A DNA stretch of 64,000 bases from positions 496,001 to 560,000 of the forward strand of contig NIVC01000382.1 in assembly GCA_002269645.1 (NCBI GenBank). Direction: 5' to 3'. A program made the position numbers and the translations under genes. The stretch's first letter is position 1. Each line of letters begins with the position of its first letter. Shown one piece after another: positions 1 to 64,000 of the stretch. Under the pieces are notes generated by a model. It had not been told where the DNA came from, made no database searches, and saw nothing but the letters and a program-made list of their open reading frames with translations. The stretch comes from Macrostomum lignano (Eukaryota).

Positions 1-673
1 ATTTGCAGCCACATTGGGCGCACGCGCGCACTCTGCCTCTTCTACTGTCCAGCCAAAAACGGCATCGCTCACTCACCCCCGTCTGCACATGCACGCGACA
101 ACAGCTTGTGTGTGTGGTGTGTGTGTGTATGTCTTAGCGAGTGTGCCCTTGGCTTAAAGGGTGCCTCACTCTCCGTCCCTTCCCATTCTTTCTCTCCACT
201 TGCCCCCTCCCCTCTAGCCTTCTCGCGTACCAACAAACTGGCCAGACCCCCCTCCTCTCTACCTTCTCCCCCAAGCTTTGCAGCAGCTCCGCCGTGTCCT
301 GGCCTCTCCCTCCTCCGCCTCCCCCGATCGCACACGCGCGCACGCACCTACTCCTCCTGGCTGGTCCCCGCCCTCAAGGCCTGTCTCTTCACCGTCCCCG
401 TTTCTAAAGTCGAGTTCCACTCTACCAACTATATCCCTCACAAAAAGGCTCCGTGCAGCGCAGAGCTACCGCATGAAGCATAAGGAGAGAAACTGGAGGC
501 TGACACTGTCATGAACTCGACGATTCTGTGAAATTTTTGGATTTAGCTATACGTTTGGAGTCAAAAGAACTGAATTTGATTTTGTACGCATCAGCAGCGT
601 ATGCCTCAGTTCTGCTAAGGCTTATCACTTCTAGACTGAATTGACCCCGTCTCAGTTCCATCGTGGAATAGTA

Positions 674-3465
674 ATGGAAACAGACGTTATCAAGCGTGAT
701 CCGATTTTTTCGACGAGCACAAATCAAATAACTTCGTCTTCTCCGCTCGAACAGTCCGATCTACCAAAGCTAGATTCAGACTCTACGACTTCTGCTGCTG
801 TGCCAACATCGTATTTGCCTGCAGTTGATCGGAAACAGAAAAAGCAAATGCCGCCTGTACAAGACCGAAAACGCGATCTTTCGCCACAGGTATGCAATTG
901 TCTACCCGAGGCCATGGTCTCGACCGACTCTCCGCCAGCCTATCGCCATCTTGGCGCTGCGTCTACTGTCCAAGAGCTGCGTTGCCGCCTAGAAACCAGT
1001 CTCTGCCTGCAGCCTGCATCGCTGCGTATTGAAACTGTGATGCCAAGTGAGCGCGAGGGGGCCACGGAGAGAGGCTGCCCTGCAGCTAAATGGGTGCTAC
1101 GTCGAACCGGTGAACAAGAGAAGTTTCTAGCCCTGGTCAGAGTTCGCCAGGGTCACGCATGCCCACAGCCGTAATCGTTGTTGCTTTGGTTAGCTGGGAG
1201 GGCCTCCCCAGAGAATTAGCTGATCGCGCATTCGATTATTTATCCGGCGAGCTCCCACACCAGGGCATCCCAATCGAACGTCGGTGCGCTGCAAACGAGA
1301 GCCGCACCTGCGGTTGCCAAGGATTCGATGATGCCACCTGCGGCGCTTCTTATAGCTTCGGCTGCTCATGGAGTATGTTTCATAACGCCTGTAAGTTCGC
1401 TCGCACCCGAGAGCAGGCCAGAAAGTTTCGCCTACGCTCGCTGGACGCCGAAACTGAATTGGCCTGCAGACTTAACTGTCTCGCTGACGTAGCTGGCCGA
1501 GTGCTCGAAGCCGCAGCGCCCGAGGCTTTTCAAGCGCAAGTGCAGGACTCGCAGCTGGCCGCCGACTGCCGTCTCGGCTGCAATGCGCCGCCAGATAAGC
1601 GACCGTTTAGCGGAGTTACAGCCTGCATTGACTTCTGCATGCACGCGCATAAGGACACGTTCGCACTAGACGGAGGCTGCAACGTGGTGGTGACTCTCAC
1701 CTCCAGTCGATCGACTGACGAGCAGCTGCACGTGCTGCCGGGATACATGCCCGGCGAAGTGGACGAATTCGGCTCAGAGGTCGGCCAGCGCGAGAGAATA
1801 ACTAATGGTGCCATCCAAGAACTACGACATGTCAACTTGGTGACACGGGTTCGCGGATCTCCGATGGCCCCCTGCGCTGTTAGAAAGAAGATAAAGAAGT
1901 CGGCACAGCAGCAAGTACAGCAGAAGCCACAGCAGGGTGCACAGAAGCAACTTCACAACCAGAAGGCTGGAAAAGCTGTCACGTCTAAGGAAGAGCATTC
2001 GCCAGCAAGCATCGACAGTGGATTTGAGTCGATTAAGAGTAACCGCAGTCCAGACAAGGACGAGCAACAGCATTTTAGCCCACCGATGATGGCCGCTGTG
2101 GCTCCTGTTGGGATTTTGCCGCCTATCGCCTCTTGGTTTCGCAAATCGCCTGTGCAATGGACACCACCGCAACAGCAGCTTCAAAGGCATCAGCAGCCGC
2201 AGCAGCAGCTTCAGCAAATGATTCCGCCGGCACCACAGCCCCAACCTCCGACGCATGTGCTGCCTCCACCACCGCCCCCGATGCCGCAAACACCGAATCT
2301 TCGGGATACTAGATGTGCCTCAAGCGGAAGCCAGTTACAGTTACAGGAACAGTACGCACAGCATCCGCAATCTCAGAAACAACAACACACTAATGCTAGT
2401 CCACACATGCAATTTCACCCACGCGGCCCACGCCCAGAATTCACGCAACCGCATCCACCAGCTTTTCCGCAACCTTCGTATCCGCCAATACAACAACCTC
2501 AGCAGGCGCAACTGCAGCCGCAGCCTCAGCCGCAGCAACACAGCTATCAACAAATGGGCTCGTGGCACCAATCGATTCCCCCGCACTATCAACTACAGCA
2601 GCAACCTCGCCAAGGTTACGCGCCAAGATATCCAGTTGAGCACCCGGCTCACCAGTACCCCGGCGGTTACCCAGGTCAGTGGCGACCTCAGTATCCTCAG
2701 CACGGATATTACAACCAACACCAGCAAACTAGAGGGATTCCGCCATCTCAATATAGACAATATCCGTATCCCACGTATCAGCACAACTCTATGCAGCACT
2801 CGGCTTTCGATATGGATTATCCGCATCAGCAGCCGCATCGGTATCCTCAGAATCCGAACAAGCAATACCCTCACATGTATCAACAATATCCTGCTCAGCA
2901 GCATCAGCTGCAGTATCCACACTATCCGTCGCAGCAGCAGCAGCCTCAACAGCAGCAGCAAAAACAGAATCAAAAACCGCAACAGAGTCCCACTAGGCAA
3001 TCCCAACCAGAGCTGTGCCAGCGACAAGCGTCCACCGAGCAACCTCTGCAGCCTCCGTCGGCAAAGAGACGCAGCAGCGAGTCTGTTGGCTCTGAATCCA
3101 GCAAAGGATCGGAAGGCAATCGAGAGTTCCTCTCCGACAGTGCTGAACTATTTCGAGACAGCCGGATGGGCGGCCTGGCCATAGCGCTTACCCATGGCTC
3201 TGTTCTAATTGAAGCCGCCAAGCACGACAGCCATGCGACCACGGCGCTGCCAAAGCCAGACCGGGACCATCCGACTAGCATGAGTCTGGTGTTTTTCCAG
3301 CACAAAAACCTGTGCTACGCTCATCACGGCTACAGCGAATACGCCGAAAAGATGCGCCTTCTGCGACTGCGGCGTGCCGAAAGCGTCGAGACGAAATCCG
3401 AAGCTAGGGAGGACAAAGATAAGACGGAGGGCAAGGTCAAGGATACGAGTGTGGAAAAGCTTTGA
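674..3465 (+). CDS. TET: TET-family Fe(II)/2OG dioxygenase, intronless, split by a 1-nt frameshift at 1162-1164 (about 930 aa if one C is restored)
   Basis: ORF 641-1174 (first ATG 674) has YRHLGAA...GCPAAKWVLRR...GHACP. ORF 1159-3465 continues TAVIVV...ERRCAANESRTCGCQG...GASYSFGCSWSM...PFSGVTACIDFCMHAHKD...DEQLHVLP and, after a Q/P-rich insert, THGSVLIEAAKHDSHATT...SLVFFQHK. These are the Cys-rich and DSBH motifs of animal TETs. Confidence 0.93.
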
Positions 3466-5121
3466 ATGAGTACCGCGGAGTCCTTTTAAAACTTTATGCG
3501 CGTAAACAAGTTCTATCTTTGAAAATCATTGTATTATTTTCATATATTTATCGCAATTCGGACTATTTCATAAACTCTCCCATGTAAACAAGACTTTTGA
3601 TTCCTAATGTCGCCGCCTCTCGGTTCCATTCCCATGCTTGGCTCACAACGAGTTGTCTATAGAAAAACTTGTGCACTTATTATTTTGCTCATTTTGCTTA
3701 CTTTATCACCTTGGAGTGTCGGGAGCTCTTGATTAATTTTTGTCTGTCTGTTTCTCTGCCTTGTTGGGTCTTTAAAGAAATAACGGGATTAATTATTTAT
3801 CGTATAAGCTGGCATGATTTAACTTTTGATTGCACGATTTATTTCCGCTGAAAAATTTTGTTGATTTAATTCGCTTCCCTGCCCCGCGCAACGCGTCTCT
3901 TTGGTGATTGGACTCTAAATATTTTTCTTACCCCTTACATTTGCTCAGCCGTATTTACATATTTTACTTACTAGCGGCTACCCACTTTGTTTTACTTTTG
4001 CACCGCTTATATCTGTGCTAACATTTGACCGTTCCCAGCTCAATTTGCTGGCGTTTTGTTGCAATGAAACTCACGTTTTCGATGCCGTGTGTTTACGTAA
4101 ATTTATTAAGGCCTGTATCATTTTTTCGATATGATTTTTTGCGTCAGTTAATGAAAACCATCTCATTTCATTCTGCAAATTGATCACCAAACTTGTTATT
4201 TCCAATTTCTAGAAACTTTTCCTGTTGTCAGGCATTGACTAAATAATCACAATTTAACGAAATTCCTTCGTCAAGCTTTGTTTAACTGATCAAGTAATAT
4301 TTTTTCACCAGTTGATTCCAACATTCCTTTCAAAATTCATCAGGGTTAGTTGGCAACCGACTTTATCGTCTCACTTGCAACCTCATCTACTTGTCTATTA
4401 AAGCAATACATCATTACAGGCTCAACATAGAGATGAAAAAATCATCAGTCTGCAAAATGTACTTTTAAAGTTTTTGACATGTAGTTTTCTCTCAATACAC
4501 GCTCGTACCTTCTGGTCAGCTTTCGTGATTAGTGTGTAATGCAATTTCGCTACAGGTACTTACAAATATAACGATAAAATATATTGTTACGAAAAAGGCC
4601 ACTTTAAACGAACCCTTATCAGCATCATCAATAACTCGCTTAATCTTTTGACTTTTTGTTTTATTCAAAATAAAATTTGAGCTTCCATTACCTACCTGAA
4701 ACCAGTGTTGCCTTAAAAATGGTTCACTGAAAAATTCACTGCAACCAAAAGTCATTACGCTTACGTTACTACTTGCATGTACAGTAGCATATTATAATAT
4801 TATAGTTGTTATTCACATAAAGTCGCTATGGGTTGTATTTAGAAGATTTAGATTGCAGACTTATTTGTTAAATTTATATATTTGTTAAATAAATTTAACT
4901 GTGTCAGAGAACTGTTAATAAAAGGGGGCAAGAAAAGAAGATCTCCTTGTGTGTGGTCTGTATGCGTCTTTGTGTGTATGCTTGTTAAAATAATTTGCTC
5001 CTCGCTCAGGTCGCGAGTTTAAATTTCATTCGAAATAAAATAAAAAGTATTGAATATTATAACTGCAGATGTGGTTCTGTCACTGCAAGCGGTGAATCGG
5101 TGTCACAAAGTACTTAAGAAT

Positions 5122-6762
5122 CTATGCATCCGTGCATTCAATAAACGACTCTGGACCACTTCGCTCGTCGTTAAAATTTTCAACTATTTCCAAGTCTGAC
5201 TGGGTATTCTTTCTTGACCACTTCGCTAGCGGCAGTCTAATAGCATCGAAAGCATTGATAGCAAAGCTATGCGCCAACTCCAGCAGCTCTAAAATAGACA
5301 ACAGCGACATGCCCATGAACAGCCCAAGCAGACCGCCAATGTCGGCAATCAAAGAGTTGAAGCTGTACGCCAGAGACAGTTGAACTTCTTGGCTTCTACG
5401 AGAAGAAGCTTCCAACTCAATCTGCAGAATGGACTGTTTGACTTCCTCCATTGTGCTGTTGAAGATAAGCTGTGAAAGCCCAGGACCACTATTCGACATG
5501 TCGTAAGAAGTCAGCAAAGCCGGAATGATAAATTCTTGCCAATTGCGCACGGAGGGCCAGCTGCTAGCTGAGTGCCTGTAACTGTAAACACGGTTTCTAC
5601 ACGGGACATCTCGTTCGCAATTCTTTGTGGCAGCGTCCAGCAAATTCGCAATTGATAAAATCATTACTGAATCGATGATAATGTCAGTCTGTACTCTCGA
5701 TAGGTTAAAGCACGATGATAGAGACCGGTACTCCCACGGAGTCATAATGGGATAAACGCTACAATTGAATCTCTCCAAGGACAACCGAGCAACTTCGCGG
5801 TACCAGCACACTGCTTGACTGTACTCTATCGTGACCATATTTCCCGTGTACTGATCAACAAACTGAGCTGTACTTTCTTCACTTTTTGCCTTACATTTGT
5901 CGGGAAAATCTTCCGACGTGTACACTTTGTCTTGCATCTCGATCTGAATCGAATGCTTGTGGGCTGGCCCCACGAGCACTTGCGTGTCCATCTCGCTCGG
6001 ATGCTTGCCTTTCGGAGTTAGAAAGATTCTGCAGCCGATTGGCACAGCGAAATCAGTGCCATATATAACATTCCAATCAAAAGGTCTCAGATTTAAATTG
6101 TGGCCGTAAAAGTCGTGTATATCTTCATCCCCACTTTCTCTTAACTGGGGTGGAGGATTTGAATCCAGAAACAGAACCAGCTGAACCACATTGTTCGGAT
6201 TTTGTAGAGCTGAACGTTCTTTGCTTGTGATATTCAATCCAAAACAGTTTATGAAATATGAGCTGCGCACGACAGATAGATTCCATTCTTCCTTACCTGC
6301 TACGTAGACATAAAGCACGGACGACAGTTGGTGGCCCAACTTGTCCGACAAGAATCTAAACGGTAGGCTGTTTACTAGCCTAACGGTGTATGTATTAAGC
6401 GCACTCTGTGAGTCTTCTGGTGCGAATTCTGCCACTGCGGTTCGAACCATACTTCTATACCGATTCAGTATCCTGGAGTCTTCATCACTTAGATAAGCAG
6501 GTTGGCTGGCAGAAATCGGCTTCTCGTTGCAGACATACACATCTGGGAACTCAAAATCCAAATGATTCTCCTTAATAGTAGTAGCAACGTCTCCTCTCGA
6601 ATACCTACTACAGGCGTCGTAGATTCGTTGAATGCAGTAGCTGAATGAAAAAAGGAGAGCCACCAACCAGATTGTCTTCACGTAGGCCTTTCGATTGCTT
6701 GACAGTCGGACTATGCCGTGAACAGAGCTCTCGCTGATGCAGTTTATCAATGATGCACGCAT
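5122..6762 (-). CDS. DEG/ENaC (ASIC/FaNaC-like) amiloride-sensitive channel subunit, 546 aa, single exon
   Basis: N-terminal SVHG motif, TM1 (IWLVALLFSFSYCI), FPDVYVCN, Cys-rich ectodomain, TM2 LIADIGGLLGLFMGMSLLSILELLE with a GxS filter. Confidence 0.92.
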   Translation of the reverse strand: MRASLINCISESSVHGIVRLSSNRKAYVKTIWLVALLFSFSYCIQRIYDACSRYSRGDVATTIKENHLDFEFPDVYVCNEKPISASQPAYLSDEDSRILNRYRSMVRTAVAEFAPEDSQSALNTYTVRLVNSLPFRFLSDKLGHQLSSVLYVYVAGKEEWNLSVVRSSYFINCFGLNITSKERSALQNPNNVVQLVLFLDSNPPPQLRESGDEDIHDFYGHNLNLRPFDWNVIYGTDFAVPIGCRIFLTPKGKHPSEMDTQVLVGPAHKHSIQIEMQDKVYTSEDFPDKCKAKSEESTAQFVDQYTGNMVTIEYSQAVCWYREVARLSLERFNCSVYPIMTPWEYRSLSSCFNLSRVQTDIIIDSVMILSIANLLDAATKNCERDVPCRNRVYSYRHSASSWPSVRNWQEFIIPALLTSYDMSNSGPGLSQLIFNSTMEEVKQSILQIELEASSRRSQEVQLSLAYSFNSLIADIGGLLGLFMGMSLLSILELLELAHSFAINAFDAIRLPLAKWSRKNTQSDLEIVENFNDERSGPESFIECTDA

Positions 6763-7145
6763 GATTGCAAGGCTCTCAACTGTTGCAGAAAAAGTCGGCT
6801 GCTGCAGGCGGCTAGGAATGAAATATTTCTTGTTTCACAGTCGGGCCGTTCATTTATTATTTTGCGGCTCCATGAGTTTCAGTTGCCAAGGCCTTGGGAA
6901 AATTAAGTTTGCATTAAACCTCCAAACAAGTGCTAGTTGAAAGCTACATATCTCAAGTCTATTTGTAATAGAGACACCTTTTGAAGAGGAGAACAATGTA
7001 TAAAGAAACTGTATGCTGTTTGAGACTATAAAAATCCGCAAGTACTGGCAGAATTAGCCTCTCAACTGAAACACAAAAGGCCAGTACTCTATTGCAACGA
7101 CTATGTCAATAGAATTTACAATTTCTTGCTTCTAGTATAGTTCTG

Positions 7146-7607
7146 TTAAGATGTGCTCAGACAGAGTCCAATCAAGCATTCTATTTGGTTTTGACAAGTG
7201 GCATTTGTGGTGTACAGTAAATTCAGTTGTCTAGGCTGCTGTACGTCTACGCTTGTATTATTGACAATTTCCAAGCAAGGTCTTTTAATCCAAGAGTCGT
7301 GTATAGCTACCAGAGAAAGGGTTTCCCGTTGTAAATGTACACATCCGGGAACTCAAATTCTAGGTGTGGCCTGAACAGGTGTAGTTCGTAGGCAATCCCT
7401 TTGCTAATAAATCTTTCGTATAGGCGTCACAAGGATATAAAAGGAATAATAGGAGAACGAAGTCAGCCCTGCCAGAAGCCAGATCAACTTGATGCAGAGC
7501 CGGCGGTCCCCAGTAAAGTACACAATTAGCCCGTGCAGTGTAGTGTCGGATAAGTGCTGCTGAATTATTAGATGCATTGCTGCTGAAGGCCTACATACTA
7601 TTTTCAT
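7146..7607 (-). pseudogene. Decayed 5' fragment of a second DEG/ENaC paralog
   Basis: ORF has DTTLHGL...KLIWLLAG (HG motif + TM1). After a frameshift it reads HLEFEFPDVYIYNGKP, versus HLDFEFPDVYVCNEKP in the neighbouring gene, then stops. Confidence 0.75.
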
Positions 7608-8799
7608 AGTTTTCAGACTAATAATATTTACGAGTATTTAATAGATGACTTTTTATCGGAATAGTGTAGTTGAGTTGCAAGTGTACTTGTATGCGCTAGT
7701 CGGTAGAGCGGGGTTGGGGATTGCTATTGTACAGCATGTACGTGCGTGCTTTCCACTTGTCTCTATCTTTTATACCCAGTTATGTAACAATCTTTGTTTG
7801 TATTGTATTTAACTTGCGTATCTATCTACTCGTACTAAACGCCAAGAGGCTTCGTCAACTGTCACTCGTGTAGTGAGCTGCGCCTCGCAATGCCCTTGCC
7901 CTTGCACACATTTTCATTGGCTGGCGTCTTTTCATCTCTCTCTCTCATTTGGGCTAGTCCAATCATATGTCTCGCCGCGGAGGCACCTGATTGGCTAGCC
8001 TTCCCCCTTCTCTCTCTCTCGTCCTTCAACTCTGTGAGTTTTGCCCCCCCCCCCCCAGCCCTGTGTGGCTTAGCCCCACCCAGCCCCCTGCTCTCAACCA
8101 GTATTTGTGTGCCCGCGCGGCCCTCGCCCGGGTCTGTCCCGCCCTGCTCTCTATACTGCTACGTACCTTTGTGCTTGCGCGAGTCAGCGACGGTTGAGCA
8201 GAGTAAAATATAGAGGCCACGCCTGGTATGAGCGTGTCAAGTGACCCCGCCCGGTAAGACAGTGTTAGCTTTCATTCATTTGTCCTATCCTCATTATCCA
8301 CTTCCCTCGCCACCGTCTTCCTTCGGGTCTGCGAAGTGTCTGTTCGCCTCCAGACCCGTGCTCACCTCTGCTGCTGCTGAGTGGCTACCTGCTTGTACAG
8401 CCTCCTCATCCGCACCTCCCTCAAAACTCGGCTGGACGAGTGTCTGTACGCTCCCAGCCTCTCCACTTCCACCTCAAAGTGTCCGTACGCCTCGGGGGTC
8501 ACTATAGTACTCTCTCGCCTATCACACCCGGCAAGCTCTGGGCAGTCCAGTACCCGAACCCCCGATCACCTCGTCTGCAGTCCGCCCCGACGGAAGCAGA
8601 AAATTCAACTCTATCTCTAGCTGGCGTTTTGAACCTGTTTAATCTTTTGCATGCTAGGCTCGCCCTGTTGAGGTGCTAAGGAAGACAAAACTAAGGTCGA
8701 GAATCCCTCTCTCCCCTCCCTTACTCTCTTCACCTTCCTATTCGCCAAACATTCCTATATATCGCACTTATTATGCGCTATTATTTGTACTATTTACGC

Positions 8800-9035
8800 G
8801 GTCAATTATAGAAGGAGTTAGAGCGTCGGACTCACGACTAGGTTGGAAGTTCGATTCCCAATCCCACTGGAACAATTTGTGTCCTTGAGCAAGACACTAA
8901 ACTCTACATTGCTTCAGTTCACCCAGCTGTGAAATGGGTACTAGCATTAGCTGGGGTAATTGAGAGTGTGTGTGGCAACCCCCCCCCCCAATCAGCCGGA
9001 CTGAACAGCCGTACGCAGCCTTTAGATGCGCCGCG
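8800..9035 (+). mobile_element. tRNA-derived SINE with CORE-like central domain
   Basis: B-box-like AGTTCGATTCC (8848-8858) followed by GTGTCCTTGAGCAAGACACTAAACTC...TGTGAAATGGG, which resembles the SINE CORE consensus GTGACCTTGGGCAAGTCACTTAACC...TGTAAAATGGG. Ends approximate. Confidence 0.6.
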
Positions 9036-9555
9036 CAATAGCTGCTGCTGAGCTGTCGATTGTCGGTTGGCCCAATTAAGGCAGATGCATTAAAAACAGT
9101 TACGAGACTATAAACAAGAATCGCGAGAAGATTCTGTATGGCTCATCTCCTCGTATCAGGCGATTCTTTGTATGTAATCCACGGCATGTGCGACCCGAAT
9201 ATAACGCCTTATCTCCGCCGGAGATAATGAGTTATCTCCGCTAGCCATGTATGGCACGGATGTCTTTGTCTATGGTAGCGGAGTTACGTTACTGATTATC
9301 TCCGCTCATTTAACACTGGGGGAATAGACGAGGCGCACAGGCAGAGTGGATTACATTATTATTAAGCAGCCAATAACTAGTTTGATAGGAATTATGAGAT
9401 AAAAATATGTTAGTTATCATCGTATTGATGTCATGCAAGCTGACTATTCTACGAGCTCGTAGCAGAATTCTTGTGAATTCTTCTGAATGAAAAAAGTGTT
9501 ACTTTCCAAAACTTAAAAAGGACAACTTTGATCCTTTTTGCACACAAAAGGTAGG

Positions 9556-11881
9556 TCAAACGTCGTTCAAAAGTGTCGCTAATAATGATCTGCTGATAAA
9601 ATCGTGATTTGGTGAGATTTTTTTGAATCCTCGGCAGTTGTCACGCAAATCTGAAACAACACGCGCAACGGAGCAGAGGCTTGTCTGTTTCTGAGGGCTT
9701 GTAGTCCAGCTGATCATCAAATCGAAGCCATATTTCCAGATGATGGCCAGCAGTGGCTGCAACTCGCTCTTGTCCGTCATAGTTAAGCCTTTATCTAGCC
9801 ATTGACCGCCGTAGTTAGCAATGATGCCGTTTCTTCTAAAGTCGGTAATTACCGCTTCTGGCATTGTGGCTTCGAGATTGACAGTTAATACTGGTCTTGA
9901 CTGACCAATCCGGTAAATAAATAGCAAGGTTTTCGGATCGGATGGGAAATGTTTGCAGTAAATTACATAAAAAAACTTGCTACCCCTTTCAAACAGTTTC
10001 GTTCCTTGTGTTGACCGGAAAATCACTTCAGAGCATTTGTAACAACATTCGTCGAATGCTAGCTCAAGTCTTCTTGGTGGAGTGAGAACGACCTTGGCGA
10101 CTCGGATATTTCCGTTTTCTAAAATGCCCAAATAATATTCACTTTCTGTTGTACTTGTTAACAGAAACTCTCCGATCTGACCGTTGCCGAGTTGAACCTG
10201 ACTCATCTGCTCCAAAGTCTGACACCTTGAACGCATCAGTGATATGAACGTAAAGCAGCGAGGTACTGTATCATCGCTCTGCCAAGATTCTTTGCTGCCA
10301 CCCAGGACAGCAAAGTACCGATCGACAGCTGGCACAAAGTTCGAAGTTTTTGTTACCTCATACATGCCGAATGCGCCGATAATCGATTGCGCGCTTCGAT
10401 TTTGCCGACTAAGTTGACTTCCATTGTTAATTCCAACAGTTGAGTCTGGTCCATTCAGAAATACCGGATTTTCAAACTGATCAGCTTTGATGGCTTCAAT
10501 GGGCAATGAGTAGAGCAGTACGAAGGTTTCGGTCAATATAAGCAAGTGCACCAAGTCACAACTGCTAGTGTCACATTTGTAAGCTTCCAGGCCAACAATT
10601 GCTTCTTTGGATGGCAATGGCAGCAAACAAAGGGGCACTGCGGGCCCAGATCTGCGCTTCTCCAGCGGTACAATGGCGACCCAATTTCCCGGTGGCAGCC
10701 AGGTGCGATCGGGTTTTTTATTTTTGGCTTCGTTTTCATTGGGAGAATGATGGGTACTTTCACGAGTAGAACTAGAACTTGAAGAATCTTCGGTCGCTGA
10801 CACCCGGTCCGATACAGCAACGCAGACAAGCCAGCCGATTTGCGTCTCACTGGCCTTCCCTACTTGAGTCCAGGTCACAGGATACTCAGGCAGACGGAGT
10901 CGCCACTTGTGCAAATACGAATTGCGTCGGTCGAAGGCTGTCACAAGCAGAAACTGCAGGCATAATTTTTTACTGCTCGTCGTTGAGCAGAAGCACTGGA
11001 CATAGAATGGATGACGGAGAGAAGCATAGCTATAGCATTATAACTTTCTGTGAGAATTTTACGTAAACCCAGCCATAACTAAGCCCACATTCTCAATTTC
11101 TGAAAAACCACAGGAAACTTAGCAAAGCAAAAAAATCGTTTAGGTCATTTGCGACAGTCCCATACAACAATCGAACCTCGATGGCAGAAATGTACTTTTT
11201 ATTTTTATCGACGTTCAGTCGACGTATAGCGTCGTTATCCGTCGATGTAATGTAAAGGCATATATTGGTCATCGACGTCGATAGACGTCGGGAACGTCGG
11301 TCAGACTTCGCCGGAGTCCGATTGCTGTACGGAAGTGTTCCAGGCTACACGAGTGCTTTGTAATCCATATACTAAAATGTGTTCGCTAAATAAGGATTGG
11401 CGCTTGTAAAGCACCGATATACGGAATTATAACGCTGTAAATTTCAACGCTGTATAAGTGTATGATTACAAAAAGTTCGAAAGCAGCTTACCACCCATGC
11501 TAACTTTTGTTCACTGTCTGCAGGTGCATCAGAACTAACTGGATTAATATCTGCTTCAGCTTCAACTGGACAGAGACTGCACTGAAACCACCAGTCTCCG
11601 TGAAGCATCTTGAGCAGCTTAGGCAGTCCGAGTCTCTCTCCGCTCTCACTGTCGCTTTCCGGATTCGCAAAGCCCATTACTCTCGCCACGGCGCCCCAAC
11701 GACCGTAGAGCCTGTCGACAGAGCTCTTCCATTTCTGGCTCAACAGGCGACATCGAATGAGACTTTTTAGGTCCAGCAGATTGAGAATGCGAGCTTCCAA
11801 CTCTTCTGGAATAGACTGGTTAAACAGCTTCGTTTGCTGCTGTTGCACCGGCTCTGGATCCTCGACGTCAGCCTCAGGCAT
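9556..11881 (-). CDS. F-box protein, two exons (11881-11492 and 10953-9556), about 595 aa; C-terminal region unassigned
   Basis: F-box motif IPEELEARILNLLDLKSLIRCRLLSQKWKSSV. Donor GTG|GTAAGC at 11491 and acceptor CTGCAG|TTT at 10954 are both phase 0 and join the F-box ORF in frame to the 462-aa ORF. Confidence 0.75.
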
Positions 11882-13012
11882 AGTTTTAGACGAGTGAACT
11901 TTTGTATATGCGACTAGCGCATTTCACATACACTTAAATAAGAGGCAATAAATTTGTAAAAAAAGCTGTTCTAAATAATCTGAGATCTTCCCCATAAACA
12001 ATATTCCTTCCGAAAGTGACGGTTCGGCCCAACTGCCCTATCTGATTTATAAAAAGGTTACGACAAAATCGTTAGGGGGCTATAGAAGCTGTTGTATTCA
12101 TGATGACTGTGGATATAGTTTGTATTGGCTATTGACCCCCATTTCCTTTTACATGTAACTAATCAAGAAGAGTTTTTCGTTAAGTTCCAAAGTTGGAAGG
12201 CAATCTTTCTGGCGCTAACTAGAGTATATCAGCTATATATATATACAATGTGTTGTTTAAATTGTACATTACATTTACATTTGTTGAGTTCAGAAATCAA
12301 ATGGTTCAGCCAATGTCTAACATGTACGTCGTTCTTGAATTCAGTATAGTTTTGGAAAGTTAGATAACGGATATCCAAAGTTTATAGATTAGCCTAGGGG
12401 TTTAGGACAGGTTGTGCCATAGACAATATGCAAATTTCTAAGAAACAAGCAAATCTAGAATTGGACATCAAAACTTCATTTTTGATTGGGACTCCAAACA
12501 GAGCCACAGATTGAATTCGAAGTGCAGCTGACAACCAAAAGCACAAGCAAACAACACCACAAAGACGAACAATAATACTGAGAATTTAGTAGCATTTAGG
12601 CTGCATCCTACCGCCAGTAGTCTACTTTACAACCCCCAATTTGAACATTTTAAATCGGGAAAATGTGCGTAATTATAATTTACCCTTGAATTAAGCTATG
12701 CACTAATAAATTTACAAGCTCGTAATGTTTTTCTACAGCAAAAATTAAACTAACGATGCTTAGGTAAAACTGCGGTAGTGACAATGAGAGAAAAATGGGA
12801 CAGACAATTGAATTATATCGTATATTTTAAATTAATGGATTCGTAAGAGTCGAAAAGCAGTAAGTGGCGCACGGAGAAACAAAGAGTAAGCACAGGCGAG
12901 TGCAGATCACCTGAAGAGCTGTATAAAAATCGCGACAGATTTTGATGCAGTGTTCGGAGAAATATTATATACAATGTCACTCTGTAAACATTTTAATTTT
13001 GTAGTTTGAATC

Positions 13013-14106
13013 TCATTTCCATCGCTCTCTCGCGTCCATCCTCATCGCGTCCCAAAGCTTGGCGAGGTTGACGGAGTCTGGCGGCTCCCCCATGGCGAAC
13101 AGGCTCACCTTGACCTGCGTAGTAAAGGGGGAGCCGTAGCAGTCCTGAAACCCCAGCTGATTTGGCTTCACATCAATTCTGTCAACTTTCCACTCGGACT
13201 CGTCCAGGATCTGCCAGCCGTCGCAGTCTGTCCAGTACGGAAAGATGAGGAAGAACCAGAAAGCTCCCCGCTCCGACTCGTCAAGGATGTCCACAACTCG
13301 CCTCGCTGTGGCTCTGAGCAGGATCTCTTCAAATGGAGGGTTGAGCACCCAGCCGCCTGGATACTGCATCAGGTCTATGTGAAAAAAGTCGCCCAGACTG
13401 CCGAATGGGCTGTCAGTGTCAGGGAACAGGCTGCAGAACTTTGCTCCTTGCCGACCCAGCAGCTGACAATTGAGGGGCGAAGCGAAGCCCTCGTGAGCGG
13501 CTTTGCCCAGCTCGAACAGGGCATCGAAAGCTTTGGGGCAGAGGCTGGACTCGCCGCCTCTGAACATTCTCAGGCTGTAGTAGCGAAGGCACACCAGCGC
13601 GGCCCGCTGCTCACCGCACAGCTCGACCAGCTGCTTGACTCGCTCGCTCCAAGGCGTGCAGAATTTCCCAAATGTGATGGGCCTCGGCTGCCGGCCTCCT
13701 CAAATCGCAGCTGCACAGTTTGCTCCTCCTCTGCGATTTCACTCTCTCCTTGTAGAAACTGATCGATCATGGACAGCAGCGACTCTACCAGATGCGTCGC
13801 TTCGTCTCTCGACATGTTGCTGAAGCTCCCGCAGAACGATTTCACGAACTCATCTTTGCTTCTGTTATCGTTCAACTTCTGTGGCAGCAGACGGAATGTC
13901 TCGGACATTTGCTGACCATCGGTGGTCTGCATGGTGATGAGCCAACGACCGAATTGAATTTCTGTCCTTTTCTGCTGATTTCTATGCTCAGCTGGCTGAA
14001 ACCGTTGAGTGCGTTTCTCGAGCCAATTCTCGAGTCGGTCTATTTCCCTAAACTGGGAATACTCGAGCAGCAGTTTGACGTGAAGGTTTTGTTCTTCATC
14101 AGCCAT
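13013..14106 (-). pseudogene. PCIF1/CAPAM-like adenine-N6 methyltransferase, copy 1, frameshifted at about 13679-13681
   Basis: Two overlapping ORFs (14106-13570 and 13594-13013) are colinear with the intact copy at 44367-45497. Here AATGTGATGGGCC versus AATGTGATTTGGCC in copy 2 (1 nt shorter). FASPLNC, FPDTDSPFGSLG and NPPF are retained. Confidence 0.85.
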
Positions 14107-14871
14107 AGTAAACTTCTACCATTGCCTTCTCACCTTAGGTCCTGGTTTTATGCTATCAGTTTTTTTCGTTTTTCGCTTTTCATTTTGTTTCTTTTTGGCT
14201 TTGAGATTTGGACTCGGTTTGTCAGCATCCGAACTGAAGTGTACGCTATGTTTTTCGAAACCCGCCCTCACGACTAAATGTACACATTTTGCAGCCTTTA
14301 TACTGGGCTATTTTTAGCAGATTTTGAACTATTTTTCAACAAAAACAATTCCTAAGAAATTCGTCATTGAAAGCAGGCGTAGAATAATACATACGAAGGA
14401 AAGAGGCAAAAACTGTGTACTGGCCATACATTTTATATTCCCCAGATAAGTCACTCAGCGACCACAAGCATGCCCATAAAGCCTTTGTCTTTCTTAAACA
14501 TTTTTGGGACTTATCAGGTATCATGTCTATAGCTTGTGCGCCTATTAAGGGTTTTTAAAGGCATATTTAGCTATTTTCAGTATAAGGCTTTCAAATGTTG
14601 TATGTTTCACTTGAACCAGCGAGTGAATAACCAAATACTAGATTGTTATTAAAACAGTTAAACATTTGAACGAAGTACAAGAAACGATAAACATCCAAAG
14701 GTTTTAACAATAGTGAAGCTATTGTGAAGAGCTTGCTACAGTGTGAAGTGTGAAGTGTGAAGAGCTTGCTACTTGCTACTTGCTATAGTGTGCTACTGTA
14801 GCTAGTTAAACGTGTGTTATAAGATTGACTTCTTGTTTAATCGGTCTCCACCAGTTCTGTTGAAGCCGACT

Positions 14872-15150
14872 GAGAGGTAACGCATCCTTTGGCAGTCGGG
14901 TCCCCAAACTGTGCTGCGTTCCGTTGTTCATTCCGCATGCAGAAGGTTTAAAGTGGATATCGGAGTGGAGACTGTATATCTTTGTGTTATGTTTTCCTGA
15001 CATTCTGGAGATCGACTTCGGTGTCGCCAATCCACTTCTGGGCAGCAGAGTCACTCTTAAGGAAGTTGTACAGCGAGATTTTGACTCCATCATCTGTTGA
15101 TGGTGATAATTTATGTGTGCTGCAGCCTCGAACACAGCAGCACCTCGAAT
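14872..15150 (-). pseudogene. Decayed THAP (C2CH zinc finger) coding remnant, probably from a DNA transposon
   Basis: RCCCVRGC...SLYNF...KW, then in a shifted frame KIYSLHSDIHF...RLPKDALP, matching the THAP layout C-x2-4-C...F...W...CxxHF...LKxxAVP. Confidence 0.55.
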
Positions 15151-15660
15151 TCAGCACTCGTCTGCCTATTTGTTTGATAGCAAAGTGCAAGGACGAGATG
15201 ACTGGTGAACTTTGTATTTGTTGCGAATATTTTTGTAACCACCGCAAAAATATGCTTATGTCCCTTTAAGCTACTGACCTCAGACTTGTCTCAAGCGCTG
15301 TCGGCTTGATTAAATTTTTCTTGCAATTTGCGTGGTCGATATTTTCCTATTGAAAGCATTGAGAGTGGCGTATCTAGGGAATATAAGATCTATGGTACCG
15401 CTAATCAAGACTAAGTATGAGATCATACCAAAACTGTAATAAATCATGTATTCTCAGATTGCTTGACCCACAAATTGTGAGCAACATGTACCAGTAGGCT
15501 CAGAAGCGGAATAAAAAACGACAGCTGACAGAAAGAAATCTCATTAAAAAAGTATTTTTTTGCATTTTAAAAGCAGAATTAAAGGAAAGGATTCCGGCTT
15601 ACACAGTAGTAGATGAATAAAGGAAGAAAACAAATATTAATTTTTTTAATAAAAACGTAT

Positions 15661-15828
15661 ATGCTGATACGTTTCGATAATTTCGGTCATCTTAAGGGCA
15701 GCTTGGGCAGCTCGTACAAAAATTCCGGCCTAGATAGAGGGGCAGAGAGAAAGAGAGAGAGGGAGAGTAGGGTGCATTAGCGTTCTGACTAGCTAACTGC
15801 CAGTTCAAATTATGCTTTTGAGCTTAAA
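15661..15828 (-). mobile_element. 3' part of a Penelope-like element (hammerhead-core-like relic), separated from its GIY-YIG part by the Helitron array
   Basis: Homologous to 48037-48293, which is contiguous with GIY-YIG-homologous sequence at 48294-48430. Contains CTTAAGA-T-GACC-GAAAT-TATC-GAAA. Confidence 0.5.
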
Positions 15829-16050
15829 CTAGCAATCTACGCCCCCCGTTGGGGAGCCAAAGAAATGCAATACACGTTTTTTAATAAGCTACATATATCC
15901 TTGAAATCTTAAAAAATCTCCTGTCAAACCTTGTAAGCCTTGACATGTCAATAATTCCCCCCCACAAGCTTTAACACATCAACTTCCCCCCTTGACATCT
16001 CAGCAATGCCCCCAATAAGCCTTGGAAATCTAAAAATATCTGTCAACCTT

Positions 16051-16118
16051 CTAACCCTAACCCTAGCCTAACCCTAACCCTAACCCTAACCCTAACCCTA
16101 ACCCTAACCTAACCCTAA
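16051..16118. repeat. Interstitial telomeric repeat (CCCTAA)n, about 11 units, inside Helitron A
   Basis: Direct reading; a few variant units. Confidence 0.95.
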
Positions 16119-16989
16119 AGCATTGAAATTTCAGTAATTCTCTCTGAGAGTCATTATAGCACTACTACAGCATCATAGCGACTCCCTGCAAGCCTCGACA
16201 TCGTAGGGATTCCCAAATGAATCTCTTAACTTCGACATGAAGCTTCTTTTATTTTTTACATTACGCTTTTTTATCAGCGATCCCTCCAATGAGGAGGCAT
16301 CAAATAATGTAATAAAAAGTTTTCAATAAACTACATGTAGCTTCTGACTTTAGCCTTGAAATCTCAGCTATTCCCCCCGTAAGCCTTAACATGTCAGCGA
16401 TAGCCCCCATAAACCTTGAAATCTAAAAAATCCCCTGTTATTCTGTTAACCTTGAAACCCGCTAAAATCTAACCCTCAACCCACACCTGACCTAAACCTA
16501 ACTTTAACCCAACCTAAAGCCTTGAAATCTCAGCAATTCTTCTCCCCTAAGCCTTGACATTTTAGTGATTCCTTCTTTAAGAATCACAGCACTATAACGA
16601 TTTCCACCTAGCTTTGACATCGTAGCAATTCCCAAATGAATCTTTTAACTTCGACATGACTTTTCTTTTATGTATACATAGTGCTACTTTTATTTTTTAC
16701 ATGACTCTTCTTCTATCAGCGTCCCCCCCGTGGCGAGCCAACAAAGAATGCAATAAAAAAATTGAGTAAAGTACATGAACTTTGAAGTAGCTTCTGACTT
16801 TTGCTTTGACATCTCAGAACCCCCCCCCCACGTAATCTCAGTTATTCTCTGAGAGCCTTGACGTCTCAGTTTTTCTCCCTAGCACAGCATTATAGCTGCA
16901 TTTAATTTTTACATGACACCCTTCATGTCTGACATGACGCTTCTTTTATTCTACCATGATGCTTCTTAATTTTTTAAATGACACTCATC

Positions 16990-19022
16990 AGTTTTTAAAT
17001 GAGGCTTCTATGATTTTTTACATGGCGCTTCTATGATTGTTTACATGAAGCTTCTATGATTTTTTACATGACGCTTCTATGATTGTTTACATGACGCTTC
17101 TATGATTTTTTACATGACGCTTCTATGATTGTTTACATGACGCTTTTGTGTGATTTTTACATGACGCTTCTATGATTGTTTACATGACGCTTCTATGATT
17201 GTTTACATAGCGCTTCTATGATTGTTTACATGACGCTTCTATGATTGTTTACATGACGCTTCTATGCTTGTTTACATGACGCTTCTATGATTGTTTACAT
17301 GACGCTTTTGTGTGATTTTTACATGACGCTTCTATGATTGTTTACATGACGCTTCTATGATTGTTTACATAGCGCTTCTATGATTGTTTACATGACGCTT
17401 CTATGATTGCTTGCATGACGCTTCTATGATTGTTTACATGACGCTTCTATGATTGTTTACATGACGCTTCTAGGATTGTTTACATGAAGCTTCTATGATT
17501 TTTTACATGACGCTTCCATGATTTTTTACATGACGCTGCTACGATTTTTTACATGACGCTTCTATGATTGTTTACATGACGCTTTTGTGATTTTTTCATG
17601 ACGCTTCTATGATTTTTAAAATGACGCTTCTATGATTGTTTACATGACGCTTCTATGATTGTTTACATTACGCTTCTATGATTTTTTTAAATGACGCTTT
17701 TATGATTGTTTACGTGACGCTTCTATGATTGTTTACATGACGCTTCTATGATTTTTGACATGACGCTTCTATGATTGTTTACATGACGCTTCTATGATTG
17801 TTTACATGACGCTTCTATGATTGTTTACATGACGCTTCTATGATTGTTTACATGACGCTTCTATGATTGTTTACATGACGCTTCTATGATTGTTTACATG
17901 ACGCTTCTATGATTTTTTAAATGACGCTTCTATGATTTTTTCATGACGCTCCTACGATTTTTCACATGACGCTTCTATGATTGTTTACATGACGCTTTTG
18001 TGATTTTTACATGACGCTTCTATGATTTTTTACATGACGCTTTTATGATTGTTTACATGACGCTTCTATGATTGTTTACATGACGCTTCTATGATTTTTT
18101 TAAATGACGCTTCTATGATTGTTTACATGACGCTTCTATGATTGTTTACATGACGCTTCTATGATTTTGGCATGACGCTTCTATGATTGTTTACATGGCG
18201 CTTCTATGATTGTTTACATGACGCTTCTATGATTTTTTACATGGCGCTTCTATGATTATTTACATGACGCTTCTATGATTTTTTCATGACGCTGCTACGA
18301 TTTTTTACATGACGCTTCTATGATTGTTTACATGACGCTTTTATGATTTTTACATGACGCTTCTATGATTTTTTAAATGACGCTTCTATGATTGTTTACA
18401 TGACGCTTCTATGATTGTTTACATGACGCTTCTATGATTTTTTAAATGACGCTTCTATGATTGTTTACATGACGCTTCTATGATTGTTTACATGACGCTT
18501 CTATGATTTTTTAAATGACGTTTCTATGATTGTTTACATGACGCTTCTATGATTGTTTACATGACGCTTCTATGATTTTTTAAATGACGTTTCTATGATT
18601 GTTTACATGACGCTTCTATGATTGTTTACATGACGCTTCTATGATTGTTTATGATTGTTTACATGACGCTTCTATGATTGTTTACATGACGCTTCTATGC
18701 TTCTATGATTTTTTGACGCTTCTATGACATGCTTCTATGATTCATTACATGACGCTTCTATGATTGTTTACATGACGCTTCTATGATTGTTTACATGACG
18801 CTTCTATAATTTTTTTAAATGACGCTTCTATGATTATTTACATGACGCTTCTATGATTGTTTACATGACGCTTCTATGATTTTTTACATGACGCTTCTAT
18901 GATTGTTTACATGACGCTTCTATGATTTTTTACATGACGTTGTTTACATGACGCTTCTATGATTTTTTACATGACGTTTCTATGATTTTTTACATGACGC
19001 TTCTATGATTTTTACATGACGA
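16990..19022. repeat. 23-bp minisatellite CATGACGCTTCTATGATTGTTTA, roughly 88 copies
   Basis: Period of 23 checked (CATGACG at 17828 and 17851); copy number is length/23. Confidence 0.95.
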
Positions 19023-19779
19023 TTCTTTTTTAAAAGTCTTTTAGTTTTCCTGACGTTGAAAAGCTTTAATTAAAAAATTATACTCTATGAAAATTCGAAC
19101 CATCGTCTCTGCATTTAGCAGTTCAGTTTGTTCACCTCTAGGCTAGCTCTCATCGTTTTGATAAGATCAAATTTTGCACTTATATAATTCAACACTTGAA
19201 AATCCAAGCATAGAGTAAATCACACGAAGCAGTTATGACATAATCAGTTTCTCAGTCAGTCAGTATCAGTTAACAATATGGTTACGCAATTTAAATCAAG
19301 TCTGGTGCTATGCTTCCACACTGCATTTTCAATTCAAGTCGGAGTTACAATTCAGTTATGATGCAATCATTTCAGAATCAGAATTCAACCAGTCAGTTTT
19401 TTCTCTAGCATTCTTACAATGCATTTCAAGTCGAAAGAGCTGCTTGACCTTTGCAAAAAAGCATGTTTTTCGAATATTTAATGCCTTTAGCATCGAGCAA
19501 TTTCTTAGCCGCGATGCATGTACAGTCACGGGAAAATTTCTGATCGAACAGTGCAAGTTCGAACAAAATCGGTCCAGCCATTTTTTCTCTAATCTATCAC
19601 ATATATATAGACATCACATTTTTAGTATATAGGACTAGCAATCTTCGCCCCCCGTTGGGGGACATCTGGATAGAATCTCTGTTCTCCACAAGTAACAAAA
19701 AGACAGCCAAATAAAGCCTTCACAAAGACAGCAGACAAACTGCTCAAATAAAGTGTAATGCAAAAAGAAATCATCCCAA

Positions 19780-19990
19780 GACAGCAAGCATCCCCCAGAT
19801 TGCAAGCATCCCCCAGATAGCAAGTATCCCCCAGATAGCAAGCATCCCCCAGATAGCAAGCATCCCCCAAATAGCAAGCGTCCCCCAGATAGCTAGCATC
19901 CACCAGATAGGAAGCATCCCCCCTCCCGGATAGCAAGCATCCCCCCAGATAGCAAGCATCCCCAAATAGTAAGCATCCACCAGACAATAA
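19780..19990. repeat. About 19-bp tandem repeat AGCAAGCATCCCCCAGAT(A)
   Basis: About 11 degenerate copies near the 3' end of unit B. Confidence 0.85.
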
Positions 19991-20074
19991 GTAGCTAGTG
20001 CAACAATTTCCTTAGCTCTATAGTGACTCCTTTAAAATTGGCATGACGCTTACTTTTACGTTTGAAATTGTGTA

Positions 20075-21172
20075 TCTTTTAAGTTTGACATCGTGGCTCT
20101 TTTATGTTTGACATCGTGGCTCTTTTATGTTTGACATGGTGGCTCTTTTATGTTCTACATGGTGGCTCTTTAATGTTTGACATGGTGGCTCTTTAATGTT
20201 TGACATGGTGGCTCTTTTATGTTCTACATGGTGGCTCTTTAATGTTCTAAATGGTGGCTTTTTATTTTCAACATGGTGGCTCTTTAATGTTTGGCATGAT
20301 GGCTCTCTGATGTTTGACATGGAGTCACGAATATACTTGACATGGTGACTCTTTAATGTTTCACATTGTGGCTCTTTAATGTTTGACATGTTGGCTCTTT
20401 TATGTTTGACATGGTGGCTCTTTAATGTTTGACATGATGGCTCTTTTATGTTTGACATGGTGGCTCTTTAATGTTCGACATGGTGGCTCTATAATGTTTG
20501 ACATGGTGGCTCTTTAATTTTCGACATGGTGCCTCTTTAATGTTCGACATGGTGGCTCTTTAATGTTAAACACGGTAACTGTTTAATTTTTGACATGGTG
20601 GCTCTTTAATGTTCGACATGGTGGCTCTTTAATGTTCGACATGGTGGTCCTTTTATGCTTGACATGGTGGCTCTTTAATGTTTGACATGTTGGTCCTTTT
20701 ATGTTTGACCTGGGGCACCTTAATGTCTGTAATGATGGCTCTTTAATGTTTGAAATGGTGGCTCTTTAATATTTGACATGGTGGCTCTTTAATGTTTGAC
20801 ATTGTGGCTCATAAATGTTTGACATGGTGGCTCTTTAATGTTCGACATGGTGGCTTTTTCATATGTGACATGGTGGCTCTTTTATGTTCGACATGGTGGC
20901 TCTTTTATGCTTGACATGGTGGCTCTTTTATGTTTGACGGGGTGGCTTTTCAATGTTCGACATTGTGGCTCTTTAATGTTCTTCATGGTGGCTCTTTAAT
21001 GTTTGAAATAGTGGCTCTTTAATATTTGACATGGTGGCTCTTTAATGTTTTTCATGGTGGCTCTTTAATGTTTTTCATGGTGGCTCTTTAATGTTCGACA
21101 TGGTGGCTCTTTAATGTTCGACATGGTGGCTCTTTAATGTTCGACATGGTGGCTCTTTAATGTTTGACATTG
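20075..21172. repeat. 23-bp minisatellite TTTGACATGGTGGCTCTTTAATG, roughly 47 copies
   Basis: Period of 23 checked (CTCTTTAATG at 21061 and 21084). Confidence 0.95.
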
Positions 21173-23337
21173 TGCATTTTTTGTGTTTAGCATTTTGTGT
21201 TTTTAAGGTTTTTAAATAAAAAAATCTTTTTGAACCCAGGTCGCTGCATCAGCAGTCCAGTCTGTTCGCATCTATGCTATCTCTTATCAATTGGAGAACA
21301 TGAATTGTGGCACTTATAATTAAATTCTTATAGCAAATCGGTAAGAGTAAAAAGTTATGACATAATCAATTTCTCAGTCAGCCAGTATCAGTCTCAATTT
21401 AAGTTAGCAATATGGTTACGCAATTTTAATCAAGTCTTGTGTGCATTTCTTCGGCACTGGTTGTGATGTAATCCTTATCACAAGTGGAATTCAGTCAGTC
21501 AGTTTTTTCTCTAGCATTCTTACAATGCATTTCAGGTCGAAAGAGCTGCTTGACCTTTGCAAAAAAGCATGTTTTTCGAATATTTAATCCCTTTAATATT
21601 GAGCAATTTCTTAGCCAAGATGCATGTACCGTCCCAGGAAAATTTTTGATTAAATGGTGCAAGTTTGAAGAAAATCGGTTGAGCCGTTTTTTCTAAAATC
21701 TATCGCATAGCTAGATAGATAGATACAGACAACTCATTTTTAGTATATGGGACATCTCACATGCAAAGAATCTCACATGCAAAGAATCCCCCATCCAAAG
21801 AACCCCCCATCGAAAGAATCCCGATCCGGAGAATTCCCCATCCAATGAATCCCATATCCAAGGAATCCCGCATACACAGAAGCTTCATTTCAAAGAATCT
21901 CAATCCAAAAAATTCCTCATCCAGAGAATCCCCATCCAAAGAATCCCCCAATCCATCCCTATCCAAAGAATCCCCCATTCATCCCTATCCAAAAATCCCC
22001 CAATCCCTCATTCCATCCATATCCAAAGAGAATCCCTCCTCCAAAAATAATCCCCATCCAAATAATCCAAAGATTCTCCCATCCAAATAATCCCCCATCA
22101 AAAAATAATTGACCCCCGTCCAAACCCCCGTCCAAATAATCCCAATCCAAAGAATCCAAAGCATTCCCCCACCAGCAGCATTGCCCCATGAACAGCATTC
22201 CCATATCAATAGTATTCCCCATCAACGCAACTCTCTGTTAGCAATGTGTAGTTAAGCAATAGATCAGTCAGTATAAAGTATCTTAGTTTAGAAACTCTGT
22301 GAGTCAATAATTTCCAACTTATTTAAAGACTCTCCTACTCAGCCCAAAGGCTTTCCACTTTGTCTTGATAAATAGGACAGTTACATTGAATCGATACTGC
22401 ACTCGTAAAATAAGTGGTGCTATTGAAATGAGAAAGACGGAAGACATCATTCAGGACTTTCCACTTCAGTTTAACTCTTTTCATGGCTTCAGTGCGAATG
22501 TAACGTGCACTTTACTATATTATAAATTTAGCCATAGTGGAAAGTCCCGCCACGAGCTGGAGTCTCGTAGAATACTTGTACATCAATACATAAACTAAAT
22601 GCGTATAAAGTACTCATAGTAGCAGGTAAAATACAGTCTCCAGAGTAAAAATAAGTATGAATAAGCTAGTTAGTACGAGCGTATTCTACAGAATCAGATA
22701 TTGATGAAAGAATTGCCTGATTTTTTTCGCGGAATATAGCATTATAGTAGGATTTTTCTTCATATCTTGCTGGTGCACATTTACTGCGATGGGAGGTGAA
22801 AAGCTGTGATGGTGGGCACCAGCATTATTGAAACTAATTGAAATTAATAACTGCTCAATAACTGCGGTTGTACTGGTATTAAGCATCTTGGGGATTTAAT
22901 AAAGGTATTGCCTTAAATATAAGCTATTTAAAAATAAGTTTATACTTTATGAATATGGAATAGCTTACAAATTCCCTGCATACTATACAGATTTACGGTA
23001 AGAGTATAATAGTAGCATACATATCAAAGGCTGTAAGTAAATCATGATACATATCGTAACAGTGAAATGAAAAACTGATTTTGAGGTTGTGAAATTTAAG
23101 GTTGTGAAATCGACAGAACAGAAACCGTTGTTCAAAACCAGTTCACAAATTGAAATTGACTTTTTTCTGGCCTTCTGTCAGCTTTGTGCTAGCACGTGAT
23201 GGCTAAATTCTTTTGCTTTAGGCGTGTAAATCCTCTATGCTTAATTTATTGTCTAAACTTTGAGTTTTTCATTTCACTATAAGACTTTAATTTAATAGAA
23301 CTAAAAGGACATACTTATAAGTCATGCATAATCAGCG

Positions 23338-26300
23338 CTAATCTCGTGTGAGAATCTCTGGATAAACGACGTTCTTTGTCGTGGTTCCCGGCATCCTGAC
23401 TCGGATATTCGCTGCATTCTTGGCTCGAGACAGAGCAGTGTAGAGCTGTCCGTGAGCAAAGCATCCCACAGTCAGGTCAATGCCGACAGTCTCCAAGCTC
23501 TGCCCCTGGGACTTGTGGATAGTCAGGCAAAAGCTTGGCTTCACCGGAAACTGCAGCCGTTTGAATGCTACGGGCAGGTCCGCGTTGTTCGGCACCAGAG
23601 GGATCCGCGGCAGCAGGATCTCATCGCCGGTGAACTGGCCGGCAGCCACTTTGCAGCGCAGCACGTTCTCGCCCAGCGCTAGGATAATGAGTCGGGTGCC
23701 GTTGCAAAGCCGCGGTGGGTTGAGGTTGCGCAGGAGCACAATTGGCATGCCAACTTTGAGTCTCAGCAGGTGCGTTGGAAAATTTGGCGCATCGAGCTGG
23801 TTCAGCAACTCTGGCGGGAAGTGAGTTGCCGAATCCTCGTCTGCAACGCTGTCGACTGATCGGTACTCGCGCTGTGTCCCAGGGAACATGGCCAGGCAGT
23901 GCTCATTGATGGCATTGACGGAGTCATTGTAGGGTGCCAGGATGGCTCTATTTGCAAAGTAGACCTCTCTCTCCGCCGAGGCCTCAAATGACGGATAAAC
24001 GAATTTGATAAGGTCCGTCAGGCTGGCCTCTGCTGGCAACAAGATCTCGGAAGGCAGCGAAATGTTTCCCTCCAAATCTTCTGGGACCAAACCAGAACCG
24101 ATCTGTGAACGAAAAACGGATAAAAGAGAAAGCAAAATTACGTTTCCAACATAAAGACTTGATAAGTATAATCATAAATAACAGTTGGTTTTAGATATCA
24201 AAAATCACTGGTTACGTAATCTATTATTAGAAAAGCCAGGTAGAAAATAAACAACCTACAGCAATCAAAAGTACGGTATAAAAAGTACAGTGTACATCCC
24301 ACCTGAATCAGAAGTCTCGAGTAGCGCTCATACAGTGCCGCATCGGAACTCCTCAGCAGCCGTATGTTGGTCCTCAGGCGATGCCGCTGAAACAATGGCC
24401 AAAACTTGGATCGGCTGACGCACGCAAACACGTTGTTGGCTCGCGTTCCGCTTTTCACGACAGGCAGCAGTTGTCGAAAGTCTCCGGAGCACACAATCAC
24501 AGCTCCACCGAAAGGGCGATCTTGCCTTCGTACGTCTCGCAGACTTCGTTCGACAGTCTCCAGGTCCTTCCGGTTGGCCATTGAAATCTCATCCCAGACG
24601 ATGAGCCGAACCGTCCGCAACACCGCTGCTTGCTTTGACTGCGAGCTAATCGAGCAGACGTCCTTCTCCGAGCGAACGAGTCGAACTGGGATCTTGAAAC
24701 TGGAGAGAATGAAATTGTGCACAGGCCATCAGAATTTTTTCTTGAATGTAAGCAATCAATTTTCTGAGATTGTTTCGGCAGATTGTGAAGCTGAAAAAAA
24801 TTACATACAACTTTTATATTTCTTTCTTTGAATTAATTTTAAAGAAAAATCAAAACCTCTAATCATGCCGTTATATAGATAGATTGCATGTACTATGCAC
24901 CAATACATGCAGAAAGTTAAATGTAGCAAAATTAAAAACCATGAAGTTTAAAACTCACGTGGAATGCGCCGTCTGTCCACCTGGTAGCAAAGTGGCTGCA
25001 ATGCCAGATGACGCTACGGCCAGGGCGACTTCTCCGCGGCTTCTTACAAACGCCAGCAAAACCTCTAGCAAATAGGTCTTCCCTGACCCAGCTGGAGCGT
25101 CCAGAAAATGCAGACCGCCAGAGCCGGCAATCAGATCGGCAGTCACTGCCTCGTACACGGCCCTCTGTTCGTCGGTCAGCGTTGGCAGGCGCGTCCTCGC
25201 TATCTCAGCCTGCTCGTCCGTGTCGAACTGCATCGGGCCTACTTGAGGCATGGCAGAGGCGGCCGGCAGCCCGTACTCTCGCAAGCTGCGACCGCCCATA
25301 GAGGTCAGCAGGCTTTGCAGCTCGCGCAACGTCATGTCGGTGACCTCTTCTGTACTTAGATCACGGTTGTGGTAGCGTAGATCTTCGCCAAGGTCCTCTG
25401 CGAATGCGTTCCACAGGTCCAGTCCGCTATCCGGCTCTCCCCAGATCAGAATGACAGCGAGTAGGTGCCTGAGGGCTCTTGGCATGCGAGATTGGACAGC
25501 CTCAGCCAGACATCGTTGCCAATGGTCGTCACGATGCAGCAGACCGAGTGCCATGCAGGCAGATTTGGCATCCGTGTGCAGCACTCCATCCACCGTGTGC
25601 AGCGACTTGAAGCTGGTGGGCCCTCGGACATGCAGGAGAAGCAGGCGCATGTAAAACAAGTCCCCTGCCCTCGGGCTCACCGTGTACATCCGAGAGATGT
25701 TCTTGCTGCGCTTCACACCAGGGTGACCTTCGACTTCGTCGCCCATCTTGCCTCGGCGCCACGCGCGCTCAGTTTGGTGCCAGACGAAATAGGACGGCAC
25801 CTCCGTGTAGAGCAGACGCCGAGCAAAAGCGTCACTGAGGCACAGCTTGAAGAATGCTGTCAGAGTCGAATCTCGAGGCGCTCTTGCTTTGGCCGCCGCG
25901 GTCTGCTCGTTGAAGTAGACAAGCTGCTCTCCCGGCTTGTGTACGCAGAGGCGAATGACCGGTGGGAAGCGGTTGTGCACCTGGGAGATGGTGGGAAATG
26001 GCGAAAGAGCTTTGGGAAGTAAATAAGTTAACACTCGGGAAACACAGCTTAAGTTTTGTCACTGCATAACTATGATGAAAGTTTGTAAGCCACAGTCAAA
26101 AAGATAATTACTTCAAAGCCCAAAATGGTATTCACAGCCTCCATGGGCCCGATGTAGCGACCAGACAGGTACTCATCAATTTCGTCTCGTGGCTCTTTGG
26201 CAGCCTTCTCATTGGCAGTGCGCTGCTGCTTGTTAGAAGCTATCGGCTGACTTTCAGCTGCAGCTGCAGGCGCCTGGGGTTTCGCTGAATTCTTAGCAGC

Positions 26301-29300
26301 GTCAACTTTGAAGGTTGCCATGTCGCCATTCTTGAGTAAATATTTAATGATGTACTTCACGGCTCGAACCGTCGCGCAAACTTCAACGTTCAGGTGGCAG
26401 TTGAACATGAGCAACAGCTCTCGATTATATGGCACGACCCACCTTGCGTTTTGAAGGGAATTCCGGGTTCGTTGCTTGTTAATAATTTTAAATGAATGCT
26501 TTAAATTCAAGATGGTAAATTTTTCAGCTAAGAAGAAGCTGAAAGAAGCAATGTTAGAATTTTCTGAACCAGAATAGTAAGAACTTAGCTGTTAAAATAG
26601 TGCTAAGACGGCCGGGCAGCTCACTCATGTGGAAATCCTCTTTTTCACTCACCTGTTGTCCATACGAATGGTTCGGCCCTTGCATAATTTGTCGACGGTG
26701 AAGCCGCCCATTTCTGGTGACAGTCTCCGATAAAACGGGTAACCGGTTTCGCTAGACATCGTCACCGACTGGAAGTCCTTCGGGAAGCCTTTGGTACACT
26801 TCCCCTTCTCCATGCAGGGACAGGCTGGGTTATCCGCCCCACATGGTCCGTGGATGAGGTGCGTCTTGACCAGCTCATGCAGCACGGGCTCAAGCTGTGG
26901 GTCTGGGATCTCCGCAGACACAAGCGCGTCGTACCGATCTGGAGTTACTCGGTGTCCGCTGGCCAGCCACAGTAGAAAGTGCACATGTGGAAGTCCTTCA
27001 GTGAAATGAAAGTCAAATCAGAAAAAATATTTACTGGAAGGGAGCATGCTAGAGCAAGGTAGAAACATCAGTGAGGCTTGAACTCAGCAGAAAGCAAAGT
27101 GTGTAATAAATAAGTTATTTCTGATCAACTGAACTCACCGCGCTTCTGGTATTCCAGAGAACAAACGTGCGCGGCTTCCACTCCAAAGCGATGTCTGAGC
27201 TCCGAGACGAGGGCCTTCTTCTTAAGCTCGAAGACACGAGTAACGATGTCAGGACGATCCTCTGGCCGCTGTCCTGGCAACAGTTCAGCGGTGATCTCTG
27301 GCCACTTCGGATTGCAAGTCGCCGTCACGAACAGATCCGGCTTGCCGAATTTCTGAACGTAAGTCATGGCGTCCTGGAGCCGCTCCATCAGATATCGCGG
27401 TCCGCCCACGAAGCTTGAGGAGAGAAACACGGGCGCCTGCTTTCCAATTTCCTTCGGCTCCTTGCCAGTGTGCAGTCCATCAGCTGCAAACAGGGCATCA
27501 CGCAACCCACTGTAGGTCTCGCTGCGAAGGTCGTCCTGATGAGTACGCAAATAAAGAAGCCTCTCCGACTCGATCTTGGCCGCCTGATCCACCAGGTACT
27601 GCTGAAACAGCCGCCGGCCGTGGTGCAGCACGTTGAACTGGTCGGCTCGCACCATGATCTCGCTGGCGTAATACTTCATGGGAGTCAGTTTGCGGCCATT
27701 GGTCATGCGAAGCTCGGGATGCCAGCCGCTCTCTCCGTTCGGAAACAGAAGGACGTACTCTAGCGGATCGTATGATCTGTGTGTCTCAGAAATGCGCTTG
27801 GTGTCACCTCCTCGCAGTTGGATGACGACTTCACGACTGTTCGGTGCTTCCTCAGCATCCCCGACAATTAGGATTCCGACCTCGTTTGCCGTGGGCAGAT
27901 TGTACCGCCTTATTGTGGACAGATGGGGTTTCAATCAAATTTATTATACTATATTAGAAGATTCTACTAAAATATCCATGTTTGAAAAATGCAGCTTACC
28001 GAATGTGTTCACCAGCCGGGCGTCGATCTGGGTAAATCACAATCCGCGCATCGCACAGCTGAGGATCTTCGCTGATTCGCTGCGCTGCAGCCCGCAGACT
28101 CCGCACATAGGAATTGCACTCGTGAAGCAATCCTTGCAGCAACTGCAGCAGCTCAGGCTTCACTCTTTGGCTGAGGCTAAGGCGGCTTTCGAGCTCGCGG
28201 TCCATAAAGTACACCTGCCAGCCCCTAGGCGCATTCGGAGCATCAGCTAGCAGCGGCGCAGTGTTGTGGTACAACTTTCCGCTGATCACAAAGCTCGGGT
28301 TCCAACCACCAGGCGTGGGTCGCAGATCAGCACCGAATGACGTCAGGTGCAGAACCGAGTTATAGCTCCTGATGTTGGCCAGGAACTCCTTGCTCTTCTC
28401 ATGCCTTCCGGTGTACAGGTCAGCCAACACTGGCGGAACAGTCCGGACAGGCAATTTCACTTTGCCCTTGGCGCAGCAAAACTCGGCTTCCTTGTCCCAG
28501 CGCAATGCGCCGCAGAACTTGCACACAGAATTCATGCGGCCACACTGATGGGTCGGCACTTCTGGTCTTGGCTGGTCGGAGTTCCTGCAATAAATTTTCG
28601 GCAGAGTGTCAGTTAATTTTATTAACATTATTTTTCCAGTCACTGAAAGTGTCTCTTTAGAGTAAGTTAAAGTTAAGAATTATATGAGACTACGCATAGA
28701 AAAAATAGCGGACGAAATTGAGTAAAAAAATCAAGTTAGCCGCTGGGAGGTTTAAGCACCTGATTATGTGAGAATGAACGGAACAATTATTTTCTATGTA
28801 AAAACTGTTATAAAAACCTCAATAAGCATGCCTGCTTAAGTATCGTTTGTGGCTCACTTTTCTGATCCCTGTCCTTTAGTGGGATTACTATAAAGAGTAA
28901 AAACTTGTTTAGCATGATCGCCGCCCTTCAGACATTACCTCTGCTGAGCTTCCGCTTCGTTTCCAGCTTGAGTCTCCGCACGAGCGCCAGGAGCAGAAGT
29001 AGCAGCAGCTGAGCCAGCAGGTCTCTTGCGCCAGTTGACTCTGGTTCTTGCAGCAGGTGCTCTGCTTGCAGCTGGAACGGGGAACTCCCGGTCCTCCATA
29101 GGCTCTATTCCCTGCAAAGGATCTCGGAGTCTCAGAGATTCATAGTGCTCATTGCTCAGAACCAGGCGCACAACAGCCAGAGGAGGCTGCGCGAAGGACA
29201 TAAAGTGCTGCAGCACACTTCCATTGCGCTGGTAAATAACCAGGTCAACCGGAAAGCAGCGACTTAAAAGGGGCACGATTTCATCAGGCACATAAGTTCC

Positions 29301-30245
29301 CTCTGTAAATGAAGCTTCGATTATGGCATCCGCATTCTCTGGGAAAACAAAGCCTTCGACAATCAACTGTGGCACCAGCTCTGCCGCGCGGCTTGACAAA
29401 TTGTGCCTCAATGAAGCAGCATCGGTTTCAAGTGCGGTGCCTCGCAACTGATCACAAACAGCGTGAAAAAAACAATTTCCATCACCGGCTATGGGAACTA
29501 TGCTCAATTGATTAAAAGATACCTGAGCCGCTGCTGCTGGTTCACTATTTTCCTGTCTAAAATTGAGAGGGAAAATGGTCAGTCAAATAAAAAATTGTGA
29601 CTGAAGATATGTAAGGGGCTGAAGTGATAAAGGTAAATTATATTTTGCAGGTCTTACTTAAGTATTCTTAATGAAATCTGCTTAAACTAAATGCAAAATG
29701 CAAAAATTCAAGGTAATACAGAACGATGCAATCATCAGCTATACAAAAAGAAAAAAAGAGACCAGAGAAAAACGGTGCAGTTTAAATCAACAAAAGCAGA
29801 AGAGTAACCGTTATAGGTATAGATCAGCAGACTTACCTCGAAGCCCAAATGCTCCGGCGACGTAATAGCTCAGCCTCGAGACGATCCAAACGCTCGTATC
29901 CTGTTTCGGAAGCACGGCGGTCAGCTTCTCGCTGCCGCATGTCTTCCAGGCGGGCAGCTCTCTCGGTGTCAGTCTCGCAGGCTCGGTTGGCAGCAATCCT
30001 CTGCCGCAGCTCCTCGAGCCGAGCAGCTCTCTCAGCGTCAGTCTCGCAAGCCCGGCGCTCTGCGTCCCGCTGTCGCAGCTCCTCGAGCCGAGCAGCTCTC
30101 TGGGCGTCAGTCTCACGGGCTCGGCGCTCTGAGTCCCGCTGCCGTCGTGTTTCCAAACGGGCTTCGCGCTCAGCGCTAGATTCTTCACGTCGCCTTTTTT
30201 TGCCTCACGGCTTTTCTTTAAATGACTTGCTCCACGGCGACCCAT
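23338..30245 (-). CDS. Helitron RepHel transposase: STPR repeats + OTU protease + Zn finger + HUH Rep + PIF1 helicase; 9 exons, 1746 aa if one A is added at the A7 run (30195-30201)
   Basis: Exons 30245-29837, 29556-28939, 28584-28000, 27908-27139, 26995-26653, 26442-26112, 25980-24959, 24699-24303, 24102-23338. All 8 introns are GT-AG with matching phases, and splicing rebuilds canonical motifs across junctions: EHIR|RYNLP, EYQKRG|LPHVH (HUH), DNR|WVVPYN, KYIIKY (Y2), GFE|VHNR, DAPAGSGKT (Walker A), TAHS|TFKIP, VWDEISM, GDFRQLLPV, TIHKSQGQS, HGQLYTALSR. Exon sum 5240+1 = 1747 codons. Confidence 0.93.
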
Positions 30246-30350
30246 AGCTATTATTGATACTTAGTAAGTACGGATAGAAATATACGAAATACGGTAGAAA
30301 AAGAATACGGAATAAAAGTTTAATCTAGTTTTAATAGTAGTTGCTACTTT

Positions 30351-31000
30351 TTACAAATACAATTATACAACTGCGGTACTAAAGTATGAATGAATAATTA
30401 CAAATATAATTATACAACTGCGGTACTAAAGTATGAATGAATAATTACAAATATAATTATACAACTGCGGTACTAAAGTATGAATGAATAATTACAAATA
30501 TAATTATACAACTGCGGTACTAAAGTATGAATGAATAATTACAAATATAATTATACAACTGCGGTACTAAAGTATGAATGAATAATTACAAATATAATTA
30601 TACAACTGCGGTACTAAAGTATGAATGAATAATTACAAATATAATTATACAACTGCGGTACTAAAGTATGAATGAATAATTACAAATATAATTATACAAC
30701 TGCGGTACTAAAGTATGAATGAATAATTACAAATATAATTATACAACTGCGGTACTAAAGTATGAATGAATAATTACAAATATAATTATACAACTGCGGT
30801 ACTAAAGTATGAATGAATAATTACAAATATAATTATACAACTGCGGTACTAAAGTATGAATGAATAATTACAAATATAATTATACAACTGCGGTACTAAA
30901 GTATGAATGAATAATTACAAATATAATTATACAACTGCGGTACTAAAGTATGAATGAATAATTACAAATATAATTATACAACTGCGGTACTAAAGTATGA
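30351..31000. repeat. Perfect 47-bp tandem array TTATACAACTGCGGTACTAAAGTATGAATGAATAATTACAAATATAA, about 14 copies, upstream of the RepHel ATG
   Basis: CTGCGG recurs every 47 nt from 30371 to 30982; units are essentially identical, with no spacers. Confidence 0.97.
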
Positions 31001-32112
31001 AATGAATGAAGTAGAATGTAATAATATTTCAATGTACTAAAGTATGAAATTAGTTAATGTATATAAGGCGATTCATAGATAATTAGTATCAGATACCAGA
31101 AGATATCCCAGTTCAAGAGGCAGGCTAAAGTCTTGCCTTAAAAGCACATTCAATGAAATGAAATGTGCGCGGCAATTTCAATGAATTGAGCGCTCGTGAC
31201 TCCAGTGTTTGGGGTTTCAAATATGTACATCTGTCCTGAGCTAAAAAGCTTATCGCTAATTCAGCGTCTGGATACGGCACGCTGAGTAAGCTAAGGTAAT
31301 AATTATATTGAATTCAATATCAACCAAGAGCATATAAGTATTGGAATTTATTACGCAACACTGAGCAGACCCTCCTTGCTTTATCAATGGCTCTGGCTTG
31401 AATTGTGGAGTTGCTATAAAGTAGGGGTTTGCGATATGGGGGAGCGTACAATGAGTATATAAAGTAAAATTCATAGGAATCCTCTTTTTAATGCTGTGCT
31501 TTTAATTTTTCGAATCTCAGCATAGAAATTATATTCCCGAACTCAGCGTTTCTAGCTCTTTCCAGCAATACAAGGCTCTCTTCTGAAAGTAAAAAACTCG
31601 AAGCACAATGATTGAACATTCCTGCTACGAGTATAAAGCATTCAAATTCAAAAGGTGTACATTCAGCGCCAGCTACAGTAAGAGGCCTGCAAGTTGATGC
31701 ATTGAAATTAACAACCAAGCCAATGCCCAGGACAAATTGAATAGCGACACCCGCCCCTCAATTTCGATAACTAACAGGTGTTGCGCAACCTTTCAACGCT
31801 TGTAGCTCTCCACGCGAGTGTAGAGAACCAATGCTATAGTTGGCACTGAGTTATGATGCAATACAATTCCATCGGCAGTCAGACTGCTTCTCAATCGGAA
31901 AGAACTGTTTGAACTTTAAAAAACAGGGAGAAAATCGAGTTTTTCGAATATTTAAGCCCGAAAAAATGAAGCAATTTCTTAGCAAAATTTTGTGTACCAG
32001 CGCACCATCAATACGCATCGAATGCAGAAAACCCCACGAAATTTCGACCATGTAGAGTCAAGTAAAGCGAAGATTCCTATAGGTACATAGTTTTGATTTT
32101 TAGTATATTGGA

Positions 32113-35100
32113 CTAGCCAATTCCAACCCCCGTTGGGGCTTTCGTCCAAACTCCAACTACAGTTTTCCCCATCCACAAAATCCCCGATGCAAAGAATCTC
32201 ACATGCAAAGAATCCCCTATCCAAAGAGCCCCCATCGATAGAATCACAGATCCGAAGAATTCCCCATTCAAAGAATCCTCCCATTTGAAGAATTCCCCAT
32301 CCAATGAATCTCCTACTCAAGAAATCTCCCATCTACAGAAGCCCCCTATATAAAGAATCCCCATCCAATGAATCTCCTACTCAAGAAATCCCCCATCTAC
32401 AGAAGCCCCCTATATAAAGAATCCCCATCCAATGAATCCCTCATCCACAGAATCCCCTATCCAAAGAATCCAAAAACCCGATTCAAAGATCCACAGAATT
32501 CCCCTATCCATCCCTATCCAAAGAATCCCCCATCCATCCCTATCCAAATAATTTCCCCATCAATTCATATGATCATATGATCATATGATAATTCACATCA
32601 TAATCCTAATCTACAGAATCCGCATCCAAATAATCCATAGATATCCCATCTAAATATTCCCCCACCAAAAAAAAATAATTAGCCAAAGTATTCCCTTATC
32701 TAAAGAACCCCGTCCAAATAATCCCCATCCAAAGAATCCAAAGAATATCTCATCCAAATAATCCCAGCATCAATAGAATTATTGGCCAAAGAATCCCCTC
32801 ATCTAAAAAAACCCGTCCAAATATCCCCCATCTAAAGAATCCTTCATCTAGAGAATCGCCTATTCAAAAAATCCACCATCGGAACAATGCCTTATCGAAG
32901 GAATTCCCTAATGAATCACCTATCCAAAGATATCCATTAAAAGCATCCCTCATCCAAAGAATCATCAATCCATAGAATTCCCCCCAAGACTTAACATCTC
33001 AGCAATTCCCTCAAGCCTCGACACCTCAGAAATTCCTCAAGCATTGACATTTCAGCAATTCAGGCGCAAGCCGTGAGATGTTAGCAATTTCTCCCCCGTC
33101 CAAAGCCTTGGCATCTCAGGAACTCCCTCTTGAGCCTTGACGTCTCAGCGATTCCCCCCAAGCTTTGACATCTGAGCAAGTCCCTCTTAAGCCTTGGCAT
33201 CTCAGCAATGGGGGCGCTTCATAAGACCTAAATTTCACAACGCCTAAAGCACATGACTTCAGATAAAACCCGATACAAAAAATCCCTTTCCAAAGAATCC
33301 CTCATCTAAAGAATCCCCTATCCAAAGAATCCAAAGAATCCCTCATCTAAAAAATCCCCTATCCAAAGAATCCAAAGAATCCCCCTATCCATCCCTATCC
33401 AAAGAATCCCCCCATCCATTCATAACCAAACAATCCCCATTCATCCCTATTCAAAGAATCTCCCTCCAAAGAATCCCAATCCAAATATTCCACATCCAAG
33501 TAATCAAAGATTCTAACATCCAAATAAACCCCCATCAAAAGAATTATTGGCCAAAAAATCCCCTCATCTAAAGAACCCCCGTCAAAACAATCCCCATCCA
33601 AAGAATCCGCCTCCAATCCCCATTCAAAGAATCCCCCATCGACAGAATCCGCATCCAAAGAATCCAAAGAATCTCCCATCCAAATAATCCCCCTATCAAT
33701 AGAATCCTAGGCCAAAGAATCTCCCCACATCTAAAGAATCCCCACCCAAACAATCCCATATCCAAAGGATCTTTTTATCGAAAGAATTCCTTCATCTAAA
33801 GAATCCCCCATCAAGGAATTCACCAATGAATCACCTATATCTAAAGATATCCATTAGCAGCACCCCTCACCGAAAGAATCCCAAATCCATGGAATTCCTT
33901 CCCCCAAGACTTGAAGGACTTGAAATCTCAGGAATTCCCCCCAAGACTTGACGTCTCAAAAATTCTCATAAATTCTCCCCAAGCCTTGACATCTCAGCAA
34001 TTCCCTCTTAACCCTTGACGTCGCAGCGATTTCCTCCTAAGCCTTGACATCTCAGAAATCCCCCCATTAAGCCTTTATATCTCAGAAATTTCCACCAAGC
34101 CTTAACATCTCAGTAACCCCCCCCCCCTAAGGCTTGACATCTCAGGATTTCCCATTTAAAGCATTGACATCTCAGCAATGCCCCTCCCAAGACTTGTCAT
34201 CTCAGCAATTCCATTTTAAGTCTTGACGTCTCAGCAATTCCCTCCCCCAAGCTTTGACATCTCAGTAATTCCACCTATAAGCCTTTATATCTGAGTGATT
34301 CCTCCAGTAAGTCTTCACATCTTAGCAATTTCTCCCCCCCCCCTCCAAAGCCTTGACATCTCAGTAATTCCCTCATAAGCCTTTGCATCTCAGCAATTTC
34401 TTCTTAAGCCTTGGCATCTCAGTAATTCCCTCAGTAAGCCTTTACATCTCCGTCATTTCTCCCGGTAAGTCTTGACATCTTAGCAATCTCCCCCAAGCAA
34501 GCATCTCCCAAGAGCAAGCGTCCTTCCGATAGCAAGCATCCCCAGGAAGAAAGTAGCTACCCCCAGAAAGATAGTGAAGCAATTTCGTCAGCTGGTACAA
34601 TAATTAATTTCTTGTCTGATGGAATAATCCTTTTTAAAATTTGAAGGTTAATCCACCAGCTAAAATTTTAGTAAAAAACTTCTACACTCTAAAAATTCGA
34701 ACCCACGCCGCTGCATTAACAGTTTAGTCTGTTTACCTCTAGGCTAGCTCTCATCGTTTTGATAACATGAATTGTAGCAGTTACATAATTCAACACTTTC
34801 AAAACTCCAAGCATAGAGTAAATCACACGAAGCAGTTATGACATAATCAATTTCTCAGGCAGTCTGTATCAGTTTCAATTAAAGTCAACAATATGGTTAC
34901 GCAATCTAAATCTAAATCAAATGGCGCTGGCTTGAATCGTGGAGTAGGGGTTTGCGATATGGGAGAGTGTACAATGACTATATAAAGTGAAAAGCATAGA
35001 AATCTTCTTTTCAATGCTGTGCTTTTAATTTTTCGAATTTCAGCAAACAAATTATATTCCCGAACTCAGCGTTTCTAGCTCTTTCCAGCAATACAAGGCT

Positions 35101-35617
35101 CTCTTCTGAAAGTGAAAAACTCGAAGCACAAACAACGATTGACCATTCTTGCTTTAAAGCATTTAAATTCATAAGGTGTACATTCAACGCCAGCTACAGT
35201 GAGAGGCCTGCAAGTTGATGCATTGAAATTAACAACCAAGGAAATGCCCAGGACTAATTGAATAGCGACACCCGCCCCTCAATTTCAATAACTAAAAAGG
35301 TGTTGCACAACCTTTCAACCCTTGTAGCTCTCCACGCGAGCGTAGAGAACTGAGTTATGATGCAATAGAATTCCATCGGCAGTCAGAATGCTTCTGAATC
35401 GGAAAAAACTGTTTGAACTTTAAAAAAACGGGGCAAAAATCGAGTTTTTCGAATATTTAATCCCGAAAAAATGAAGCAATTTCTTAGCAAAATTTCGTGT
35501 ACCAGCGCGCCATCAATACGCATCGAATGCAGAAAACCCCATGAAATTCCGACCATGTAGAGCCAAGTTAAACTAAGGTTCCTATAGGTACATAGTTTTG
35601 ATTTTTAGTATATTGGA
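32113..35617 (-). mobile_element. Non-autonomous Helitron, unit D (3505 bp), sharing both end regions with unit C
   Basis: A|TCCAATATACTAAAAATC at 35617. 3' hairpin AGCCCC-AAC-GGGGGTT, then GGAATTGGCTAG ending at 32113, abutting the TC of unit C. 34940-35617 is near-identical to 31400-32112. Confidence 0.88.
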
Positions 35618-35629
35618 TGTAAATGGCCT

Positions 35630-35959
35630 CTAAAGACTGCAGAAATCAATAATGTTAAACAAGTCGAGTGGGTTGCTGTTACAACATGAATCACACGTGA
35701 GCAGGTGTTCCTGGATGGCTGATCTTTTAGTCCCATTCTCCTTGACCCGTGTGTACAGGCGTCGCTTCGTTTTCCCTATGTTAAAGATACTCTGGTTATC
35801 ATAGCACTGAAACTTATAAAAAACAAAATTTGCAGTAAGTGGTCGACGGACACGGGATTTCAACCTGCAGACTTGAGATGCTGCAGATAGTGAGACACCT
35901 GATCCTGAGCTGAATGAATAAACTTTTTTGAACGGTTTTTTCATATTGTAAAACTCCAT
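35630..35959 (-). mobile_element. Penelope-like retroelement GIY-YIG endonuclease remnant
   Basis: LKSRV...FVFYKFQC...NIGKTKRRLYTRVKEN...SAIQEHLLTC matches the PLE endonuclease pattern VYKxxC...YIGxTxRxLxxRxxEH...SAxxxH. Confidence 0.75.
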
Positions 35960-36591
35960 AGAATACAGGCAAAGAACGGCAGCACAATGATAGGTCTGCT
36001 AGTTTGTTTTCAGCCACAAGCATTGGGCAGTCGCACAAATTATACTGTACATCGTCTTGCTTTGAAAAAATACAAAAGACTGTTGTTGGGCCTAGTGCGT
36101 GGGGTTCTAAGTGCGCTTTTACTCCGTGTATCGTTTGTGATTTTAACTCTGTGTGTGCTCATCGTCCATGGCTCACGCTCTTTGCACGTCTTTGCTCAAT
36201 CGTGACTTTAATGTACATTGTTGGTGTTTTAGTTCTTGACTAGCAATCTAGCGCCCCCCTTCGGGGTGGCCAATAAGCAAGGGACGAATCCTTTAAAATG
36301 AAAAAAAATTCTTAGGGAGGGGGGCTAGGAATCGAATTCTCATTTTAATTCTGGGCTTATGTACCAATAAAACTTGCTTGTGCAGAATTTTATAACAGAC
36401 ATTGAAATTCAACTATACTTGCCTTCTTTCAGAGCTACTTCTACCAGTACGCTCCAGTACGCTACCAGTACCCTTGTAAGCCTTGACATGTCAGCAATCC
36501 CCCCCCCACAAGCCTTAACATATCAACTCCCCCCTTGACATCTCAGCGATGCCCCCATAAGCCTTGAAATCTTAAAAAATCTGTCTACTTT

Positions 36592-36625
36592 CTAACCCTA
36601 ACCCTAACCCTAACCCTAACCCTAA
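36592..36625. repeat. (CCCTAA)n, about 5.5 units, inside Helitron E
   Basis: Direct reading; same position as the tract in unit A. Confidence 0.9.
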
Positions 36626-36906
36626 AGCATTGAAATTTCAGTAATTCTCTCTAAGAGTCATTATAGCACTACTACAGCATTATAGCGATTCCCTGCAAGC
36701 CTCGACATCGTAGGGATTCCCAAATGAATCTCTTAACTTCGACATGAAGCTTCTCTTATTTTTTACATTACGCTTTTTCTATCAGCGATCCCTCCCGTGA
36801 GGAGCCAACAAATAACATAATAACTTTTTTTCAATAAACTACATGTAGCTTCTGACTTTAGCCTTGACATCTCATTTATTCCCCCGTGAGCCTTGACATC
36901 TCAGCT

Positions 36907-37453
<547 letters not shown>

Positions 37454-40334
37454 CCCCTCGTAAGCCTTGACATGTTAGCGATGCCCCCCATAAACCTTGA
37501 AATCTAAAAAATCCCCTGTTAACCTTGAAACCCGATAAAATATAACCCTCAACCCACACCTGACCTAAACCTAACTTTAACCCAACCTAAAGCCTTGAAA
37601 TCTCAGCAATTCTTCTCCCCTAAGCCTTGACATTTTAGTGATTCCTTCTTTAAGAATCACAGCACTATAACGATTTCACCAAGCTTTGACATCGTAGCAA
37701 TTCCCAGATGAATCTTTTAACTCCGACATGACTTTTCTTTTATGTATACATAGTGCTACTTTTATTTTTTACATGACTCTTCTTCTATCAGCGCCCCCCA
37801 CCGTGGCGAGCCAACAAAGAATACAATAAAAAATTAAGTAAAGTACATGTACTTTGAAGTAGCTTCTGACTTTTGCTTTGACATCTCAGAAACCCCCCTG
37901 TAATCTCAGTTATTGTGAGCCTTGACGTCTCAGTAATTCTCCCCAGCACAGCACTACAGCTTCATTTAATTTTTACATGACACCTTTCATGTCTGACATG
38001 ACGTTTCTTTTGATTTTTACATTACGCTTCTTTTATTCTTCCATGATGCTTCTTAATTTTTTAAATGACACTTTCATTAGTTTTTATGAGGCTTCTATGA
38101 TTTTTTCATGATGCTTCTATGATTGTTTACATGACGCTTCTATGATTGTTTACATGACGCTTCTATGATTGTTTACATGACGCTTCTATGATTTTTTCAT
38201 GACGCTTCTATGATTGTTTACATGACGCTTCTATGATTGTTTACATGACGCTTCTATATTTTTACATGACGCTTCATGATTTTTACATGACGCTTTATGA
38301 TTTTTACATGACGCTTCTATGATTGTTTACATGACGCTTCTATGATTGTTTACATGACGCTTCTATGATTGTTTACATGACGCTTCTATGATTGTTTACA
38401 TGACGCTTCTATGATTGTTTACATGACGCTTCTATGATTGTTTACATGACGCTTCTATAATTGTTTACATGACGCTTCTATGCTTGTTTACATGACGCTT
38501 CTATATTGTTTACATGACGCTTCTATGATTGTTTACATGACGCTTTTATGATTTTACATGACGCTTCTATGATTTTTACATGACGCTTTGATTTTATGAC
38601 GCTTCTATGATTTTTTACATGACGCTTCTATGATTGTTTACATGACGCTTCTATGATTTTTTACATGACGCTTCTATGCTTGTTTACATGACGCTTTTAT
38701 GATTTTTACATGACGCTTCTATGCTTTTTACATGACGCTTCTATGATTTTTACATGACGCTTCTATGATTTTTACATGACGCTTCTATGATTGTTTACAT
38801 GACGCTTCTATGATTGTTTACATGACGCTTCTATAATTGTTTACATGACGCTTCTATGATTGTTTACATGTTTACATTACAACTTATCGGCCAAAAGTTT
38901 CCATCAGCCCAAAACCCTTTTTTAATTAGCACAAGGTGCTTATCTTTTGAAGCACAAACTCAGCACCACTAACCTTAACAACACTTTTCCAAGATTAGCA
39001 ACGCTGCTCAGATTAGCACTACTTCCCCCCAGATTAGCACTACTCCTCAGATTAGCACTACTTCCCCCCAGATTAGCACTGCTCCTCAGATTAGCAATGC
39101 TCCTCAGATTAGCACTACTTCCCCCCAGATTAGCAACGCTCCTCAGATTAGCACTACTTCCCCCCAGATTAGCACTGCTCCTCAGATTAGCAATGCTCCT
39201 CAGATTAGCACTACTTCCCCCTAGATTAGCACCCCTACCCCTAAATTAGCACTCCACTCAGATTAGCAACACTTTACAAGACTTTGTCAGTAATGGTCTC
39301 TGAAAATTAGCGCATACAATAGAATTGCACTGCTGTAGAAGATTAATGCAGTCCCAGAATAATATAATTAAATGAACATTTCGTAAAATCTGCGTCAATC
39401 TGCATTGGAGGTGACATCAATGTTGTCACAAGTTTTGGGGATAAATTTTCTACTTCAATGCAGACTCGAATTGCCCAACATCTGCTTTGCCTCTACAACG
39501 CGGCTATTTTCGAAGAGAAGCCTTTACTGCTCCCTTGAGAATTCTCATTCATCCCCCAGCATTCTGCAGTTCTCCAAGCAAATATTTGAATTTTTAAGGT
39601 AAAATCCAAGGTCACTAAAATTTTAAGGTGAAGAATTTTGCAAGTTTAAAAAAAACGCGATCAAATTTGATTGAGGCATTCAGTATTAAATGCGTCATTC
39701 ACAAACAGACAAAAAAAGGTAGGACTTTTAGTATATTAGAAAATTATATATTAGCACTATTTCCCCAGATTAGCACCACTCCCCGGATTAGCACCATTCC
39801 CCCAAAAGTAGCACCACTTCCTTAGATTAGCACTACTTCCCCCAGATTAGCACTACTTCCTCCAGATTAGAACTTCTTCCCCCAGATTAGCACCACTCCC
39901 CCAGATTAGCACCACTCCCCCAGATTAGCACTATTAGCACCTCTCCCCCAGATTAGCACTATTAGCACCACTACCCAAAAATTACCACCACTTCCCCAGA
40001 TCAGCACCACCCCCAGATTAGCACCACTCCCCAAAAATTAGCAGAACTTCCCAAAAACTAGCACAGTTTTATACAAAATTAGCATCGCTCCCCCAGATTA
40101 GCACCGGTCCTCAGATTAGCATTACTGAGCCCCCAGACTCCCCCCCCCCAGATTAGCACCACTACCCCTAATAATTAGCACTCCGCCGCTCAGATTAGCA
40201 ACACTTTGCCAAGATTAGCACTACTCCTCCAGATTAGCACCACTCTTCCAGATTAGTAATGCTCTCTGCAAATTAGCACATACTCACAATAGATTGGCAC
40301 TGATCTAAAAGATTAATGCAGTCCCAGAATAATA

Positions 40335-41065
40335 TAGCTTTTTGCAGCTTATTTGGGCTTACGCGCATTTAATTTAATCCAATATACATTTGCCAATGTA
40401 ACAGAGCTTATTGTCTATGGTAGAAAGGCTGCCACAGCGGCACTTAATTTAGTCCAACAAGCATCAATTTGGTCCAAATGCTTGTGAGCCAATGGCAAAC
40501 TCTTGCCTTCTCGCAACCGCCTAAGGTTTGTTGCGCACCGCTGGAATGTCAGCGTCTGTACCAGCAATTTTCAGTCGCTTTTCCAGAGCTCTGCTGATAG
40601 TCCAAATCTGATAACCAACTGGAACTTTTCCTTCAACTTCTGCTGCATTTTCTGCTCCGTCAACAAAGGGTTCGTCTCAATTGCATTAAGTAGCAGTTGG
40701 ACCTGAGTCTCTAGCAACTTGCCTTGGCGATTGCCACCTTTCACAGGCGACCTATGCCAGAAGTGGTTTCAACACGCTGATGGATGCTGTAAACCATCTT
40801 TCTTCTACAATATATTCAGCAACCTTGCAATGTCCTTTGGGTATTCACCTCTGTTGATTGCTTTGACCACAAGCCAGTGGCATTCGTTCGACGACCTAGC
40901 ATGGTTCACAATTATGGAGCTGATCTTGCTCCTCCGCAACAGTTGCAAATGAAGCTATGGACCAAATTGATGCTTGTTGGACTAAATTAATAAGCTCATT
41001 TACTTTGGCAAATCAATTTGGATTAAATTAAATGCACGTAAGCCCGAATGGGCTGCAAAAAGCTA
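40335..41065 (-). mobile_element. Internally deleted Tc1/IS630-like DNA transposon (731 bp), about 130-bp TIRs, TA target duplication, nested in Helitron G2
   Basis: TAGCTTTTTGCAGC...GGGCTTACGYGCATTTAATTTAATCCAA...TTTAGTCCAACAAGCATCAATTTGGTCCA is inverted at both ends. Empty paralogous site GAATAA-TA-TAATTAAATG near 39357. The interior has a decayed HTH reading LVVKAINRGEYPKDIARLLNI...GGNRQGKL...LLNAIETNPLLT. Confidence 0.75.
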
Positions 41066-41654
41066 TATCATTCAATGAAAATTTCAAAATTTCAAAGTTA
41101 TAGGGATACTTTTCAGCTTCAATGCAGACTCCAATTGCCGACCATCTGCTTTGCCTCTACAACGCGGCTATTTTCGAAGAGAAGCCTATACTATTCCCTC
41201 AAGAATTCTCATTCATCCCCAAGCATTTTGCAGTTCTCTCGGCTGGCTCCTCAGTCTCAGCAAACTTACAATGATCCTTTCAACAATTTAAAACATTTCT
41301 CAGCATTTAGTACGACTCATTAATCAGTGTTCGATACATATCGGCGGACTTTTGCACAACTCAGGATTTAGCTGTGCCTATGCCTTCAGCAGTTTAGCAG
41401 CATTGTCTGCATTTTAGCAATTCCATACTTTAAATGGAGCTAGGCAACACCCATTGATGAGATCAGCCAGACTTGAAGCAGTTTTACATATCAATTTTTC
41501 TTAGTGGCTTGTGCCAATTAGCAAAAATAATTAATTGCTTTACTTAATAAAAAATTTCAATCGCTATTAATCAATATCAATATTAATCGAAAGATTTTCT
41601 AATTAGTCCATGCATAATTTACAAATAAATATAAATTAATTCAAATTTAATTGT

Positions 41655-41728
41655 TCGCAGCGAGGTGGATTCGAACCTGGGACCTTACGCCTAGCCTAAA
41701 CCTAGTGCCTACATGCGGCCACTCCGCC
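41655..41728 (-). mobile_element. tRNA-derived SINE head or tRNA pseudogene inside Helitron G2
   Basis: Minus strand GGCGGAGTGGCCGCATGTAGG...GGTCCCAGGTTCGAATCCACC carries A-box and B-box motifs, but no complete cloverleaf. Confidence 0.6.
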
Positions 41729-42256
41729 TATTGATGGAAAGGCGAGAAAATCAGCCATATAAGCTTCGACACTGCAGTCAAATACATAGCAGTGATGGGC
41801 TGCTCAGTGCGCAGGCAGAGCCAATGCACAGTTGAGTGAAATCTATAAATAGCAATTGTCTATGCAGTCCGCCATTCAGCTAGGGTCAGAGGAATGTACA
41901 CACAGCCACTGAGCATTTTTTCTCTCCCTTGCACACTGTAGCCAGTATTGAAACTTGGAGAAAAAAGTTATGGCGCAATCTCAATTGGAGTTTCAATTCA
42001 GTCAGTCGAGATTTTGACCTTTTCTAGCCTCCCATTAAAAGCATAAGGAAAACTCGTTTTTCGAATATTTAATCCACTTAGCACGGAAGCAAATATTTGA
42101 AAAATTTTAGGTACAATCCTTGAAAAAATTTGCAGGTTTAGAAAAAAACGCGATCAAATTTGGTTGAGGCATTCAGTATTAAATGCGTCATTCACAAACA
42201 GACAGACAAACAAACAAAGGTAGGACTTTTAGTATATAAGATTTAGTATATTTAGA

Positions 42257-42682
42257 CTAGCTAATTAGAGCTGGCTGCCAGCAGCCAGAATAATTTTTTT
42301 ATTGCCCCCTTTAAGTGGAGCGGAGTGAGTTTTCTTATCAGTTGGCTCTGGCGCAATCAATTAAGATTGACTGTGAAGTTTCTCGCTGATAAAATTTGCA
42401 TTGAATTCGCCCATTTAAAACTGTTTTTCGAATATTTAATCCCTTTAGCATTGAAGCAGATACAAGAAATTTTAACCGTCTTCTTTCCAGACAATTTTGA
42501 ATCTTTTGGCGAAAACGCGATCAAAATCGGTGAAGAATTGCAATCTCTAGAGCGTTATGGACAAGCATACAAATATTAGAGATTTAGTATATTTAGACAA
42601 GCAAACATACAAACCTTAGAGATTTAGTATATTTAGATTAGATGGACAAGCATACAAACCTTAGAGATTTAGTATATTTAGA
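42257..42682 (-). mobile_element. Small non-autonomous Helitron, unit F (426 bp), with a triplicated 5' terminus
   Basis: 3' hairpin CTGGCTGC-TG-GCAGCCAG, then CTCTAATTAGCTAG ending at 42257. 5' TCTAAATATACTAAATCTCTAA starts at 42597, 42637 and 42682 (A|TC at 42682). Confidence 0.8.
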
Positions 42683-42879
42683 TAGATAGATTGGGGTGGC
42701 TGTTGTTAAACCTCACTTATAATAAATCGGATCGTTGTTTGTCAGTGAACTTAGCACTGTCGTCTCGCCTCGCATACTCTCAGCTCTTGACTTGCTCTTT
42801 TTAACAACTGTCTTATCTAAACATCTCCAAAAGCTGCCCTAAAGATAATCGAAATGGTCGAAATGCATTGGCATATACT

Positions 42880-43310
42880 CTGGTGGTCAACACAGAAAAC
42901 CGTCGTGCTCTTGCTGCCGGACGACATCGAGGCTGCAAATTTGTGCCGAGGCGCTGATGGACAGGCGGCAGAGCTTCCGCGTTGTCAACAGTTCGTCTAC
43001 CTCCGTGGTCTGATTTTCGGCGTCCGCGAAGGCTTGCGGCGTCGCCGCGGGCTTGCCTGGGCTGCCTTCCATTCTGTGAGGGCAGTCCTGCAGTCCGAGG
43101 ACCTACCTGACCGCCAGAGGATGGCATTCTTCCAGGCGGTGGTCGAAACCGTCCTGTTGTAGAAAGCTGAGACCTGGACGCTGACGGATTCACTCGAGCA
43201 ACAAGTTGACGCGGCGCCCACTGGCCTAATGCGCGCCGTCTTTAAGATCGGCTACGAGCAAGTGACCAACGCGCCTTTGTATCACCGCGCCGGCCTGGTC
43301 CGCCCAAGCA
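42880..43310 (+). mobile_element. Non-LTR retrotransposon (RTE-like) reverse transcriptase C-terminal fragment
   Basis: LPRCQQFVYLRG...RRRRGLAWAAFHSVRAVL...FFQAVVETVLL*KAETWTLTDSLEQQVDAA...LMRAVFKI, typical of the region after RT motif 7 in RTE-like LINEs; contains an in-frame stop. Confidence 0.75.
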
Positions 43311-43566
43311 GTCTGAGTCTCTCTCCGGTCTCACTGTCGCTTTCCGGATTCGCAAAGCCCATAACTCTCGCCACGGCGCCCCAACGACCGTAGAGCCTGT
43401 CGACAGAGCTCTTCCATTTCTGGCTCAATAGGCGACATCGAATGAGACTTTTTAGCTCCAGCAGATTGAGAATGCGAGCTTCCAACTCTTCTGGAATAGA
43501 CTGGTTAAACAGCTTCGTTTGCTGCTGTTGCACTGGCTCTGGATCCTCGACGTCAGCCTCAGGCAT
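43311..43566 (-). pseudogene. Truncated duplicate of F-box exon 1
   Basis: Near-identical to 11628-11881 for about 85 codons, then joins the RTE fragment at about 43310. Confidence 0.85.
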
Positions 43567-44366
43567 AGTTTTAGACGAGTTAACTTTTGTATATGCGACT
43601 AGCGCATTGCATATACACTTGAAATAAGCGGATTAAGAAATGAAGTACAATAAATTTGTAAAAAGCAGTTATAAATAATCAGAGATCATCCCCATACACT
43701 CTCCGCATACGAGAATAGTATATTCGTTTCGAAGGTGACGGATCGGCCCAACTGCCCTTGCCGACATACATGTACAAGGCGCTAGGGGGCTATAGAAGCT
43801 TTTTTATTCATGATGACTGGATATAGTTGTAGTGCTATTGGCCGCATTTGTAACGTTTTTTACATGTAACTAGTCCCGACAAAGCGTTTCGTTAAGTTTC
43901 AAAATTGGAAGGGAATATTGTTGTCGTGACGTGAATCCTGGCTACGCGCCTGGTTCGAGCTCGTAATGTTTTTCTACAGCAAAAATTGAACTAACGATGC
44001 TTAGGTAAATTGCGGTAGTGACGATGTAGAGTAAAATAAGACAGACGATTGAATCATATCGTATATTTCAAATTAATGGATTAATAAGAGTCGAAAAACA
44101 GTAAGTTCGACACAGGAACCAAAGCTAAATAAAACCAAAACTAACTTAATAGATGGGGTTGAGTCCAGATGAAAGAAAGGTAGGAGTGCGCGGCTGAGGA
44201 AAGAGGCAAAATTGAAGAGCCAATCAGAAGGCAGCGAGGGAGAGAATTTTACAACTGAACTACTTACTGGACAGAGGGAGAGAAAACAGAGTAAGCAGAG
44301 GCGAGTGAAGATCACCTGAAGAGATGTATTTTAGAAACATTGGAGAAATTTAAAAAACAATGTCAC

Positions 44367-45497
44367 TCAGTAAACTTTTTTCTTTATTGAATAGGATCTC
44401 ATTTCTGTCACTCGCCAGCGTCCATTCTTCCTCATCGCGTTCCAAAGCTTGGCGAGGTTGACGGAGTCTGGCGGCTCCCCCATGGCGAACAGGCTCACCT
44501 TGACCTGCGCAGTAAACGGGGAGCCGTAGCAGTCCTGAAACCCGAGCTGATTTGGCTCCACATCAATTCTGTCAACTTTCCACTCGGACTCGTCCAGGAT
44601 CTGCCAGCCGTCGCAGTCTGTCCAGTCAGGAAAGGTGAGGAAGAACCAGAAAGCTCCCCGCTCCGACTCGTCAAGGATGTCCACAACTCGCCTCGCTGTG
44701 GCTTTGAGCAGGATCTCTTCAAATGGGGGGTTGAGCACCCAGCCGCCTGGATGCTGCATCAGGTCTATGTGAAAAAAGTCGCCCAGACTGCCGAATGGGC
44801 TGTCAGTGTCAGGGAACAGGCTGCAGAACTTTGCTCCCTGCCGACCCAGCAGCTGACAATTGAGGGGCGAAGCGAAACCCACGTGAGCGGCTTCGCCCAG
44901 CTCGAACAGGGCATCGAAAGCTTTGGGGCAGAGGCTGGACTCGCCGCCTCTGAACATTCTCAGGCTGTGGTAGCGAAGGCACACCAGCGCGGCCTGCTGC
45001 TCACCGCACAGCTCGACCAGCTGCTTGACTCGCTTGCTCCTAGGCGTCCAGAATTTCCCAAATGTGATTTGGCCTCGGCTGCCGGCCTCCTCAAATCGTA
45101 GCTTCGGGGTTTTCTCCGCCTTTGCGATGTCACTCTCTCCTTGTAGAAACTGATCGATCATGGACAGCAGCGACTCTACCAGATGCGTCGCTTCGTCTTT
45201 CGACATGTCGCTGAAGCTCAAGCAGAGCGATTTCACGAACTCAACTTTGCTTCTGTTGTCGCTCAACTTCTGTGGCAGCAGAGGGAATGTCTCGGACATT
45301 TGCTGACCATCGGTGGTCTGCATGGTGATGAGCCAACGACCGAACTGAATTTTCGTCCTATTCTTCTGATTTCTATGCTTAGCTGGCTGAAACCGTTGAG
45401 TGCGGTTCTCGAGCCAACTCACGAGTCGGTCTATTTCCCTAAACTGGGAATACTCGAGCAGCAGTTTGAGGTGAAGGTTTTGTTCTTCATCAGCCAT
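44367..45497 (-). CDS. PCIF1/CAPAM-like adenine-N6 methyltransferase lacking the WW domain, 376 aa, intronless, intact
   Basis: GFASPLNC, CSLFPDTDSPFGSLGDFF, NPPFEEIL and FWFFLTFPDW match the PCIF1 catalytic domain (ECFASPLNC...AFPDTDGYFGSRG...ANPPFCEEL...FIVFIPEW). FGRWL...PLLP resembles the PCIF1 helical region. No WW motif. Confidence 0.88.
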   Translation of the reverse strand: MADEEQNLHLKLLLEYSQFREIDRLVSWLENRTQRFQPAKHRNQKNRTKIQFGRWLITMQTTDGQQMSETFPLLPQKLSDNRSKVEFVKSLCLSFSDMSKDEATHLVESLLSMIDQFLQGESDIAKAEKTPKLRFEEAGSRGQITFGKFWTPRSKRVKQLVELCGEQQAALVCLRYHSLRMFRGGESSLCPKAFDALFELGEAAHVGFASPLNCQLLGRQGAKFCSLFPDTDSPFGSLGDFFHIDLMQHPGGWVLNPPFEEILLKATARRVVDILDESERGAFWFFLTFPDWTDCDGWQILDESEWKVDRIDVEPNQLGFQDCYGSPFTAQVKVSLFAMGEPPDSVNLAKLWNAMRKNGRWRVTEMRSYSIKKKVY

Positions 45498-45904
45498 AGT
45501 AAACTTCTACCATTGCCTTCTCACCTTAGGTTCTGGTTTCATGCTATCAGTTTTTTCGTTTTTCGCTTTTCATTTTGTTTCTTTTTTGGCTTTGAGATTT
45601 GGCCTTGGTTTTATCAGTGTCTCAACTGAAGTGTACGCTATGAGTACACTTTGGATAAAGGGAGAACTTACTATCCCCCAACTCTGCTCTTTACAGCAAT
45701 CCATTGTTCTCAAAAAGTGGAACTACGTTTGCCTATACGTGGATCCAACAGTACTCAAAATCTCTTACCTAATCTAGTTGCTATTGACAACCATTTCATT
45801 CTCTCTATAGTGTCTATTGTATAATATACTGAGAAAAATTGCTAGAGCTCTACCTACTAAAGAGCCGCAGATCCAACATTAGCAAAGCTGTATCCTCTCT
45901 GAGC

Positions 45905-47013
45905 ATGGCTGGGGAAAACATTAGAACAGAATTGACCGACGATTTGGAAGGTCTGTTGACAAAAGATAAAACTCAAGTAAAAAAATTTCCTTGAAGAACT
46001 TTTGAGAGAGATTCCTGATGAAAGAAAAGAATATTGGTGCCAGAGAGTCAATTCAAGTTGGGACTTGGAAGGATCATTAATTTTACTGGAAGACCTCTTC
46101 ACTGGAGACGATAATGAAGAAGAAGAATTGAAGAAGAAGAAAGAAGAGATGGAACAGAGAACGCAAAGGAAGATCAAAGAACTGAAGCAGAATTTGAAGA
46201 ACTAGGTAGTGAAAGGAAAACTGAATGTGATCTGCAACCCAGCGCTTGAGAGCTTTCACTACGATCGAAGGAAAGCTCTAAGTGAGTCAAGGATAAATGT
46301 CACTATTAATAACAATTCGAGGAACATAATCTTCTATGCAATTCAAGCTGGCCAGATTTTTCTACAAGTCAAACAGAAGTTGAATCGAAGTGTCATGATG
46401 GCAACTTATATGGAGCACAAGGATATTTAGTTGTCAGTCAATGAGAGTTTAGGGACATGGTCGTGCTTGCGGCCAAGCCAAATCGAGCGCTTGTATTTTG
46501 GAACTGAAAGAAGGCATACACACTGAAAGATGGTATTGATATACTAGCTTACAACTCAAAGGATGAACAAAGTTTGAACATACCAGGGTAGACACAGTTT
46601 AAGCACATACGTATTGGCTGCATTAACGAATCATAAGGCATAACACTAAGGGTGCCTTCATGAAATTTCTGGAAGGAAAGGACAATGGACAACAAAAGAT
46701 TGGCATCAAGAAGGCAAGTGCCTACTTCTTCATGAAGCTAGCAAAAGTTTCCGAGAACTACCCAACAATTCAACAAATTGCTATGCCGCTCCGAGAACTC
46801 CAAGCGATTTTGCCGGTGTACCGGTATTTTCGAGAGTATGGCCCGGAAACCCGGCCGAGACGGCTAGTAGCGGCAGTCACTCAGCTCCGGAAGCGTCGAG
46901 AAGGGTCGGCCCGACTAGGTGATGACGTGCGACTCAACCGGATTCGCCGCCTTGCCGCGGTGTGCGGATGGTCGGGACGGCAGCTGCCGGAACTATTTTG
47001 TCTGCCGTTTTAG
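45905..47013 (+). pseudogene. Unclassified decayed ORF between PCIF1-like copies 2 and 3
   Basis: A coding-like reading MAGENIRTEL...(frameshift at A7)...EELLREIPDERKEYW...coiled-coil...VVKGKLNVICN continues through several stops; no family recognised. Confidence 0.3.
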
Positions 47014-47269
47014 TTGCGAATCTTTTCTATGCGCGCGTATACCTATTAAAATTTTCTTAATTGTATGCATGCGCATGTGTTGCATTTTTTCCTAACGAGT
47101 CGTGTACGGTGTTTGTTTTATTTTAATAAAACTTTCAAGATCCAAAAATTATTTTCTTACTAATAGGTTCAAATTTTTTTTTGTTTTTTTATTAGTCCAA
47201 GGGAGTTTTGGTAGGGCTCCTAGAATTCATCGGTTATTACGCTAATTATTATTAATTTCTCAAGTCTCA

Positions 47270-47473
47270 AGACATTTGCTGACCATCGGTGGTCTGCATG
47301 GTGATGAGCCAACGACCGAACTGATTTTCTGTCCTTTTCTGCTGATTTCTATGCTTTGCTGGCTGAAACCGTTGAGTGCGTTTCTCGAGCCAACTCACGA
47401 GTCGGTCTATTTCCCTAAACTGGGAATACTCGAGCAGCAGTTTGACGTGAAGGCTTTGTTCTTCATCAGCCAT
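47270..47473 (-). pseudogene. PCIF1-like copy 3, 5' stub (68 codons)
   Basis: MADEEQSLHVKLLLEYSQFREIDRLVSWLEKR... is near-identical to copies 1 and 2 and breaks off at about 47270; the upstream region matches 14110-14380. Confidence 0.85.
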
Positions 47474-49065
47474 AGTAAACTTCTACCATTGCCTTCTCAC
47501 CTTAAGTTCTGTTTTCATGCTTTCAGTTCTTCGCTTTTACCTTTTTATTCTGTTTATTTTTCGTCTTTAGGATTTGGCCTTGGTTGGTCAGCATCCGAAC
47601 TGAAGTGTACGCTGTTTTATGAAACCCGCCTCGCAATATTTAATGTACACATTCTATAGCCTTTATAAGAGCGTAATATAGGGCTATTTTAGCAACGTTT
47701 GAATTATGCTTCAACAAAAACAATTTCTAAGAAATTTTACGTCTAAAGCGGTCATCCAATTTTTTGCACGTGAAGGAACGGGGCTTAAATTGTGTACCGC
47801 TAATCAAGACTAAGTTTGAGATCATAGCAAAACTTTAATAAAACATGTAATACCAGATTGCTAGGGCTAGGCTAGCAAATAATGAGCAACATGTACCGGT
47901 AGGCTAAGAAGCGGATTTAAAAACGACAGCCGATTCAAAGAATTCCTATTAATTTTTTTCGTTCTAACTGGCTTATTAAACAGTAGCTAGAAGAATTAAT
48001 TAAAAAACAAGCATTGAATATTTAATCAAAGAATCTATATGCCAATGCATTTCCACAATTTCGGTCATCTTCATCGCAGCTTATACAGATGTATTTGAAG
48101 ACAGCACAATGCGCAGTAATATTTCTGCAGCAAAAAGTCCGGCTATGATAGAGGGGGCAGAGAGGGGGAGAGAGATAAAGAGATAGGGTGCAGTAGTCAG
48201 AAGTGTACACCCCATCCTAGAATACGTTGAGTTGTCGGCTGTCACCCCCTTCCATGGCAAACAGACAGTTCAAATTATGCGTCTGAGCTTTAATGTAGCT
48301 CGCACATGGCCTCTAAAGTGCTCAGAGTGTGTTCAAGACGGCAGGAATAAATAACATTAGCCTAAAAAACTCGTGAGGGTTGCCGTTACAACACGAATCA
48401 CACGCGAGAAGGTGCTCTTGCTGAGCAAGAAATTCTTGCTGACAAACTGAGCTCTGATGATCAGGGGAATTCTGTGCATGGTTCGGACAAGGACCACTAG
48501 AAGTTACCGTTGCTTTTATTTACGCTGTATAGCTACTGAGAATCACGAATCTCCTCCAGCATCTAGGTTATATAGATTACAGTCGTTTCGGGGACAAGAC
48601 CATGGGACCCTTTAGTGACAGTCCTTTAGGTGAAAAGCATAATTTTATCGTGGTTATAAGTATTGCTTAGTGTTAAAACTTGAAAAGTTAAGATTTTTAT
48701 CCAAATTGTATTTTAGATCAGACAAGTATCGTTTTATTTATTAATAGTATTGTTATTATTATTATTAAACAGACGCTGGCACAATGAGTCACGAAGAAAA
48801 CGGTGGACAAAAGTTGAGTCCAGCCTAGCAGACTGAGGGGTAAGGCCCAGAGCCTGCAAATCAGAGAGAAAAGTGTCAGTCAGAGTTGTGGTGCAGAGAC
48901 CCCTAAAAATTTTAAACTTTTGCTTGCTGGCAGCTTGTACAATATAAAGAAATGTAGACAAATATTATCAGCGGAGTAAATATTTAAGTTGAAATAAGAA
49001 GGTTTAGAAAATGGTTTAGAACAACTCATTTTGGTACTCATCGTTTCATAAATCAGCGCAACTTG

Positions 49066-50086
<1,021 letters not shown>

Positions 50087-52456
50087 AGTTTCCGGGCGGT
50101 TGTTCGTCTGGGTTGACGCAAACAGTGTTCTGAACTCTTAGGTAACAGCTCTTCTTAGAAATTCTAGTGTACGCGAGCATTTATCAAGTCACTAAAAATC
50201 CTTTCCTAGTTTTGTACCTATCCTTCATCCTTGCTTTTAGCCAATCAGCGGCTCAAACAGATTCATTTGGTGTCTAGTTTCTTGCTTTTCGAGTATTCTG
50301 ATCATTTATTTAGTTGCTAAGAGTGACAGGAGCGTGTGCGACAATAACTGAGTTTGCTGAGGCGTGAAGGCGCCAAAAATGCAGAGATGCGTTGAGACGC
50401 TTAAACTGAGTTCCGCTTTGTGAGCTCTGTCTACCTGCTGTTATTGTCAGCTTTGGACTTGCATGGGTTCATGGCAGAAAAAACATGTCTCATGGAGTAG
50501 CAGTGGCATTGTCAGAATTCAAGGCAAAAATTATGCACAAGAGAAAGGCCTCGAGTAGTAAATATTGAGGCCTGTTGTTTTCGCGAGCTAATGGATTCAC
50601 AGAGGCGACAGTACCTTTCCTGATGTCGTTTTTTGTAGCAGTATTATTGCCTCTAATATGCAGCTGAATTCAGCTGTATTGGAATATTGCAACAATCCAT
50701 TCGGGCAGTCACCGTGACCGTGATGTTCAGCTAAGCTTCAGAGATATAGCTGTCAAAGGATAGCAACTGTGAGGTGCGATAGACATGCAAGGTGAGATCG
50801 AGTTGCATACCTACACTCTACCCTTGCCATTGGCAGTCCACCTTGCAGAGAGTCAGGCGTATTTTCTACTAATTCTGGAAAAACACCTTTTCGCTGAGAA
50901 ACTCACAATGAGTCAATGTTTTCGCCCGTTTTCACATTTTCTATCAGCGTCAATCTTACACAAAAGGAAAAGAAAAAAGCTTCTTCAAGGGCTACACAGA
51001 GGCTGAAAAATAGAGATGAGAGAGAGAGGGGGGAGAGAGAATATTACCACAATGAGCTATTTTTGCACAAATTACTGTTCATATTACCTATGTGATGAAA
51101 AAGGCAATTAGATAAATAGCATGCACGGTAAGCAATGATTTAGGCCCTAGACAAACCTATTTTTGGAGCGTTCGGAGATTTTAAAGCTATTGGCCCTAAT
51201 TGCCCATCGCCGGTCGGCGAGTCCTACCAGTCTTTCTCCAATAGTCACAGGTACAGTACAAGAAAAGAAATAACACGAGGGAACACGAAACGAGCAGATT
51301 TAGAGAGTGATGATCCTATCAGAATAGCTAATAATTGATTGACTTGACGATTTAATTGATTAATTTGACAATGGTTACAAAACTCAATTGCAATTCGCGC
51401 GGACAATTAGATTTGACAACAACGGAAATAACAACGAGACAACGATTAGATTACGCAATGGCAAGCAGATCTCAGCTGAGAAAGAAGAGAAGAAGAAACC
51501 GAACACGGGACCACGGAGAAAGACTCCTAACCCCTGGCCTAAGCCAGAACCTACACTCAACGAGAGCCCTGCCGAACCGACCGTTCAACGGAGTACCGAC
51601 TAACTTCTATCGGCACTGCCCTTCAGTGTGACACTGAGGCCCTCGGGGTCGAGGCCGCGTACTTGATCAGATCCGACAGTCTCTATCTAACCGCGCTTGA
51701 CAGCGACGACTTCAGACAAGGATTTGCCGTAGACGTTACGCCACAAGACTAAAGCGGTTGGGCAAGGGAACAAAGAATGGACCGGGGTGACGAAATCAAA
51801 ACGCCTCAAAGCGCAAACCAAAAAGGGAAACAGGCCACCGGCCGGGAAGCTGGGACAAAAACAAACCGGGGACGAAGCACAAGAAAAATGAGATCTGATT
51901 GCCAAATACATTCGCATTTATAGTCAGAGTCACAACCCCCCAAAACCCCCTCAAGCCGGGTGGTGGTCGTCTGGCCGGCCGCTTGCTAAGTCGGATTGCA
52001 CTGTGCCCGCGGCGCCGGGTAGACTTAGAACTTGCCGCGTGCCAGGGTCCAGGCCGGTCCTGATTGGCTGGCCGCGCAAAGCTGGGGTTTGCAGAAAAAC
52101 TCAACCCTCACCATTGGCGTCTGACTTCAAGCTTGTTTACGCAAAATAGATTTTAACTATCAAGAAAAGTACATTGAAAACGCATGACTAAACTAAAGCA
52201 AATAACAATTCAACAACAACATAGAACCCAATACAATTAATTAACTAACAAAAGATGCTCACACTACACCTAGGTGACCACAAGGCCCAGATCTGTGAAC
52301 AGACTGTAAACAAGTCTTTAAGCAATATAAAAGCAGAAACTTTAGCTCAAGAGCAGCTTCTAATTGCAAGTTGTCTCAACGGCATCAGAGAAAGATACGC
52401 CTTTTGATCGATCATTGTTATTAATTAATATTTATAACCAATTGGAGACTCTCGAA

Positions 52457-54609
52457 ATGGCGGGAACTTCTTGTAAATAAACGAATTTCGTATTCAATTA
52501 ATCCAATTAAGTATTCAATTAATATTCCGAGAAAAATGAACGAAATATATTTTTCATGAATACTTCATTTTCCAGATTTTTCCCTTTTGACATTGCTTTT
52601 AATCGCGGGCACCGTTCCAGAAATTGCCTGCCAAACAAGACGTGAGCAAGCCTGTTTTTTCTTCACTTGCTAACCGTTCGAAATTAGCTAAAGAAACTGT
52701 CAATGGCAATTTTGCTTCGAGCAAGAGCACTACATAAAAACTTCATATAAATTACTAAAGTAAAGGCAAAGCATAATGTCACTCTCGTCTGATTGAGGCC
52801 TAACTCATGGCTTTCTCCGTTTCACTGCAGCCAAATACTGCTCCGGATTTGTTCATCTCACAGCGGGGAGCGGCGAGATCGTTAGCCACTCAACTGCCGG
52901 TGCGTTGGATTACCTCGACAATATGAATTGCACCTGGCAAATAGTTGCACCGGTGGGTGAAAGGATCGCTGTGTGGTTCACTTACATTAATCTTCACTAT
53001 TCACGCGATTCGCCGGATAGCCGGGACTACGTGGATATGTTTGAAGGAATGAGCACATCGCACCGCACGTCCTACATCAGAAGCTTCACTGGACCGCAAT
53101 GGAGCCCGACCAAGATGCCCCCTACAGTCGTGTCAACTTCAAACGCTTTAACTGTGCGCTTCATATCTGACGGCAGTGCAACCGATAAAGGCTTCAGGCT
53201 TCGATATGAAGCCAAGGTCATTCGTAAGCTTTTACAAAGTATTCTGGTTCAATTCGCCAGTTATAATACTATAGAATTTTAATCATTTCTTTGCACGAGT
53301 ATCCAGTATCCGAAAAGCAGAAGCCATTATAATTCAACACGATTTGTGTAAGGACTCTGGGGAAGTTATGCAAATTTGTTGTGTCGTCCCAGGCGAATAA
53401 AGCATTCCTAAGGCTCCTTGAAAATCACGGTAAACTAAAATTCAAGCATCTGCTTAAATTTTTGGATAGTCCTTCTTTGCTGTTTTAAAGTTTCTGAGCT
53501 TTTAATTTTTCAATAAAAAATTAATACTGTATTCAATACTCACTCGTGATTTTAGCGCACAACGGCTCATGCGGTTCGATTCGGTTTCTGGATGCGTCAA
53601 ACACATCGGGAGTGATCCCCAGTCATCAGGGTCGAGCTGGTGGCATGTTTTACTCATCGAACATGACGTGCGAGTGGCAACTTCCACAGATTCCAGACCT
53701 CAAAACCGACGTGACCCTCCTGAACATATCGCTTGCCAAAGGGGACTGCATGTGGCTGACTGCAGCCGCTGCCTCCGGTCCAGGACGCCGCACCTACCAG
53801 GTGTTTATCGGCTGGAATACGCGCAGCATCAATCATACACACGAGCCAGCTGTCGACGTTTGGATGCACTTTAAATCGGACAGTTATTCAGAATCAACCG
53901 GCTTTCTGATCCACTTCCGCCTATACAATGGTGAATAATGAATGGTTTCTACTAAGTTTTATACAAAGTATTAGCAACACAGATCACTTCATTTACACTC
54001 AAACCCATAACTGTGAAGCAACCGACACCACAGCCACAGCCACTGTGGAGAGGAAAAGTTTCTCAGAAATAGTTTCAGTAGATAGTAAGCAGACATCGGT
54101 TAGGAGCTTGAATATTTACTACCACCTATTGAATAGTACGAGCCATGATCGTTCCACCGCGCATGCAAGATAAGGCAGTTGCAGATCGATGTACTCCTAA
54201 AAAAGGTTCTGTCAAGAGCGTCTCTGAATTCTCCCGATGACTTCTACGCTTGAGGAAGTCCCAGACATGCCAGATTTTGTTGCTCACACCTGAGGATCAG
54301 GAAGGCAAGCCATTCCCCCAAAAGTTATCGCTGTGTTATTGTACCAGTGAAGGCCCAGACCTTCCATTCACTCATATTATTTGGACAACTTGCGTCGCAA
54401 AGTGTCGCAATTAAGATTCTTAATGCGCAATTTACAGCCATTTAAAACCGGACTTTACTGCTATTACAGCCTCGGAGGAACCTGCTGCGACTTGGACGGA
54501 CAGTCCACTCGCATCAACCGGCCCGGAGTTGTTTTCAAATCTTGTCAACATTTTTGCTGTTGCCAGTTTTTCCTTTGCGGTTGGTTGGCTGGCTAGAGTT
54601 GCCGTTTGA
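52457..54609 (+). CDS. Secreted, probably GPI-anchored, 2xCUB-domain protein; exons 52457-52472, 52576-52641, 52831-53223, 53556-53930, 54470-54609 (329 aa)
   Basis: CUB motifs YLDNMNCTWQI...DYVDMFEG...VRFISDGSATDKGF and YSSNMTCEWQL...HFKSDSYSESTGF. Four phase-1 GT-AG introns give MAGTSYFSLLTLLLIAG... (signal peptide) and a hydrophobic C-terminus NLVNIFAVASFSFAVGWLARVAV*. Total 990 nt. The two CUB exons are firm; the terminal exons are inferred. Confidence 0.75.
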
Positions 54610-57600
54610 AGCTCGTAAGAGTTTGGTTGAAATGGCCAAGGCTGCATGACAGAAACTTCAAATTTGATATAATAAACATGAATCTCTCATCAACCTCTCA
54701 TTTTGGCTCCATAAATTTATTTTGAACTTATCAGCTTTATAGGAGCTTTATCAGCATTATACTCGCAAAAACTTTCAAATCAGTTTCCTCAAGACGAAAA
54801 GAAGATTGAAAATGAAGAAGAATGAAAAAATATTAATGCTGGGTTTCATTTTTTCTGTAACAATCGATTTTGTTTATTTTTTATTTGTTAAAAATGGATC
54901 TCATTTTTTTAATTACCATCTCTCCATTTTTCTGTTATTTACTGGATTACATAAAATTTCCCAGTGAAAACTTTGTGACTATTATCACTGAATCATAATA
55001 TTTGCGTGTTACGTTAATATCAAGCGCGCTTATTCGGCTCTCAAATCGGTCTTCCCGTATAGTTTCATATAATGCTACGATACGACTGGATACTGTGGAA
55101 AATTTGAAGGGAATAAAAAGCTCCAAGAGTAAATACAATTCTGTATGTATGTTTGCCCATCCCATTGTCGGTTGCAGTGTTGCCTATATTGAAAATCTGC
55201 AAGCAAACAGCCGAAAAGCAAATGTTTTTTCGCTTCATTTAAACAAAAACCACAAATGTATTTTTGTCTCTGAACTGAATTAAAACGGACTGTACACTTC
55301 AGTAACACTGATAAATTAAGTTAGTGACAGTAGCACTGAACTAACTTGCACATAGGTTTATTTAAAAAAGCTACTTTGAACTTTTCAAACCCAATGCGAG
55401 CTAAAATACAAGCTATAAAGAAACGCAAATATATAAGGCCTCAAAAATATTAGTTTTTAGCAGTGCAGCCACCCCAGGGTAAAAGCAGAATGCAGCTACT
55501 GCACGACACAAACAAGACAAAGACGATGACAATGTGAGACGACGACGGTACTTTCCGGCTTTGCTACCGTGCTATCCGTAGCCCGTCTATTCCTAGTTTC
55601 CGTCGAAAGTATATGTTTTCTAGGCCGCTTTCCTCAACACAGGAAACATAGATATTAATCTAAAAATTTGCATGCACAGTACGATAAAGATTTATATGCC
55701 CCCACTAGCATCCAACACAAAGGAAACTGAGTAAAGTCTATATAATCTCCATTATTTCCTCAAACTGTAGAACTTTTTTTCGAGAATAAAAGGATCGGCG
55801 CAAACAACATGGCAAATATTTAATAGTATACTAATAGACGAGAATAGGAGTAAAAGTTTTTTTGCCCAGTAGACGACAGGGCCGTGAGTATGAGAACGTT
55901 ACTCAAGGACTCCTCAAGTGGAAGGACGGGACGAGAAGATGTACATTTGTATATTTCCTGTGGCTAAAAGCCATTAAAATGGACGGCTCAGCTCATCGAT
56001 TTTGTGGGTCTGTTTTATCATTCTTAGCTGACTGTATATAACAATATGTGTAATTGAAATGATAAAATAGATTCATAAAGCCAATAAATCGAGCCGTGCC
56101 ATGCGTTTTATGGTTTTTAGGTACATGGAATGTACGTAGAATAAAAAACTAACATAGAATCCTAAATTTTCTAAATGAAAAGGTTTATGAACATCGATAG
56201 AGCAATAAGAAAGGCACGTACAACATATCAAAAGATGAACACTGGGTCTGCCTCCTATCGAAGGCAATAACAATTGTTGTCCTGAAAATGAAAACTTCCT
56301 ATCTCCGTAGTGTATTTTTCGGAAAAACTGCCTTCTAAATTTTTCCAAGAAACGAGATTTACCGTCCCTCTACTTGAGGAGTCCTTGACGTGACAGTAGG
56401 ATTTAAAAACTCCCATATCGAAGGTGAGAACGAGGGGTTTGGTGAGAAGGGAACAGTCTAGTAGTTCGGCGAGAATCCTTTTTGGAAAAGACAATCGGGG
56501 CATACTGCATCGTCAAAAGAAAGGAACATTTTGATTAAAGCTTGACCCGTTTCGGTGAATCAAAAGTATTGCTAGCTAACACTGACACATCCTTAAGTCA
56601 TAAGTATCGGATTAATTTTTTACTTCGTGAATTTAACAAACCTATATCTGAGTATAAGTTTATGCAATCAGCTAAATCAGCAGTACTCTAGAGATAGTAT
56701 CTAGAATAGTCTTAAACCTGAACTAAAACGCCCAGAGGCAAAACAACACAAGATTAACACCGCAGCGTTTCCGCTTTTGAAACTTGTCTCGTTTAAGAAA
56801 CATTTTTTTATTCAGCTTTTTCGATCCACTCCGAACAACAAAGCAGGAACTCGCTGAATGAAAAAGTTCAGAATTGCTTGCATCGCATCCCGAGCGCTAT
56901 ATCAATTCAAACTGCTTAAGCTAACTTTTTAATAACACCTGTCATCTTGCCCCGATGGATGTAATGTGGCTTGTGTAATATTTATATTCGCGCCATATTT
57001 ATATTATTTCATCAAGATGCTCGTATGGGTTATGATTTAAGTATCAGATTAAACATGCCTTTTGAGGGAGTTATTTGTTTAAATCACGAGGGCCTGAGGC
57101 CCGAGGGATTTATGAAAATAACTCCTGAAAAAGGCATGTGTAATCTCCTATAAACCATAGACATAAAGACTTTACGGGATATTATTGAATATTACCAAAT
57201 AAAATCCCGGAGAACGCAAATATTGTCACGGAAAGTCTTAATTTCTATGGATTATCTTTAAATCATTGTAACCGTATGGCAACTCTATTGTAATATTTTC
57301 TATTTATAAATATGCTCTTATAAAAAAATAAGGCAGCACCGGTTTCAACGAAATATAGGCTTTTCTATGGTCTTGTTCGATCTACTCACAAAAAAGCTTA
57401 CTGAAAAAAGCTTCTTTTGTCTCCTATTTCGAATGCTGAATCAAAATTCTGGAAGCGCTACAAACTTTTAAAGATCTATTGTTAAGAGACAAGAAAATAA
57501 AAAAGTAACGGTTACCAAGGGAACATTGGTGAATAACTAATACGCTCGTATAACATAAATGATTTAAGTCTGGAGCAGTCATTTTCCATAGTTCAGTTGC

Positions 57601-57882
57601 GAGTTGATATTTTTAACGAATATTAAAGTCGATGCTTGACGTTTTGGTGATTTTAAAAGGTGTTGTGAAGTTAGGCGTTGTGAAAATAGATGCTTAACTT
57701 ATGCACTGTGAATTTTAGGGCTTGTGAAACTCCACTATGCAAGTAAACATTCATGGATGGCAGAAAAGTGGAGGTGAGAAAAGATCGGCGAGAGAAAGAA
57801 AAACGAATCGGATCGAAAGCAGCAAAAATATTGGCCTCGGACTACCGCTGCACTAAATATAATGCAGAAAATTAACATATAA

Positions 57883-58431
57883 TCTATAATGATTCTCAGA
57901 GAATATATAATGATTCTCAGAGAAAATATAATGATTCTCAGAGAATATATAATGATTCTCAGAGAATATATAATGATTCTCAGAGAAAATATAATGATTC
58001 TCAGAGAATATATAATGATTCTCAGAGAAAATATAATGATTCTCAGAGAATATATAATGATTCTCAGAGAAAATATAATGATTCTCAGAGAATATATAAT
58101 GATTCTCAGAGAATATATAATGATTCTCAGAGAATATATAATGATTCTCAGAGAATATATTCTATAATGATTCTCAGACAAAATATAATGATTCTCAGAG
58201 AATATATAATGATTCTCAGAGAATATATTCTATAATGATTCTCTGAGAATATATAATGATTCTCAAAGAATAAATAATGATTCTCAGAGAATATATATTG
58301 ATTCTCAGTTAATATATAATGATTCTCAGAGAATATATAATGATTCTCAGAGAAAAATAATGATTCTCAGAGAATATATAATGATTCTCAGAGAAAAATA
58401 ATGATTCTCAGAGAATATATAATGATTCTCT
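57883..58431. repeat. 21-bp minisatellite AATGATTCTCAGAGAATATAT, about 26 copies
   Basis: Direct reading; source of the MILREYI ORF. Confidence 0.95.
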
Positions 58432-58686
58432 CGGTCAAAACGCCAAGGGATTTCAACTGAAGCACCGAAATGAAGCCCGAAGTACAGCTTCAAATCAAAC
58501 CCACTGCGATCGGTAACTGGCCGGGCCAGTCAACTTTGAATGATGAGGTCCACCCTAGTCTAGAGCCTCAAGTTGACGAAACTGAAAGAATTCAAGTGAA
58601 TTCTATTCCTTTTGCGCAACGAAGGGACCTGGATGGAGTTCTTCAGCCTTCTAATTGACTGACTGATCCGACAGGTTTATAATATA

Positions 58687-60926
58687 TGATGTAACCACGC
58701 TCTGGTCGCGGGATAGGGCAGGGGAACTTTTTCGAAAGTGCCTCCTATCGCCGTGCACCCCCTGCACAGAGCTGTTGAGACTCGGCCAGGTCTTCGACCA
58801 GGCCTGGAGACTCCCGCTCTGCTGCAACCCCCCCCCCCTCCTGCTGCCTTGGCTCCGTCTCCCCTGCCGCCACACTTGCCTTTCCGGAGCTCCCCCTCCC
58901 TCTTTGTACCTCCCCCTCTACCTTATCTCCCCTGCGCGCCTCCCTATTCTCTATGCACTCTTCCTGTCTCCCCTCTTTTTTGCCCCTTTTCGCCCTATTT
59001 TCCTGCGCTGTCCTCCCTTTCTCTGCGTCTACTTACAGTATTTTGTGCGCTCACCGTCACCCCATCCCTTCTCAAACTCCCAAACGGTGACGCAAGTCGT
59101 GTGACCCCTTCTTCCCCTCGATGACTCATCGATGACTCATCACCCTCTCTTGCGCAACCTTTTCTCACGCCATTGTTCTCCTCCCCAAATTTCTCATGCG
59201 ACACCCACCCCACCTCCGCTTCTATTATTCTCATTTTTGATTCTTTTGTTCTCTTTACCCCCACCAATTATCACATTTTCTCCGATTTTCTCTTTCTATT
59301 GTTCTCGTTTTCGCACCTAATTATCACCTTTTCCCCAATGTTTGCTTTTCTATTGTTCTCGATTCTCCCCAATTATCCCCGATTTCCAATTCCTTTGTTC
59401 TCGACCCCAGCCCCATTGTTCTCAATGTTTGCTTGCGCAACACTCCCGCGACCTCCCGCTGCGCCAATTATCCCCCACCCCACCTCCGGATTGCGCAATT
59501 CTCCCATTTCTCATGTTGCTATGCCGGTCTCATGACTCTCATCATGACTCATTCTGACGTCATTCTGCCGGCGGCCAATCAGAGAGAGGGAGTCATGGAA
59601 ATGACCTTGGAGCGGCGGCTGGGAAGGCTATATAAGGAAGCGGTTTTCGGCAGGAGAATGCTAAAACCCGCCTTTTCGGCCCGGTTCGACCTTCGGGCTC
59701 CTCATCTTTCTTTGGACTTGCTGTCAGACGTAGCTCTGACCTATTCGTCTATAGGACGAACCTCTGCCGGTCCGCGGTCTGATACCGCTAAGTTATCTTC
59801 AGCTCCCCAAGTGAGCTCGCCTATCGGCCCGCGGTCTGATACCGCCCAGCATCATCAGCATCGCCTGATCTACATCAGCGCCTCGTCGCTTCAGCGCATC
59901 GCCGCTTCACTGTCTGCCTGACTGCAGCCTACAGCCGCCCTCGTCACTCCGCCTCTCTCTCTCTCTGTGCAGCTGCCGGTAAGTTCCTGTTACTAATTTG
60001 TGCTCTAATCGCCTTGCTTATCCGGGGTTTGCCTATTTTGCCCTTGCTTGACTAGAGAGCTGAGCCGATTGGGATACCGTAAAGTTTTGCTGTATTTTAC
60101 TCAATAGTGAAGCCGCCTAAATTGCCTGATTATTTGCCTAAGGGCCTAATTATTAACTATTAACTAACCTCATCATTATTCACTCTTTCACCATCATTTC
60201 ACTCATGGCTTGCTAAGCCTTTCTCCCGTGGTGGCAAAGCATAAGGAAGTGTGGGTAAGCTAATGGCCTCTCCCCGTGCAAAGCTCGCCTGTGAGTGCGT
60301 GCTGCGGGGCCGTGTGTGCGTGCAGTAGAGGGATTAGCGAGTCTTGGCACAGAATGGCAGTAGGAAGGTTGCAACCCCATGCTGACGCGTCCCTTCGCCC
60401 TGAGCAATCTAAACTATAGACAGTACATGTTCGCCTCATACTACTCTTAGTAATCAAAGTCGCAAGTCAGCCTCGCTCACAGCCACAAAGGATCCCCTGC
60501 TGGGAAATCCCCCAGATTGAGCCCAGAGTTCCCGATCATGCCCCAAGCAGAGTCCCTGTACTCGGCTGCATGTGTCTCCCCTGTTAGCCTAAATCTCCTG
60601 GTAACCATCCCAGGCGGGGCTCTAGCCTCGAGAGGTCTGGTAGAAAGATCCAGGTGCGCCAGGTCACATAGAGTGGTGGCAGCCACTCGGTCATACTCTG
60701 ACCGAGTGACCAACTATTGCACCTTGGCTACAGGTGGGGTCCATGTGGGTCCTTGGCCCTCTGGTCACAAAGCGCTACCAAAGCTATCAATCATGTGAGC
60801 GGGACAGTCTGGTGCTGGAGGTCCGTCAGGTCATTGCCCGGTCATAGGCAGCCTACGGTCATTGCCCCCTCTAGTTATGCGTTCGTCTCTCAACGGATCG
60901 GACAGGCGACAAGGGCGGTTACATCA
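58687..60926 (+). mobile_element. Solo-LTR-like element, 2240 bp, TG...CA ends with a 10-bp terminal inverted repeat and a TATA target duplication
   Basis: TATA|TGATGTAACC at 58687 and GGTTACATCA|TATA at 60926; internal CRE/CCAAT/TATA promoter; no coding domains. A TA-TSD non-autonomous DNA transposon is an alternative reading of the ends. Confidence 0.65.
59555..59635 (+). promoter_or_regulatory. Pol II promoter: CRE (TGACGTCA, 59555), CCAAT box (59575), TATA box (TATATAA, 59629)
   Basis: Canonical motifs in canonical order and spacing inside the LTR-like element; downstream splice donor G|GTAAGT at 59979. Confidence 0.55.
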
Positions 60927-61423
60927 TATATCTATATTCTAGAGAGTGACCGAACCCAATAAGTGTTTTGAACTGATAATTAGATAAAAAGATATGCAAT
61001 ATCCAGTGTTCCCAGGTACTCGTAATGAGCTCTCTATCGAATGTTTAAGCAGCATCTTGAGGTAAAACTACAGGGCCTGGTTGCATAGACCTGTTTGTTT
61101 GATGCAACGATTTTTATTCAATATATTTGCTGCAGAATTAGTTGTTGTTGTGGTTATTCTTTTAATAATTGCAACTCGTGGGCGATGAGCTTGCAAAAAG
61201 TGAGATACCTTCCACTTCGACATGGCAACTCTCACTCGGCTGCCGTATTTGTAGCAGGTAAAGTTGAAATTTGAAGTAGAGAATGGAGCTGTCAGCTAGG
61301 TTCACGCGATTGCACTCGACGCTGTCGATCTGCAGTGAGCGAGAAGTTCTGGATGTTTTCTCTAGATGGAATCAGAGTTTTGGCAGCTGTTAGTGGCCTG
61401 CTTTCTATGGCCCAACGATCAAC

Positions 61424-61500
61424 CAATGAACCTTGAATAACATCAATGAACCTTGATTAACATCAATGAACCTTGAATAACATCAATGAACCTTAAATAG
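61424..61500. repeat. 20-bp tandem repeat CAATGAACCTTGAATAACAT, 4 copies
   Basis: Direct reading. Confidence 0.85.
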
Positions 61501-64000
61501 CACCATCAAATAAAGCTTCGAGTACATATACGTACATGTAAGGCATCGCAAAGCCAATAGCATAAACCAGCTCAAAACATACATGCATTAACGCAACTTT
61601 ATCATCAGAGACAAGTTATCATCATTCCCGACTTCCGGACTCCTATCTGGTGGGATGATAAAAATGAAACCGTACAAGCAAACATGGATTGGCAAATATT
61701 AGGAAGTATTTCTTTTTATGCATGTATGTACCCTGCCAATTTTGTAAATTAAATAGACCGGATATGTGTAATTCTAAATGTCACTATATGATAAATTTCG
61801 TCCGCACGTGGGATTTTGGGAACTGACGCAAATAGAGGTTGTATTTTTGCATTTTTTTATTCAAGTCGTCTTGCCTGTTTCAAATCCTCTTTCCTAAAAC
61901 ACAACCTGCTCACTTGGCTTAACTCTATGCTAACTTTAGCGGGTTTTATATTGTCCCAACTCCTCAATCGCATGAAAACAATAAAAATTGAACTCCAACA
62001 CCTTAAACCAGCGTTCCTCATCTTTCACTAGTTGGTTTCCGTGAACATTCTCCAAGTGTCTACAAATCATTTTTACCAGATTTCAGTCTCTTATCCCCAA
62101 TAATTCTTGCAAACAAAAATTCTAACACCTAACTAACCCAGTTGCTCAGACTTTTGTTGCACAAGCACTCTTCGAAAATTTGGAATTTTAGAGGGTCATA
62201 CTGTATTATACTAGAATACTAGAATATACAGGATATAGTAAGCAACATTTGAACTAAAACAACTATAAAGTGAATGCTATTACAGAATGACCTGACTATA
62301 CTCAGACAACTTGAATGCACAGTAACCGTATAACTGCTGGTAATTTATTTTTTAAACAGCTAGACTACTTTCGTAGTGCGACCTTTTTATGAAAAAAAAT
62401 GCTGAAAACAAAAAACATATATTTCAAGCTACCATCAAGGTATAGTTGTTCAGTCTGAAGCTTTAGCAAAAATGAATGATATAAAATGTTGGACTGTTAT
62501 AGATACGCTCGTATTTAACTTGCTCTGGAGGACTAGAAGTCTAGAACGATATCGCTGAGTGTAACCATATTGCTGGTCTGAGAGTATGAGATCCATCCGT
62601 TAATGATTAATCCATTAATTTTAGACCAGGAGCTCTCAGAAACCTGTTCCCATCCTTTACTCTTAGGCAACTAGATAAACTCTGCTACCACTTTAGATTT
62701 TCGGGAACATGCATTAGGGAGAAATGTATCTACAAGTATCTACTTGCAGAGACATTGCTGAAAGCAAAATTATAGCTAAAAGCAATTCCAGGTGAGTGGA
62801 CAAGTGGGCCGCTTTACTGAAAAACTACGCGCCAGCAAGTTATGCTAGGAATAAAATTCTGCTTCAAGACTCTACCTGTAGCGTTTGAATGATACAGTTC
62901 TGAAGTACATTAATTTATAGTTTTTTTTCAACAGCAAATGTTTGAAGAGATGATAAAATTCCCAGAGCATATATAGAAAGAACTTAATACTATAGTTGAA
63001 GTTAAAAACGAATTTAAACAGATTGCGTCCGACAATTTTACGACAATGGGACTCTATATTCGCGATTTGTGTAATTTATTGATTAAACTAGTAAATTAAG
63101 ATAGTAAAAAACTAAAAGAATCGACATTTTTATTTATAGCTTAATGAATATTTTTTGTTTCGGGCGAGATGAGATACTCGTAAAAGGTTCTTCTGTTGTG
63201 TTTTTAGTTAATTGATTTGATTCAGTTAGTTGGATACACTTGGATCTCGCTCAATATATTTATAGTCAAAGCATGCACGATGTACATTACTCAATCGTTA
63301 GCTAACATTGGCACGTTAAACTGAACACTGATTGTGCAATAACTTCTCAATAGATGTCAAAGCAAACTATTCAATGAGTCAACATGCAACTAAATCACGT
63401 TGCACTGTCACAACATCTTTTAATTTTCTGCAAATAACTTAACAGTAAACAACAACAGTTCTACGGAGAAAGTCTTTTCCGCGAAACTTTGATCTGAATT
63501 AGTTATTCCGGAGGCGAGTTATTAAGCTTATAATAGTAAATTTAACACAAATCAAACTTAGGAGCATCATTGGCAGGAAGAGCGATGCGCGGAAGGCAAC
63601 CACCGTGAAAGCAGCGGCTCGAATTGAGTTTTAATTTCTATATGTATCTAGGGAAAATCGGTGAGCTATATGCTATGCTGCAATGTCCCCCTGAATCTCT
63701 TTATTACGATTTACTAAGATTTAGGGACAACTATGGACCCCGATACACAGAGGGATTGAGAGAGAGAATGCAGGCGACACAGGCAGGACAGACAAGCTGG
63801 GGTTTTAAAACTGGTTAAATGACTCCACAAGACAACGCAAATTGGCTTGTCTGCCAAACTTTGTTTTATACATGTACGACGCATGACATGTGCTACAATT
63901 TTGCATTGAAATTGCGAGCGAGAGTATATCATACTACATTCCTAAGCTCAATATCCCGTGATGGAACAACTTTTTGGCGGAAAACTTACAGTTGTTTACC

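Follow-up and report, generated by a model that had tools for sequence, protein, structure and literature searches.

The best reading of the data is that copy B, an intact 376-aa ORF in the window analysed here (64 kb of Macrostomum lignano DNA), encodes a divergent form of an enzyme of known kind, the PCIF1/CAPAM methyltransferase, and does not belong to a new modification system. WW-less PCIF1-like proteins are a large and already catalogued group and are not rare. An exhaustive search returned 2,949 relatives (E≤1e-3), the best 150 of which are mostly 300–450 aa in length, carry NPPF or NPPY and have no WW domain, and an M. lignano protein that is 91% identical to copy B is already present in NCBI and UniProt. 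No dedicated partner genes were identified, copy B being a single enzyme gene. The proposal of an earlier note on this DNA, which saw in the locus a strong candidate for a modification system not yet described, is not borne out by these results. Judged from its sequence, copy B is probably a stand-alone, cap-adjacent adenosine N6-methyltransferase paralog of the WW-less PCIF1/CAPAM type, which has been duplicated locally and is perhaps redundant or decaying.

Domain content and predicted fold of copy B

The copy B protein consists of an N-terminal helical region (residues ~1–165) and a Rossmann methyltransferase domain (residues ~168–345), with PF12237 matching residues 168–321 (Pfam, E=1.4e-26; 93.6 bits, where the cut-off is 31.1). 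The PDB PCIF1 chains 6irv and 6irx were matched at E~1e-9 in a single-sequence search and at 3e-25 with the family profile; human PCIF1 scores 40.7 bits against the single sequence, and the CAPAM chains score 86–92 bits with the family profile, in which an F-x-RWL...PLLP N-terminal motif is aligned with the beginning of the helical domain. A Foldseek search with the AF2 model (pLDDT 88.9, pTM 0.88) yielded six CAPAM entries as the only strong PDB matches (E 5e-15 to 1e-11; next match E~1e-2), and the whole query was aligned to 6irw/6irx (TM 0.62–0.64), indicating that the helical and methyltransferase parts are both present. The assignment to the PCIF1/CAPAM family made in the earlier note, together with its claim that part of the helical region is retained, is therefore upheld.

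Both sequence motifs to which that note drew attention are also kept, and they lie in invariant or near-invariant columns of the family alignment (coordinates of all features are listed in the table below). Among 30 diverse family members, F208, P211 and N213 of FASPLN, a putative SAM-binding motif in copy B, show no variation, and conservation at A209 and S210 is at least 90%; in NPPF, both prolines (P257 and P258) are invariant, with conservation of at least 90% at N256. The N553A and F556G substitutions lower the activity of human PCIF1, and the residues of CAPAM that contact the m7G cap are R239, R269 and E563 in the human numbering (PMC11550742).

The copy B ORF is uninterrupted and spans the entire module seen in full-length viral homologs, and the homologous NCBI gene model is a single exon with no further called gene within 10 kb, which agrees with the earlier description of the gene as intronless. 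Close to the 3′-end, copy B alone carries an insertion of 4 bp, and the resulting frameshift exchanges the final ~7 residues for a tail of 22 residues, which reads through the AATAAA signal and is largely disordered (pLDDT < 50 for residues 366–376 in the AF2 model); the poly(A) signal itself is kept at the locus.

Table. Features of the PCIF1/CAPAM-like locus, in window coordinates
Feature	Position	Strand	Basis or remark
Copy B, WW-less PCIF1/CAPAM-like intact ORF of 376 aa	44367..45497	(-)	ORF listing, PF12237, AF2, Foldseek
FASPLN, conserved family motif, aa 208-213	44859..44876	(-)	aligned to CFASPLN in the human and zebrafish enzymes
NPPF catalytic motif, aa 256-259	44721..44732	(-)	aligned to NPPF in the human and zebrafish enzymes
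Copy B-specific 4-bp insertion	44426..44429	(-)	alignment of B, A and L001
Conserved 141-nt upstream sequence still on copy B	45498..45639	(-)	sequence comparison
Extra segment of 1.63 kb, absent from L001	45640..47270	.	window vs L001 BLAST, repeat scan, Pfam
Copy C ("stub"), native upstream region and duplicated 5′-end of 68 codons with a stop (fragment at 47267-47473)	47267..47613	(-)	self-BLAST, BLAST to L001
F-box ORF, 94 aa, downstream of the methyltransferase gene	43282..43566	(-)	PF00646, E=2.5e-7
Copy A, paralog 31 kb from copy B, two ORFs	13013..14106	(-)	NPPF and FASPLN intact
Duplicated segment at locus A	11623..14361	(-)	self-BLAST, BLAST to L001

Canonical PCIF1 has an N-terminal WW domain that binds the Ser5-phosphorylated CTD of Pol II, a feature that copy B lacks. 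No WW signature (regex W-x18-24-W-xx-P; PROSITE PS01159) was found in any frame of the window by single-exon motif scans, which a WW domain split between exons would escape, and an in-frame TAG is positioned 12 nt upstream of the ATG of copy B. The absence of a WW domain stated in the earlier note is thus confirmed, and an upstream exon encoding such a domain was rejected within the limits of these scans. The WW Pfam domain was likewise found in none of the 47 relatives identified with query P0010, and Pfam scans showed it to be absent from all ten long relatives and all eight viral proteins scanned.

Gene copies, flanking sequences and selection

The earlier note counted three copies of the gene in the window. 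Copies A and B stand, but copy C is the product of a rearrangement and not a third family member. Comparison with L001, a syntenic M. lignano contig carrying one copy of the gene, showed that a 345-bp piece, made up of 141 nt of upstream sequence and the initial 204 nt of the CDS, occurs twice in the window (45295–45639 and 47271–47613). Copy C shares 97.7% identity with L001 and runs on without a break into the upstream synteny of that contig, and copy B is parted from this original upstream region by the 1.63-kb segment, a sequence unrelated to the gene in which the repeat scan detected no TIR or LTR and the longest ORF has no Pfam match. The upstream sequence of copy B diverges by 6.4% from copy A and by 13.6% from L001, and that of copy C diverges from L001 by 0.7%. 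Copy A, described in the note as frameshifted, is read as two ORFs; the lesion is one 1-bp deletion at CDS nt 428 (window ~13679/13680) in a sequence otherwise ~95.5% identical to copy B, and a single assembly base is weak evidence that copy A is a pseudogene.

The duplicated unit (~2.7 kb) is larger than the methyltransferase gene. The locus A segment matches 43308–45642 and 47271–47736 at locus B/C, and a further stretch at 15395–15704 matches 47794–48082. The unit takes in the F-box ORF, whose counterpart beside copy A is located at 11624–11881, with 96.5–98% amino acid identity among A, B and L001. Multiple intronless WW-less copies would be expected if the gene were carried by a TE, for instance as the methyltransferase domain of a tyrosine-recombinase retrotransposon of the DIRS1 type. 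A WW-less domain of the PCIF1 clade is known from DIRS1 elements (PMC4738411), and the window does contain TEs, among them a Helitron and an ORF of unclassified, possibly LINE, derivation that adjoins the duplication boundary. This origin is nevertheless barely credible and was rejected: no ORF for RT, RNase H or tyrosine recombinase lies in or near the duplicated unit, which also has no terminal repeats, the copy B ORF has its own ATG and stop codon, NPPF is intact whereas published accounts call the DIRS1 domains degenerate, L001 carries the locus in synteny and as a single copy, other paralogs lie among host genes and some of them have introns, and no RT domain was found by Pfam in any of the ten long relatives or eight viral proteins.

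At least five paralog groups are present in M. lignano, and the family expansion proposed in the earlier note is borne out as local duplication in this genome. The sister groups are under purifying selection (omega 0–0.47, p≤0.013), the constrained paralogs being Mlig000263, Mlig015920, Mlig021227 and Mlig008908; Mlig015920 carries GPPF instead of NPPF, yet its omega is 0.47, and Mlig021227 has approximately four introns. At least one family member is expressed, since transcript RNA1509_7323 appears in a list of germline candidates (PMC5173321); neither PCIF1 nor the Mlig gene IDs were matched in the supplements of PMC5730564 and PMC5816591.

In contrast to the sister groups, omega among B, A and L001 is 0.9–1.15, which is indistinguishable from neutral (p=0.45–0.62 for purifying selection). 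Neutral evolution of the copies, which the earlier note had named as evidence against its own proposal, is thus essentially what is observed for this trio, and the sister groups are constrained. The lack of detectable purifying selection suggests that the copy B paralog may be redundant or decaying, and, in combination with the frameshift in A and the 3′ frameshift and rearranged 5′ flank of B, that copy B may be non-functional. It is accordingly possible, although we regard it as somewhat unlikely, that the copies in the window are young redundant duplicates on the way to becoming pseudogenes, among which B has stayed intact for lack of time and has no function; the altered C-terminus and the severing of copy B from its native upstream region by the 5′ duplication and the 1.6-kb insertion point in the same direction. 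Against this, the comparison rests on 7.5–11 synonymous substitutions and therefore has low power, omega in the methyltransferase half is 0.48–0.64 in both comparisons with copy A, the catalytic motifs are all intact in B, A and L001, and the poly(A) signal has been preserved. The CDS, moreover, diverges by 4.5% compared with 13–25% in the flanks, which indicates either conversion or constraint; it has probably been homogenised relative to the flanks by gene conversion.

Relatives in giant viruses, origin and probable activity

The closest relatives of copy B are giant-virus proteins of 300–450 aa. WW-less homologs occur in named giant viruses, under UniProt names derived from Pfam, and a family-profile search of the named protein database returned seven proteins. 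Cluster membership of 20 top relatives yielded M. lignano as the sole taxon name. In phmmer searches, the short, viral-type proteins score 90–175 bits, two to four times the score of human PCIF1. The module was matched nearly full-length at 28 giant-virus loci in IMG/VR, the viral proteins span HMM positions 6–340, and the structural matches in BFVD include CroV, BsV, TetV-1, Hokovirus and pithoviruses (TM up to 0.72). Copy B shows the features of this short giant-virus type: it is a stand-alone module of ~350 aa matched from end to end, it has no WW domain, and it shares with the viral proteins a 5-residue segment after PLN (LLGxxGA) that is missing from vertebrate PCIF1. Vertebrate PCIF1 ranks 111–121 of 182 by distance, so that orthology to animal PCIF1 is not indicated by the vertebrate sequences compared. 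In NJ trees of 141–295 columns, the Macrostomum paralogs and four unknown sequences form one clade (84% bootstrap) that adjoins the viral tips; the canonical outgroup in these trees is vertebrate only, and the statement that the clade is closer to viral than to canonical proteins accordingly holds with respect to vertebrate PCIF1.

These relationships raise the possibility, which we hold only tentatively, that the Macrostomum lineage, or one of its ancestors, took up the gene horizontally from a giant virus and then domesticated and expanded it, giving an animal with a viral-type cap methyltransferase. Such a history would fit the position of the giant-virus proteins as the nearest identifiable relatives outside the Macrostomum clade, the indel common to both, the single origin of that clade and the absence of WW domains throughout the group. 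The direction of transfer may have been the opposite, however, with the viruses obtaining the gene from protists; PCIF1 has been traced to LECA and is only "usually" fused to a WW domain (PMC4738411), which makes a vertical, WW-less eukaryotic lineage possible. A Micromonas protein is, in addition, the top UniRef50 match of an M. lignano transcript, one match was found in an EukProt transcriptome, the canonical sequences compared are all from vertebrates, and the trees were built by NJ. The present locus has a host character, which also weighs against the viral source: the paralogs are at host GC, some have introns, they sit beside ordinary host genes, and the surroundings contain no other viral genes. 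On these grounds, and because genes are sparse around the locus, an endogenous giant-virus element or contamination at the present locus was rejected.

The viral homologs are often fused to poly(A) polymerase, FtsJ 2′-O-methyltransferase, Rpb2, XRN and SNF2 helicase, partners that point to mRNA 5′-end and transcription chemistry rather than to DNA. From homology and this fusion context, the likeliest activity of copy B would be SAM-dependent N6-methylation of the cap-adjacent (2′-O-methyl)adenosine of m7G-capped RNA, with m6Am as the product. It is of the short type without a WW domain, which giant viruses and environmental eukaryote-like sequences commonly carry, and its ~350-aa module contains both parts of the CAPAM cap pocket, the N-terminal helical domain and the Rossmann methyltransferase domain with NPPF; because no WW domain is present, its recruitment would be independent of Pol II CTD phospho-Ser5. 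Copy B is one member of a Macrostomum family of single origin that continues to duplicate locally, and the locus now comprises B, which is intact, A, which bears a 1-bp frameshift, and C, a rearranged 5′ fragment.

A substrate other than that of CAPAM, such as DNA adenine (6mA), internal RNA adenosines or trimethylguanosine-capped spliced-leader RNA, is improbable. The known targeting mechanism has been lost along with CTD coupling, the clade derives from DNA methyltransferases of the M.EcoKI/M.TaqI type (PMC4738411), and SL trans-splicing is used by M. lignano (PMC5730564); but the helical domain of the cap pocket is kept, copy B has no DNA-binding or chromatin-reader domain, and the viral fusion partners are enzymes of mRNA 5′-ends, 3′-ends and transcription, not DNA replication or restriction proteins. 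A broader scenario, which we consider doubtful, is that Macrostomum, and perhaps flatworms more widely, has domesticated a CTD-independent cap methyltransferase of the giant-virus type and expanded it to at least five groups, including a three-module enzyme, GPPF forms that are constrained but catalytically dead, and one or more members enriched in the germline; the family could mark a distinct class of RNA (for instance trans-spliced, transposon or viral transcripts), apart from any canonical PCIF1 pathway.

Comparison with known systems

Knowledge of PCIF1/CAPAM rests almost wholly on the vertebrate enzyme, which is tethered to Pol II by its WW domain, and the existence of a large WW-less branch, abundant in giant viruses and often fused to the enzymes named above, raises the questions of how m6Am-type marking of caps proceeds without CTD coupling and whether giant-virus mRNAs carry m6Am. 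No functional characterisation of any member of this branch was found in the literature searched. M. lignano is a tractable animal model with an expanded set of such genes, among which copy B, with no detectable constraint and rearranged flanks, is probably the least informative; the four constrained paralogs and the viral homologs are better targets.

With human and zebrafish PCIF1/CAPAM (PDB 6IRV, 6IRW, 6IRX–6IS0), copy B shares PF12237, the helical and Rossmann methyltransferase fold, NPPF, a CFASPLN-type motif and the F-x-RWL...PLLP N-terminal motif. It differs in having no WW domain, in being about half as long (376 aa vs ~700 aa), in its low similarity (15–16% identity in the structural alignment; single-sequence score ~40 bits), in the 5-residue segment after PLN and in belonging to a multi-paralog family, whereas PCIF1/CAPAM is single-copy; the activity of copy B is, moreover, predicted. 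Drosophila Pcif1 is a catalytically inactive PCIF1 ortholog that retains the WW domain. Mlig015920, in which a GPPF motif is combined with purifying selection, is analogous to such retained non-catalytic forms, and copy B, unlike them, has kept NPPF.

The methyltransferase domain of DIRS1-type retrotransposons is also of the PCIF1 clade, lacks a WW domain and is multi-copy (PMC4738411). That domain, reported to be catalytically degenerate, is part of a polyprotein that also includes RT, RNase H and tyrosine recombinase, whereas copy B is a free-standing ORF with intact NPPF and FASPLN, with no TE genes in its duplicated unit, at a syntenic locus.

The nearest counterparts are the short PCIF1-like proteins of giant viruses, represented by CroV E3T4I2, Bodo saltans virus A0A2H4UTM5, Tetraselmis virus 1, Hokovirus, pithoviruses and GVMAG contigs, and by Kaumoebavirus KLCC10_0094, which is known from the literature. 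Like copy B, these are stand-alone modules (~320–450 aa) without a WW domain that match the same profile, share the indel and carry NPPF or NPPY; they are the nearest neighbours of the Macrostomum sequences in the NJ trees, and the CroV protein is the closest structural match of copy B (TM 0.68/0.70, rmsd 3.9 Å). The viral genes lie in dense, intron-free genomes of high GC (58–67%) and are often fused to enzymes of transcription or mRNA ends, whereas copy B has host GC and host neighbours in an animal genome where genes are sparse, and it belongs to a host family of paralogs some of which have introns.

Family assignment and predicted fold of copy B

The coordinates and basic description of the intact PCIF1-like ORF (copy B), the second copy (copy A) and the fragment (copy C) given in the earlier note are correct, because the ORF, the family match, the motifs and the further copies were all confirmed (Table). 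Residues 168-321 of copy B match Pfam PF12237 (E=1.4e-26; 93.6 bits, cut-off 31.1), which models the methyltransferase (MTase) domain despite its Pfam name "PCIF1_WW", and the ORF also matches PDB chains of human and zebrafish PCIF1 (CAPAM) at E~1e-9, with its FASPLN and NPPF motifs aligned with those of the solved enzymes. A confident AlphaFold2 model (30-sequence alignment; mean pLDDT 88.9, pTM 0.88) supports the same assignment. In a Foldseek search of the PDB, the only strong matches were six CAPAM/PCIF1 entries (E 5e-15 to 1e-11; TM up to 0.64, whole query aligned), the first non-CAPAM fold appearing at E~1e-2, and the family profile places an N-terminal F-x-RWL...PLLP motif where the helical domain of CAPAM begins; therefore, copy B has the CAPAM catalytic core in both its halves.

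A scan of all frames across the 64-kb window, blind to an exon-split WW, found no WW signature (W-x18-24-W-xx-P regular expression; PROSITE PS01159). An in-frame TAG lies 12 nt 5′ of the copy B ATG, the NCBI model of the ortholog has one exon and lies more than 10 kb from any other called gene, and the protein start coincides with that of full-length viral homologs. The description of the protein as WW-less and intronless thus holds, an exon-split WW aside.

Table. Coordinates of features in the window and at related M. lignano loci
Feature	Position	Strand	Description
TET/JBP-family ORF	1159-3465	+	768 aa, uninterrupted; 2OG-Fe(II) dioxygenase (PF12851, E=1.6e-33)
Sodium channel ORF	5122-6762	-	546 aa, uninterrupted; amiloride-sensitive, ASC/ENaC family (PF00858, E=3.5e-44)
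F-box ORF	11624-11881	-	beside copy A
Copy A	13013-14106	-	second gene copy
Large tandem arrays	16.8-21, 30.2-31.2, 36.76-37.6, 49.4-49.8 kb
Helitron	23338-29507	-	fragmented; Helitron_like_N, PIF1 and Pif1 2B domains in separate ORFs
ORF beside Helitron	28935-29507		OTU-protease-like by eye; no match in Pfam search
F-box ORF	43282-43566	-	beside copy B
Copy B	44367-45497	-	376-aa ORF
AATAAA	within 44367-44440	-
Doubled segment	45295-45639		345 bp
Doubled segment	47271-47613		345 bp
Copy C	47267-47473	-	68-codon fragment
FASPLN	aa 208-213 of copy B
NPPF	aa 256-259 of copy B
F-box ORF	L001:11924-12205		syntenic contig
Mlig015920 group	L037:3280-4395; L037:10001-11116		tandem pair
Mlig000263	L036:8519-15017		three modules

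Local duplication, rearrangement and selection

In database searches, copy B is matched best by BOX15_Mlig030305g1 (P0001, 361 aa; 91% identity), an M. lignano hypothetical protein whose contig, L001, is syntenic with window positions 41.3-53.3 kb (92-98% identity) and carries one gene copy. Relative to L001, a 345-bp segment comprising 141 nt of upstream sequence and the opening 204 nt of the CDS is doubled in the window, the two segments being separated by 1.63 kb of unrelated sequence in which no TE hallmarks were found. Given this doubling against a single-copy counterpart, the "stub" among the three copies previously counted is a by-product of local rearrangement rather than a third paralog. 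The native upstream sequence survives at copy C (0.7% diverged from L001), and the 5′ flank of copy B is nearer copy A (6.4%) than L001 (13.6%). The duplicated unit spans ~2.7 kb and takes in a downstream F-box ORF (PF00646). Copies A and B differ by 4.5% in the CDS (dS 0.05) and by 13-25% in the flanks; because the coding sequences are far less diverged, gene conversion is suggested by this comparison.

Among loci, the co-duplicated F-box ORF (94 aa) has an amino-acid identity of 96.5-98%, with adjoining non-coding sequence ~25% diverged; in L001 a Leu codon occupies the ATG position, and the ORF is unannotated in the NCBI record. Elsewhere in the window, a very long Q/P-rich insert splits the catalytic-domain halves of the TET/JBP-family ORF, and the arrays comprise 23-nt-period satellites, a repeat of 47 nt and two microsatellites with an 8-nt unit, the last yielding long spurious reading frames of the type (YLSI)n and (LTYL)n.

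Lesions in this sub-lineage comprise a frameshift (copy A; a single base deleted at CDS position 428, the sole departure from an open frame), a 3′ indel (copy B; a 4-bp insertion that alters the C-terminal tail) and the 5′ rearrangement of B/C. The AATAAA, a canonical signal, lies ~25 nt past the stop codon of the L001-type and A-type genes; with the insertion, the copy B ORF reads through it and ends at a TGA 13 nt farther. Among B, A and L001, no constraint was detectable from omega (whole CDS, 0.91-1.15, p for purifying selection 0.45-0.62; MTase half, 0.48-1.08, not significant). In the dN/dS comparison proposed earlier, extended to sister groups, purifying selection acts on two of them, the Mlig015920 tandem pair (omega 0.47, p 0.004) and the internal repeats of Mlig000263 (omega 0-0.36, p<=0.013). 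The PCIF1-like family as a whole is under constraint, its motifs being kept even at ~25% identity to viral proteins, and copy B is probably its least constrained member. That the window holds merely young, non-functional duplicates, a view that overlaps with our own, is possible but not what we favor. We lean towards copy B being a stand-alone, WW-less, giant-virus-like CAPAM-type cap-adjacent adenosine N6-methyltransferase, and a locally duplicated, gene-converted, possibly decaying paralog.

Paralogs in M. lignano and relatives in giant viruses

At least five PCIF1-like paralog groups were identified in M. lignano: Mlig030305 (P0001; the type found in the window, with intact NPPF), Mlig015920 (P0006; 372 aa, intronless, pair 6.7 kb apart), Mlig021227 (P0003; 440 aa, ~four introns), Mlig000263 (P0005; 1,283 aa, a gene model of three in-frame tandem modules with introns between them, NPPF and FASPLN intact in all) and Mlig008908 (P0166; 392 aa). 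The Mlig015920 group (P0006, P0155, P0156, P0009) has FSSPLN for FASPLN and GPPF for the catalytic NPPF; given GPPF in a pair under purifying selection, it is probably a retained, non-catalytic protein. A PCIF1-like transcript of 2,216 nt, RNA1509_7323, is among listed germline candidate genes (PMC5173321); it scores 105.5 against PF12237, matches human PCIF1 at e=8e-11 and has its best UniRef50 match in Micromonas.

The paralogs are surrounded by ordinary host genes (ferrochelatase, LRR, ankyrin, aminotransferase). In neighbor-joining trees, all fall in one clade with four unplaced sequences, P0007 and P0008, whose contigs are host-like and low in GC, and P0010 and P0165 (bootstrap 65% for the MTase core, where P0007, P0008 and P0010 are included; 84% for the full module, where P0165 is added), giant-virus sequences being nearest and vertebrate PCIF1 outside. 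An old transfer from virus to host, a transfer from host to virus or an ancient WW-less eukaryotic lineage would each fit this topology; a domesticated family of viral origin, which concerns origin and not mechanism, is a tentative reading that we hold less probable than not. PCIF1 has been dated to LECA and is "usually" WW-fused, and DIRS1 MT domains lack WW (Iyer et al.; PMC4738411); that copy B is a DIRS1 or other TE domain is very improbable.

When 1.84 billion representatives were searched exhaustively with HMMER, 2,949 relatives were recovered at E<=1e-3 (116 at E<=1e-30), the best 150 being mostly 300-450 aa, with NPPF or NPPY kept and no N-terminal WW. Contigs encoding close relatives are gene-dense and intron-free and contain many ORFans; HNH endonucleases are encoded on them, as is a cap guanine-N2 methyltransferase. 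An IMG/VR scan found 28 loci, many on GVMAG contigs of up to 957 kb, whose proteins match the profile nearly end to end, some fused to SNF2/SF2 helicases; several "representative" matches are identical to these IMG/VR proteins across the aligned MTase core. Foldseek against BFVD retrieved a short PCIF1-like protein of Cafeteria roenbergensis virus (362 aa, TM 0.68/0.70) and others from Bodo saltans virus, Tetraselmis virus 1, Hokovirus, three pithoviruses and Salmon gill poxvirus. The last (A0A0H4XWM9, uncharacterised, 315 aa) has the same fold (E=5.9e-10, TM 0.61/0.72); therefore, such modules also occur outside the giant viruses that infect protists. A Kaumoebavirus PCIF1-like gene was called unique among viruses, with no homolog in others (PMC7909422), and our literature search found no paper tying PCIF1 to Macrostomum, flatworms or the named giant viruses.

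Among 10 long relatives scanned with Pfam, one carries PF12237 alone and nine are single-ORF fusions, the partners being a viral-type poly(A) polymerase catalytic subunit plus GT8, FtsJ 2′-O-methyltransferase, RNA polymerase Rpb2, XRN exonuclease and a class-I methyltransferase, all transcription or mRNA-end enzymes. Giant-virus fusions of this kind occur at loci L003, L012 and L027 and in proteins P0016, P0021, P0034, P0050 and P0078. Fusion to such machinery may replace WW-CTD recruitment in the viruses. These partners, together with the retained helical-plus-MTase core, point to a predicted cap or mRNA role for copy B, and a substrate other than CAPAM's is unlikely.

The value of the locus lies mainly in the wider picture: a tractable flatworm with a virus-like PCIF1 family that is expanded and in part germline-expressed, and unstudied giant-virus homologs fused to transcription machinery. 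Copy B, proposed earlier as a candidate undescribed modification system, instead belongs, as a divergent variant, to a known enzyme family with a large WW-less branch that Pfam annotation already catalogues. In single-sequence phmmer searches, it scores 90-175 bits against the viral-type group and 40.7 bits against human PCIF1, and vertebrate PCIF1 lacks the 5-residue segment after PLN that is common to the Macrostomum and viral proteins.
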